Assembly: GCA_016930035.1 (NCBI GenBank)
Contig: JAFGHQ010000096.1
Location: 1 to 47,569, forward strand
Length of the DNA: 47,569 bases
DNA from: Gammaproteobacteria bacterium
GTDB taxonomy: Bacteria; Pseudomonadota; Gammaproteobacteria; UBA12402
Reading direction: 5' to 3'
The translations under genes and the position numbers were made by a program. Of this stretch, positions 1 through 47,569 are shown one piece after another. How positions within the stretch are numbered: the first letter of the stretch is position 1; every line of letters starts with the position of its first letter. The notes beneath the pieces were generated by a model, which saw nothing but the letters and a program-made list of their open reading frames with translations, did not search any database and was not told the origin of the DNA.

Positions 1-86
1 AAACGCGGTTTGACCCCTTTTAGCAATGCTTATAAATACTGGCTTCAGAGACACCACTAAACGTAAAACGGTATTTGACCCCCTTT
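1..86. repeat. TGACCCC-tagged doublet repeat (left window edge)
   Basis: aaacgcggtttgacccc ... aaacgtaaaacggtatttgacccccttt; 59-86 is identical to 47284-47311. Confidence 0.85.
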
Positions 87-161
87 ATTCAGAATCAATT
101 CCTCTTGCGATAAAAACTTCGTTTCGCTTGTTTTATCGAGTGTCATTGAGTTAATAAAATC

Positions 162-1487
162 TCATAAAAGTGCTTGAACTAACCGTGGAATTTCTTTAAT
201 CATATAAAAAGGTACGGATAAAATTTTGCCATCAAACGCCAACGGATTTTTAGCAATACGAATGCCAAATTTTGATTTTTTCTCTTCCAAAAAAATGTGT
301 AATGATTTTAACCATCCTGTTTTTCCTGCTTTTACTTCAATAGGGATAATATCTATACCGAAATTTACTACAAAATCTACTTCAGAAGTACTACCTGCCT
401 TTTCTCGTTCCCAGTAAAAAAGTTTAGAAGGCTGGTAGTTTTTTGCATAAGCTATTAATTCTTGACCAACAAATTGTTCGGCGAGAGCTCCGCGGTTGAT
501 AAGGATAAGTTCTTGATTAAGCAGTAATTCTAAATCTAGACCGAGAGCGCTTTTAATTAAACCAATGTCTAAAAATAGTAATTTGAATTTTTTTTCGTTG
601 ATGGATGCATCAAGCGGAATGCCTGAAGCAGTGGTGCTGTAAACAGGATAAATAAGTCCCGCATCATGTAACGCAGATAAGGCGGGTTTAATATTTCGCG
701 ATGAAATATCGGGATCGATTTTAACATATTTAAAGTGCTGAGCGATGAGCGCGGGTATTTTTTCAAACACGCGACGCAAGAATTGATAATTGACTTTCTT
801 ATCATATTTTCCAAAATCATTTCGATAGGTATTGAATAATGAAGCTTGCAAAATAGCTGTGTGTTGTAAATTTTTATCAATGAGATAATCCTGTATTACG
901 GCAGGCATTCCTCCTAAGATCATGTATTCGCGAACTAAATTTAATAAAAGCTGGTGTATGGCGTGAGACAATTTTTTTTCTAGGGTAGCCTCCTCGATTT
1001 GCTCTAAAAGTTGCTGATTGTTTGAAGCTGTTAAAAATTCCACAAAAGATAGGGGTTTCATATAAAGTGACTGAACTCTGCCAACAGGCATGCGAAAATC
1101 TTGGTCATTGAGCACGAGTTCCAATAAGGAACCTGCACCGATGACATGAAGTGTTGGCATTTGTTCTTTAAAGTAACGCAGTGCTTGTATAGCTTTGGGA
1201 CATTCTTGTATTTCATCGAAAAATAATAGAGTTTTTTCTGGAATAATAGACTCTTTTGTAATGGCTTGGATATTCTGGATGATGTTGGTGGGATTCAGTG
1301 ATTCAAAACATGCTAGAAATAAAGGTTGGAGTTCAAAATTAACAGTAACGGTATGATCAAAATAGGTACGGCCAAATTGCTCGATTGTATAAGTTTTTCC
1401 AACTTGTCTTGCGCCACTGAGGAGTAAAGGCATGTGTTGACTTTGGTTTTTCCAGACAATCAAGTCTTGTTCTATGAACCGTTTCAT
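162..1487 (-). CDS. AAA_14 ATPase with C-terminal DUF4143 (PD-(D/E)xK-like) domain
   Basis: Walker A GARQVGKT, Walker B FFDEIQ, GGMP motif, C-terminal EVDFVV..IPIEVK. Confidence 0.85.
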   Translation of the reverse strand: MKRFIEQDLIVWKNQSQHMPLLLSGARQVGKTYTIEQFGRTYFDHTVTVNFELQPLFLACFESLNPTNIIQNIQAITKESIIPEKTLLFFDEIQECPKAIQALRYFKEQMPTLHVIGAGSLLELVLNDQDFRMPVGRVQSLYMKPLSFVEFLTASNNQQLLEQIEEATLEKKLSHAIHQLLLNLVREYMILGGMPAVIQDYLIDKNLQHTAILQASLFNTYRNDFGKYDKKVNYQFLRRVFEKIPALIAQHFKYVKIDPDISSRNIKPALSALHDAGLIYPVYSTTASGIPLDASINEKKFKLLFLDIGLIKSALGLDLELLLNQELILINRGALAEQFVGQELIAYAKNYQPSKLFYWEREKAGSTSEVDFVVNFGIDIIPIEVKAGKTGWLKSLHIFLEEKKSKFGIRIAKNPLAFDGKILSVPFYMIKEIPRLVQALL

Positions 1488-1561
1488 AAATTACCTATAA
1501 TTTTATGCAAATTGGTATTTTTTTATAGGTAATTTTATACAAAATCGTATTTTTTTCAAGG
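1488..1561. promoter_or_regulatory. Putative operator upstream of the AAA/DUF4143 gene
   Basis: 13-bp inverted repeat (1488-1500 / 1523-1535) overlapping two 32-bp imperfect direct repeats (1498-1529, 1530-1561). Confidence 0.55.
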
Positions 1562-1669
1562 AAATTTTAACAGAGTGTAATCATGATGTAGTAAAGTCAA
1601 TAGTATCTTACAGCATTTTCTGTATTTGTTTTAGTTTTACTATCAGCAATTCTCGTCGAAGCTGTTTTA

Positions 1670-2269
1670 CTATACTTGTTGTTGACAATATTTTTGGTGC
1701 AAAAGATGAACTTGTTTTTCGAGTTGTTCTAAATTGCCGTCATTTAGGATCACGTCGTCGGCTTTTTTGAGACGTTGTTGGCGTGAGGCCTGGGATTTTA
1801 AAATAGACTGGATTTCGGTGTCGGATAGGTGGCCTTGTTGTTTGAGTCGTTGAATTTGGAGTTGTTCGGGTGCATCAACGACCAGGATGCGGTCTGTTTT
1901 AGGTGGAAATTGGGTTTCTAGGAGTAATGGAATAACTAAAATGCAATAAAGGGAATTTGCTTGTTTGGCTCGTTGTTTCATGATTTTTTTGACTTCAGGA
2001 TGAAGCAGTTGTTCGAGCCAAAGTCGCGCCTTTTTGTCTTGAAAGATAATTTTTCTGAGTTTGGCACGGTTGAGTGTTTGATCAGTATTTAAAATTTCCA
2101 CGCCAAATTTTTTGACGATTTTGTTAAAAATGGTCGTGTTTGGCGAACAAAGTTCACGTGTAATATCGTCGGCATCAATAATGGTAATGCCATAATTTTG
2201 AAAAAGTCGCGCGACGGTTGATTTGCCGCTTGCAATCCCGCCCGTAAGCCCGATGATGAATTTTGACAT
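1670..2269 (-). CDS. coaE: Dephospho-CoA kinase
   Basis: IIGLTGGIASGKST, IDADDI, LLHP motifs; canonical position after pilD. Confidence 0.95.
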   Translation of the reverse strand: MSKFIIGLTGGIASGKSTVARLFQNYGITIIDADDITRELCSPNTTIFNKIVKKFGVEILNTDQTLNRAKLRKIIFQDKKARLWLEQLLHPEVKKIMKQRAKQANSLYCILVIPLLLETQFPPKTDRILVVDAPEQLQIQRLKQQGHLSDTEIQSILKSQASRQQRLKKADDVILNDGNLEQLEKQVHLLHQKYCQQQV

Positions 2270-2297
2270 AACGTGAATAATTTTAGGTGAATTTACT

Positions 2298-2369
2298 GTA
2301 CGGACAGGTCGCGGCCTGTCCTTACGATTTTTATATTATTTGTAATGGCCGTAGATCCGCGTCCCTTAC
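2298..2369. repeat. Two GTAG-type REP-like palindromes
   Basis: gtacggacaggtcgcggcctgtccttac (2298-2325) and degenerate gtaatggccgtagatccgcgtcccttac (2342-2369). Confidence 0.75.
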
Positions 2370-2423
2370 GGGATGATTATTTTTTAGGCCCTGCTTTGCA
2401 GCTTAAGCTTTCGCTGCGTTTGG

Positions 2424-3305
2424 TCATATATTTGTCCAGTAAATGCCAAAGAATTGCAGATAGCTTTGCGTGATATCAAAACCCCAGATGATGGCAATAA
2501 ATCCGGCGATAGCGATAAATGGGCCAAATGGAATCGGGGTTTTGCGCGATAGTCCTTTTAATAATAATGCTCCCCCACCAACCACAAGCCCTAGAGCGCT
2601 GCTCGTTAAAATCACAAAAGGTAATATTTGCCAGCCCACCCAGGCGCCGATGGCAGCGAGCAATTTACAATCCCCCGCTCCGATACCTTCTTGGCGCGTG
2701 AGTAATTTGAACAATTTTTCGATAATCCAAAAGAAAGCATAGCCAAAAATCGCGCCAAGAACCGCGTCGTGACAATTTGAAAAAAATCCGAAGCAATTCA
2801 CGAACAAACCGAGCCACAATAAAAATAAAGTTAACAGATCCGGTAATATTTTTTGTTCAAGGTCTATAAAACTGAGTGCAATTAACGTCCAAGTAAGCAA
2901 CAGTACGGAAATCAGTTCCCACGATGGCCCGAATTGGACAGCTATGACAATAGATAATACGCAGCTTAAGAGTTCCACCAAAAAATAACGCACAGGAATG
3001 TTGGCTTTACAATAAGCGCATTTACCGCCAAGAAGCAGATAGCTTAAAAGTGGTATGTTTTCCCAATAATTAAGAGGATGCTTACAGAATGGGCAATGGG
3101 AAGCAGGATAAGCCAAATTGTATTTGGCGGTTTGTTCGGAAGGAAAAATACCTTCTTTAAAGTAATCCTGACAGGCTTGATGCCAGTGCCTATCCATCAT
3201 TTTAGGTAATCGGTGAATGACGACATTTAGAAAACTTCCCACGGCAAGACCAAGCAAGCCAACCAGTATTACGAATACCCAGTTATTAAAAATGATGTAA
3301 AACAT
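2424..3305 (-). CDS. pilD: Prepilin peptidase / N-methyltransferase
   Basis: GSFLNVVIHRLP, CPFC...CAYC zinc motifs, IDLEQKILPD, GAGDCKL, PFGPF. Confidence 0.95.
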   Translation of the reverse strand: MFYIIFNNWVFVILVGLLGLAVGSFLNVVIHRLPKMMDRHWHQACQDYFKEGIFPSEQTAKYNLAYPASHCPFCKHPLNYWENIPLLSYLLLGGKCAYCKANIPVRYFLVELLSCVLSIVIAVQFGPSWELISVLLLTWTLIALSFIDLEQKILPDLLTLFLLWLGLFVNCFGFFSNCHDAVLGAIFGYAFFWIIEKLFKLLTRQEGIGAGDCKLLAAIGAWVGWQILPFVILTSSALGLVVGGGALLLKGLSRKTPIPFGPFIAIAGFIAIIWGFDITQSYLQFFGIYWTNI

Positions 3306-4348
3306 TAGATGACTGTTCCTAGTTTAAATATAGGTAAATACATGCCAATGACTAAGGTTCCAATTATAATCCCTAAAATGACAATAGTGAACGGCTCAAT
3401 CCATTGACTAAAGCTTGAGATTAATTGCGCGAGCTCTTTTTCATACCATGCCGTGCATTTACCTAGCATTTCTGTGAGTGTACCGCTTTCCTCGCCGATC
3501 GCAACCATTTGTATGAACAATTCCGGGAAAAAATCAGTTTGTTCGAGGCTGGTGCGCAGCGAGAGCCCTTGATTAATGCAGGTTTGAATATTTTTGATGT
3601 GTTTTTGCAAAATGAGATTTTCGGAAATTTTCGCGTTCAGATCGAGAGCACTCAGTAGCGGGATTCCAGAATCAAGAGCAAGATTTAAATTTTCAGCAAA
3701 CCGTTCAAAAAACGTTTTCTTAAGAAATGAGGTGTAAAAAGGTATTTTGAGTAAAAAGTCATCATAATAAATGCGAAGATGAGCAGGTGCTTCTTTGACA
3801 CTGATCAAGATTAAAAAAAGCAAAAGAAAAAACAAAATGAAGTAAAGATAATTATCGCGAAATGCGTGGGATAATTGGATGATAAAACGTGTTAACCCAG
3901 GTAATTGGTGGCCAAAATCTTGAAACAAGCGTTCGAATTGCGGAATGACGAAAATGAGTAAAATGGTGGTAACGATGGTGGCAATGAAAAGCGTGGTAAT
4001 GGGATAAAATAATATTTTTTTAAGATTTTTTTTAAACCCGATAATTTTTTCGAATTGTTTAGCAATCCGGGCAAGGACGATTTCTAATTTTCCGCTTTGT
4101 TCTCCAATGTGAATCAATTCACAAGTTGTACGATCAAAACCATCATGTTTTTTGAGAGCCTGCACAAAAGTATGACCATTTTTAATGTCTGAAATGATGA
4201 TTTTTAGAAGAGCGCGAATCGGATTATTTTGAGGCGTGATTGCTGTGATCATTTCAAGCGCTTGCAATAGCGGTATGCCTGATGTCAGCAAATTTGATAA
4301 ATTTTCAAAAAAAGTAGCAATATTCTGATCAGAAATTTTTTGGTTCAT
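3305..4348 (-). CDS. pilC: Type IV pilus inner-membrane platform protein (T2SS F family), short
   Basis: Two T2SSF repeats (SGIPLL..GEQSGKL; SGIPLL..GEESGTL), MYLPIF C-terminus. Confidence 0.9.
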   Translation of the reverse strand: MNQKISDQNIATFFENLSNLLTSGIPLLQALEMITAITPQNNPIRALLKIIISDIKNGHTFVQALKKHDGFDRTTCELIHIGEQSGKLEIVLARIAKQFEKIIGFKKNLKKILFYPITTLFIATIVTTILLIFVIPQFERLFQDFGHQLPGLTRFIIQLSHAFRDNYLYFILFFLLLFLILISVKEAPAHLRIYYDDFLLKIPFYTSFLKKTFFERFAENLNLALDSGIPLLSALDLNAKISENLILQKHIKNIQTCINQGLSLRTSLEQTDFFPELFIQMVAIGEESGTLTEMLGKCTAWYEKELAQLISSFSQWIEPFTIVILGIIIGTLVIGMYLPIFKLGTVI

Positions 4349-4351
4349 GAT

Positions 4352-5500
4352 TCACCCATCCATTACCCGTTTGATTTCTTCTAAACTGGTTTTCCCTTCG
4401 TATACTTTTTGAATGGCATTTTCATAAAGCGTTTTGATGTTTTTTTCGTTAAAGAAATCTTTTAATTTCGCAGGATTTTTATCCAAGATGCACGGGTGCG
4501 CGGATTCGTCTACAGGATAGATTTCGTGAATGGCCATTCGGCCCAAATAACCTTTATGACATTCGCAGCAGCCGTTTGGTTTATAAATCGGCATGTCTGA
4601 AGTGATATGAAATTGTTGCTGCTCAATTTTAGAAGGCCGATAAGCTTTTTTGCATTTTTCGCAAAGTTTTCTTAAAAGTCTTTGTGCCGTCATTAATCGA
4701 AGACTCGCTGTCATGTGATAAGGCGCAATGCCCATATTTTTTAATCGCGTTATGGCTTCCAAAGCACTATTCGTGTGTAAGGTGGATAAAACGAGATGAC
4801 CAGTTTGTGCGGCTTTGATCGCGATTTCTGCAGTTTCTAGATCACGAATTTCGCCGATCATGATGATGTCCGGATCTTGGCGGAGTAAAGCACGCAAGGT
4901 ATGTGAAAAATTTAGGCCGATTTTTGAATGTGCGGGAATTTGGTTCATGCCAGCCAAACAAATTTCGACCGGATCTTCGACCGTTGAAATATTTTTTTCA
5001 CCGGAATTTAAATAATTCAATGCACTATACAAAGTGACCGTTTTCCCACTCCCCGTTGGCCCTGTGACCAAAATTAAACCCTGTGGTTTTGTAATCGCGT
5101 TTAAAAAATGTTTTTTTTGGATTTCATCAAAACCTAAAGAATCGATTCCTCGGATTTTTAATTCATCATCAAGCAAACGTAAAACAGCTTTTTCGCCGAA
5201 TGCGGTAGGGCATACACTGACGCGAATATTTAAAGGTTTATTTTGGGCCATGGGAAATAAGAAATGGCCATCTTGTGGTAAGCGTTTTTCTGCAATATTT
5301 AATTGCGATAAGATTTTAATTCGCGAAATGATTTGTTCAAATAAATCACGTTGAGGTTTTTCTATTTCATGTAAAATTCCGTCGATTCTAAAACGTATTC
5401 GGCAATATGTTTCGTAAATTTCAACATGAATATCCGAGGCTTTTTTAAGCACCGCATTGTTAATCATGTCATCAACATATTGGATAATATTTGAGTTCAT
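4352..5500 (-). CDS. pilB: Type IV pilus assembly ATPase lacking the N-terminal domain
   Basis: ASDIHVE, RFRIDG, GPTGSGKT, LRQDPDIIMIGEIRD, TGHLVLSTLH, tetracysteine motif; ATG at 5500 overlaps the pilA stop. Confidence 0.9.
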   Translation of the reverse strand: MNSNIIQYVDDMINNAVLKKASDIHVEIYETYCRIRFRIDGILHEIEKPQRDLFEQIISRIKILSQLNIAEKRLPQDGHFLFPMAQNKPLNIRVSVCPTAFGEKAVLRLLDDELKIRGIDSLGFDEIQKKHFLNAITKPQGLILVTGPTGSGKTVTLYSALNYLNSGEKNISTVEDPVEICLAGMNQIPAHSKIGLNFSHTLRALLRQDPDIIMIGEIRDLETAEIAIKAAQTGHLVLSTLHTNSALEAITRLKNMGIAPYHMTASLRLMTAQRLLRKLCEKCKKAYRPSKIEQQQFHITSDMPIYKPNGCCECHKGYLGRMAIHEIYPVDESAHPCILDKNPAKLKDFFNEKNIKTLYENAIQKVYEGKTSLEEIKRVMDG

Positions 5501-5901
5501 TCTTTGCAAATCCCGGCTTCTACGCAAGAGCCACTAATACTCCAGTGCGCCCCGTCTTCATCAGGGGTTAATATGTACGTATAACTCCCTGCGATTTTGG
5601 TAGCCGTGGCTGTCACCACACCGTGGTCAACAGCGATACGTTCTAAATTTTTGGTTGATTTAGGTGCTTTGGGTATGCCGTTTTGACCTGTATTTAAATC
5701 TTCCAACGGTGTTCCTTCTTGCAAGCCAAGCGAAACAGCGGTTTTATAAGGAGCTGCAGCCATCATGACTTCGGAAAAACGTGCACGTTCAATATAATGT
5801 TTGTAGGAAGGGATTCCGATCGACACTAAAATTCCGATAATGGCTACAACGATTAAAAGTTCGATCATGGTAAAACCTTGATCAGCATTTATTTGGTTCA
5901 T
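5497..5901 (-). CDS. pilA: Type IVa major pilin
   Basis: Class III signal QG|FTMIELLIVVAIIGIL; C-terminal Cys pair. Confidence 0.9.
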   Translation of the reverse strand: MNQINADQGFTMIELLIVVAIIGILVSIGIPSYKHYIERARFSEVMMAAAPYKTAVSLGLQEGTPLEDLNTGQNGIPKAPKSTKNLERIAVDHGVVTATATKIAGSYTYILTPDEDGAHWSISGSCVEAGICKE

Positions 5902-5929
5902 TTTGTATTCCTCTTATTTTTGTAAAATC

Positions 5930-6143
5930 AAAGATTATAACGCTTTGATTTTTCTGGATCCTGAATCCAATTCAGGATGACACAGCTTCTTTGTCATCCT
6001 AGCTGGGATGCCAGGATCCAGTTGACAGGGATGTTAAATTAAGTACTCCTGGATCCTGAATCCAGTTCAGGATGACGGGACCTGGATTCTGAATCCAGTT
6101 CAGGATGACGGGACCTGGATCTTGAATCAAGTTCAGGATGACG
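5930..6143. repeat. Cluster of CGTC/GTCATCC-type palindromes including three 33-bp tandem units
   Basis: cctggatYYtgaatcMagttcaggatgacg units at 6048, 6081 and 6114; further copies at 5954-5981 and (inverted) 5993-6021. Confidence 0.9.
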
Positions 6144-6326
6144 AATGGGCAGATTCCGACATAGTGTGGGGGGGTGTGAAAAAAGAAAGTTGAGAAAAAA
6201 ATAAGAACGTTGAAGTGCGACTAAAAGATAAATAACTTATAACTAAAATTTTTTGATGAATCAATAGAAAAATGTTGTCGATCAGCAATTTCGGCACTAA
6301 ATTTTATTTAGTGCGAAAATTGTTGG

Positions 6327-8144
6327 TTATCTATTTTCTCGAGCGGCGCGTCTTCGGTTTATTTCTGTCAAAATCTTTTTACGTAGACGAATATGATTGG
6401 GAGTCACTTCAACCAACTCATCTGACTCGATAAAATCTAATGCTTGTTCCAATGAAAATTGGATATGTGGTGTTAACATGATGGCCTCATCGGAACCTGA
6501 GGCACGAACATTGGTGAGTTGTTTCCCTTTTATGACATTTACGACCAGATCATTTTCTCTCGCATGAATGCCGACAATCATGCCCTCATAAACTTCGGTT
6601 TGTGGGCCGATCAGCATTTTTCCTCGTTCTTGCAAATTCCAAAGTGCAAAACCGGTAGCTTTACCCGGCGCATTAGCGATCATCACCCCATTTTGTCGCA
6701 TTTCTACTTTTTCTTCTTGCAAAGGTTCATAATGATCAAAAATAGCGTACATTAACCCGGTTCCCGACGTCATCGTTAAAAATTTGGTATGAAATCCAAT
6801 TAATCCACGCGTAGGAATGAGGTAATCTAACTGAATTCGCCCTTTATGATCAGGACGCATATTCTGCAATTTTCCCTGGCGCAAACCCATCTGTTCCATC
6901 ATGATGCCTTGATGTTTTGTTTCAATATCAATCGTTAAACGTACATGTGGCTCACATTGCTGACCGTTGATCTCTTTAATGATGACTTCGGGTTTGGAAA
7001 CCGCGAGTTCATAACCTTCTCGACGCATATTTTCTATCAGAATAGAGAGGTGTAACATTCCTCTACCTGAGACTCGAAATTTATCAGGATCGCTCGTTTC
7101 TTCAACGCGAAGCGCAACGTTATGGATTAATTCTCGCTCGAGCCTTGCTTTTAAATGGCGGCTTGTTAAAAATTTTCCTTCTTGTCCGGCAAAGGGAGAG
7201 GTGTTAACTTGAAATGTCATGACTACGGTCGGTTCATCGACGATTAAGGGAGGTAAAGCCTCGACATGATCCGGGTGACATAAGGTATCTGATATTTGTA
7301 AATGCTCAATCCCTGTTACAGCAACGATGTCCCCAGCTTGAGCTTCTGGAACAGCAATGCGCTCTAAACCCAAGTGTTTGAAAACCTGCAAGATGCGGCC
7401 GTTTCGCGTTTTACCTTGTCGATCAATCAAAGTAACCAGCATGTTGGGTGTTGCGATACCCCGAGTAATGCGGCCAATTCCAATGGAACCAACATAACTG
7501 GAATAATCCAAGGAACTGATCTGCATTTGAAACGGCGCGTTGATATCAACGTGAGGAGGGGCCACATGTTTTACGATCATTTCAAAGAGCGGGGTCATGT
7601 CAGAGGAAGGTTGGTTTAAATTTAGTGTTGCATAACCTTCGGTCGCTGATGTAAAGATAATTGGAAAGTCGAGTTGTTTTTCTGTTGCGCCCAGATTCAC
7701 AAAAAGATCAAAAACTTGGTCGATAACCCAGTGAGGACGGGCTTCAGGCCGATCAATTTTATTAATGACGACAATGGGATTTAAATTTTGTTCAAAAGCT
7801 TTTTGCGTGACAAAACGAGTTTGCGGCATGGGGCCATCTACGGCGTCAACCAAGAGGAGCACAGAATCAACCATCGATAAAACACGTTCGACTTCGCCAC
7901 CAAAGTCAGCATGACCCGGGGTATCCACAATATTGATATGATAACCATTCCACTCGATCGCCGTGTTTTTAGCGAGAATGGTAATACCGCGCTCACGTTC
8001 CAGGTCGTTAGAATCCATGATTCGTTCGGTGGATTGATTTCTTTGGCTTAAAGTGCCTGATTGTCGCAATAGTTTGTCAACTAATGTGGTTTTACCGTGG
8101 TCAACATGAGCTATAATGGCAATATTACGTAATTTATTTTGCAT
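6327..8144 (-). CDS. typA: Translational GTPase TypA/BipA
   Basis: [39 protein letters not shown]. Confidence 0.97.
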
Positions 8145-8206
8145 AGAGTAGATAGTGTAGCAGTTTTTTTGTAAATTCCCATTTTAACAAGAAGGAAGAT
8201 TCATGA

Positions 8207-9109
8207 ATGAACGGTATTTTGATTTTAGATAAACCCGTTGGCATGTCATCCAATCAGGCGTTACAGCGCGTCAAAAAAATATTGGGCGTTAAAAAGGCAG
8301 GGCATACCGGCGCTTTGGATGTTTTAGCAAGCGGGCTTTTGCCAATTTGTGTAGGTGAAGCAACTAAATTTAGTCAATTTTTATTAGAAGCAGACAAATA
8401 TTATCGTGTAACAGCTTATTTAGGAAAACGTACGACAACCTGTGATAGCGAAGGAGCGGTTATTGAAACGCGATCCATTTCTGATATAACGGAAGAAAAA
8501 TTAGATCACGTTTTAGCGCAGTTTCGCGGTGAGATTTGGCAAGTACCTTCCATGTTTTCAGCATTAAAGCACAAAGGACAACCTTTGTATAAATTAGCAC
8601 GAAAAGGGATTGAAATTGAACGTGAGCCCCGAAAAGTTACCATCTTTGAACTCAAGAAAATAAAATGGGCAGGACATGAGTTAACTTTGGAAGTTCGATG
8701 TTCTAAAGGAACTTACATTCGAAATTTAATTGATGACATTGGAAAAGCCTTAGGCTGTGGGGCTTATGTCTTGTCATTGAGACGTCTAGAAGCAGGCCCC
8801 TACAAAAGTGACCAAATGATCACGATTGATGCATTATCGATCTCACCAAGCAAGATAGGCGCCAGATACCTTTTACCCATCCCATCCATGTTCCCCCAAA
8901 TACCAACCGTTGTGGTCTCCGCACAAGACGCTCAAGCTCTTCGCCAAGGCCGATGCAACTTTTGGTGTCAGACACCAAAAGTTACATCGAAATTGGTGCA
9001 GCTCGTTGAGGAGTCAGGTCAGTTTTTTGGTATTGGAGAACTTTTTCCCGATGGTATACTTAAACCCAAGCGGTTAACAAGTAGTACTTGTGCAACAAAT
9101 GGTGTCTGA
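8207..9109 (+). CDS. truB: tRNA pseudouridine(55) synthase
   Basis: NGILILDKP, KAGHTGALD, CSKGTYIR. Confidence 0.95.
   Translation: MNGILILDKPVGMSSNQALQRVKKILGVKKAGHTGALDVLASGLLPICVGEATKFSQFLLEADKYYRVTAYLGKRTTTCDSEGAVIETRSISDITEEKLDHVLAQFRGEIWQVPSMFSALKHKGQPLYKLARKGIEIEREPRKVTIFELKKIKWAGHELTLEVRCSKGTYIRNLIDDIGKALGCGAYVLSLRRLEAGPYKSDQMITIDALSISPSKIGARYLLPIPSMFPQIPTVVVSAQDAQALRQGRCNFWCQTPKVTSKLVQLVEESGQFFGIGELFPDGILKPKRLTSSTCATNGV
8952..8988. repeat. 37-bp GGTGTCAGACACC palindrome, in frame inside truB
   Basis: gatgcaacttttggtgtcagacaccaaaagttacatc, read as [13 protein letters not shown]. Confidence 0.9.
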
Positions 9110-9126
9110 CATCATTTATTGCGTCA
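9089..9126. repeat. Degenerate 37-bp palindrome supplying the truB stop
   Basis: tgtgcaacaaatggtgtctgacatcatttattgcgtca; TGA at 9107-9109. Confidence 0.7.
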
Positions 9127-9153
9127 TTTTTTTTAACGAGAATATTAAATATT

Positions 9154-9474
9154 ATGTCGCTGATTATTGAACCTGATGTTGAAGTTTCTATAGCAGAAAT
9201 AGCAGAATCTGAATTAGACGAGAAAAATCATTATGCCGTTTTTTTGTTGTATCATGAAAAAACTCCCATGCTTTTTGTTGTAGAGTTGTTGGAACGTTTT
9301 TTTGATATTTCTCGAGAAACAGCTATTTTAATGACCATGGATATGTATCAATTAAAGCAACCGGTAAAATGTGGTGTTTATTCGCGAATAAAGGCAGAAG
9401 AAAAGAAAAACGCAGTTGAAAAATATGCCAAAGAACATCATCATTTAGTAGAATGTGTCATTAAGCAAGCATAG
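9154..9474 (+). CDS. clpS: ClpS-like adaptor, divergent
   Basis: TPMLFVVELLERFF, CGVYSRIKAEEK; directly upstream of clpA; ATG 9154 preferred because the longer start lies in a repeat. Confidence 0.8.
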   Translation: MSLIIEPDVEVSIAEIAESELDEKNHYAVFLLYHEKTPMLFVVELLERFFDISRETAILMTMDMYQLKQPVKCGVYSRIKAEEKKNAVEKYAKEHHHLVECVIKQA

Positions 9475-9476
9475 GA

Positions 9477-11879
9477 ATGATTATGTCCCCCAAAAACCAG
9501 ACCAAAAAAAATTTTATCGAAGAGCATTTGCTGGATAAAGAATTAGAGTTAACACTGAATTTAGCACTTCAAGATGCAAATCGTGATGGTTATCAATATT
9601 TTACCGTAGAACATTTAATATTAGCTTTATTGGATAATCCGACGGCCGCAGAGATTATTCGCGCTTGTATTTCTGAAGATGAAAGCCTCAGAGTTCAGCT
9701 GAAAAAGTTTATTCGCAAAAACATTCCTTTATTACCTCCAGGAGAATTTATTAAACCAACCTTAGGTGTACAACGTGTTTTACGTAATGCGGTCAAAAGG
9801 GCAGTTGAGCGAAATGCAATGAGGCATTTGACGACAGAAAGCGAAGAAGAAATTCAGCAGCGAGCGAATCGTGAAGAAATTTTATTGGATGGTGGTGCTG
9901 ATGGTGCTGATGTTTTGATTTCTGTTTTTGAAGAAATAGCAAGTCGAGGCGTGATGTTGTTGCAAAAAGCAGGAGTCACGGAAGAAAAAGTTTATAGTTA
10001 TTTTCAAGAAGATCATTTTATCGAAGAAAGAGGGGTACGCGCTATTTCTACAGGGCTTGGGGGCGCTTCTGTTGAAGGGGCCAGTACTGTTGAACCGGTT
10101 AGAGAGGCTCCTCCTAGAATGGCACGCCATGAAGCTTCTACCGAACTTGGGCGATATACTATTAACCTTAATGCAAAAGCAAAAGCAGGTCTTGTTGAGC
10201 CGGTTATAGGCCGGGATGATGAAATTTTACAGGTAATTCAAGTATTGAGCCGTCGTCGTAAAAATAATCCTTTATTAGTAGGTGACCCAGGTGTGGGTAA
10301 AACTGCTATAGCAGAAGGGTTAGCCCAATTAATTATTGAACGGAAAGTTCCCAGACATTTATTGCACAATACTATTTATTCACTCGACGTTGGTGCGCTA
10401 CTCGCTGGGACAAAAATGCGGGGTGAATTTGAGGAGCGCATGACCAAAATTTTAGATGAATTAGCGCAAAATCCCCACGCTATTTTATTTATTGATGAAA
10501 TACATACCATTATTGGAGCGGGAGCGGCTTCAGGCGGTTCTTTAGATATATCCAATTTAATCAAACCCATGTTGGCCTCAGGTGAGCTTAAATGCATAGG
10601 AGCCACCACTTATGAAGAATATCGAACAATTTTTGAAAAGGAAAAAGCGCTCGCCAGACGATTTCAAAAAATTGATGTATCAGAAACTTCAGTGGAACAA
10701 ACAATACAAATACTGCAAGGTGTCAGACGTCGGTTTGAGAAACATCATACCGTGCAATATCTTGACGACGCATTGACGGCAGCCGTTGAATTGTCTAAAC
10801 GGTATATGATGGATCGTTTTCTGCCAGATAAAGCTATTGACATTATCGACGAAGCAGGGGCCTTACATGCGATGTTGCCTGAACCGAAGCGTTCACAACC
10901 GATTGATGCTGATGAGATAGCCTCGGTCATAGCGAAAATTGTTAAAGTTCCTGTCAAAACGTTATCGCGTTCTGATAAATTGATGTTGGCGAGTTTAGAA
11001 GACGATTTAAAAGCCGTGATCTTCGGGCAAGATCAAGCTATTTCCGCTTTAGTTTCAGCGATTAAATTAGCACGTTCCGGTCTGCGCGCAGAGAATAAAC
11101 CGGTGGGTTCATTTTTATTGGCAGGTCCGACAGGAGTGGGCAAGACGGAAGTCACCAAACAATTGTCGGATATTACCGGCATGAAATTGCTGCGTTTTGA
11201 TATGTCGGAATATGCTGAAAAACATACCGTTGCAAGACTCATCGGAGCTCCCCCCGGATACGTTGGATACGAAAAAGGGGGATTATTAACTGATCAGGTC
11301 AATCAATATCCGTATTCCGTTGTTTTGTTAGATGAAATCGAAAAAGCGCATCCGGATATTTATAATTTGCTGCTTCAAGTCATGGATAACGGATTTTTAA
11401 CGGATAGTTTAGGTCGTCATGTGGATTTTCGCCATGCGATACTGATTATGACGACTAATGTAGGTGCGGGCGTTGAGTCTCGAAGAGCAGTCGGGTTTAC
11501 CGCAGAACGAGACACACAAAAAGAAAAAATGGCCGCGATTGGTGAAGTATTTACGCCCGAATTTCGAAATCGACTCGATGCGATTATTCAATTTAAACCG
11601 TTAAGCAAAGAAGTTGTGCAGATGGTTGTCGACAAGCAAATCAAGTTACTTCAAGAGCAGTTAGCCAAACAGAATGTGGTTTTGGAAGTTGATGAAACAG
11701 CACGAATTTGGTTTGCTGAAAACGGATATGATCCTGCTATGGGTGCACGACCCATGGAACGCCTTATTCAGGATAACTTAAAAAAACCGCTTGCTGATGA
11801 ATTGCTATTTGGACGTTTATCAAAAGGCGGAAAGGTTAAAATTTCCGTTAAAGGAGACCAATTGGAATTATCAATGTAA
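9477..11879 (+). CDS. clpA: ATP-dependent Clp protease ATP-binding subunit ClpA
   Basis: [43 protein letters not shown]. Confidence 0.93.
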
Positions 11880-11882
11880 ATT

Positions 11883-11914
11883 GTAGGGGTGAGTCGTGAC
11901 CCGTCCATCCTTAC
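11883..11914. repeat. Degenerate GTAG-type palindrome between convergent clpA and infA
   Basis: gtaggggtgagtcgtgacccgtccatccttac; shares the ccttacgattttt tail with the 2298 copy. Confidence 0.65.
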
Positions 11915-11920
11915 GATTTT

Positions 11921-12187
11921 TTATTCTGCGGGCGCTTCTGGTTTTTCTTCGCCATAGTTTTCTGGTTTGGTTTTATATCGAAATGACACACGTCCCTTGG
12001 TTAGGTCGTAAGGGGATAATTCCACTTTGACATAATCACCTTTAACGATTCGAATGTAATTTTTGCGCATACGCCCTGAAATATGGGCGAGCACCTCATG
12101 ACCATTTTCTAATTTTACGCGAAATGTTGTATTAGGTAGCGTATCTGTTACTACGCCATCCATTTCTATATGATCGCCTTTTGGCAT
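11921..12187 (-). CDS. infA: Translation initiation factor IF-1
   Basis: [36 protein letters not shown]. Confidence 0.97.
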
Positions 12188-12255
12188 AAAAAACCTCAGA
12201 AAATATAAAATAGTAGATGAATTCTAGCAGGGAAATCTCCTGTTGTCTAAGTCGT

Positions 12256-12292
12256 GATGTAACCTTTGGTGTCAGACACCAAAAGTTACATC
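12256..12292. repeat. 37-bp palindrome supplying the C-terminus and stop of the PAP2 gene
   Basis: gatgtaacctttggtgtcagacaccaaaagttacatc; minus strand reads DVTFGV*. Confidence 0.9.
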
Positions 12293-12937
12293 TATTGTAC
12301 GTTTTGTACACAGGGCTGTTACGGTACCTATGAAACTACCGGTGATTATGTCGCTTAAGAAGTGATAATCCAAAAAGAGCAGAGCAAAGGCCATGAATAA
12401 GATTATAAAGATCCAAAGCCAGCGAAGTTTGGGCAAAAAAATGATGAGAGGAATCATGGCGGCACAGATGACGGTCATGTGGCCTGAGGGGAAAGATGAA
12501 TAAGCTTGCGAACCATGAAACCAATGAAAACCATAAGCATGATCATGAATAAGAGATAGATTATGATGATACCAGGTTTTTGGCCAGTCGCGCCCGCAAT
12601 CATGTTTTAACGCATCGGTAAAAGCATTTGCAATGATGATAGAAAGGCTATAAACCAACAGTCCCGGTTTGAAGTTTGGAAATTTTAGGAATGCTGTTTC
12701 CTGTTGGATAAAAAAATAAACCATAATGCCGATCAAAGACGAGACGTAAATATAAGGTTTTATGTTGGTGAACAAAATAAGAAGATAATTAAACGGTAGT
12801 TGGATTCGGTTGACAAAAAAAGCGATCGGTTTATCCAGAAAATAGTAACTGAATGTAACAAGAAGTATGGTAGCAATAAAACTGATTAAAAGAATTTTAT
12901 AAAAGTTCAAGTTCGGTTTTTTTGTATTATTAATCAT
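12272..12937 (-). CDS. PAP2-family membrane phosphatase
   Basis: K....GRDWP, SFPSGH, HFLSDI; multiple hydrophobic segments. Confidence 0.85.
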
Positions 12938-14045
12938 AATGATACCTTTTAGCGTCAATCGCTCCACCACCTAAGCAAATTTCGCCGTCATAAAAAACTA
13001 CAAATTGGCCCGGTGTAATGGCGCGTTGGGGGTTTTTGAATGTCACTAGCAAAGACAAGTCACGATTTGTCTTTACCGATTGCATTGATATTGTACATTC
13101 TTGGTCCTTTTGACGATAACGTATTTTTGCTGTGCATAGAAATGGTAAGGGTGGGGCATTGCCGCTAATCCACGATAAATGTTTGGCAGTCAGCTGAGGT
13201 GAAAAAAGTTTTGGGTGATCGTGTCCTTGCCCAACCATGAGTACATTCCGGTTTAAATCTTTTTCAAGCACATACCAAGGAGCTTCAATAGCATTCTTTT
13301 TGCCACCAATACCTAGCCCTTGACGCTGGCCAATCGTATAAAACATTAAACCGTCATGTTTGCCAATGATTTTGCCTTGTTCGGTCTCAATATTCCCCGG
13401 TTGAGCAGGCAAATAATGTTCTAGAAAGGTTTTAAATTTCCGCTCACCAATAAAACAAATCCCTGTACTATCTTTTTTTGCCCAATTTTGAAATTCATGT
13501 TCTTTGGCGATGCGGCGTACCTCGGTTTTCGTGAGATTACCTACGGGGAATAAGGCTTTACTGAGTTGATATTGATTCAAGCCATGCAAGAAATAACTTT
13601 GATCTTTGTCGGCATCCATCCCTTTCAAGAGTTGAAATTCGGTTTCTTTTTTTCGGCAGCGCACAAAATGGCCTGTCGCGATAAAGTCAGCCCCAAGTGC
13701 TAAAGCATGGTCTAAAAAAGCTTTGAATTTAATTTGCGTGTTGCATAAAACATCCGGGTTGGGCGTTGCGCCTGATTGGTAGGTATCTAAAAAATAAGTA
13801 AAAACGTTGTCCCAGTACTCGCGCGAAAAATTGACGGTATGTAGCCGAATTCCCAGTTTTAAGCAAATGGTTTGAGCATCTAATAAATCTTGATCGGCTG
13901 AGCAGTTGCTGGGTTCGCCTTCATCTTCTTCCCAATTTTTCATAAACAGCCCTTCAACAGCGTAGCCTTGCTGTTTAAGAAGAAGGGCAGCGACGGAGGA
14001 GTCCACCCCGCCTGACATCCCGACAATGACGCGTTTTGAGTTCAT
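12930..14045 (-). CDS. mnmA: tRNA 2-thiouridine(34) synthase
   Basis: [48 protein letters not shown]. Confidence 0.97.
13049..13076. repeat. GTAG-type palindrome in frame inside mnmA
   Basis: Minus strand gtaaagacaaatcgtgacttgtctttgc = VKTNRDLSL; resembles 38067-38094. Confidence 0.7.
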
Positions 14046-14084
14046 AACAAACCTTGTGTATTTATAGCATAAATAAGATGTATC

Positions 14085-14190
14085 CGTCATTCTGCTGGGA
14101 AGCCAGAATCTAGTTGACAGGGACGTTAAAATTAAATATTCCTGAATTTCTAGAATGACAAAGATTGGATTCTAGATCAAGCTCAGAAAA
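14085..14190. repeat. Degenerate CGTC-type composite repeat
   Basis: Aligns with 5993-6056 including the spacer agttgacagggaygttaaa. Confidence 0.75.
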
Positions 14191-14220
14191 TGATTAATGT
14201 TCAGATTTCAACAGCTCCTT

Positions 14221-15783
14221 TTAATGAGGTGCTCCTAAATGTAGACGAGGTTCCGTAGGCGTAATCCCTAATTGTTTAAAATATTTTTGAGTATCCGCCG
14301 GTAATCGAGCATGTTTAATAGCATATAAAATTTTTTCAGTCATTGCTTTTTGCGCGGAAAGTTTTTGTAAATGAACCGTTTCTAATTTTACATCGGATTT
14401 TAAGCTCGCGATGCCAAATGGGTCTTCTGTGATGAGATGATGAGGCAATGTCATGCTGGCGACGTAGACGGTAATCACACTTAAAAAAGCAGCATTAATA
14501 TCAGATTCCCATGAACGTTTTTTTTGGTCAGCATAGTGTAAAAAGTTTTGAATAGCTTTTTGACATTGTGCTTCATTAAACTCAAGATTGAGCCGTTCGA
14601 TAACAGCTTTGATCATGAGTTCTGCATCGAGCAGCAATAATTCGAATTCTTTGGAAGGGGTGGGAGGTGCAGTTTCTTCCGGCATTTTAGATTCTTTTTC
14701 CCAAAGTGATGCTTCAAATTTTGATTCTAAAATCAAAGCATCAAAACCACTGGTCATCAGCTGATTGATAAAATGGATAAACAATTCGTAAGCAACAAAA
14801 GCGTGCAATACTCCCTTCCCGATGTATTCAAAAAATTCTATTTTATCGAGCATTTTTGATTTTTTTGCATAAAAGAGTTTTTTATGAATAAAAAGATCAA
14901 AAATAGTATTACTCAGTTCAAAATGAATAATCGCTTCATCATATATTTTTCCCGTTTCATGGGCATCATTCATTAGTTTGGTTTCAATGCTTTTAGCTAT
15001 TTTATGAGAAAAATCCATAAGGATTTTATTAAAATCTATTATATATTGAGCATATTTCTCAAAACTTTTTTTCAGCACGTCTTTTTTATGATTTTCCATT
15101 ATTGTAACTTGAAATTTTTTAGAAAAATTTTGTATCCAGGCAGCTTTAATGCTTTGGTCACTATGATCAATATTGCCTTGATAGGATAACTGGAAATTGG
15201 CGGCATCCATAGTGCGTTGTTGGCGTTCTAAGGGCGCAATATAAAGTGATAGTAACTGAACAGCGCGCGCGTGCTTTTTATTTTTTGTGGATTGTTTGAG
15301 CTGTAAAGCAAATTTTCGAATAATATTTTGTACAGCATCAATTTTGGCCATTAAATATTTTTTTTGAAAATCATCTAAGATTAAACAATAAGCTAACTGA
15401 TCCACATCATCCAAAGAACACTGAAAATGCATATATTTTTCGATCAGAGCTGTAGGAAGCGATACATCGCGATCGGGTTTTGAAAAATTGGTTTTTAAAA
15501 ATTCAAAAATTTGATGCGTTTCATTTTTGTGAGTACGCGTTAATTGTTGAAAAGCGTCAGGAGAAACGTGATCTATAACCTTTTCAAGTAGTCTCTTCTC
15601 GGTGAATTTTAATTCAATAGGAATGTGTTGAGTATCCAACAAGATTTTTAGCCATTCGATCTCGATAAAAATTCGGTAATAAAAAAGACCATATTCCGAA
15701 AATAACGTTCGCAATGGCGATAGAATATCGGCATAAAGACTATCAAAAGTAGATAACGCAGTTGTTTCGTTTAAATAAATCAT
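14221..15783 (-). CDS. Adenylosuccinate-lyase-like protein lacking catalytic motifs, with extra C-terminal domain
   Basis: N-terminal ~340 aa align by eye with PurB at 22347-23717; no RTHGQ or SSTMPHK. Confidence 0.75.
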   Translation of the reverse strand: MIYLNETTALSTFDSLYADILSPLRTLFSEYGLFYYRIFIEIEWLKILLDTQHIPIELKFTEKRLLEKVIDHVSPDAFQQLTRTHKNETHQIFEFLKTNFSKPDRDVSLPTALIEKYMHFQCSLDDVDQLAYCLILDDFQKKYLMAKIDAVQNIIRKFALQLKQSTKNKKHARAVQLLSLYIAPLERQQRTMDAANFQLSYQGNIDHSDQSIKAAWIQNFSKKFQVTIMENHKKDVLKKSFEKYAQYIIDFNKILMDFSHKIAKSIETKLMNDAHETGKIYDEAIIHFELSNTIFDLFIHKKLFYAKKSKMLDKIEFFEYIGKGVLHAFVAYELFIHFINQLMTSGFDALILESKFEASLWEKESKMPEETAPPTPSKEFELLLLDAELMIKAVIERLNLEFNEAQCQKAIQNFLHYADQKKRSWESDINAAFLSVITVYVASMTLPHHLITEDPFGIASLKSDVKLETVHLQKLSAQKAMTEKILYAIKHARLPADTQKYFKQLGITPTEPRLHLGAPH

Positions 15784-15797
15784 TTTTTTTGAATTCA

Positions 15798-15834
15798 GAT
15801 GCAACTTTTGGTGTCAGACACCAAAAGTTACATT
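15798..15834. repeat. 37-bp palindrome
   Basis: gatgcaacttttggtgtcagacaccaaaagttacatt. Confidence 0.9.
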
Positions 15835-15841
15835 AAACTGT

Positions 15842-16711
15842 TTACCTCCTAATATTTTTCTTAATTTGATGGCCTAAATCTTCTATCAAATAAGTAATAA
15901 AACCCCATAAATTTTCTTGTTCTAAGCTTTCATTGACTTGTTTCGTCGATAAAAAGCGGCACATTTCTTTTTTAAATTCTGTAGCCATTTTAGGATTTTT
16001 TTTAAGTAATTGTGCTCGCGTATCAAATAAATTTAAAAAAGAATCTGTTGTATGATGTCGATCTTTGAGCTTGTTAGGGATTAATTCTAATCTTGGTTTC
16101 AGTCCTTGTCCGTGCAACCACATTATATCCCACAGATCGCGGTATTTAATTCGATTCTGCCGGAACGAAAAAGCGATTAGCTTATCTGTATAAATTTCCT
16201 CACGGCTTTGTGCTTGTATAATGAGGCCACTGGTACCCATATCCACGCCATAAGGGTTAAGTAGCATCATGGGGCGTTTTTCATAGGAAGGTAATGCACA
16301 AATATCAATATTAATACGTTGAGCAGGCAAATGTTTAGCCTCAGGCCGGGTTTCTATTTTCACTTTCCATGTATCGATGTTTTGTTTATCTCTTATAGGT
16401 TCACTCACAGCTACTTGAAGCTCATATTTATCTTGCAGATTTTTGGTCAATTTCTGTCCCATAAAGGATAAATTATCTCGTGAAAAATCATTGCCCCCAG
16501 TAAAATCCAAATTTTCACTTAACCTTACGCCTCCGTAACAGCAACGGAGACATGATCCTCCTATAAAAGTAAGATGAGAAGTTAAATTAAGGTCTCTCAT
16601 AACTCTCAGTATATCGTGGTGTAACAACTCCTTCTCAACAACTACTCTTAGAGGGGATAAGTTTGGTTGATTTTTTAAAGCCTCTGTTACTAATTGATCA
16701 AATAAATTCAT
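15842..16711 (-). CDS. abiEii: AbiEii-family nucleotidyltransferase toxin (type IV TA)
   Basis: FIGGSCLR..YG..RLSENLDF, DKLIA, RDLWD. Confidence 0.85.
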   Translation of the reverse strand: MNLFDQLVTEALKNQPNLSPLRVVVEKELLHHDILRVMRDLNLTSHLTFIGGSCLRCCYGGVRLSENLDFTGGNDFSRDNLSFMGQKLTKNLQDKYELQVAVSEPIRDKQNIDTWKVKIETRPEAKHLPAQRINIDICALPSYEKRPMMLLNPYGVDMGTSGLIIQAQSREEIYTDKLIAFSFRQNRIKYRDLWDIMWLHGQGLKPRLELIPNKLKDRHHTTDSFLNLFDTRAQLLKKNPKMATEFKKEMCRFLSTKQVNESLEQENLWGFITYLIEDLGHQIKKNIRR

Positions 16712-17246
16712 TTGCAATATCCCAATCTATTAAATCACAATTTCTATGAGTTCTTTTCATATCACTCAAAGCGAGTTTTACACTGGCACGCCATAATCTG
16801 CAATTAGCGTCATAGGAGAGCTGATCCATGATATCTGTTGGCCTGCGGTTGGTATGAATAAATTCTATCGTACCAAACTTGCCGCAAGATACTACGTTAC
16901 TTCGCCCAGATGACATAATTGAAATCCAATGCATAGGTATCTGGGAAATCACTCCCGCATCACTTAAAACTGTCTCAAGGCTGATATAGTTAAATGCGTT
17001 ACTACGCAAGTGGTTTGCAGCATGGAATAACAACAATCCATTTGAACCGATGGTCTTTCCATAAACATAAAGTCCTCGACATACTCGTTCTAAGCATTTG
17101 GTGCGTACAACCCGGGAAAGTAGTGTTTTAAAAGCCGCATCGGACGAATAAGGATAAAGGGCTCGTAAATCTTGAAATGAGAACAAATAATGCTCACTGG
17201 TGGCATTTTGCTGGAGCCAATTGCATAAAGATTTCGTTGGTTGCAT
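16698..17246 (-). CDS. abiEi: AbiEi-family antitoxin
   Basis: N-terminal wHTH-like region with RVCRGLY, YISLETVLSDAGVISQIP; overlaps the toxin start. Confidence 0.85.
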   Translation of the reverse strand: MQPTKSLCNWLQQNATSEHYLFSFQDLRALYPYSSDAAFKTLLSRVVRTKCLERVCRGLYVYGKTIGSNGLLLFHAANHLRSNAFNYISLETVLSDAGVISQIPMHWISIMSSGRSNVVSCGKFGTIEFIHTNRRPTDIMDQLSYDANCRLWRASVKLALSDMKRTHRNCDLIDWDIANEFI

Positions 17247-17257
17247 TAAATGATAAC

Positions 17258-17294
17258 TCTACATTAGGTTTCAATTAGTGTAACCTAATGTAGA
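17258..17294. promoter_or_regulatory. Inverted repeat, probable AbiEi operator
   Basis: tctacattaggtt-N11-aacctaatgtaga, about 11 bp upstream of the abiEi start. Confidence 0.7.
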
Positions 17295-17356
17295 CATAAA
17301 TGCAAGCCAAATCTAGATAGAGTTAGCAATTCACGTGTGTAACGTGGGAATTGCTA

Positions 17357-17373
17357 GTGTCAGACACCAAAGG
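17357..17373. repeat. Partial 37-bp palindrome
   Basis: gtgtcagacaccaaagg. Confidence 0.7.
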
Positions 17374-17623
17374 CTCGTTAACGTGTTCAATATCCTATTT
17401 TGCAGAGGCCTCAATCGTTACACATCGTCAATATAAGCATTTTATAACAAGAAAATGAGTATTAGATACCCATTTTTTTTTTTAATTTTTCGACTATTGT
17501 ATTCATTGAACAAATTTTCAGCAAGTTCAAGCCAAATGACATTTGGTTTTGGGCGGCTGCTCAACTTTTAGTTACCAAGAGAAAGGTAGCTTTGATCTTT
17601 AATCTTTAAGAGGGTAAATAATT

Positions 17624-19681
17624 ATGGCATTTGATTTAACAAAGAAAAAAGAAGAAAAAACAAAATCCAAAATAAGGGAGTTGAAAAATATCTATGTAGA
17701 TTTAGATAGAGCTTCGGAAAAGGAAAGTGTTAAAAAGTTAATGGAAAATTTAGGGACGAAAAAATTACCTTTTGAGAAAAATGATTTATGGTTTGGAGAT
17801 ATGCATGGCAATGTTAAACGGCTTTTATGGTTGCTGTTCTCAATAGAAGGTTTTATCCCAGCAGACATAAACCCAGAGCTATTTGGAGAAGATTTAAAAA
17901 TAGTATGGGAAATTCTAGATAAGCCTTGGGACAAGTTAACAATAGAAGATTTAGCAATGGTGAGCGAATTTTTCAAAAACTCAATTAATCGGGATTTTAA
18001 TAGCGAAATAAATTTTCTAGGAGATGTGTTGGGTGACCGGGGATGGAATTATAAAAAACGAGCAGAAGATAGAGAAAGTAGTGGTGGAATAGAGAGGTTT
18101 AAAGTTGGCAATGATATATTTTCATTCTTATTATTAGAAAGTTTAAGTCAGTCAGGCAAATTGGGCAGTTTTATTATGGGTAATCATGAATCAGCTATTC
18201 TATTTTTGTTATGGACTATGAAAAATTTAGAAAAAAAGGAATTTAATGAGCTCTGGTCAAAAGGTGGACTTTCTTCGGGTATCGGTGAAATTGACAGCGC
18301 TCAATTCCTGACTGGAATAAATTTCGCTAAATTATTTTTAGAACTTGGTTGTTTATATGAGGAAAAAGAAGCATGGGGAAATAGAATTTTTAAGTTTTTA
18401 AAGGAACATGGACGATTTTCGGATCAACGTATGTACTTTGATGATGAAACAGGATCCTTGAGATTGACTCATGGGCAACATACCCCATTTTCCAGTGGCG
18501 AAAGGTTACGATCTCCATTGAAGTCTACCATGTTTGATAGCAGGATGCTTTCTAAAAGTATTCGTGGTGTATTTCAACGCGATAAGAATTTCGAAGCTTT
18601 TCTTGAAGAAATGTCTCGCTGGCCACTTGAAAAATTTCATAGCAATTTTACTCCTCGTGTCGAGGATTCCTGGGGGGGGTGTTTCTCGCTGAGGAAAAAA
18701 CCAAAAGAGAAAAAAGATAACATATCACCCCTGGCCTATTTTTTATGGTTTGGAACTCCTAACATTAAAGAATGTAAAGATGTTACGTTTTCTCAGCCTT
18801 TTTTTGGCAGTACAGCTGAGATTTGTTTTAAATGTATGTTCAAAGATACCTTTTGGCTTTCAGCACATGTTGGTGAATCTTATTTTCGTATTACAGAAGA
18901 CAAAACAGATAGCACAAGAGCAATACGTATCGGTTTAGATGTCCCGATTGGGAAATTGGGAGGTGTTCAGGAAGTAGGGAAAATACCATCTTTCGTTATA
19001 GATGGGGCAAAACGAGTTAAAGAAGAGAGACTAAATCAATTTATAGAGTTTTTTGATAGGTTAAATCGTTATTTAAGTACTTTTAAAGAAGAAATTGGAA
19101 AAGCAACATATGGAACTTCTGGTGAATACAAAGAATTATTAGATAAAACTTTGCAAACCATCCGTGAAAGAGCAAGTAAAACTTTGGTTGAAATTTTTCC
19201 AGAATTGGACGTGAAAAGGATCATAACTAATCTTTTAAGAGCGTTAAAAGAGCACCTCTTAAATATGATTGAGGAGAGGGTCAGAAAAGAAAAAAAATCT
19301 TCGGAGAAGAAGGAGATATTAGGGTGGATATCGAGAGAACAGCATGAAGAAAGAAAGCAAAGAAATCCTTCTTTTTGGGCAAAAAAAGGAACCGAGAAAA
19401 GAGAAATTAAAACAATCGTTACTGCAGAAAGAGCATCTGAATTTTGGAAAAAAGCACTAGCAGCGCAAGAAGGAACCGAGGAAAGCGAAATTAAAAGGAT
19501 CGTTACTGAAGAAAAAGCATCAAAAGCATCTGAATTTTTGGAAGAAGCACCAGTTGAATTTTTGGAAGAAGCACCAGTAGCGGAGGCAGAAGACGAGGGG
19601 GAAATGGAGGAAACGGAGGAGACAATTGAAACAGAAACTGAAGAAGAGTTCGATACGACAAAAAGACTCTTGTTCCATTAA
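17624..19681 (+). CDS. PPP/calcineurin-like metallophosphoesterase domain protein, candidate secreted effector
   Basis: GDMHGN, GDVLGDRG, GNHE, THG motifs; Glu-rich C-terminus. Confidence 0.75.
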   Translation: MAFDLTKKKEEKTKSKIRELKNIYVDLDRASEKESVKKLMENLGTKKLPFEKNDLWFGDMHGNVKRLLWLLFSIEGFIPADINPELFGEDLKIVWEILDKPWDKLTIEDLAMVSEFFKNSINRDFNSEINFLGDVLGDRGWNYKKRAEDRESSGGIERFKVGNDIFSFLLLESLSQSGKLGSFIMGNHESAILFLLWTMKNLEKKEFNELWSKGGLSSGIGEIDSAQFLTGINFAKLFLELGCLYEEKEAWGNRIFKFLKEHGRFSDQRMYFDDETGSLRLTHGQHTPFSSGERLRSPLKSTMFDSRMLSKSIRGVFQRDKNFEAFLEEMSRWPLEKFHSNFTPRVEDSWGGCFSLRKKPKEKKDNISPLAYFLWFGTPNIKECKDVTFSQPFFGSTAEICFKCMFKDTFWLSAHVGESYFRITEDKTDSTRAIRIGLDVPIGKLGGVQEVGKIPSFVIDGAKRVKEERLNQFIEFFDRLNRYLSTFKEEIGKATYGTSGEYKELLDKTLQTIRERASKTLVEIFPELDVKRIITNLLRALKEHLLNMIEERVRKEKKSSEKKEILGWISREQHEERKQRNPSFWAKKGTEKREIKTIVTAERASEFWKKALAAQEGTEESEIKRIVTEEKASKASEFLEEAPVEFLEEAPVAEAEDEGEMEETEETIETETEEEFDTTKRLLFH

Positions 19682-19750
19682 TTGACAGTGATTTTAGGCT
19701 AATTTTAGTGCTTGCCCGAAACTGATGTGAATTAGTATTAAGGCTCGTTT

Positions 19751-20593
19751 TTAAACAAGGTCTCGGTGGCGGACGGCGACATTTTTACGTTTTTTAGCGA
19801 AATAATCCTTTAATTTTTGAGCTAAATAAACCGAGCGGTGTCGCCCCCCCGTGCACCCGATCGAAATCGTTAAATATTTCCGATTTTCTGCCTCAAAAGC
19901 AGGGAGCCAAATTTCAATGAAATTTTTAAGCATTTCAAACATCGCTTGAACTTGCGGGTAATCGTTCAAATAATCGACAATAGCAGGATCGTTGCCGGGC
20001 AAGTCACGCAGATTTTTTTCCCAATAAGGGTTGGGTAGGCAACGCACATCGAAAGTAAAATCAGTATCAATCGGTAACCCATGTTTGTACCCAAAAGATT
20101 GGAATAGCAAAGAAAGATTAACCCCTTCCTTTTTAAAACGTGTTTTAATTAATTCTCGTAGTTCATGAACGTTAAGCCAAGTCGTGTCAACCTGTAAATC
20201 AGCTTGGTCAATAATAGGTTGTAGTAATTTTTTTTCAGCAGCCAGCGCTTCTTTTAAATGAATGATCTCGCTTGTCAGAGGATGTTTGCGGCGCGTTTCA
20301 CTAAAACGATTGAGTAAAACATTTTCGTCCGCATTCACAAAAACGATTTCATAATCTATGTGATTTTCTTTTAGATAAGAAAGCACGCGTTCGAGATTTT
20401 CTAAATCCCCTGTCAAATTACGTGCGTCAATACTAATGGCAAGGTCTTGATCAAGCGTTTGAAATTTTTGAGCAAGGTCGGGCAATAAATCGAGCGGTAA
20501 ATTATCAACACAGTAATACCCCATGTCTTCTAAGACATTAAGCGTGACACTTTTCCCAGAGCCTGATCGGCCGCTAATAATAATGAGTTTCAT
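19751..20593 (-). CDS. rapZ: RNase adapter RapZ
   Basis: SGRSGSGKS, CVDNLP, SETRRKHP, FDVRCLPNP, GCTGGRHRS. Confidence 0.95.
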   Translation of the reverse strand: MKLIIISGRSGSGKSVTLNVLEDMGYYCVDNLPLDLLPDLAQKFQTLDQDLAISIDARNLTGDLENLERVLSYLKENHIDYEIVFVNADENVLLNRFSETRRKHPLTSEIIHLKEALAAEKKLLQPIIDQADLQVDTTWLNVHELRELIKTRFKKEGVNLSLLFQSFGYKHGLPIDTDFTFDVRCLPNPYWEKNLRDLPGNDPAIVDYLNDYPQVQAMFEMLKNFIEIWLPAFEAENRKYLTISIGCTGGRHRSVYLAQKLKDYFAKKRKNVAVRHRDLV

Positions 20594-20626
20594 AAAAAAG
20601 TTCGAAAGTTCTATCCAGTTTAATTT

Positions 20627-21988
20627 TTAGGGTTTAATCACCACAAATCCAGCACCTTCCCCTCGAAATATATTTAAAAGCAAACCAGTTTTACTCGGTT
20701 TTTCAGCAATTTTTTCTAGCTCTTTGATATTTTTAACGGGTTGCTGATTCGCGGAGACAACAATGTCTCCCGGTCTTAATCCAGCAATCCAAGCAACACT
20801 GTAAGGGTCGACATCTGATATTTTAACACCTTCAACATAACCATGTTTTGGTGATTGTTCCCCTGTGTTTTTCATACTGATACCATTCAAATAAGGGCTC
20901 GTATAAAGCTGTTCTGTAGACACAGGATCCGCTGTCTTGAACGAAAAATCCATGGTTTTATTATTGCGTAAAATCCTCAAATTAACGGATTGCCCTGCAC
21001 GGACGAGGCTAATGGTGTTATGCACATCGCCACTGGTTTGAATGCGTTGCTGATTCAAATAAGTAATGATATCCCCCGTTTTAAGTCCTGCTTTCTCGGC
21101 AGGCGAATTGGGCATAATTTGTGCAATAATGGCTCCTTTCGTATGAGGAATGTTAAACGCATCCGCCAAATCAGGGGTTAATGTTTGAACCAAAACGCCC
21201 ATTAATCCACGGTGTACTTTGCCATACAAGATGATTTGCTGAATGATGCTTTTTACCATATTAGCGGGTATTGCAAATCCAATACCAATATTTCCCCCAT
21301 TCGAAGATAACAAAGCAGTGTTAATCCCTACTAGTTGGCCTTGAATATTCACTAATGCGCCACCTGAATTGCCCATATTGATAGGCGCATCCGTTTGGAT
21401 AAAGTTTTCAACGCTTTCAATCCCTAGCCCCGTTCGGTGTAAACCACTTACAATACCTGAGGTGACTGTTTGATCTAATCCAAATGGGCTACCAATTGCC
21501 GCAACAAAATCACCCACTTCAACGTCATTTGAATTGGCAAAAGGGATGGCTGTTAAATGATCGGCATGAATTTGCAAAACGGCAATATCACTCACATCAT
21601 CAGTCCCGACGGTTTCTGCTTCATAACGGCGACCGTCATTAAGGGTAATCGTTATCGTTTTGGATTGATCAATGACATGAGCATTGGTCACAATGAGCCC
21701 TTGTTTGGCATCAATAATAACCCCCGACCCCACGCTGGTGAAATGCCGCTTCTCAGGGAGGCGACTGCCGCGCATACGTTCCAATTCGCGTCTTAAAAAA
21801 GGATCGGTAATAAAAGAAAATTCACCTTGGCAAACAATATTGACGACAGCAGGCATGGCGTTTTGCAGCATTATGTGCATTTGTTTTTGTACTGAAATGG
21901 GTAACTCAGCTGTAGAGATCAACGGAAAAAGAGATAAAATAAAGAACGCAAAAATAAAGATCGTACAAAAATGAAATAATTTTTTCAT
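20627..21988 (-). CDS. DegP/DegQ (Do family) serine endoprotease
   Basis: TNAHV, IQTDAPINMGNSGG, two PDZ domains, signal peptide. Confidence 0.93.
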   Translation of the reverse strand: MKKLFHFCTIFIFAFFILSLFPLISTAELPISVQKQMHIMLQNAMPAVVNIVCQGEFSFITDPFLRRELERMRGSRLPEKRHFTSVGSGVIIDAKQGLIVTNAHVIDQSKTITITLNDGRRYEAETVGTDDVSDIAVLQIHADHLTAIPFANSNDVEVGDFVAAIGSPFGLDQTVTSGIVSGLHRTGLGIESVENFIQTDAPINMGNSGGALVNIQGQLVGINTALLSSNGGNIGIGFAIPANMVKSIIQQIILYGKVHRGLMGVLVQTLTPDLADAFNIPHTKGAIIAQIMPNSPAEKAGLKTGDIITYLNQQRIQTSGDVHNTISLVRAGQSVNLRILRNNKTMDFSFKTADPVSTEQLYTSPYLNGISMKNTGEQSPKHGYVEGVKISDVDPYSVAWIAGLRPGDIVVSANQQPVKNIKELEKIAEKPSKTGLLLNIFRGEGAGFVVIKP

Positions 21989-22064
21989 ATCGCAGCACCC
22001 AAAAAGTTTTAAAAATGATTGGAAATCATAAGCATCTCAAGGTTTAATTGCAATGAAATAAAAT

Positions 22065-22089
22065 GATGTAACTTTTGGTGTCTGACACC
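22065..22089. repeat. Truncated 37-bp palindrome abutting an RBS
   Basis: gatgtaacttttggtgtctgacacc followed by tgagga. Confidence 0.8.
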
Positions 22090-22103
22090 TGAGGATTTTT
22101 GTC

Positions 22104-22274
22104 ATGGATCCAACGTTTCTTGAAATTTTAGCTTGTCCGATATGTAAAGGTCGACTGCTTTATGATCCCAAAAATAACGAGCTCATTTGTCGGTTCGATA
22201 AACTTGCTTACCCCATCCGCAATGACATTCCTATCATGATTTTCGAAGAAGCCCGCCATATTGACGAAAACTAA
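22104..22274 (+). CDS. Trm112-like (YcaR/UPF0434) protein, 56 aa, absent from the ORF track
   Basis: MDPTFLEILACPICKGRLLYD...LAYPIRNDIPIMIFEEARHIDEN; RBS gagga. Confidence 0.9.
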   Translation: MDPTFLEILACPICKGRLLYDPKNNELICRFDKLAYPIRNDIPIMIFEEARHIDEN

Positions 22275-22300
22275 TAAGGGCGCAGACCTGCGCCCTTTAC
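22275..22300. repeat. GTAG-type palindrome / possible terminator hairpin
   Basis: taagggcgcagacctgcgccctttac. Confidence 0.6.
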
Positions 22301-22346
22301 TTTTGATGTCTTATCAAATCCAGCACGACGACATAAATGAATCTCA

Positions 22347-23717
22347 TTATTTCGATAATTGAACCGCTAGGCCTAAATAATTTTTAGGTGTGAGGTTTTT
22401 GAGTTCAAGTTTAACGGGCTTTGGTAGATCGAGCTGGTCAATAAATTGATGCAGCATTTGCTGCGTGATTTTTTTGCCGCGTGTAAAGGTTTTGAGCTTT
22501 TCATAAGCTTGTTCGATGCCATGTTTTCGCATTACCGTTTGAATGGGTTCTGCTAGAATTTCCCAGTGGTCGTTTAGGTCTTTTGAAATGCACTCTAAAT
22601 TTGGCGTGAGTTGGTTTAATCCTTTTTCTATGGATTGATAGCTTAAAATGCTGTGGGCAAAAGCTACTCCCACGTTACGTAAAACCGTTGAGTCAGATAG
22701 GTCGCGTTGAAAGCGCGAGATCGGGAGTTTATTAGCAAAATGTTGGAATAGGGCATTGCTTAATCCGAGATTGCCTTCAGCATTTTCAAAGTGAATCGGA
22801 TTAATTTTATGCGGCATCGTGGACGAGCCGACGGTTTTTTTGTCTACTTTTTGATCAAAATAATTCAATGAAATGTATCCCCAAATATCACGGCAAAAAT
22901 CGATCAAAATCGTATTAAACCGCATCATGGCGTGCGAAAGCTCAGCAATATCATCATGCGGCGCGATCTGAGTTGTGTGCGAGCTAAAATTTAGTCCCAA
23001 TCGTTCAATAAATTTTTGATTGATTTTATCCCAAGCAATATTGGGATAAGCCGCCACATGAGCATTATAATTCCCCACGGCGCCATTAAATTTGGCCATG
23101 ATATGGATTGCTTCAATTTGTTCTTTTTGACGATTCAGTCGATGCACAAAATTGGCGAATTCTTTCCCGAGCGTTGTGGGAGTTGCTGGTTGGCCATGCG
23201 TTCTTGAAAGCATAGAAATTTGAGCAAATTGTTTGGCTAATTTTTGAATCAACGCAATAAGTGAACTGATGTTTTTTAATAAAATGTCTTTTCGAAAGTC
23301 ATTCAAAATTAACGCATAAGCGGTGTTATTAATATCTTCTGAAGTGCACGCGAAATGCACAAATTCTGTAGGGACAGGTCGCGACCTGTCCTGGGTGTTT
23401 TTTTGTAGAACCTCTTTCAAAAAATATTCAACAGCTTTGACATCGTGATGAGTCGTTTTCTCGATTGCTTTAATTTTTTTCGCTTCATTGATGGAAAAAT
23501 GTTGAATCCAATTGTCTAAAAATTGATTGGTTTTAGCATCGAGCTTGGGTAGTTCTTTGATATCGGAAAGATTCGCCAAAAATTGCAACCAGCGGATTTC
23601 GACTAATAATCGGTATTTGATCAATGAGCATTCGCTAAAAAAGCGACGCAAATCTTTTAAAACATCGCCATAACGCCCATCAATGGGGGAAATAGCAGAA
23701 AGCATATTGAGTTCCAT
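22347..23717 (-). CDS. purB: Adenylosuccinate lyase
   Basis: SPIDGRY, HDVKAVEY, HFACTSEDIN, RTHGQPA, GSSTMPHKINP, QRDLSDS. Confidence 0.97.
   Translation of the reverse strand: MELNMLSAISPIDGRYGDVLKDLRRFFSECSLIKYRLLVEIRWLQFLANLSDIKELPKLDAKTNQFLDNWIQHFSINEAKKIKAIEKTTHHDVKAVEYFLKEVLQKNTQDRSRPVPTEFVHFACTSEDINNTAYALILNDFRKDILLKNISSLIALIQKLAKQFAQISMLSRTHGQPATPTTLGKEFANFVHRLNRQKEQIEAIHIMAKFNGAVGNYNAHVAAYPNIAWDKINQKFIERLGLNFSSHTTQIAPHDDIAELSHAMMRFNTILIDFCRDIWGYISLNYFDQKVDKKTVGSSTMPHKINPIHFENAEGNLGLSNALFQHFANKLPISRFQRDLSDSTVLRNVGVAFAHSILSYQSIEKGLNQLTPNLECISKDLNDHWEILAEPIQTVMRKHGIEQAYEKLKTFTRGKKITQQMLHQFIDQLDLPKPVKLELKNLTPKNYLGLAVQLSK
23368..23391. repeat. GTAG-type palindrome in frame inside purB
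   Basis: gtagggacaggtcgcgacctgtcc (20-bp perfect palindrome), read on minus as QDRSRPVPT. Confidence 0.9.
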
Positions 23718-23831
23718 AAGGTTCCTCTTACATATCAATACATTTTACGGAAATTGCAAAACAAGTAAAGCCCTTATCCAAAACCGCCCCCGAGATTCTC
23801 ATTTTATTTGTGCAATAATTCAGCTAACATT

Positions 23832-23868
23832 GATGTAACCTTTGGTGTCAGACACCATTTGTTACATC
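23832..23868. repeat. 37-bp palindrome
   Basis: gatgtaacctttggtgtcagacaccatttgttacatc. Confidence 0.9.
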
Positions 23869-23902
23869 AACTCTGATTGAATCATTTATGGCGATAGGAC
23901 CC

Positions 23903-24519
23903 ATGACAGATAAAAATAATCAAAAGCAAAAAGGCGAGATTGTTATTTATAAATCTCCTGATGGATCAGAGATCCAAGTAAGACTTAACGAAGAATCTGT
24001 TTGGTTGGATGCGCATTTGATAGCAAAAATTTTTGGCGTTCAGCGCCCGGCTGTTGTAAAGCATATTCATAATATTTACAAAACCAGCGAATTAGACGAA
24101 AAATTAACCTGTTCCATTTTGGAACAAGTTGCCAAGGATGAAAAAAACAGAAAAATGAATTTATATAATTTAGATGTGATTATTTCTGTCGGTTACCGTG
24201 TTAATTCTCAAAAGGCTACGCAGTTTCGTATTTGGGCCACTAAAATTTTAAAGCAATACCTGGTCAAAGGGTACGCTGTTAATGAAGAACGGCTTTTGGA
24301 GGCCGGAAACAGGCTCAATGAATTACAAGAAGCCATTCTATTTTTACAGAAACAATCTCAAAAAGCATTGTTGAAAAGACAGGAAATAGAAATTCTAAAT
24401 TTATTGGGTGATTACTCCAAGACACTTTCATTGCTTGAGACACTTTGTTGATAGCAGGAAGTGATCCAAAGGATAAGGAAATCATGGTGAAAATCATAAA
24501 AAATTTGCTTATAGAATAG
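23903..24519 (+). pseudogene. RhuM-family (RhuM-Fic type) gene with apparent internal deletion and frameshift
   Basis: YNLDVIISVGYRVNSQKATQFRIWAT RhuM motif; stop at 24451; out-of-frame tail TLLIAGSDPKDKEIMVKIIKNLLIE* ends at 24519. Confidence 0.7.
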
Positions 24520-24555
24520 ATGCAACTTTTGGTGTCAGACACCAAAGGTTACATC
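24519..24555. repeat. 37-bp palindrome
   Basis: gatgcaacttttggtgtcagacaccaaaggttacatc. Confidence 0.9.
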
Positions 24556-24578
24556 AAAACAATCCGAGGAGGGGTATC

Positions 24579-25148
24579 ATGATTAGTTCGCGTGAAATTC
24601 AAAACATGCAAAAGAATATGGTATGTTTGCATACACAACAAGAAGTTGAGGTAGCTATTGATCGGGTGGCTGAAGCCATGAATCAAACTTTTTCAGCCGA
24701 TGATTTGCCAATTTTTCTTTGCACGATGAATGGCGCAGTCATTTTTATGGGGCAATTACTTCCGCGCCTTCGTTTTCCCCTGCAAATTGATTATGTGCAT
24801 ACAGCTCGCTATTACGGAACCATGCATGCGGGTGATTTACATTGGATCGCCAAGCCTACAACCAGTCTGCAAGACCGCATTATCGTGATTGTAGAAGATA
24901 TTATTGATTCCGGTATCACATTAGCTCGAGTTATTGATTATTGTGAGCAGCAAGGGGCAAAGAAAATTTACACGGCGGCGCTTGTTGACAAAGAACACGA
25001 GCGCTCTGAGAATGGGATCGAAACGGTTGATTTCGCAGGCCTTCATGTTGAGGATAAATTTTTACTGGGTTATGGCCTTGATTATCAAGGATTTTTTCGT
25101 AATTTGCCCGGTATTTATGCAGTTCAAAAGCCAGAGGGCAGAGAATAG
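24579..25148 (+). CDS. hpt: Hypoxanthine-guanine phosphoribosyltransferase
   Basis: PRPP motif VIVEDIIDSGITL, FLLGYGLDY, RNLPGIY. Confidence 0.9.
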   Translation: MISSREIQNMQKNMVCLHTQQEVEVAIDRVAEAMNQTFSADDLPIFLCTMNGAVIFMGQLLPRLRFPLQIDYVHTARYYGTMHAGDLHWIAKPTTSLQDRIIVIVEDIIDSGITLARVIDYCEQQGAKKIYTAALVDKEHERSENGIETVDFAGLHVEDKFLLGYGLDYQGFFRNLPGIYAVQKPEGRE

Positions 25149-25289
25149 AAAATGGAAAAAGCATAACTGACATGATGCTCAATTTTATTCCATCCCTTTA
25201 CAACAATAAAATGGTTGATAAAAAAGTTATGTATATATATTATGCATATATAGGATTTTTAAAGAAGCACTCATTAAAGAGGAATTAAA

Positions 25290-25541
25290 ATGATGCACAG
25301 AACTACTATTATGCTTCCTGATGAAACAAAACGTGAAGCAATACGATTAGCCCATTATGAGGGTATCTCCTTGGGTCAACTTATTAGAAAATTACTTAAT
25401 ATCCGTATTAAACAGGTACAACATTCCGCGTCAAACGTTTCACAGGATCCTTTTTTTGCGGATCAGAATTATTTTTCAGGGGAGGCTCCTTCAAATCTCT
25501 CCGTCCAACACGACGACTATTTGTATGGAGCATTAGAATGA
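25290..25541 (+). CDS. RHH/CopG-like antitoxin
   Basis: MHRTTIML..GISLGQLIR, C-terminal SVQHDDYLY; overlaps the PIN gene. Confidence 0.75.
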   Translation: MMHRTTIMLPDETKREAIRLAHYEGISLGQLIRKLLNIRIKQVQHSASNVSQDPFFADQNYFSGEAPSNLSVQHDDYLYGALE

Positions 25542-25936
25542 TTTTTATTGATACAAGTGCATTTATTGCACGGTATATAGAAAAAGATCTATACCATGCA
25601 ATCGCATTAGAAAAATGGGGAAAAATAGCCAAAATAAATGGTAAAATTTTCACCAGTAATTTTGTATTAGATGAAATGTTCACATTATTAGCTAGAAAAG
25701 TAAGTTATCAATTTGCAGCTGAGAAAGCGGATTTTATCTATTCTTCTCATCGATTAGTAATTTTACGACCTACTTTAACAGATGAATTATTAGCAGTGCG
25801 TTTATTTAAAAAATATGCGGATCAAAAAGTGAGTTTTACTGATTGTGTTACTTTTTCGTTGATGCGGCAGCAACATCTTAAAAAGATTTTTGCTTTTGAC
25901 AGACATTTTAGTTTGGCAGGTTTTGTGTATTATTGA
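25538..25936 (+). CDS. vapC: VapC-like PIN-domain toxin
   Basis: IFIDTSAF, TSNFVLDE, SFTDC, FAFDRHF. Confidence 0.88.
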   Translation: MIFIDTSAFIARYIEKDLYHAIALEKWGKIAKINGKIFTSNFVLDEMFTLLARKVSYQFAAEKADFIYSSHRLVILRPTLTDELLAVRLFKKYADQKVSFTDCVTFSLMRQQHLKKIFAFDRHFSLAGFVYY

Positions 25937-25953
25937 CTATTAAGGAGAAAACA

Positions 25954-26277
25954 ATGATGACTTTGATTAAAAAACAAATACGAAAGCTTTCAAATGGCTT
26001 TTTTTATGTGGTTTTTTTAAGTTTAATAATGCTGACTCAGGCTTATGCAGCCGAAACAGGGCTTCCTTGGGAAGGTCCGCTGGAGAAGATTTTAGCGTCG
26101 CTCACTGGACCTGTAGCCAAAGTTTTAGGTGTCGTGGCGATTGTCATTGCGGGTTTTGGGATTGCGTTTGGTGAGGCAGGCAGCGGTATGCGCCGTCTGT
26201 TTCAAGTCATTTTAGGCTTGTCTATTGCATTTACCGCCACCACATTATTAGTTACTTTGTTTGGATTTACAGGGTAG
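25954..26277 (+). CDS. trbC: TrbC/VirB2 pilin
   Basis: LPWEGPLEKILASLTGPVA; RBS aaggag before ATG 25954. Confidence 0.88.
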   Translation: MMTLIKKQIRKLSNGFFYVVFLSLIMLTQAYAAETGLPWEGPLEKILASLTGPVAKVLGVVAIVIAGFGIAFGEAGSGMRRLFQVILGLSIAFTATTLLVTLFGFTG

Positions 26278-26281
26278 TACT

Positions 26282-26536
26282 ATGCCGACACCAGGATACC
26301 GCATCACCTTACATAATTCGTTAACGACCCCAATTTTGTTAGGTGGGGCGCCGAGACGTTTTGCTATTTTAAATGGCACTATCTGTGCAGCATTTGTATT
26401 GGGCTTGCAGTTATTTTATCTGCTCCCTGTTTTTATCGTGATCCATATTGTTGCCGTGATACTTGCTAAACGTGACCCTTATTTTTTTGAAGTGGTGTTG
26501 CGTCATCTACGCCAGAAGAAATATTACGAGGTATAG
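26282..26536 (+). CDS. trbD: TrbD/VirB3
   Basis: LHNSLTTPILLGGAPR, AKRDPYFFEV. Confidence 0.88.
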   Translation: MPTPGYRITLHNSLTTPILLGGAPRRFAILNGTICAAFVLGLQLFYLLPVFIVIHIVAVILAKRDPYFFEVVLRHLRQKKYYEV

Positions 26537-26545
26537 GATAATTGA

Positions 26546-26571
26546 AAGGGAAGCATATATGCGCCCCGTAC
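26546..26571. repeat. GTAG-type palindrome between trbD and trbE
   Basis: Minus strand gtacggggcgcatatatgcttccctt. Confidence 0.55.
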
Positions 26572-26604
26572 AATACTAATCTGCATTATTATCATTTAAG
26601 ATTT

Positions 26605-29022
26605 ATGCTAAATCTAACAGAATTTCGAACAAAACCAAATCGTTTGAGTGATTTACTTCCTTGGGCTGCATTAATTGCATCGGGGATTGTGTTAAACAAG
26701 GATGGTTCATTTCAGCGTACTTTACGATTTCGGGGACCTGATTTGGAATCGGAAACAGAAGCACAGTTGGTATCAGCCACTGCAAGGCTTAACAATGCAC
26801 TTCGACGTTTTGGTTCGGGTTGGGCGCTTTACATCGAAGCTAAGCGCGAACCTTATTTGGCTTATCCTGAAAAAAATTATTTTAAAGATCCGGTGAGTTT
26901 ATTAGTGGATGCAGAGCGACATGAACAATTCGAACATTTAGGTGAAAGTTTTGAATCCAAATATTATTGCACCATTCAGTTTTTACCCCCGGCTGAAACT
27001 TCTTCCCAACTCAGCAAATTTTTGATTGCTAAACGTCCTAAGGAGAATTCAGAAAACATCCCACAGAAATCGAATAATTATGATAAAAGTTTAGAGTTGT
27101 TTATTGCTAGTACTCAGCGTTTTTGCGACATTTTAAAAGATTTCATGTTTGAGGTGGAATTTTTAGATGATGAACAAACACTCACCTATCTTCATTCCAC
27201 TATTTCCCCCAAATGTCATGCCATTACACCGCCTGAAACCCCGATGTATCTCGATGCATTTTTAGCAGATGCCCCATTACTGACGGGTTTGGCGCCAAAG
27301 CTTGGAGACTACCATTTACGGGTTGTGTCTGTGTTAAGCTTTCCTGCTTCCACTGTTCCAGCCTTATTGAATCAGCTAAACCAACTGCCGATGAGCTACC
27401 GATGGGTGACTCGTTTTATTCCACTCGATAAGCAGGACGCAGAAACGCAATTGAAGCGTTATAAACGGCGTTGGTTTGCGAAAAGAAAAGGCGTGTTAAA
27501 TTTATTACAGGAAGTTTTTACAAAAACCGAAAGTCAGTTGTTAGATACAGCCTCTGTAGAAAAAGCTCGTGATGCAGATGAAGCATTACGTATTTTAGGT
27601 AATGATTATGTATCGTTTGGTTATTATACAACCACCATTACTGTTATAGATAAAGATAGTGATCATGCGGATGAAATGCTTCGCGAGACGGAACGTGTGA
27701 TTAATGGTTTAGGTTTTACAACGATTGCAGAAACGTTTAACGCCGTGGAAGCTTGGCTTTCTTCGTTGCCAGGCCATGCCTATGCCAATGTTCGAGCGCC
27801 ACTATTACATAGCCTTAATTTAGCTCATTTGATGCCTTTCTCAGCCATTTGGCCCGGGCAGAGTCGCGATGAACATCTTAATGCCCCGCCTTTAATGTAT
27901 GTACAAAGTCAAGGAAGAACCCCGTTTCGTCTCGTGAATCATATTGGGGATGTAGGGCATCAAATGATTATCGGCCCGACAGGCGCAGGAAAATCTGTGC
28001 TACTTTGTATGATGGCCCTGCAATTTCGACGCTATCAAAATGCCCAAGTTTTTATATTTGATAAGGGGGGTAGTTTTCTTGCTGCCACTTACGGTGTGGG
28101 TGGGGGTTATTATGAATTAGGAAGAGAAGGTAGCGATTTGGTGTTCCAACCACTCGCGCTTATTGATGAGGAATCGGAGCGTATTTGGGCTTCAGAGTGG
28201 TTGCAATCATTGTTTATGAATGAACAACTCACCATCACGCCCGAAATTAAACAGGCTATTTGGGATGCATTGACCGGTTTGTCGGAAATGCCCAAACATC
28301 AACGCACATTAACAGGACTCAAAGCTTTAATTCAGCAAAAACAGCTTCGAGAGGCTTTATCCACTTATACTTTAGATGGGCCTTTTGGGCATTTGCTAGA
28401 TGCTGATCATGAAGCGGTTTGTGATGAAGATTGGCAGTGTTACGAAATAGAGGCACTCATGGGGATGCCAACGGTTGTTGCGCCGCTTCTTACTTATTTA
28501 TTTCATCGTTTGGAAAAACGTTTCACAGGGGCACCTACTTTATTAATTTTAGATGAAGCTTGGTTGTTTTTGGATTATCCTTTGTTTGCTGATAAAATTC
28601 GCGACTGGTTAAAAAGTTTGCGTAAACGTAATGTGAGTGTGGTTTTTGCGACGCAATCGGTTGAAGATGCATTGTCTTCTCGTATTTCCGCAGCGCTTTT
28701 GGAAGCTTGTCCTTCTCGGATTCTACTTCCTAATGATCGGGTACTGGAGCCAAAAATTCGATCTTCCTATGAGCAGCTCGGTCTGAATGAGAGACAGTTG
28801 CAAATTTTGTCAACAGCGGCGCCCAAAAGGCAATATTACTATCAATCCCGTTTAGGAAATCGCTTATTTGATTTAGAGTTGGGCCCTATTGCCCTCGCAT
28901 TTTGTGCCGCCAGCACCAAAGATGATCAAAAATTAATCAAAGGCTTGATCAAAAAACATGGGATAAATAATTTTTTAAAAGCATATCTTGAGACAAAAGA
29001 TTTAGGTTGGGCCATTGAATGA
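26605..29022 (+). CDS. trbE: TrbE/VirB4 ATPase
   Basis: MLNLTEFR..LSDLLPWA, GPTGAGKS, IFDKGGS, LDEAW, FATQS. Confidence 0.93.
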   Translation: MLNLTEFRTKPNRLSDLLPWAALIASGIVLNKDGSFQRTLRFRGPDLESETEAQLVSATARLNNALRRFGSGWALYIEAKREPYLAYPEKNYFKDPVSLLVDAERHEQFEHLGESFESKYYCTIQFLPPAETSSQLSKFLIAKRPKENSENIPQKSNNYDKSLELFIASTQRFCDILKDFMFEVEFLDDEQTLTYLHSTISPKCHAITPPETPMYLDAFLADAPLLTGLAPKLGDYHLRVVSVLSFPASTVPALLNQLNQLPMSYRWVTRFIPLDKQDAETQLKRYKRRWFAKRKGVLNLLQEVFTKTESQLLDTASVEKARDADEALRILGNDYVSFGYYTTTITVIDKDSDHADEMLRETERVINGLGFTTIAETFNAVEAWLSSLPGHAYANVRAPLLHSLNLAHLMPFSAIWPGQSRDEHLNAPPLMYVQSQGRTPFRLVNHIGDVGHQMIIGPTGAGKSVLLCMMALQFRRYQNAQVFIFDKGGSFLAATYGVGGGYYELGREGSDLVFQPLALIDEESERIWASEWLQSLFMNEQLTITPEIKQAIWDALTGLSEMPKHQRTLTGLKALIQQKQLREALSTYTLDGPFGHLLDADHEAVCDEDWQCYEIEALMGMPTVVAPLLTYLFHRLEKRFTGAPTLLILDEAWLFLDYPLFADKIRDWLKSLRKRNVSVVFATQSVEDALSSRISAALLEACPSRILLPNDRVLEPKIRSSYEQLGLNERQLQILSTAAPKRQYYYQSRLGNRLFDLELGPIALAFCAASTKDDQKLIKGLIKKHGINNFLKAYLETKDLGWAIE

Positions 29023-29708
29023 AAAAAACCTTTAAAAAAGAAACACAACATTACCAAGCCCCGGCACCTGAAACGCCTTATCAAAAGGCGCAGCAGGAAT
29101 GGGATGCTCGTTTGGGTAATGCAGCGGTGCAGGCAAAAAATTGGCGATTTGCAGCTATTTTATCTTTACTGGTTTCAATCGTGCTTTTGGTGATGCTTAT
29201 TGCTAGTTTTTCCATGAACCAAAACCACGTTTTTGTAGCGGAAGTAACCAAAGGAGGGCGAATTGTTAATGTTGCGCCGCTTGAAGTTTCTTACCAACCG
29301 AGTCAAGCACAACAGGAATATTTTTTAGGCCGGTTTATTAAATTAATCCGTGGCGTTCCTCTTGATCCTGTACTCGCCAAGCAGAACTGGTTAGAGGCTT
29401 ATCAGTTTTTAACCCAGCGAAGTTCTGAACAATTAAATCGTATTTTACAAAAAAATAATCCGCTCGATTTGTTAGGTAAAAAAACAGTCAGTGTGAATAT
29501 TTCCGATATGAACTTAGTTAATGAAAATACCTTGGAGGTAGACTGGGTGGAAACCATTTTTGATGTGAATGGTCAGCAGCAAGATCAAAAACGTTATAGC
29601 GGTATATTTACTTTAATGGTAAAACAACCTACAACACAAAAAATGATTATGCAAAATCCTTTAGGGATTTATATTGTGGATTTTAATATGTCTTTGAGGA
29701 ACAAATAA
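29019..29708 (+). CDS. trbF: TrbF/VirB8
   Basis: PETPYQKAQQEWDARLG..NWR, NPLGIYI. Confidence 0.9.
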   Translation: MKKTFKKETQHYQAPAPETPYQKAQQEWDARLGNAAVQAKNWRFAAILSLLVSIVLLVMLIASFSMNQNHVFVAEVTKGGRIVNVAPLEVSYQPSQAQQEYFLGRFIKLIRGVPLDPVLAKQNWLEAYQFLTQRSSEQLNRILQKNNPLDLLGKKTVSVNISDMNLVNENTLEVDWVETIFDVNGQQQDQKRYSGIFTLMVKQPTTQKMIMQNPLGIYIVDFNMSLRNK

Positions 29709-29709
29709 A

Positions 29710-30663
29710 ATGAACAATTTTATAAAGACACTATTTTTCGTATTATTGATCGTGACATTATCGGCTTGTGCACAACAGCCGGTGGCTGGTTATAAACCAG
29801 CTGTGTTGCAAAAATCTTCTGACGTACCCGTTAAAACTCGTTATGTTCCTGTTCCTATACCTGGCCAATTAATGCCGAAACCTCAAAATGAGATAAAAGG
29901 GCCTCGTCAGTTAACAGGGGTCTCTGCGGTTAGTGCGGCCAATAAAAAAGCTCAACGCAATCCTCGATCGTCACAATATGTAAATGCCATTATGAATTTC
30001 GATTATATGGATGGCGCGTTATATCAAATTTATTGTGCGCCATTATGTGTAACGGATATTCAATTTCAAGCGAGCGAACGTATTGTTTCTATAGCCGCAG
30101 GTGATACGCTTCGATGGCAAGTTTCGAAAACATATAGTGGTGACGATGCTGATCGTTCCGAACATTTATTGGTTAAACCTATTGAAGAGGATTTAACGAA
30201 TACACTAGTCGTGACCACTGACCGGCGTACTTACCATTTATTGTTGCGATCCACTCGTAGTACATATATGGCGTCAGTACAATGGCGTTATCCAGATTCG
30301 GATGACTTTGTGCGCACATTTGATCGTGCCCCCGGAAAACAGGGATCAGTTTTACCCGCATCTTTGGGTAGGAATGTCGATATCAATCAGCTTGATTTTA
30401 ATTACAATATTCAGTTAGTGAGTGGCGATCAACCGGATTGGATGCCAAAGATGGTATTTACCGACGGACAAAAAACGTATGTTCAGTTCCCTAAAAATAT
30501 GCAGGAAGCCCCTACATTATTTATAGGGACAAGCGCTGGAAATGATCGTGTGGTGAATTATCGCGTGGATGGCGATTATTACATTGTTGATGGAGTCATC
30601 ACACAAGCACAACTGCGATTGGGGCAGATGCAACAGACAGTAGTGCAGATAATTAAAAATTAA
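29710..30663 (+). CDS. trbG: TrbG/VirB9
   Basis: Lipobox LSAC, AAGDTLRW, TTDRRTY, EAPTLF, VNYRVDG. Confidence 0.9.
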   Translation: MNNFIKTLFFVLLIVTLSACAQQPVAGYKPAVLQKSSDVPVKTRYVPVPIPGQLMPKPQNEIKGPRQLTGVSAVSAANKKAQRNPRSSQYVNAIMNFDYMDGALYQIYCAPLCVTDIQFQASERIVSIAAGDTLRWQVSKTYSGDDADRSEHLLVKPIEEDLTNTLVVTTDRRTYHLLLRSTRSTYMASVQWRYPDSDDFVRTFDRAPGKQGSVLPASLGRNVDINQLDFNYNIQLVSGDQPDWMPKMVFTDGQKTYVQFPKNMQEAPTLFIGTSAGNDRVVNYRVDGDYYIVDGVITQAQLRLGQMQQTVVQIIKN

Positions 30664-30696
30664 GAATGGTGGAGTCGCTATTAATTAATAAAGCTC

Positions 30697-31926
30697 ATGA
30701 ATAACGAAACATTATTTACAACAAAAGTAAAGCCGCCTGTACCTGTGCGGGTGAACAAGTGGGTTATTATAACCATTGCGTTGTTGTGTGCCTTTTTAAT
30801 AGCAATAGCCTTAGTTTATGCTTTTCGTACCCCTCAGCATTCTTCAAAGCCGGCTGCGCTAAAACTCGACGATCAAAATCTTGCACCTACCCGTGTGAGC
30901 GCTCAAATAAAAACATTGCCCGGTAGTTATGCAGAAACCACAAAAATAAGATCCATTTTGGATGCGTTAGAGCCGAAACGCCCCATAATTCCTAAAGAAG
31001 TCCAGCAAGAATTAGCATTATTGAAACAACAACAAAGTGTTTTAGAACAACGTTTATCAGGCTTTAATCAACAGCAGCAACAAACTCAGGCAAGCATGAT
31101 TCAAGATCGGCAGGCTAAAGAAAGTGGTTTATTTTTCCCGGGGGCAGCACCGCAAATGTCTACAGATCTTTTTAAAAAAGAGGAACCAACTAAATCGAGT
31201 ACGGAAAAAATAGAGAGTACCAGTGCTCCACAAAGTTCTTATGAACAACAAAATATGCAATCACAAAAGATAAAATTTTTAGAGGCGGCTGATACCCCCA
31301 AAGAAATCTACAATATTCATAGTTTAGTAAAACCCTTATCACCTTATGAAATTCAAGCAGGCACAATTATTCCAGCAGTACTTTTAACGGGGGTGAATAC
31401 CTCTTTGCCGGGAACAGCGGTTGCTCAAATTAGTGAGGATGTTTATGACACAGTAACGGGGCAATATTTATTACTTCCTAAAGGTTCTAAAGTGATTGGT
31501 GAATATGATCCCAAAATTTCTTATGGACAAGAACGCGTTTTAATGGCTTTTACACGAGTTATTCGGCCTGATGGATCATCTATTTTATTGAGTAAAACAA
31601 CAGGGACTGATTTACAAGGGAGTGCGGGGGTGAAAGGTGATGTGAATAATCACTGGATGCGAATCTTGGGCGCTGCGACATTATCGACAATTTTAAGTGT
31701 TGGTGCCGGGGTGGCGGCGGATAATCAAGGAAATGATAATACCAATTATCGCAGTGCAGCACAGAATGCTATTTTAGGTGGCGCTGGGGCAATTGCACAA
31801 ACGGGTCAAGGTCTAACGGATCGTGCGATGGACATCCAGCCCACATTGACAATTCCCTCTGGTTTTGAATTTAACATCATTGTTCAAAAAGACATGATTT
31901 TAGAGCCGTACAGTTATGCGACTTAG
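30697..31926 (+). CDS. trbI: TrbI/VirB10
   Basis: SPYEIQAGTIIPAVLLTGVNTSLPG, GQERV, DIQPTLTIPSG. Confidence 0.9.
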   Translation: MNNETLFTTKVKPPVPVRVNKWVIITIALLCAFLIAIALVYAFRTPQHSSKPAALKLDDQNLAPTRVSAQIKTLPGSYAETTKIRSILDALEPKRPIIPKEVQQELALLKQQQSVLEQRLSGFNQQQQQTQASMIQDRQAKESGLFFPGAAPQMSTDLFKKEEPTKSSTEKIESTSAPQSSYEQQNMQSQKIKFLEAADTPKEIYNIHSLVKPLSPYEIQAGTIIPAVLLTGVNTSLPGTAVAQISEDVYDTVTGQYLLLPKGSKVIGEYDPKISYGQERVLMAFTRVIRPDGSSILLSKTTGTDLQGSAGVKGDVNNHWMRILGAATLSTILSVGAGVAADNQGNDNTNYRSAAQNAILGGAGAIAQTGQGLTDRAMDIQPTLTIPSGFEFNIIVQKDMILEPYSYAT

Positions 31927-32329
31927 TAAGACAGAAAAAGCATTAGTTTCTTTAATAAAAAAATCTTATCCTAAGGTAGAGGCTATTTATTTATTCGGGA
32001 GTTTCGGAACAAAATTCGAAACGCCAGCTAGTGATATTGATTTGGCTATATTATTGCCATCTGCAACAAATACTGTTGCTTTATGGGAAAAATCTCAAAA
32101 AATTGCTTCGAAAATGAGGCGAGATGTGGATTTGATTGATCTCAAACAGGTTTCTACTGTATTTCAATATCAGATCATCAACACGGGCAAACGTCTTTAT
32201 TGCCCAGACACAGCTAAATGTGATTTTTTCGAAAATAATGTGTTTTCTGAGTATTTAGATTTTAACCAACGACGCAAACCCATTTTAGAAGATATCGAAC
32301 AACGAGGAAGAATCTTAAGTGAAAGATGA
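31916..32329 (+). CDS. mntA: MntA-like minimal nucleotidyltransferase antitoxin (type VII TA)
   Basis: YLFGS-x10-DIDLA; overlaps the trbI stop. Confidence 0.88.
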   Translation: MRLSKTEKALVSLIKKSYPKVEAIYLFGSFGTKFETPASDIDLAILLPSATNTVALWEKSQKIASKMRRDVDLIDLKQVSTVFQYQIINTGKRLYCPDTAKCDFFENNVFSEYLDFNQRRKPILEDIEQRGRILSER

Positions 32330-32726
32330 TGTCATTGTTAATAAAGTGGAAACTATTGAACGCTGTATTAAACGTATTCAAGAAGAATATATCGGTTTTG
32401 AAACAGAATTTAAAACGAATTATACCAAACAGGACGCCATTATTTTGAATTTGCAACGTGCTTGTGAAGCAACTATTGATATTGGCATGAGAATGATTCG
32501 TTTAAAAGAATTAGGTATTCCCCAAAGTACTCGGGAAGTTTTCGTAAAACTTGAAGAGGCAAATATAATTTCTCAACAATTAAGTCAACACCTTCAAGCA
32601 ATGGTGGGTTTTAGAAATATTGCCGTACATGATTACAGTAGACTTAATCTCGAGATAGTGAGAGTTATTGTTGAAGATTATTTACAAGATTTAAGATCAT
32701 TCTGTAAAATTGCTTTGGAAAAATAA
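32319..32726 (+). CDS. hepT: HepT/DUF86 HEPN RNase toxin
   Basis: LNLQRACEATID, GFRNIAVHDY (RX4HXY). Confidence 0.9.
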   Translation: MKDDVIVNKVETIERCIKRIQEEYIGFETEFKTNYTKQDAIILNLQRACEATIDIGMRMIRLKELGIPQSTREVFVKLEEANIISQQLSQHLQAMVGFRNIAVHDYSRLNLEIVRVIVEDYLQDLRSFCKIALEK

Positions 32727-32772
32727 CTTGAATTTTGTGAATTTATGTCAGTGATTATTTGATGTGGGGTGA

Positions 32773-32805
32773 TTTAAGATTTTCTTAAGATTTATGTGCT
32801 AAAAT
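32773..32805 (+). promoter_or_regulatory. PmrA-type box plus -10 element
   Basis: tTTAA-ga-TT-tt-cTTAA-N11-TAAAAT. Confidence 0.75.
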
Positions 32806-32885
32806 ATTAATTTAAGGCCAGCGATTTCGGAGCTCAATGAAATTTAGCTCGGGAATCGCTGATTTAAAGCGAGTATATTTTAATT

Positions 32886-33188
32886 ATGGCAAATAAACGA
32901 AAATCTTGGGGTAAATTCATCGTTGATGGCAATTTAGAGGGAACGGATGATGGTTCACACACGACTAGTGGCATGAATTTTTTAAAATCTTTAACTAAAG
33001 TTCCATTAGCGCTTTTACAACAGGTGAAACAGAATCGACTAGCCATTACATTATCCAAACAGGCTAGACCCGAGCTTGGCCCTCGTCCCAGTTTAGGTCC
33101 TCCTCGTCCAAGCCCTGGTCCAGGAAGCCCTTATAGTCCATTTCGTGCCCCGTCGCCTGAGGAAGAAGAACCTGAAGATGAAAAATAG
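32886..33188 (+). CDS. Small Pro-rich protein with acidic C-terminus, candidate effector
   Basis: RPELGPRPSLGPPRPSPGPGSPYSP...EEEEPEDEK; PmrA-type box upstream. Confidence 0.65.
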   Translation: MANKRKSWGKFIVDGNLEGTDDGSHTTSGMNFLKSLTKVPLALLQQVKQNRLAITLSKQARPELGPRPSLGPPRPSPGPGSPYSPFRAPSPEEEEPEDEK

Positions 33189-33256
33189 GGCACATTAACG
33201 TCATTTATGGATAATAATGGCCTAATTGATATCATTTAAAATTTAGTACTATTAAT

Positions 33257-33664
33257 ATGTTCGAAAATTTGATTTTAGGCATTAACCATTACATTGAAGT
33301 TTATGGTCAAGATCCCTTATTTTGGTTATCGTGGGGATTTTTTTTATATTTCTGTAGTGTGTTTGTCTACACAATTTTGCGAAAATTATTTACTAAAAAA
33401 ACAAAGAGTCAAGAGGCGCTCAAAGGTACTCCTACAGAACCTATTGTTTCCTTGTCTGAACTTAAACCCAAGCGCTCCAAAACCGATGATATTGATTATG
33501 GACGATTATCGGGAGAAGATGTGATTGCAACGAAACTCGATTTGGCTCATGCCTATATAGAAATGAATGATCATGATCATGCAAAAGAAGTATTGGAAAG
33601 TGTCATCGCGGAAGGAAACGATACCCAAAAAGCAGAAGCGAAAGATTTGTTAAAGAACATATGA
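33257..33664 (+). CDS. Mini-FimV/HubP (transmembrane segment plus FimV C-terminal domain)
   Basis: TKLDLAHAYIEMND...AKEVLESVIAEG...KAEAKDLL; canonical position before truA. Confidence 0.85.
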   Translation: MFENLILGINHYIEVYGQDPLFWLSWGFFLYFCSVFVYTILRKLFTKKTKSQEALKGTPTEPIVSLSELKPKRSKTDDIDYGRLSGEDVIATKLDLAHAYIEMNDHDHAKEVLESVIAEGNDTQKAEAKDLLKNI

Positions 33665-33667
33665 TTT

Positions 33668-34474
33668 ATGCGCATTGCACTTTGTTTGGAATATGATGGG
33701 TCCCATTTTTATGGATGGCAATATCAAAATCCTCAACTAAGAACTGTTCAAATGGTGCTTGAACAAGCACTTTCAAAAGTAGCAGACAAACCGATTCAAG
33801 TAGTTTGTGCGGGCAGAACCGATAAGGGCGTTCACGCACTTAATCAAATAGTTCATTTTGATACGGATGTATCACGATTAGAAAAAGCCTGGGTTCTGGG
33901 CGGTAATGCTTATTTGTCTCGTGATGTTTCAATCAAATGGGCTAAACTAATGCCCGATGATTTTCATGCGCGTTTTTCGGCAAAGTCACGTCATTACCGC
34001 TATTTTTTGTATGATCATCCCATACGCTCCGCAGTCAATCGTCAATATGTCGGGTGGTTTTATAGCAGTCTTAATGAAACTTTGATGCAAAAAGCAGCTC
34101 AATATTTACTGGGTGAACATGACTTTTCATCTTTTCGTGGAGCGGACTGCCAATCGTTATCTCCTGTACGAGAAATTTTTGAAATCAGTGTTCAGCGTCA
34201 AATTTTGGAAAAATTTTCGTATGCTTGTATTGTTATCGATGTGATTGCCAATGCATTTTTGCATCATATGGTACGCAATATTGTAGGTGCATTGATTCCT
34301 GTGGGGCAGCAACAACAACCTGTTGAGCATATTCAAAAAATTTTAAAAACTTGTGATCGAAAAGCAGCCGGGTTAACTGCTTCACCTAATGGATTATTTT
34401 TGGTAGGAGTAAATTATAACGAGAGGTATAATCTAAAAGATTTCCCCGCGGCTTGTGGCGGGGATTTTTATTGA
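33668..34474 (+). CDS. truA: tRNA pseudouridine(38-40) synthase
   Basis: EYDGS..GWQ, AGRTDKGVHA, FHARFSA, FLHHMVRNIVG. Confidence 0.96.
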   Translation: MRIALCLEYDGSHFYGWQYQNPQLRTVQMVLEQALSKVADKPIQVVCAGRTDKGVHALNQIVHFDTDVSRLEKAWVLGGNAYLSRDVSIKWAKLMPDDFHARFSAKSRHYRYFLYDHPIRSAVNRQYVGWFYSSLNETLMQKAAQYLLGEHDFSSFRGADCQSLSPVREIFEISVQRQILEKFSYACIVIDVIANAFLHHMVRNIVGALIPVGQQQQPVEHIQKILKTCDRKAAGLTASPNGLFLVGVNYNERYNLKDFPAACGGDFY

Positions 34475-34495
34475 TCGCTTTAAAGAGAAAAAAAT

Positions 34496-35338
34496 ATGAG
34501 TTGGTTTACACGATTGCTTCCTTCCATTAGTTCAAAAGGTCATAAAAAAGATATTCCTGAAGGGATTTGGAGCAAATGTGAAGAATGCCAATCTATTTTG
34601 TATCGTGCAGAACTCGAGCGAAATTTAATGGTTTGTCCTAAATGTCAACATCATATGTATATTAGCGCTCGGAACCGATTGCTTCATTTTTTGGATAAAA
34701 ATGGTACAGAAGAAATCGCGGCAGACTTAGAAACGCTAGATTGGTTGAAATTTAGTGATAGACGCAAGTATAAAGATCGTTTGCAGGCTGCACGCAAGAA
34801 AACCGGCGAAAAAAGCGCATTAGTAGTTTTTCACGGCAAATTAGAAAAAAAAGCAATCGTTGCGTGCGCGTTTGAATATGAATTTATTGGCGGATCAATG
34901 GGGGCAGCAGTAGGTGAAAAATTTGTGCAAGCTGTTCAAATCGCTTTAAAAAATCGCATTCCTTTAGTTTGTTTTTCTGCAAGTGGCGGAGCAAGGATGC
35001 AAGAAGGTTTAGTTTCATTAATGCAAATGGCTAAAGTAAGTGCTGCACTTGCGAAGTTAGATGAGGCCAAAATTCCTTATATTTCAGTTTTAACGCATCC
35101 GACCATGGGTGGAGTATCTGCAAGTCTTGCCATGCTTGGTGATATCATTATCGCAGAACCCAAAGCTTTGGTAGGTTTTTCTGGTCCTCGAGTGATCGAA
35201 CAAACGATCCATCAAAAATTACCTGATGGTTTTCAACGGAGTGAATTTTTACTTGAACATGGCGCAATCGATATGATTGTAGATCGCAGAGAACTTCGTG
35301 TAAAAATAAGAAGTTTATTGGAAAAGATATATAAATAA
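34496..35338 (+). CDS. accD: Acetyl-CoA carboxylase carboxyltransferase beta subunit
   Basis: CEEC..CPKC zinc finger, [25 protein letters not shown]. Confidence 0.97.
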
Positions 35339-35382
35339 TGACGCTTTATGCAACACTACCATTTTTAATTCTTAATTAATTT

Positions 35383-36636
35383 ATGGTCCTTATACAATGG
35401 CTTTCAAAACTTGAGCAATCGAGACGTTCCGAATCTCCGGTAAAAGCACTTGCTGAAACAAAATTATTGGTTGAAAAACTGGGAATTTTGTCTTGTTTTA
35501 AAAATGTGATCACAGTCGGGGGTACGAACGGGAAAGGCTCTTGTGTCGCACTCTTAGAATCTATTTATTTAGCTTCGGGATATCGTGTCGGAACCTTTAC
35601 TTCACCTCATCTCTTCCGCTTCAATGAACGTATTCGTATCCAAAATCAACCTGTCAAAGATGAGCTTATTTGTAAAGCTTTTGAAAAAATAGCTGCCATT
35701 CAAGGCCCCATTACGTTAAGTTATTTTCAGTACTCATTTTTAGCGGCCCTTTTGATTTTTAAAAACGCGAATTTAGATTTAGTGATTTTAGAAGTGGGGA
35801 TCGGTGGGCGATATGATGCGGTGAATGTGATTGAACCTGATCTTTCCATTATCACTAACATTGGCATGGATCATATGGATATCTTAGGAGATACTCGGGA
35901 GAAAATTGCTATTGAAAAAGCAGGGATCATGCGCCAAGGGAAACCCGTGATTTGTGGCGATCTTCGTCCTCCTCAGAATATTTATACACTCGCCGAGGAG
36001 AAGGGGGCACGACTTTATGTGCAGGGAAAAGATTTTGAGTACCAATCGAAAGATGATTATTGGAATTTTCAATTAAAAAATAAGGAATTAAGGCGACTTC
36101 CTCTCCCTCAAATTGAACTGATCAATGCGGCCACGGTGTTGATGGCGATCAATTGCTTTCAAAAACATTTAGTTACTGATGAAAAAAACATTCAGCAAGG
36201 ATTAAAAAATGTTTTTATGCCAGGCCGATGCCAACTGATCACTTACCAAGACATCCCGATTTTATTTGATGTTGCGCATAATGTTCCTGCTGTAGAAAAT
36301 TTAAAACGTAATATTCAATCACGCCATGTTCGGGGGAATGTATATGCTGTTTTTGGTATCATGAGTGACAAAGATGTTAGGGGTGTTTTAAGCACGATGT
36401 TAGCGATTATTGATCGCTGGTTTGTTGCGACGTTACCGGAGCCGAGAACCGTCTTATCAGAGCAAATAAAAGCGATACTTTTAGAACAACAAATAGCACC
36501 TCATAAAATCCAATGTTATAATAATCCTACTTTAGGGTTTCAAGAGGCATTAAAACAAGCTTCGTCTAAAGATCTTATCGTGGTTTTTGGTTCATTTAGA
36601 ACCGTTGCCATTATTATGCAATATGCGGGGGAATAA
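35383..36636 (+). CDS. folC: Dihydrofolate/folylpolyglutamate synthase
   Basis: GTNGKGS, TSPHL..FNERI, LEVGIGGRYDAVN, DVAHN. Confidence 0.95.
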   Translation: MVLIQWLSKLEQSRRSESPVKALAETKLLVEKLGILSCFKNVITVGGTNGKGSCVALLESIYLASGYRVGTFTSPHLFRFNERIRIQNQPVKDELICKAFEKIAAIQGPITLSYFQYSFLAALLIFKNANLDLVILEVGIGGRYDAVNVIEPDLSIITNIGMDHMDILGDTREKIAIEKAGIMRQGKPVICGDLRPPQNIYTLAEEKGARLYVQGKDFEYQSKDDYWNFQLKNKELRRLPLPQIELINAATVLMAINCFQKHLVTDEKNIQQGLKNVFMPGRCQLITYQDIPILFDVAHNVPAVENLKRNIQSRHVRGNVYAVFGIMSDKDVRGVLSTMLAIIDRWFVATLPEPRTVLSEQIKAILLEQQIAPHKIQCYNNPTLGFQEALKQASSKDLIVVFGSFRTVAIIMQYAGE

Positions 36637-36642
36637 AATACT

Positions 36643-37506
36643 ATGGACTCAAAAATGAAACATCGTTTAATTGGACTTATCGTATTGGTGGCATTGATTG
36701 TTATTTTCTTACCGATGCTTTTTAAGAAAGAAAGTCAGGAAGTATCTATGATTGTGCAATCACCTCAAAAACCAAGCGTGAGTGAGGATAAGTTGACAAT
36801 GCCTGTTACAGAATCATCTGAGGGTGTGGTATCTCAAGTACCATCAGAATCAGAACAAGCAGCCCCAGAAATATCGGAAGATGAAGAAGCTGCTTTACCG
36901 AGCGAGGGAGAAGAAACAATTCAGCCGCCAGCGCCGGAGGTAACGCCAGTCATTCCAGCAGCTCCGGTAACGATAAAACCGCAGGTCATCGCAATTCCGA
37001 AACAACCTATAGTAGCTACTTCGGTCGCATCTGTCGTTGCCAGACCGCAAGTGAAGCTTCCAACGAAGCCGCAAATAACAACACCTACTATCACTACTGT
37101 CACGACGAGTGTAAAGCCTCCAATCAAAGTAACTAAAGTAAGTCCGAAGCCTATTTATACACCCATTATTCATGCACCCAAGATCATTGCACCTCAAAAA
37201 ATGGTCTCTGTTCCAAAAATTTCTTATCAAAAACGCAAACAGGTGGCACAAAAACTGGATCGAGGTTGGGTTGTTCAAATGGGTAGTTTTACAGAAAAGG
37301 CACGGGCCGAAAATTTGGTGAAACGATTGCAAAAATCTGGGTTTAAAGCCTTTAGTTATCAAACGAAAACAGCTAGAGGAATGGTTATTCGGGTTTATGT
37401 GGGCCCAGTGGTTCATCGGGATCAAGCAGAGGTATTGCTCCAAAAAGTTCAACAAAAAATGAAACTCAAAGGATTTGTTGCGTCTTATAAACCCACAAAA
37501 CTTTGA
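36643..37506 (+). CDS. dedD: SPOR-domain cell division protein
   Basis: KHRLIG transmembrane segment, Pro/Thr linker, WVVQMGSF..RVYVGP. Confidence 0.88.
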   Translation: MDSKMKHRLIGLIVLVALIVIFLPMLFKKESQEVSMIVQSPQKPSVSEDKLTMPVTESSEGVVSQVPSESEQAAPEISEDEEAALPSEGEETIQPPAPEVTPVIPAAPVTIKPQVIAIPKQPIVATSVASVVARPQVKLPTKPQITTPTITTVTTSVKPPIKVTKVSPKPIYTPIIHAPKIIAPQKMVSVPKISYQKRKQVAQKLDRGWVVQMGSFTEKARAENLVKRLQKSGFKAFSYQTKTARGMVIRVYVGPVVHRDQAEVLLQKVQQKMKLKGFVASYKPTKL

Positions 37507-37518
37507 GGAGTCTAAAAA

Positions 37519-38070
37519 ATGGATATCTTTAGTTATTTCAATTGGTTTGATTATACATTAATTGCAATTGTTATTTTTTCTTTATTAATTGGTCTTATGC
37601 GGGGTATGTTGCGCGAATTGCTATCTTTAGCAACATGGCTCGCTGCTATTTTAGTTGCCATTTTCTTTTCGAGTCATTTGGCAGGATTTTTTGGGCAGCA
37701 TATTAAATCACCTATTTTTGCATCTATCTTAAGTTTTATTTTGTTATTTTTTATTACGTTTATTATTGGTACTTTAGTGAATTACATCATTTCGGGTTTG
37801 GCAGGGAAATCAGGTGTTTTATTTATCGATCGTTTACTGGGGGCTTTGTTTGGATTCATCCGAGGAGTAGTTATAGCACTTTTCATGATATTAGTTATTA
37901 TTAATACAGGGTTTAAAAAAGCAGATTGGTTTACGCAATCTCTATCTTCAAAACAGTTAAGCAGTATGGTTGAAAATCTCACGAAAGAATTTATAGCGCC
38001 TATCATGCAAAAGAAACACCCAGTTGGAGAAATAAAATCATTAACTTCCGATATAGCAAAAAATAAGTAG
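37519..38070 (+). CDS. cvpA: CvpA-family membrane protein
   Basis: NWFDY..GLMRGMLRE, DRLLGALFGFIRG. Confidence 0.92.
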   Translation: MDIFSYFNWFDYTLIAIVIFSLLIGLMRGMLRELLSLATWLAAILVAIFFSSHLAGFFGQHIKSPIFASILSFILLFFITFIIGTLVNYIISGLAGKSGVLFIDRLLGALFGFIRGVVIALFMILVIINTGFKKADWFTQSLSSKQLSSMVENLTKEFIAPIMQKKHPVGEIKSLTSDIAKNK

Positions 38071-38094
38071 AGACAAGTCGCGACCTGTCCGTAC
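38067..38094. repeat. GTAG-type palindrome supplying the cvpA stop
   Basis: gTAGagacaagtcgcgacctgtccgtac. Confidence 0.85.
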
Positions 38095-38103
38095 AGTATA
38101 TAT

Positions 38104-38841
38104 ATGAAACGTAACTATCAATTGTTATTTTTAAGTTTTATATTATGGGGGGGCGCTTTATTTTGCTTTGCTCAAGATTTTAAAATGGTAGGGATAGCGG
38201 GTTACTCCACAAATTTAAGTTCCGATAAAGCTCAGTTTGTTCATTCAATCATTACTGTTACCAAACATATTAATTTACAGATTTATAAAAAACAATCACG
38301 GCTTATAAAACTTAATCAAGCATTTCTTAAAGGACAGCAACTATCACGAGCGGATCGAGAGTGGCTTGAAAATTTAGCAAAATATTATTATGTTAATACT
38401 TCGGATTTCTCAAAAAGAGCTGTTTTTCGAGTGCTAAGAAGACGCGTAGATGTTTTACCTATTTCTCTTGTGGTGGCTCAAGCAGTTTATGAATCGGATT
38501 GGGGCCAATCTCGTTTTGCCAAAGTAGGGAATAATTACTTTGGTCTTCGATGTTATACGAAGGGTTGTGGCCTTGTGCCTGCACAGCGGCCAAAAGAAGC
38601 TGTTTTTGAAGTAAAACAATTTCCTAATATGACCGCAGCTGTTCAATATTACATCCATACATTAAATACGTTTAAACATTATAAAAAGTTACGGGATCTG
38701 CGTTATGAGCAGAGAATGGCGGGTGAACCATTGGATGGTACATTACTTGCGGCAGGACTCGAGGCTTATGCTCAGCAAGACTATTATATTAAAGCAATTC
38801 AGAGTATTATTAAGCAATATGAATTTTATAGATATGATTGA
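38104..38841 (+). CDS. Bax-like glucosaminidase (GH73/FlgJ-related)
   Basis: RVDVLPISLVVAQAVYESDWGQSRFA..GNNYFG..C..GCG. Confidence 0.85.
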   Translation: MKRNYQLLFLSFILWGGALFCFAQDFKMVGIAGYSTNLSSDKAQFVHSIITVTKHINLQIYKKQSRLIKLNQAFLKGQQLSRADREWLENLAKYYYVNTSDFSKRAVFRVLRRRVDVLPISLVVAQAVYESDWGQSRFAKVGNNYFGLRCYTKGCGLVPAQRPKEAVFEVKQFPNMTAAVQYYIHTLNTFKHYKKLRDLRYEQRMAGEPLDGTLLAAGLEAYAQQDYYIKAIQSIIKQYEFYRYD

Positions 38842-38873
38842 TGCATATCATATGATCCGAAGAGGATATTTTT

Positions 38874-47569: not shown

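What the first reader, a model, noticed from the sequence alone, without database searches (positions are those of the whole stretch)
8951..8989. A mobile 37-bp palindrome translated in frame inside TruB
Seen: a near-perfect copy of the intergenic repeat (compare 15798 and 24519) lies in truB and encodes [13 protein letters not shown] in the C-terminal PUA-like region without breaking the frame. Established: Rickettsia palindromic elements insert in frame into housekeeping genes, but the classic coding ones are longer (roughly 100-150 bp). Inference: an independent, very short peptide-creating repeat family in a gammaproteobacterium.
Basis: partly seen in the sequence, partly recalled or inferred. 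Interest (0 to 1): 0.75.

Follow-up and report, generated by a model that had tools for sequence, protein, structure and literature searches.

The report
REP-type hairpin repeat translated inside truB
The 37-base palindrome inside the tRNA-modifying gene truB is a real copy of a small hairpin DNA repeat (a REP-like element) scattered about 60 times through this small genome; repeats read as protein are a known kind, but this one also occurs, beside its likely copying enzyme, in an unrelated phylum.

Summary
Observation confirmed. Window 8952-8988 is a 37-bp palindrome in frame in an intact truB. It is one of about 59 copies in the 1.31-Mb genome (0 for a reversed control).

It is not a clean 13-codon insertion. 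TruB is only 2-3 residues longer than its orthologues there. RibF (two copies) and TrmB also show less added length than a whole unit. The nearest TruB (71% identical, protein only) carries the same palindrome-coded peptide, with an F-to-I/K-to-N pair that a compensated stem change would give, so the copy looks old.

The family behaves like REP elements:
- 17 of 51 copies overlap stop codons (2.9% expected).
- 13 of 51 lie inside genes (82% expected).
- It is read in three frames in at least 9 genes.

Unexpected: the same palindrome (35 of 37 bases) occurs in Ilumatobacteraceae (Actinomycetota) MAGs. There it flanks RAYT-like Y1-transposase genes: 4 genes on both sides, 1 on one side at a contig end. 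This genome has one RAYT-like gene, of its own order's clade and flanked by a different repeat, so the family looks orphaned here.

Verdict: a new member of a known kind (intragenic REP), of moderate interest. Translation, mobility and the transfer route are inferred. No reads, RNA or proteome data bear on them.

The parts
8207..9109 (+). truB (tRNA pseudouridine-55 synthase), 300 aa, intact
   Evidence: ORF. Pfam TruB_N 4.8e-58, TruB_C_2 and TruB-C_2. AlphaFold2 model with mean pLDDT 92.9. TM 0.90 to E. coli TruB 1k8w.
8952..8988 (.). 37-bp palindrome (REP-like, short form) in frame in truB. Codons 8951-8989 = [13 protein letters not shown] (TruB residues 249-261).
   Evidence: The RNA hairpin is -22.2 kcal/mol on the sense strand and -27.1 on the antisense strand. 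In the model, residues 251-260 have mean pLDDT 76, with a short strand at 251-252 and a loop at 253-262.
9089..9125 (.). Degenerate second copy (11 mismatches to consensus, 13 of 18 arm pairs). It encodes the last truB codons (..CATNGV) and the TGA stop at 9107-9109 in its loop.
   Evidence: (family D1). The hairpin is weak (-13.3 kcal/mol, z -1.8).
9127..9134 (+). Run of 8 T just after the second hairpin; a possible intrinsic terminator between truB and clpS
   Evidence: Sequence. Inference only; the fold is weak.
12256..12292 (.). Family copy. The gene at 12272-12970(-) ends at the TGA in its loop (21-nt overlap).
15798..15834 (.). Family copy at the 5' edge of ORF 14221-15804(-)
22065..22101 (.). 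Half-decayed copy (one arm and the core kept, 9 mismatches)
23832..23868 (.). Intergenic family copy, differing from the consensus at stem positions 26-28 (ATTT where the consensus has AAAA)
24519..24555 (.). Intergenic family copy

Best explanation
The palindrome in truB is one copy of a REP-type hairpin repeat family. The short form is 37 bp, with consensus ttGATG(C/T)AACnTTTGGTGTC(A/T)GACACCAAAnGTT(G/A)CATCaa. There are also about 10 longer forms in which the centre is doubled. In Ilumatobacteraceae the same hairpin brackets RAYT-like Y1/HUH transposase genes, the classic REPtron layout. The most likely origin of the copies is therefore single-strand hairpin recognition and copying by such an enzyme (inferred, not shown).

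In this small genome the copies that survive are mainly those that do little harm:
- Some lie just after genes, where the element's own TGA/TAA triplets often become the stop codon.
- Some form C-terminal tails.
- A few lie in tolerant loops, in one of the five of six frames that have no stop.

The truB copy lies in the PUA-type domain. It takes the place of a short beta-strand and loop rather than adding 13 residues, and it is read through as part of an intact TruB. Both truB copies (internal and terminal) appear to predate the split from the nearest known relative. The stem has stayed paired through paired changes. No cognate RAYT is found in this genome, so the family is either orphaned here or served by the one resident RAYT-like gene.
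For: Family and hairpin:
- 59 copies against 0 for the reversed control.
- 51 short-form copies have at least 13 of 18 arm pairs, and 14 are perfect.
- The stem covaries: positions 5/33 are TA 21, CG 21, CA 6, TG 3; positions 9/29 are TA 25, AT 6, CG 5, with 15 not Watson-Crick.
- The flanks show no target duplication.

REP-like placement, on my crude set of 1061 ORFs of at least 100 aa:
- 17 of 51 copies overlap a stop codon, against 2.9% for random placement (p 4e-14).
- 13 of 51 lie inside genes, against 82% (p 1e-18).

Translation in three frames: 5 internal copies, 4 C-terminal tails in the 51-copy count, and a fifth tail (TtcA-like, C103) outside it.

truB:
- The ORF is intact with TruB domains and the model is confident.
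- There are 14 residues between G248 and V263, against 11 in the two closest genera, 12 in E. coli TruB, and 11-15 across the 25 orthologues that cover this segment (28 were aligned).
- P0002 (71% identical) reads G-CNIWCQTPNVA-L and ends in QCNVRCLTP.

Replacement elsewhere:
- RibF is +7 or +8 residues at each of its two copies.
- The TrmB segment is 18 aa, against 19-25 or more in 8 relatives.

RAYT link:
- In 4 Ilumatobacteraceae genomes, 5 Y1_Tnp genes have the palindrome core on both sides (L162, L164, L165, L167) or on one side at a contig end (L163).
- A fifth genome, with only 2 copies, has a broken RAYT-like gene.
- The copy flanking the gene in L062/L162 is identical at 35 of 37 bases to G000 copies such as C68:14760.
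Against: - No RAYT-like gene flanked by this palindrome exists in the 93%-complete assembly. The single Y1_Tnp gene (C54) is flanked by a different 27-copy repeat and groups with RAYT-like genes of its own order.
- The element lacks the GT[AG]G or CGTC foot that defines the described REP superfamilies.
- Net length changes are smaller than one unit in 4 of 4 internal copies examined. A plain cut-and-insert does not explain this; extra deletions or another route must be assumed.
- Many copies are identical or nearly so, although REP populations without a RAYT are said to decay (10.1101/2021.07.10.451892, passage seen).
- There is no sign of selection on the transcribed strand: G:U 14 against A:C 13, and loop A 16 against loop T 15, in 31 copies.
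- Nothing shows transcription or translation.
- P0002 is known as protein only, so its palindrome is inferred.
Confidence: 0.72

Rival explanations
1. The palindromes are host cis-elements kept by selection for a function, such as mRNA 3'-end protecting or terminating hairpins, or binding sites of a DNA-binding protein. On this view they are not copies spread by a transposase, and the truB copy is a functional site within the message.
For: Copies lie strongly at gene 3' ends (17 of 51 on stop codons). The hairpins are stable. The stem is kept by paired changes. The sequence is conserved across two phyla. No cognate enzyme is found in this genome. REPs are credited with such roles (PMC3733652, passages seen).
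Against: No bias toward G:U over A:C on the transcribed strand, and no loop orientation bias. Most copies lack a T run. No Rfam family matches. The family is absent from 400 of 400 other sampled genomes of the class and from 12 of 13 in the order, so it is not a conserved host signal. In Ilumatobacteraceae it brackets RAYT-like genes. The two views are not exclusive.
Confidence: 0.15
2. The copy entered truB, and the other genes, by templated patch repair or gene conversion from another copy. This overwrote native codons in one step. It was not a transposase insertion followed by deletions.
For: In 4 of 4 internal copies examined the net change is less than one unit: TruB +2 or +3, RibF +7 and +8, TrmB 0 or fewer. 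In P0002 the 11 palindrome-coded residues fill almost the whole segment at normal length. No target duplication is seen. Copies are unusually uniform.
Against: No empty or intermediate site is available. The orthologues are only 45-58% identical, apart from P0002 at 71%, so loop alignments are soft. Later deletions under selection for domain size explain the same data.
Confidence: 0.2
3. The truB copy marks a decaying or dispensable PUA domain, so that TruB is functionally truncated and the peptide has no role in a working protein.
For: TruB in two relatives of genus g9, and in one further genome, appears to end near query residue 224 and to lack the PUA-type domain. Confidence is lower over the segment (pLDDT 76).
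Against: The frame stays open for 39 more codons, which align well with orthologues (GIGE..KRL). The same layout is kept in a 71%-identical orthologue. The domain is modelled with pLDDT 94-95 on either side.
Confidence: 0.08
4. Assembly artefact: a repeat-induced chimeric join or a collapsed repeat placed the palindrome in truB.
For: The genome is a 114-contig metagenome bin. The repeat is multi-copy. Contigs of the public run often end at the palindrome.
Against: Both flanks are truB and in frame. 0 of 228 contig ends of this assembly carry the motif. The one holder run contains 0.99 of the sampled words of 8400-9400, though it may be the source of this DNA. An independent contig from a relative encodes the same arrangement.
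Confidence: 0.02

Closest known systems
REP elements with RAYT/TnpA_REP genes ('REPtrons'; REPIN-RAYT systems)
   Same: Short hairpin-forming palindromes in tens of copies, mostly just downstream of genes. In Ilumatobacteraceae they bracket a Y1/HUH transposase-like gene on both sides. Close homologues of that gene are labelled 'REP element-mobilizing transposase RayT' by one source.
   Different: There is no GT[AG]G or CGTC foot. In this genome no gene is bracketed by the repeat. The HuH and Y motifs I read (NHYH; YIHLNP/YIHRNP) resemble a table row of PMC6006769 that is listed without REPs. That row's label was cut off in the passage I saw, so the subclass is tentative. REPIN-RAYT systems are described as almost wholly vertical (10.1101/2021.07.10.451892, passages seen), whereas this hairpin is shared by two phyla.
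Intragenic REPs (Di Nocera et al. 2013, PMC3733652; passages seen)
   Same: REPs of 20-40 bp lying wholly within ORFs of known proteins and encoding extra residues. REP ends supply stop codons to flanking ORFs.
   Different: Those families are tagged with GTAG or CGTC. I did not see their supplementary list of target genes, so I cannot say whether truB, ribF or trmB appear there. Replacement of native residues, and persistence across diverged orthologues, is not mentioned in the passages I read.
'Double-foot' REPs and in-frame REPs inside tnpA_REP genes of subclass 2.4 (Quentin et al. 2018, PMC6006769; passages seen)
   Same: A symmetric REP carries the foot at both ends and is said to be derivable from an inverted REP dimer by central deletion. 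Here the 37-bp form relates in just that way to the doubled-centre form. In-frame REP copies do not break the host gene. In L128 the RAYT-like gene's own C-terminus is palindrome-coded (..RLVSDTKRCVSG).
   Different: The foot sequence differs, and the enzyme does not carry the NH[IFV]H/YIxNNP motifs given for subclass 2.4.
Rickettsia palindromic elements
   Same: A selfish palindromic repeat lying in frame in housekeeping genes of a small-genome bacterium.
   Different: This unit is 37 bp, is REP-like, and replaces residues rather than adding a module. No RPE sequence was compared here.
QMITE1/QMITE2 of Coxiella burnetii (PMC5896051; abstract and passages seen)
   Same: Small repeats in a related group of intracellular gammaproteobacteria. 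Insertions that affect functional genes lie at their 3' ends.
   Different: QMITE2 is 150-190 bp, with terminal inverted repeats and 7-11-nt direct repeats. The element here has no direct repeats and is a single hairpin.

Membership tests
REP / REPtron (REP + RAYT) | Short (about 20-65 nt) hairpin-forming repeat in many copies, largely extragenic | tested here: met
   59 copies against 0 for the control. Hairpins fold at -18 to -27 kcal/mol, z -4 to -8. 13 of 51 copies lie inside genes, against 82% expected.
REP / REPtron (REP + RAYT) | Conserved 5' GT[AG]G (or CGTC) tetranucleotide at the hairpin foot | tested here: not met
   The consensus of 49 copies begins ttGATG(C/T)AAC, and no conserved GT[AG]G or CGTC stands at either end.
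REP / REPtron (REP + RAYT) | Copies bracket a Y1/HUH RAYT gene | tested here: inconclusive
   Met in Ilumatobacteraceae: 4 genes have the core on both sides and 1 has it on one side at a contig end. Not met in this genome: its one Y1_Tnp gene is flanked by another repeat.
REP / REPtron (REP + RAYT) | The RAYT binds and cuts the hairpin as single-stranded DNA | not testable with these tools
   This needs biochemistry.
Double-foot REP (PMC6006769) | The foot and its reverse complement stand at the two ends, and the form is derivable from an inverted REP dimer by central deletion | tested here: inconclusive
   The unit is a full palindrome. About 10 doubled-centre forms (GGTGTCAGACAC-nnnn-GTGTCTGACACC within the same arms) coexist with it. 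The foot is not GT[AG]G.
Rickettsia palindromic elements | Unit of about 100-150 bp added in frame as a peptide module | tested here: not met
   The unit is 37 bp. The net change in TruB is +2 or +3 residues.
MITE (e.g. QMITE) | Terminal inverted repeats around a non-palindromic body, with target-site direct repeats | tested here: not met
   No conserved or duplicated flanks lie beyond tt..aa in 49 aligned copies.
TruB (host gene) | TruB_N catalytic domain plus a C-terminal PUA-type domain, with the fold of E. coli TruB | tested here: met
   Pfam hits. TM 0.90, 46% identity to 1k8w. phmmer 1e-79.

The most novel reading that the evidence does not exclude
A single REP hairpin has crossed phyla. 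In actinobacterial Ilumatobacteraceae it lives with its cognate RAYT-like genes. In a reduced gammaproteobacterium it thrives as about 60 near-uniform copies with no cognate enzyme in view. There it overwrites, rather than extends, segments of housekeeping proteins and stays palindromic through speciation by paired changes. If so, REP populations can move horizontally and persist either without their own RAYT or by using a distantly related resident one. That runs against the picture of strictly vertical, RAYT-dependent REPIN populations.
Probability: 0.3. Interest if true: 0.7.

Novelty: new member of a known kind. Interest (0 to 1): 0.5.

Why it matters
For truB itself this is an ordinary, already described kind of event: a REP-like hairpin tolerated in frame. 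Three points go beyond that.

1. In the four internal copies examined, the repeat takes the place of native residues instead of adding a module. This bears on how such elements enter genes and how proteins absorb them.
2. The truB copies seem to be kept at the same places in an orthologue 29% diverged, with a paired F-to-I/K-to-N change. This gives a rare handle on the age of intragenic repeats and the constraint on them.
3. The same 37-base hairpin (35 of 37 bases) lies with RAYT-like genes in a different phylum, while this genome shows no cognate enzyme. This makes the question of whether REPs can transfer and persist without their own RAYT directly testable.

Tried and rejected
- Reads: one run holds the stretch (0.99 of sampled words; it may be the source). 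Laying its contigs put only other palindrome copies on 8944-9011, and no contig across truB was among the 56% of the run that was read. This gives no verdict on misassembly or polymorphism.
- RNA: no RNA holder is listed, and the two metatranscriptomes of the same study laid nothing.
- DNA of the P0002 relative could not be fetched. Two metagenome scans for G000-type variants found 0 stretches.
- Viral contigs, plasmids and phages: no match.
- A closer RibF orthologue was sought. The best is 49% identical, so the age of the RibF copies is unknown.
- Strand bias of wobble pairs and of the loop base was tested as a sign of RNA-level selection. None was found.
- Co-transfer of a RAYT was rejected. 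This genome's RAYT-like gene groups with its own order (support 100/99; 13 rows; midpoint root for drawing only). The 120 best homologues of the flanked Ilumatobacteraceae gene that carry names are all actinobacterial or unnamed.
- Loss of a REPtron at assembly breaks is unlikely: 0 of 228 contig ends carry the motif.
- Rfam has no family on any copy.
- The first fuzzy-regex scan missed copies and was replaced by an exhaustive Hamming scan.
- The fifth internal copy (922-aa nuclease-like ORF on C96) was not aligned to orthologues.

Full report
**The observation**

Window 8952-8988 reads GATGCAACTTTTGGTGTCAGACACCAAAAGTTACATC, a 37-bp palindrome around a central A with one C/A mismatch. It lies in ORF 8207-9109(+), 300 aa, which matches Pfam TruB_N (4.8e-58), TruB_C_2 and the TruB C-terminal PUA-type domain. 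Codons 8951-8989 read [13 protein letters not shown]. Within 3 mismatches the window has 4 places (8952, 12256, 15798, 24519) and none in 100 shuffles.

The window is contig C18 of a 1.31-Mb, 114-contig, 38% G+C genome rated 93.4% complete. An exhaustive Hamming scan finds 59 places within 11 mismatches of the consensus (6 identical, 24 within 2). The reversed pattern gives 0.

It encodes the last truB codons, gives the TGA stop (9107-9109) from its loop, and is followed by 8 T.

**Anatomy of the family**

Aligning the 49 copies with up to 7 mismatches gives ttGATG(C/T)AACnTTTGGTGTCAGACACCAAAnGTT(G/A)CATCaa. Nothing is conserved or duplicated beyond this, so there is no target-site duplication.

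The 13-base core GGTGTC(A/T)GACACC occurs at 85 places with up to 1 mismatch, against 1 for scrambled controls. Of these:
- 51 have at least 13 of 18 arm pairs, and 14 are perfect.
- About 10 are longer forms in which the centre is doubled (GGTGTCAGACAC-nnnn-GTGTCTGACACC) inside the same arms.

The stem covaries. Positions 5/33 are TA 21, CG 21, CA 6, TG 3. Positions 9/29 are TA 25, AT 6, CG 5, with 15 not Watson-Crick. As RNA the truB copy folds at -22.2 kcal/mol on the sense strand and -27.1 on the antisense strand. No Rfam family matches any copy.

**Where the copies lie**

I used a crude gene set: 1061 non-overlapping ORFs of at least 100 aa, covering 85% of the genome. The 51 short copies divide as follows:
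- 19 intergenic.
- 16 overlapping a stop codon. The overlap is 2 nt (T|GA at the edge), 7 nt (TAA in GATGTAAC) or 21 nt (TGA in a T-loop).
- 5 internal and in frame.
- 4 forming C-terminal tails.
- 7 at ORF starts. These are probably upstream of the true starts.

A second count also scores as a stop overlap one copy that one search had filed under an ORF start. It gives 17 of 51 on stop codons against 2.9% for random placement, and 13 of 51 inside genes against 82% (p 4e-14 and 1e-18).

The unit has no stop in five of six frames, and all three sense frames are used:
- [12 protein letters not shown]: a 922-aa nuclease-like ORF, a TrmB-containing ORF, and the tails of a MinD/ParA-like protein, the CCA-adding enzyme and another ORF.
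- MQ(L/H)LVSDTKSCI: RibF twice, and a TtcA-like tail.
- [12 protein letters not shown]: TruB, a lipoprotein tail, and a transposase-like ORF.

The protein names other than TruB and RibF are my reading of the sequences and were not tested.

In the 31 copies with one inferred direction of transcription, G:U (14) does not exceed A:C (13), and loop A (16) equals loop T (15). Nothing therefore points to selection on one transcribed strand.

**Is the truB copy an insertion?**

Not a simple one. I aligned TruB with 28 orthologues from related genomes and with 11 database homologues. The window has 14 residues between the conserved G(Q/R) and V-x-L. The orthologues that cover this segment have 11-15, the two closest genera 11 (codon view), and E. 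coli TruB 12. The 13 palindrome codons thus stand in place of native codons, for a net gain of +2 or +3.

The AlphaFold2 model (94-row alignment, mean pLDDT 92.9) places a two-residue strand at 251-252 and a loop at 253-262, with mean pLDDT 76 there and 94-95 on either side. The model superposes on E. coli TruB 1k8w at TM 0.90.

The same holds elsewhere:
- Each of the two RibF copies adds 7 or 8 residues, not 13 (15 orthologues).
- The TrmB segment holding the peptide is 18 aa, against 19-25 or more in 8 relatives.

So 4 of the 4 internal copies examined, out of 5 in all, replace sequence.

**Age**

The nearest TruB in the protein collection, P0002, is 71% identical and comes from a 1735-base contig; only the protein is available. 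It reads ..HHG-CNIWCQTPNVA-LVQL.. at the same place and has normal segment length.

CNIWCQTPNVA is the translation of the palindrome subtype ..AACATTTGG..CCAAATGTT.. that also exists in this genome (for example C52:7020). F-to-I and K-to-N are exactly the two changes a compensated stem pair would give. P0002 ends in QCNVRCLTP, which looks like the terminal palindrome read in another frame.

I infer, without the DNA, that both truB copies predate the split of the two lineages and have stayed palindromic. The peptide is in an orthologue, but most likely because the repeat is there too.

**Distribution**

- At up to 3 mismatches, the 37-mer is in 0 of 40 relatives.
- The 15-base core is in 1 of the 13 other genomes of the order: G013, with 2 places, both of the doubled-centre kind.
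- A 19-base core is in 0 of 400 other sampled genomes of the class.

All 80 listed are from MAGs titled Ilumatobacteraceae (Actinomycetota), from several studies, with 59-69% G+C. The window's own genome may be left out of such scans, and other taxa may lie beyond the limit.

In those MAGs the unit is (GAT)GTAACGTTTGGTGTC(A/T)GACACCAAACGTTAC(ATC), often directly after TGA. Counts of the 19-mer are 73, 15, 14, 7 and 2 in five such genomes. It is in only 1 of 80 further genomes sampled from that family.

**The enzyme link**

ORFs beside the palindrome in these MAGs match this genome's only Y1_Tnp gene at about 40% identity and carry Pfam Y1_Tnp. The core lies on both sides of the gene in L162 (G045), L164 (G044), and L165 and L167 (both G041). 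In L163 (G042) it lies on one side, with the contig ending on the other. Three paralogues have none. G043, with 2 palindromes, has only broken pieces of such a gene. The copies bracketing L062/L162 are 35 of 37 identical to G000 copies.

This is the REPtron layout, so I read the palindrome as a REP of a RAYT-like enzyme. Close homologues of that enzyme are labelled RayT by JGI or come from Ilumatobacteraceae/Actinomycetota.

In this genome:
- The only Y1_Tnp gene (C54, 334 aa) is bracketed by a different repeat, AAAACGTAAAACGCGGTTTGA.., which has 27 copies.
- That gene groups with RAYT-like genes of its own order and apart from the Ilumatobacteraceae clade (support 100/99; 13 rows).
- tblastn finds no second copy.
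- No contig end carries the motif (0 of 228).

The family is thus orphaned here, as far as a 93%-complete bin can show.

**Comparison with what is known**

- PMC3733652 (passages seen) already reports 20-40-bp REPs wholly inside ORFs of known proteins, and REP ends supplying stop codons.
- PMC6006769 (passages seen) reports in-frame REPs inside tnpA_REP genes. It also reports 'double-foot' REPs derivable from inverted dimers by central deletion, and a patchy distribution of some subclasses consistent with horizontal transfer.
- 10.1101/2021.07.10.451892 (passages seen) holds that REPIN-RAYT systems are almost exclusively vertical and decay without their RAYT.
- QMITEs of Coxiella are larger elements with direct repeats (PMC5896051, abstract and passages seen).

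The element here fails the GT[AG]G/CGTC foot test, so I do not file it in those superfamilies, but it works like a REP.

Earlier notes of this scan:
- One describes a GTAG-type REP in this same genome (e1-903570). I saw that family in the window.
- One describes an apparently undescribed hairpin repeat after stop codons in Ilumatobacteraceae (e1-2490392). I could not check whether it is the same sequence.
- Several describe in-frame REP-like hairpins in other phyla.

The kind of event has therefore been met before in this scan.

**Verdict**

- Shown: the copies, their placement, the open frames, the length comparisons, the covariation, and the bracketing of RAYT-like genes in Ilumatobacteraceae.
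- Inferred: translation, mobilisation by a RAYT, the age of the truB copies, and transfer between phyla.
- Not obtained: reads across truB, RNA, proteome data, the relative's DNA, and the supplements of the two REP papers.

Noticed in passing
window 35-86 and 47219-47325; G000:C54 (L031 779-869 and 2249-2339): A separate 27-copy repeat, AAAACGTAAAACG(C)GGTTTGA(CCCC), usually occurs in pairs about 64 nt apart. It brackets the genome's only RAYT-like Y1_Tnp gene in inverted orientation, and two copies lie at the ends of this window.
   Followed up: partly
window 2287-2321, 23357-23391, 38056-38090: A GTAG-tagged REP family with a 20-bp perfect palindrome, GGACAGGTCGCGACCTGTCC. There are 30 strand matches in the genome, 11 with the GTAG tag.
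   Followed up: partly
window 5953-6146 (and inverted partner 42587-42634): Four head-to-tail 33-nt units, CCTGGATCCTGAATCCAGTTCAGGATGACGGGA, each itself hairpin-forming. They lie downstream of typA/bipA.
   Followed up: no
L006 (G013), L007 (G008), L019 (G016): TruB in these relatives appears to end near residue 224 of the query (open frames of 240-254 aa) and so to lack the PUA-type domain. The domain may therefore be dispensable in this group.
   Followed up: no
G000:C89:26951-28807: One 618-aa open frame joins a membrane/alpha-beta-hydrolase-like N-terminal part to TrmB. TrmB is a separate ORF of about 230 aa in relatives. This may be a fusion or a missed start.
   Followed up: no
G041 loci such as L070 407-492 and 977-1062, L082, L099: In one Ilumatobacteraceae MAG the palindrome often comes as pairs 59 nt apart with a conserved 32-nt spacer (REPIN-like doublets), and in L070 as a tandem 570-nt duplication.
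   Followed up: no
G043:C18:596559-597127 (L166, L171): The Ilumatobacteraceae genome with only 2 palindrome copies has its RAYT-like gene in three out-of-frame pieces with a stop. This fits repeat decay after loss of the enzyme.
   Followed up: partly
public run X1, contigs laid on window 8946-9151: Palindrome-bearing contigs fall into two depth classes, about 30x and about 6x. A second, rarer carrier of the repeat may therefore be in the same sample.
   Followed up: no
window 19383-19577: Imperfect direct repeats of 24-93 nt spacing in an A/G-rich stretch (families D4 and D6); probably a coding tandem repeat.
   Followed up: no

What the first reader, a model, noticed from the sequence alone, without database searches (positions are those of the whole stretch)
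15798..24555. Accessory genes bracketed by 37-bp palindromes: possible repeat-bounded gene cassette system
Seen: the rhuM-like gene is tightly enclosed by full copies in the same orientation (23832-23868 and 24519-24555; the second overlaps its remnant stop). The abiEi-abiEii operon with its operator lies between a full copy 7 bp past the toxin stop (15798-15834) and a partial copy (17357-17373). Both modules interrupt core-type neighbourhoods, with no integrase, transposase or visible target duplication. Inference: the palindrome may act as a recombination or HUH-cleavage site that captures or mobilises TA/defence genes as cassettes. This is my best candidate for an undescribed system; the catalysing enzyme is not visible here.
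Basis: partly seen in the sequence, partly recalled or inferred. Interest (0 to 1): 0.8.

Follow-up and report, generated by a model that had tools for sequence, protein, structure and literature searches.

The report
Dispersed hairpin repeats, not gene cassettes
The 37-base palindromes are copies of a small hairpin repeat scattered through this genome, of a kind tied elsewhere to a single-strand-DNA transposase, and they sit beside housekeeping genes as often as accessory ones, so this is ordinary selfish DNA and not a new gene-capture system.

Summary
The list was selective. The same window holds more copies that bracket clpS-clpA-infA, PAP2-mnmA and purB. The 1.31-Mb genome holds 46 well-kept copies (54 at a looser cut-off).

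Of 21 intervals of 6 kb or less between consecutive copies, most hold housekeeping genes.

Copies fill short spacers, often supply the neighbouring gene's stop codon, and lie in frame inside truB and ribF.

A near-identical palindrome occurs 16-80 times in each of five Ilumatobacteraceae genomes. In four of them it flanks a single Y1/HUH transposase gene on both sides. This is the TIRYT/TIRtron design, also called RAYT group 1 or TnpA_REP subclass 2.1 (PMC3733652, PMC6006769).

This genome's only such gene lies on another contig and is boxed by a different repeat. The local mobiliser is therefore unresolved.

This scan has already reported TIRYT-hairpin systems on other DNA.

Verdict: new member of a known kind, low to moderate interest.

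The parts
8952..8988 (.). Full palindrome copy lying in frame inside truB (peptide [13 protein letters not shown])
   Evidence: Alignment A2 shows a 4-residue net insertion relative to three relatives.
9089..9125 (.). Degenerate copy whose central TGA is the truB stop codon
12256..12292 (.). Full copy between infA and the PAP2 gene. The PAP2 ORF (minus strand) ends at the central TGA of the copy.
   Evidence: distance -20.
15798..15834 (.). Full copy, 7 bp beyond the AbiEii stop. It borders the upstream end of the 527-aa lyase-like ORF.
17356..17373 (.). Partial copy (core plus part of the right arm) upstream of the AbiEi-like gene
22065..22089 (.). Partial copy (left arm plus core) between the degP-like gene and purB
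23832..23868 (.). Full copy (two mismatches in the right arm) between purB and the rhuM fragment
24519..24555 (.). Full copy between the rhuM fragment and hpt
15842..17246 (-). AbiEii toxin gene (15842-16717) and AbiEi-like antitoxin gene (16698-17246), lying between a full and a partial copy
   Evidence: Pfam PF08843 at E 1.8e-24; PF19570 and PF13338 weak. Only weak homologues in 3 of 13 family genomes.
23888..24451 (+). Truncated rhuM-like ORF (187 aa; matches positions 3-110 of the 252-position Pfam profile), lying between two full copies
   Evidence: Homologues in relatives have open frames of about 325-348 aa, in 7 of 13 family genomes.
22347..23738 (-). purB, a core gene lying between a partial and a full copy
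   Evidence: Present in 13 of 13 family genomes.
9088..12187 (.). clpS, clpA (+) and infA (-), core genes lying between two full copies
12272..15804 (-). PAP2 phosphatase, mnmA and a 527-aa purB-like ORF, lying between two full copies

Best explanation
The 37-bp palindrome (consensus GATGYAAC-YTTTGGTGTCWGACACCAAAR-GTTRCATC) is a non-autonomous hairpin repeat of the REP/TIR type. It is a short DNA stem-loop that has been copied into spacers and gene ends all over this small gammaproteobacterial genome. By analogy with REP/RAYT and IS200/IS605 biology, such hairpins form on single-stranded DNA. A Y1 HUH tyrosine transposase recognises and cuts them, and they are re-inserted without target duplication. 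This mechanism is inferred and not shown here.

Shown here: the family is dispersed and mostly intergenic. It abuts or supplies stop codons and sometimes lies in frame inside genes. A near-identical palindrome boxes a single-copy TIRYT-type Y1 gene in Ilumatobacteraceae, and related variants do so in other phyla.

The apparent bracketing of AbiE and rhuM follows from a local cluster of copies in which nearly every transcription unit, core or accessory, has a copy at its ends. In this genome the enzyme that moved the copies is not identified. The only TIRYT gene (contig C54) is boxed by a different repeat. The family is therefore either moved in trans or is a relic of a lost or unassembled cognate gene.
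For: Copy number:
- 42 exact 17-mer cores occur in G000, against 0 in 13 genomes of the same family.
- 54 copies fit the 35-nt model with 6 or fewer substitutions, and 46 with 3 or fewer.

Location:
- 41 of 54 copies lie outside crude ORFs, although about 85% of the genome is ORF.
- Among 39 copies with genes on both sides, 24 are in tandem, 9 in divergent and 6 in convergent spacers.
- That matches the shares of spacer length (60, 27 and 14%), as expected of insertions and not of terminators.
- Recurrent ORF-end offsets of -1, -6 and -20 show that stop codons lie within the element or overlap its first or last base.

Structure:
- The copies form hairpins.
- Position pair 4/32 is T-A in 19, C-G in 18 and mismatched in 9 of 46 copies.

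In-frame copies: truB and two in ribF.

Intervals between copies: of 21 intervals of 6 kb or less, 19 hold ORFs.
- At least 10 hold housekeeping genes: clpS-clpA-infA; mnmA; rapZ-degP; purB; guaA; ybeY; ABC-F; ahcY; rpe; tdk-deoC-deoD-cdd.
- Clearly accessory content is seen in 3-4: AbiE, the rhuM fragment, AAA_14/DUF4143 and APH+GNAT.

Enzyme link:
- Five Ilumatobacteraceae genomes hold 80, 54, 16, 51 and 47 cores.
- In 4 of these 5 genomes a 267-289-aa Y1 gene has the palindrome on both sides.
- In the fifth it has a full copy on one side and a degenerate half on the other.
- GGGGTCWGACCCC-type and GGTGTC-type variants flank homologues in Acidimicrobiales, two Gammaproteobacteria and others.
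- G000 has one homologue, 39-40% identical over about 180 aa, with E about 1e-48.
- That homologue carries Y1_Tnp, a DnaA-C-like HTH and the motif YIHLNP.

Literature (passages read):
- PMC3733652 describes TIRYT genes flanked by TIRs that share GGGGWSAS. Some TIRs are self-complementary and form dispersed families.
- PMC6006769 equates subclass 2.1, RAYT group 1 and TIRYT, with a Bac_DnaA_C-like C-terminus.
Against: In G000 itself the only TIRYT gene is not flanked by this palindrome. Contig C54 has no copy even at 4 mismatches. The gene is boxed by inverted doublets of another repeat.

Only 6 of the 80 best genome contigs homologues of the TIRYT alignment have a GGKGTCWGACMCC palindrome within 1.2 kb.

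Two Bacillota genomes carry the core repeatedly. One has a homologue with no palindrome within 1.5 kb (L172). In the other no homologue was found with this query.

No empty site, excision product or recent insertion was observed. No genome or metagenome contig closer than about 60% purB identity was found.

High conservation of copies could also reflect selection for a host function.

Gene calls were crude longest-ORF calls, so offsets at 5' ends are artefacts of ORF extension.
Confidence: 0.8

Rival explanations
1. One reading: paired palindromes are recombination or cleavage sites that define mobile cassettes carrying TA/defence genes. This would resemble integron attC cassettes or Xer/dif modules.
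For: AbiE lies between a full and a partial copy, and the rhuM fragment lies between two full copies. Both gene families are patchy among relatives. The window holds the densest cluster of copies in the genome: 5 full copies in 15.6 kb against 0.55 expected.
Against: Most intervals between paired copies hold housekeeping genes on either strand. vapBC, MNT/HepT and the virB island in the same window have no copy at their borders. The paralogous rhuM (C30) and AbiEii-like (C59) genes have no copy on their contigs. The only tyrosine-recombinase locus (C20) has none either. The element is a 37-bp near-perfect hairpin. It lacks the attC features recalled from the literature: length 57-141 bp, extrahelical bases and RYYYAAC/GTTRRRY ends. 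Copies also lie in frame inside truB and ribF.
Confidence: 0.04
2. The palindromes are host-functional elements kept by selection and are not mobile DNA. Possible roles are transcription terminators, mRNA 3' stabilisers, or binding sites of a dimeric DNA-binding protein.
For: Many copies lie within 10 nt of a stop codon. The stems are stable. The copies are very uniform, with paired changes in the stem. The 19-bp core is the same in distant phyla while the outer stems differ.
Against: Copies are as frequent in divergent (promoter-only) spacers as spacer length predicts: 9 of 39 against 27%. No T-run follows the stem in the copies read. Copies lie inside coding sequence. Both orientations occur, with central A in 27 and T in 19 copies. 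G-T and C-A mismatches are equally common, so no one transcribed strand is favoured. The family is absent from all 13 genomes of the same family. The same palindrome boxes a transposase gene elsewhere. No Rfam family matches.
Confidence: 0.1
3. The family is an immobile relic. Its cognate Y1 gene has been lost from this reduced genome, and the copies persist only because deletions are slow or harmful where they supply stop codons.
For: No flanked Y1 gene was found in the 93%-complete assembly. Truncated and degenerate copies exist, at 17356-17373, 22065-22089 and 9089-9125. Gene loss leaving orphan REP families is discussed in PMC6006769 (passage read).
Against: 30 of the 54 copies fit the degenerate 35-nt model without any mismatch, which suggests recent spread or constraint. 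About 7% of the genome is unassembled, and repeats tend to break contigs (one search shows contigs ending in the copies). The resident TIRYT shares the GGKGTCA motif with this family.
Confidence: 0.3

Closest known systems
TIRtron / TIRYT repeat families (Di Nocera et al. 2013, PMC3733652; passages read). Equated with TnpA_REP subclass 2.1 and RAYT group 1 (Quentin et al. 2018, PMC6006769; Bertels et al. 2017, PMC5581495; passages read).
   Same: The Y1 HUH gene is longer than classical RAYTs and has a C-terminal DnaA-C-like HTH. It is boxed by inverted repeats that can be wholly self-complementary and also occur as moderately abundant dispersed families. The published TIR motif GGGGWSAS fits the GGGGTCAG variants exactly and fits GGTGTCAG here at 7 of 8 positions.
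   Different: In this genome the 37-bp family is not next to the resident TIRYT gene, which is boxed by another repeat. The density (about 35 copies per Mb) is high for a 1.3-Mb genome. Quentin et al. reported finding no REP-like sequence near subclass 2.1 genes, whereas clear hairpins flank such genes in the Ilumatobacteraceae loci seen here.
Classical REP/RAYT and REPIN systems (E. coli and Pseudomonas; PMC3116915 and PMC3337134 seen in a search listing; PMC6006769 passages read)
   Same: Short extragenic hairpins in tens of copies. A single-copy Y1 gene is flanked by them. There is no target duplication. Occasional copies lie in frame inside genes.
   Different: There is no GT[AG]G tetranucleotide at the foot; the foot here is GATG...CATC. 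The copies are mostly singlets and not REPIN doublets. The enzyme clade is different.
Rickettsia palindromic elements (recalled from Ogata et al. 2000; not read here)
   Same: Palindromic repeats in a reduced genome, inserted in frame into housekeeping genes and translated.
   Different: As recalled, RPEs are about 100-150 bp and have no known associated transposase. The sequences are unrelated.
Integron attC cassettes and Xer/dif modules (recalled)
   Same: Short imperfect palindromes at the borders of accessory genes, including TA modules. The AAC...GTT ends faintly recall attC core sites.
   Different: No integron integrase is present. No co-oriented promoterless array is seen. Housekeeping genes are bracketed. 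The length and symmetry are wrong for attC or for a 28-bp dif site.

Membership tests
TIRYT/TIRtron repeat family | Y1 HUH tyrosine transposase of the TIRYT type (HuH and Y---NP motifs, long protein, C-terminal HTH) | tested here: met
   G000 C54 protein of 334 aa: PF01797 at E 1e-11; NF047646 at 61 bits (below the 80-bit cut-off); DnaA-C-like region at residues 218-320; NHYH and YIHLNP motifs. The Ilumatobacteraceae proteins are 267-289 aa with NHYH and YIHRNP.
TIRYT/TIRtron repeat family | The gene is boxed by inverted copies of the repeat | tested here: inconclusive
   Met for this palindrome in 4 of 5 Ilumatobacteraceae genomes, with one side only in the fifth. Met for variants in L170, L173, L175, L240, L268 and L279. 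Not met in G000, where the gene is boxed by another repeat and C54 holds no copy.
TIRYT/TIRtron repeat family | TIR motif GGGGWSAS | tested here: inconclusive
   The core GGTGTCAG fits 7 of 8 positions. The GGGGTCAG variants in other genomes fit 8 of 8. The motif is taken from PMC3733652.
TIRYT/TIRtron repeat family | The repeat is dispersed as a family in the genome | tested here: met
   46-54 copies in G000. 16-80 cores per Ilumatobacteraceae genome.
Classical REP/RAYT (REPIN) | GT[AG]G guide tetranucleotide at the 5' foot of the hairpin | tested here: not met
   The flanks read (T)(T)GATG...CATC(A)(A). No GTAG or GTGG is present. A separate GTAG-tagged 20-bp palindrome family does exist in the window.
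Classical REP/RAYT (REPIN) | Copies organised as inverted doublets (REPINs) | tested here: not met
   Only 2 of 21 neighbouring pairs are closer than 300 bp: C89 at 92 bp and C52 at 265 bp.
Classical REP/RAYT (REPIN) | Cleavage and transposition of the hairpin by the Y1 enzyme | not testable with these tools
   Needs biochemistry or population sequencing.
Integron gene cassettes | IntI-type tyrosine recombinase with attI and a co-oriented cassette array | tested here: not met
   The only PF00589 matches lie on C20, which has no palindrome. The bracketed genes lie on both strands and include housekeeping genes.
Integron gene cassettes | attC architecture (57-141 bp, imperfect, extrahelical bases, RYYYAAC/GTTRRRY) | tested here: not met
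   The element is a 37-bp near-perfect hairpin with a 3-nt loop. ATGYAAC/GTTRCAT fails the Y/R pattern at one position per arm. The attC definition is recalled, not read here.

The most novel reading that the evidence does not exclude
The 37-bp family has no cognate boxed gene in this genome, and the sole TIRYT is boxed by an unrelated-looking repeat that shares only GGKGTCA. One TIRYT may therefore service two repeat families in trans. Clusters of its hairpins (this window holds the densest in the genome) may also act as fragile or recombinogenic spots where accessory modules such as AbiE and rhuM are gained, truncated or lost. More broadly, the 19-bp core TTTGGTGTCWGACACCAAA is kept across at least six phyla while the outer stems vary. 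It would then be the conserved recognition hairpin of a cross-phylum clade of group-1 RAYTs, for which no DNA substrate has been defined biochemically.
Probability: 0.12. Interest if true: 0.55.

Novelty: new member of a known kind. Interest (0 to 1): 0.3.

Why it matters
It removes a tempting false lead. Bracketing by palindromes is not evidence of a cassette system when the palindrome is a dispersed repeat family.

It also documents a dense TIR/REP-type hairpin family in a reduced 1.3-Mb gammaproteobacterial genome. Copies supply stop codons and are translated inside truB and ribF.

It ties the same core hairpin to TIRYT-type Y1 genes in distant phyla. TIRYT (RAYT group 1) enzymes have no defined DNA substrate in the passages I read. 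Quentin et al. found no REP-like sequence near them. A conserved hairpin that boxes such genes is therefore a concrete candidate substrate for an in-vitro test.

Tried and rejected
Empty-site test, not possible:
- The closest genomes held are other genera, with purB at 60% identity or less. purB is not next to hpt within 1.5 kb in 11 of them.
- The single metagenome-contig scan with purB gave nothing above 58% identity.

Read evidence:
- Only the probable source run and one other run of the same study were offered. Both are held as contigs.
- Joints at palindrome ends (15834 to 22061; 12291 to 24560) have sides of 31 nt or less. I read them as contigs running through repeat copies, not as excision products.

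Scans that found nothing:
- The strict 35-nt G000-type pattern in genome contigs: 0.
- Viral contigs for the 19-bp core: 0.
- Rfam with permissive thresholds: no family at the palindromes. The only match was a sub-threshold STnc40 hit at 22273-22332.
- Full-text search for the 13-mer and 11-mer cores: only unrelated primer matches.
- PDB sequence search with the G000 TIRYT: nothing.

Other rejected ideas:
- GC content does not set AbiE or rhuM apart from their neighbours.
- attC and dif readings were rejected on anatomy (see the membership tests).
- Terminator reading: no bias against divergent spacers.

Limits:
- Supplementary files of the three papers were not available. TIR sequences in Figure 9 and Additional file 5 of PMC3733652, and REP lists in PMC6006769, may already include this core.

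Full report
**Observation.**
- The 17-base core TTGGTGTCAGACACCAA with up to two mismatches occurs at seven places in the window. It occurred in none of 100 dinucleotide-preserving shuffles.
- Each of the five full copies folds as a 16-17 bp DNA hairpin with a 3-nt loop, at -11.5 to -16.1 kcal/mol and z -5.7 to -8.5.
- The same window also has full copies at 8952-8988 and 12256-12292, a partial copy at 22065-22089 and a degenerate copy at 9089-9125.

**Gene map of the region** (Pfam):
- truB, with a palindrome in frame.
- clpS, clpA, infA.
- A palindrome that supplies the PAP2 stop.
- PAP2, mnmA and a 527-aa purB-like ORF.
- A palindrome.
- AbiEii and an AbiEi-like gene.
- A partial copy.
- A 685-aa unknown ORF, rapZ and a degP-like gene.
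- A partial copy.
- purB.
- A palindrome.
- A truncated rhuM.
- A palindrome.
- hpt, vapBC, virB2/3/4/8/9/10, MNT/HepT, then truA, accD, folC.

From 8.9 to 24.6 kb nearly every transcription unit, core or accessory, has a copy at its border. Beyond 24555 there is no copy. The vapBC and MNT/HepT modules and the virB island have none at their borders.

**Genome-wide picture.** The window is contig C18 of a 1.31-Mb, 114-contig assembly. It has 37.9% G+C and is 93% complete.
- A 35-nt model finds 54 copies with six or fewer substitutions and 46 with three or fewer. The exact 17-mer occurs 42 times.
- With a crude longest-ORF gene call (1093 ORFs, 85% of the bases), 41 of 54 copies lie outside ORFs.
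- Of the 39 copies with a gene on each side, 24 are in tandem, 9 in divergent and 6 in convergent spacers. That is the same split as spacer length: 60, 27 and 14%.
- ORF ends fall repeatedly at offsets -1, -6 and -20 from the element. These correspond to a TGA overlapping its first base, the TAA in ATGTAAC and the central TGA. Many genes therefore stop inside or against a copy.
- Offsets at 5' ends are artefacts of ORF extension.
- The 13 copies inside crude ORFs include real in-frame cases. In truB the peptide [13 protein letters not shown] gives a net four-residue insertion against three relatives (alignment A2).
- In ribF there are two copies, each read as LMQHLVSDTK, at loop positions where five relatives have gaps (alignment A1).

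**Test of the cassette idea.**
- Of 21 intervals of 6 kb or less between consecutive copies, 19 hold ORFs.
- At least ten hold housekeeping genes: clpS-clpA-infA; PAP2-mnmA; rapZ-degP; purB; guaA plus a phosphoribosyltransferase; ybeY; an ABC-F ATPase; ahcY; rpe plus a TerB-DnaJ protein; hsp20-tdk-deoC-deoD-cdd.
- One further interval holds pilin-like (N_methyl) genes, which I count as core-like but not as housekeeping.
- Clearly accessory content is seen in three or four intervals: AbiE, the rhuM fragment, an AAA_14/DUF4143 ATPase, and APH plus a GNAT-kinase. The rest are mixed or unknown.
- AbiEii and rhuM are indeed patchy among the 13 genomes of the family. AbiEii has only weak hits in 3, and rhuM has hits in 7.
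- Their paralogues in this same genome (rhuM on C30, an AbiEii-like gene on C59) lie on contigs without any copy, even at four mismatches.
- The only tyrosine-recombinase locus (C20) has none either.
- The bracketing of AbiE and rhuM is thus explained by a local cluster of copies. The window holds 5 full copies in 15.6 kb against 0.55 expected, the densest cluster in the assembly.

**What the palindrome is.**
- It is absent from all 13 genomes of the same family. The strict G000-type pattern is absent from the other species genomes held.
- A looser pattern found a near-identical palindrome, (AT)GTAACGTTTGGTGTCWGACACCAAACGTTAC(AT), in many contigs of Ilumatobacteraceae MAGs. These are Actinomycetota with 61-69% G+C.
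- Five such genomes hold 80, 54, 16, 51 and 47 exact cores.
- A Pfam Y1_Tnp search of those five genomes, followed by a motif scan of the loci, gave the enzyme link. In four of them a 267-289-aa Y1 gene has the palindrome on both sides, about 870 bp apart: L105, L109, L111 and L087.
- In L105 and L109 the gene's stop codon lies in the downstream copy.
- In the fifth genome a full copy lies downstream, and only a degenerate GGTGTCAC piece lies upstream.
- At one copy per about 55-280 kb, such flanking cannot be chance. The five genomes are related, however, so they count as one or a few events.

**Independent support from variants and other phyla.**
- Homologues in an Acidimicrobiales MAG, two Gammaproteobacteria and four further loci are flanked by GGGGTCWGACCCC or GGTGTC-type palindromes.
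- The 19-bp core with non-G/C neighbours also occurs in Bacillota, Planctomycetota, Chlamydiota, Acidobacteriota, Spirochaetota, Beta- and Gammaproteobacteria. The outer stems differ but remain complementary.
- By my own estimate about two such hits were expected by chance; 55 loci were found.

**The enzyme clade.**
- G000 has exactly one homologue, C54:15296-16300 on the minus strand, 334 aa.
- It is 39-40% identical over about 180 residues to the boxed Ilumatobacteraceae proteins, with E about 1e-48.
- It has Y1_Tnp, a weak Bac_DnaA_C/DnaA-like C-terminal region, and the motifs NHYH and YIHLNP. It scores below cut-off on NCBIfam's REP-associated tyrosine transposase model.
- These traits fit what Quentin et al. 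2018 (PMC6006769, passages read) call TnpA_REP subclass 2.1. They equate it with RAYT group 1 of Bertels et al. 2017 (PMC5581495, passages read) and with the TIRYTs of Di Nocera et al. 2013 (PMC3733652, passages read).
- Di Nocera et al. describe TIRYT genes boxed by inverted repeats that share GGGGWSAS. Some are self-complementary and form moderately abundant dispersed families.
- GGGGTCAG fits that motif, and GGTGTCAG fits seven of eight positions.
- Quentin et al. wrote that they found no REP-like sequence near subclass 2.1 genes. The loci here show that at least some members are boxed by clean hairpins.

**Limits of the enzyme link.**
- In G000 the TIRYT gene is not next to the 37-bp palindrome, and C54 has no copy.
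- It is boxed by inverted doublets of another repeat, GGGGTCAAAYCSCGTTTTACGTTTT. That repeat has 34 copies and also sits at both ends of the window.
- Only 6 of the 80 best homologues in genome contigs have a GGKGTCWGACMCC palindrome within 1.2 kb.
- Two Bacillota genomes that carry the core repeatedly did not show a boxed gene with my query.
- The class of the element is therefore well supported. Who moves it in this genome is open: trans-action of the resident TIRYT, a cognate gene in the unassembled 7%, or a lost gene.

**Mechanism.**
- Shown: the repeats are dispersed, form hairpins and are mostly extragenic.
- Shown: stem pair 4/32 co-varies, with T-A in 19, C-G in 18 and mismatches in 9 of 46 copies.
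- Shown: G-T and C-A mismatches are about equally frequent and both orientations occur (A 27, T 19). This gives no sign of selection on one transcribed strand.
- Shown: there is no target duplication.
- Inferred from IS200/IS605 and E. coli TnpA_REP work, as summarised in PMC6006769: the hairpin forms on single-stranded DNA, a Y1 HUH enzyme binds and cuts it, and copies spread.
- Not shown: any cleavage, any insertion polymorphism, or any role in moving neighbouring genes.

**What could not be done.**
- No sister genome or contig closer than about 60% purB identity exists in the collections. Empty sites could therefore not be examined.
- The only runs offered are held as contigs. Their joints at palindromes are repeat artefacts.
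- Rfam, the viral contigs and a full-text search for the core gave nothing.
- Supplementary files of the papers were closed, so the core may already be listed there.

**Earlier notes of this scan.**
- Earlier notes report many TIRYT-hairpin systems in other genomes. One states that a hairpin loop sequence is conserved across phyla.
- No earlier window shares this exact stretch.
- A note on this genome pointed me to PMC6006769.

**Verdict.** The cassette interpretation is not supported. The element is a new member of the known TIRYT/REP-type hairpin repeat families. Interest is low to moderate.

Noticed in passing
window 8952-8988 and 9089-9125: truB carries one palindrome in frame (peptide [13 protein letters not shown]) and ends at the central TGA of a second, degenerate copy. 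Its last residues are therefore repeat-encoded.
   Followed up: yes
G000 C52:7021-7055 and 7321-7355 (L181): ribF holds two in-frame copies, each read as LMQHLVSDTK, at loop positions where five relatives have gaps. A further copy lies inside a 618-aa hydrolase/TrmB-like ORF at C89:28680-28714.
   Followed up: partly
window 23357-23391: A different, GTAG-tagged 20-bp perfect palindrome (a canonical REP) lies in frame inside purB and is read as QDRSRPVPT, a net 3-residue insertion against relatives. Other copies lie at 2287-2321 and 38056-38090.
   Followed up: partly
window 35-86 and 47219-47325; G000 C54:15215-15303 and 16689-16777: A third repeat family (GGGGTCAAAYCSCGTTTTACGTTTT, 34 copies, mostly in about 64-bp doublets) sits at both ends of the window. 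As inverted doublets it boxes the genome's only TIRYT gene.
   Followed up: partly
window 14221-15804 (-): A 527-aa ORF with no Pfam match is a distant purB paralogue (27% identity, E 3e-24). It lies next to mnmA, where at least one relative (L010) has purB itself. The true purB lies 6.5 kb away.
   Followed up: no
window 25290-32726: A partial VirB-type secretion cluster (virB2, 3, 4, 8, 9, 10) lies between hpt and truA. It has vapBC at one end and an MNT/HepT pair at the other. No palindrome copy is present.
   Followed up: no
G000 C96:14840-14867, and C15, C41, C67, C74, C93, C100, C111: There is a longer nested form in which the core is doubled (GGTGTCAGACAC, 3-5 nt, GTGTCTGACACC) inside the same outer arms. 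The short form could arise from it by collapse, or the long form from the short one by duplication.
   Followed up: no
window 17260-17292: An inverted repeat TACATTAGGTT(11 nt)AACCTAATGTA lies just upstream of the AbiEi-like gene.
   Followed up: no
window 5953-6146 and 19383-19577: Three tandem 33-bp units (6048-6146), plus a fourth related copy 95 bp upstream (5953-5985), lie upstream of a pilin-like gene. There are also internal repeats of about 84-93 bp inside the 685-aa unknown ORF.
   Followed up: no
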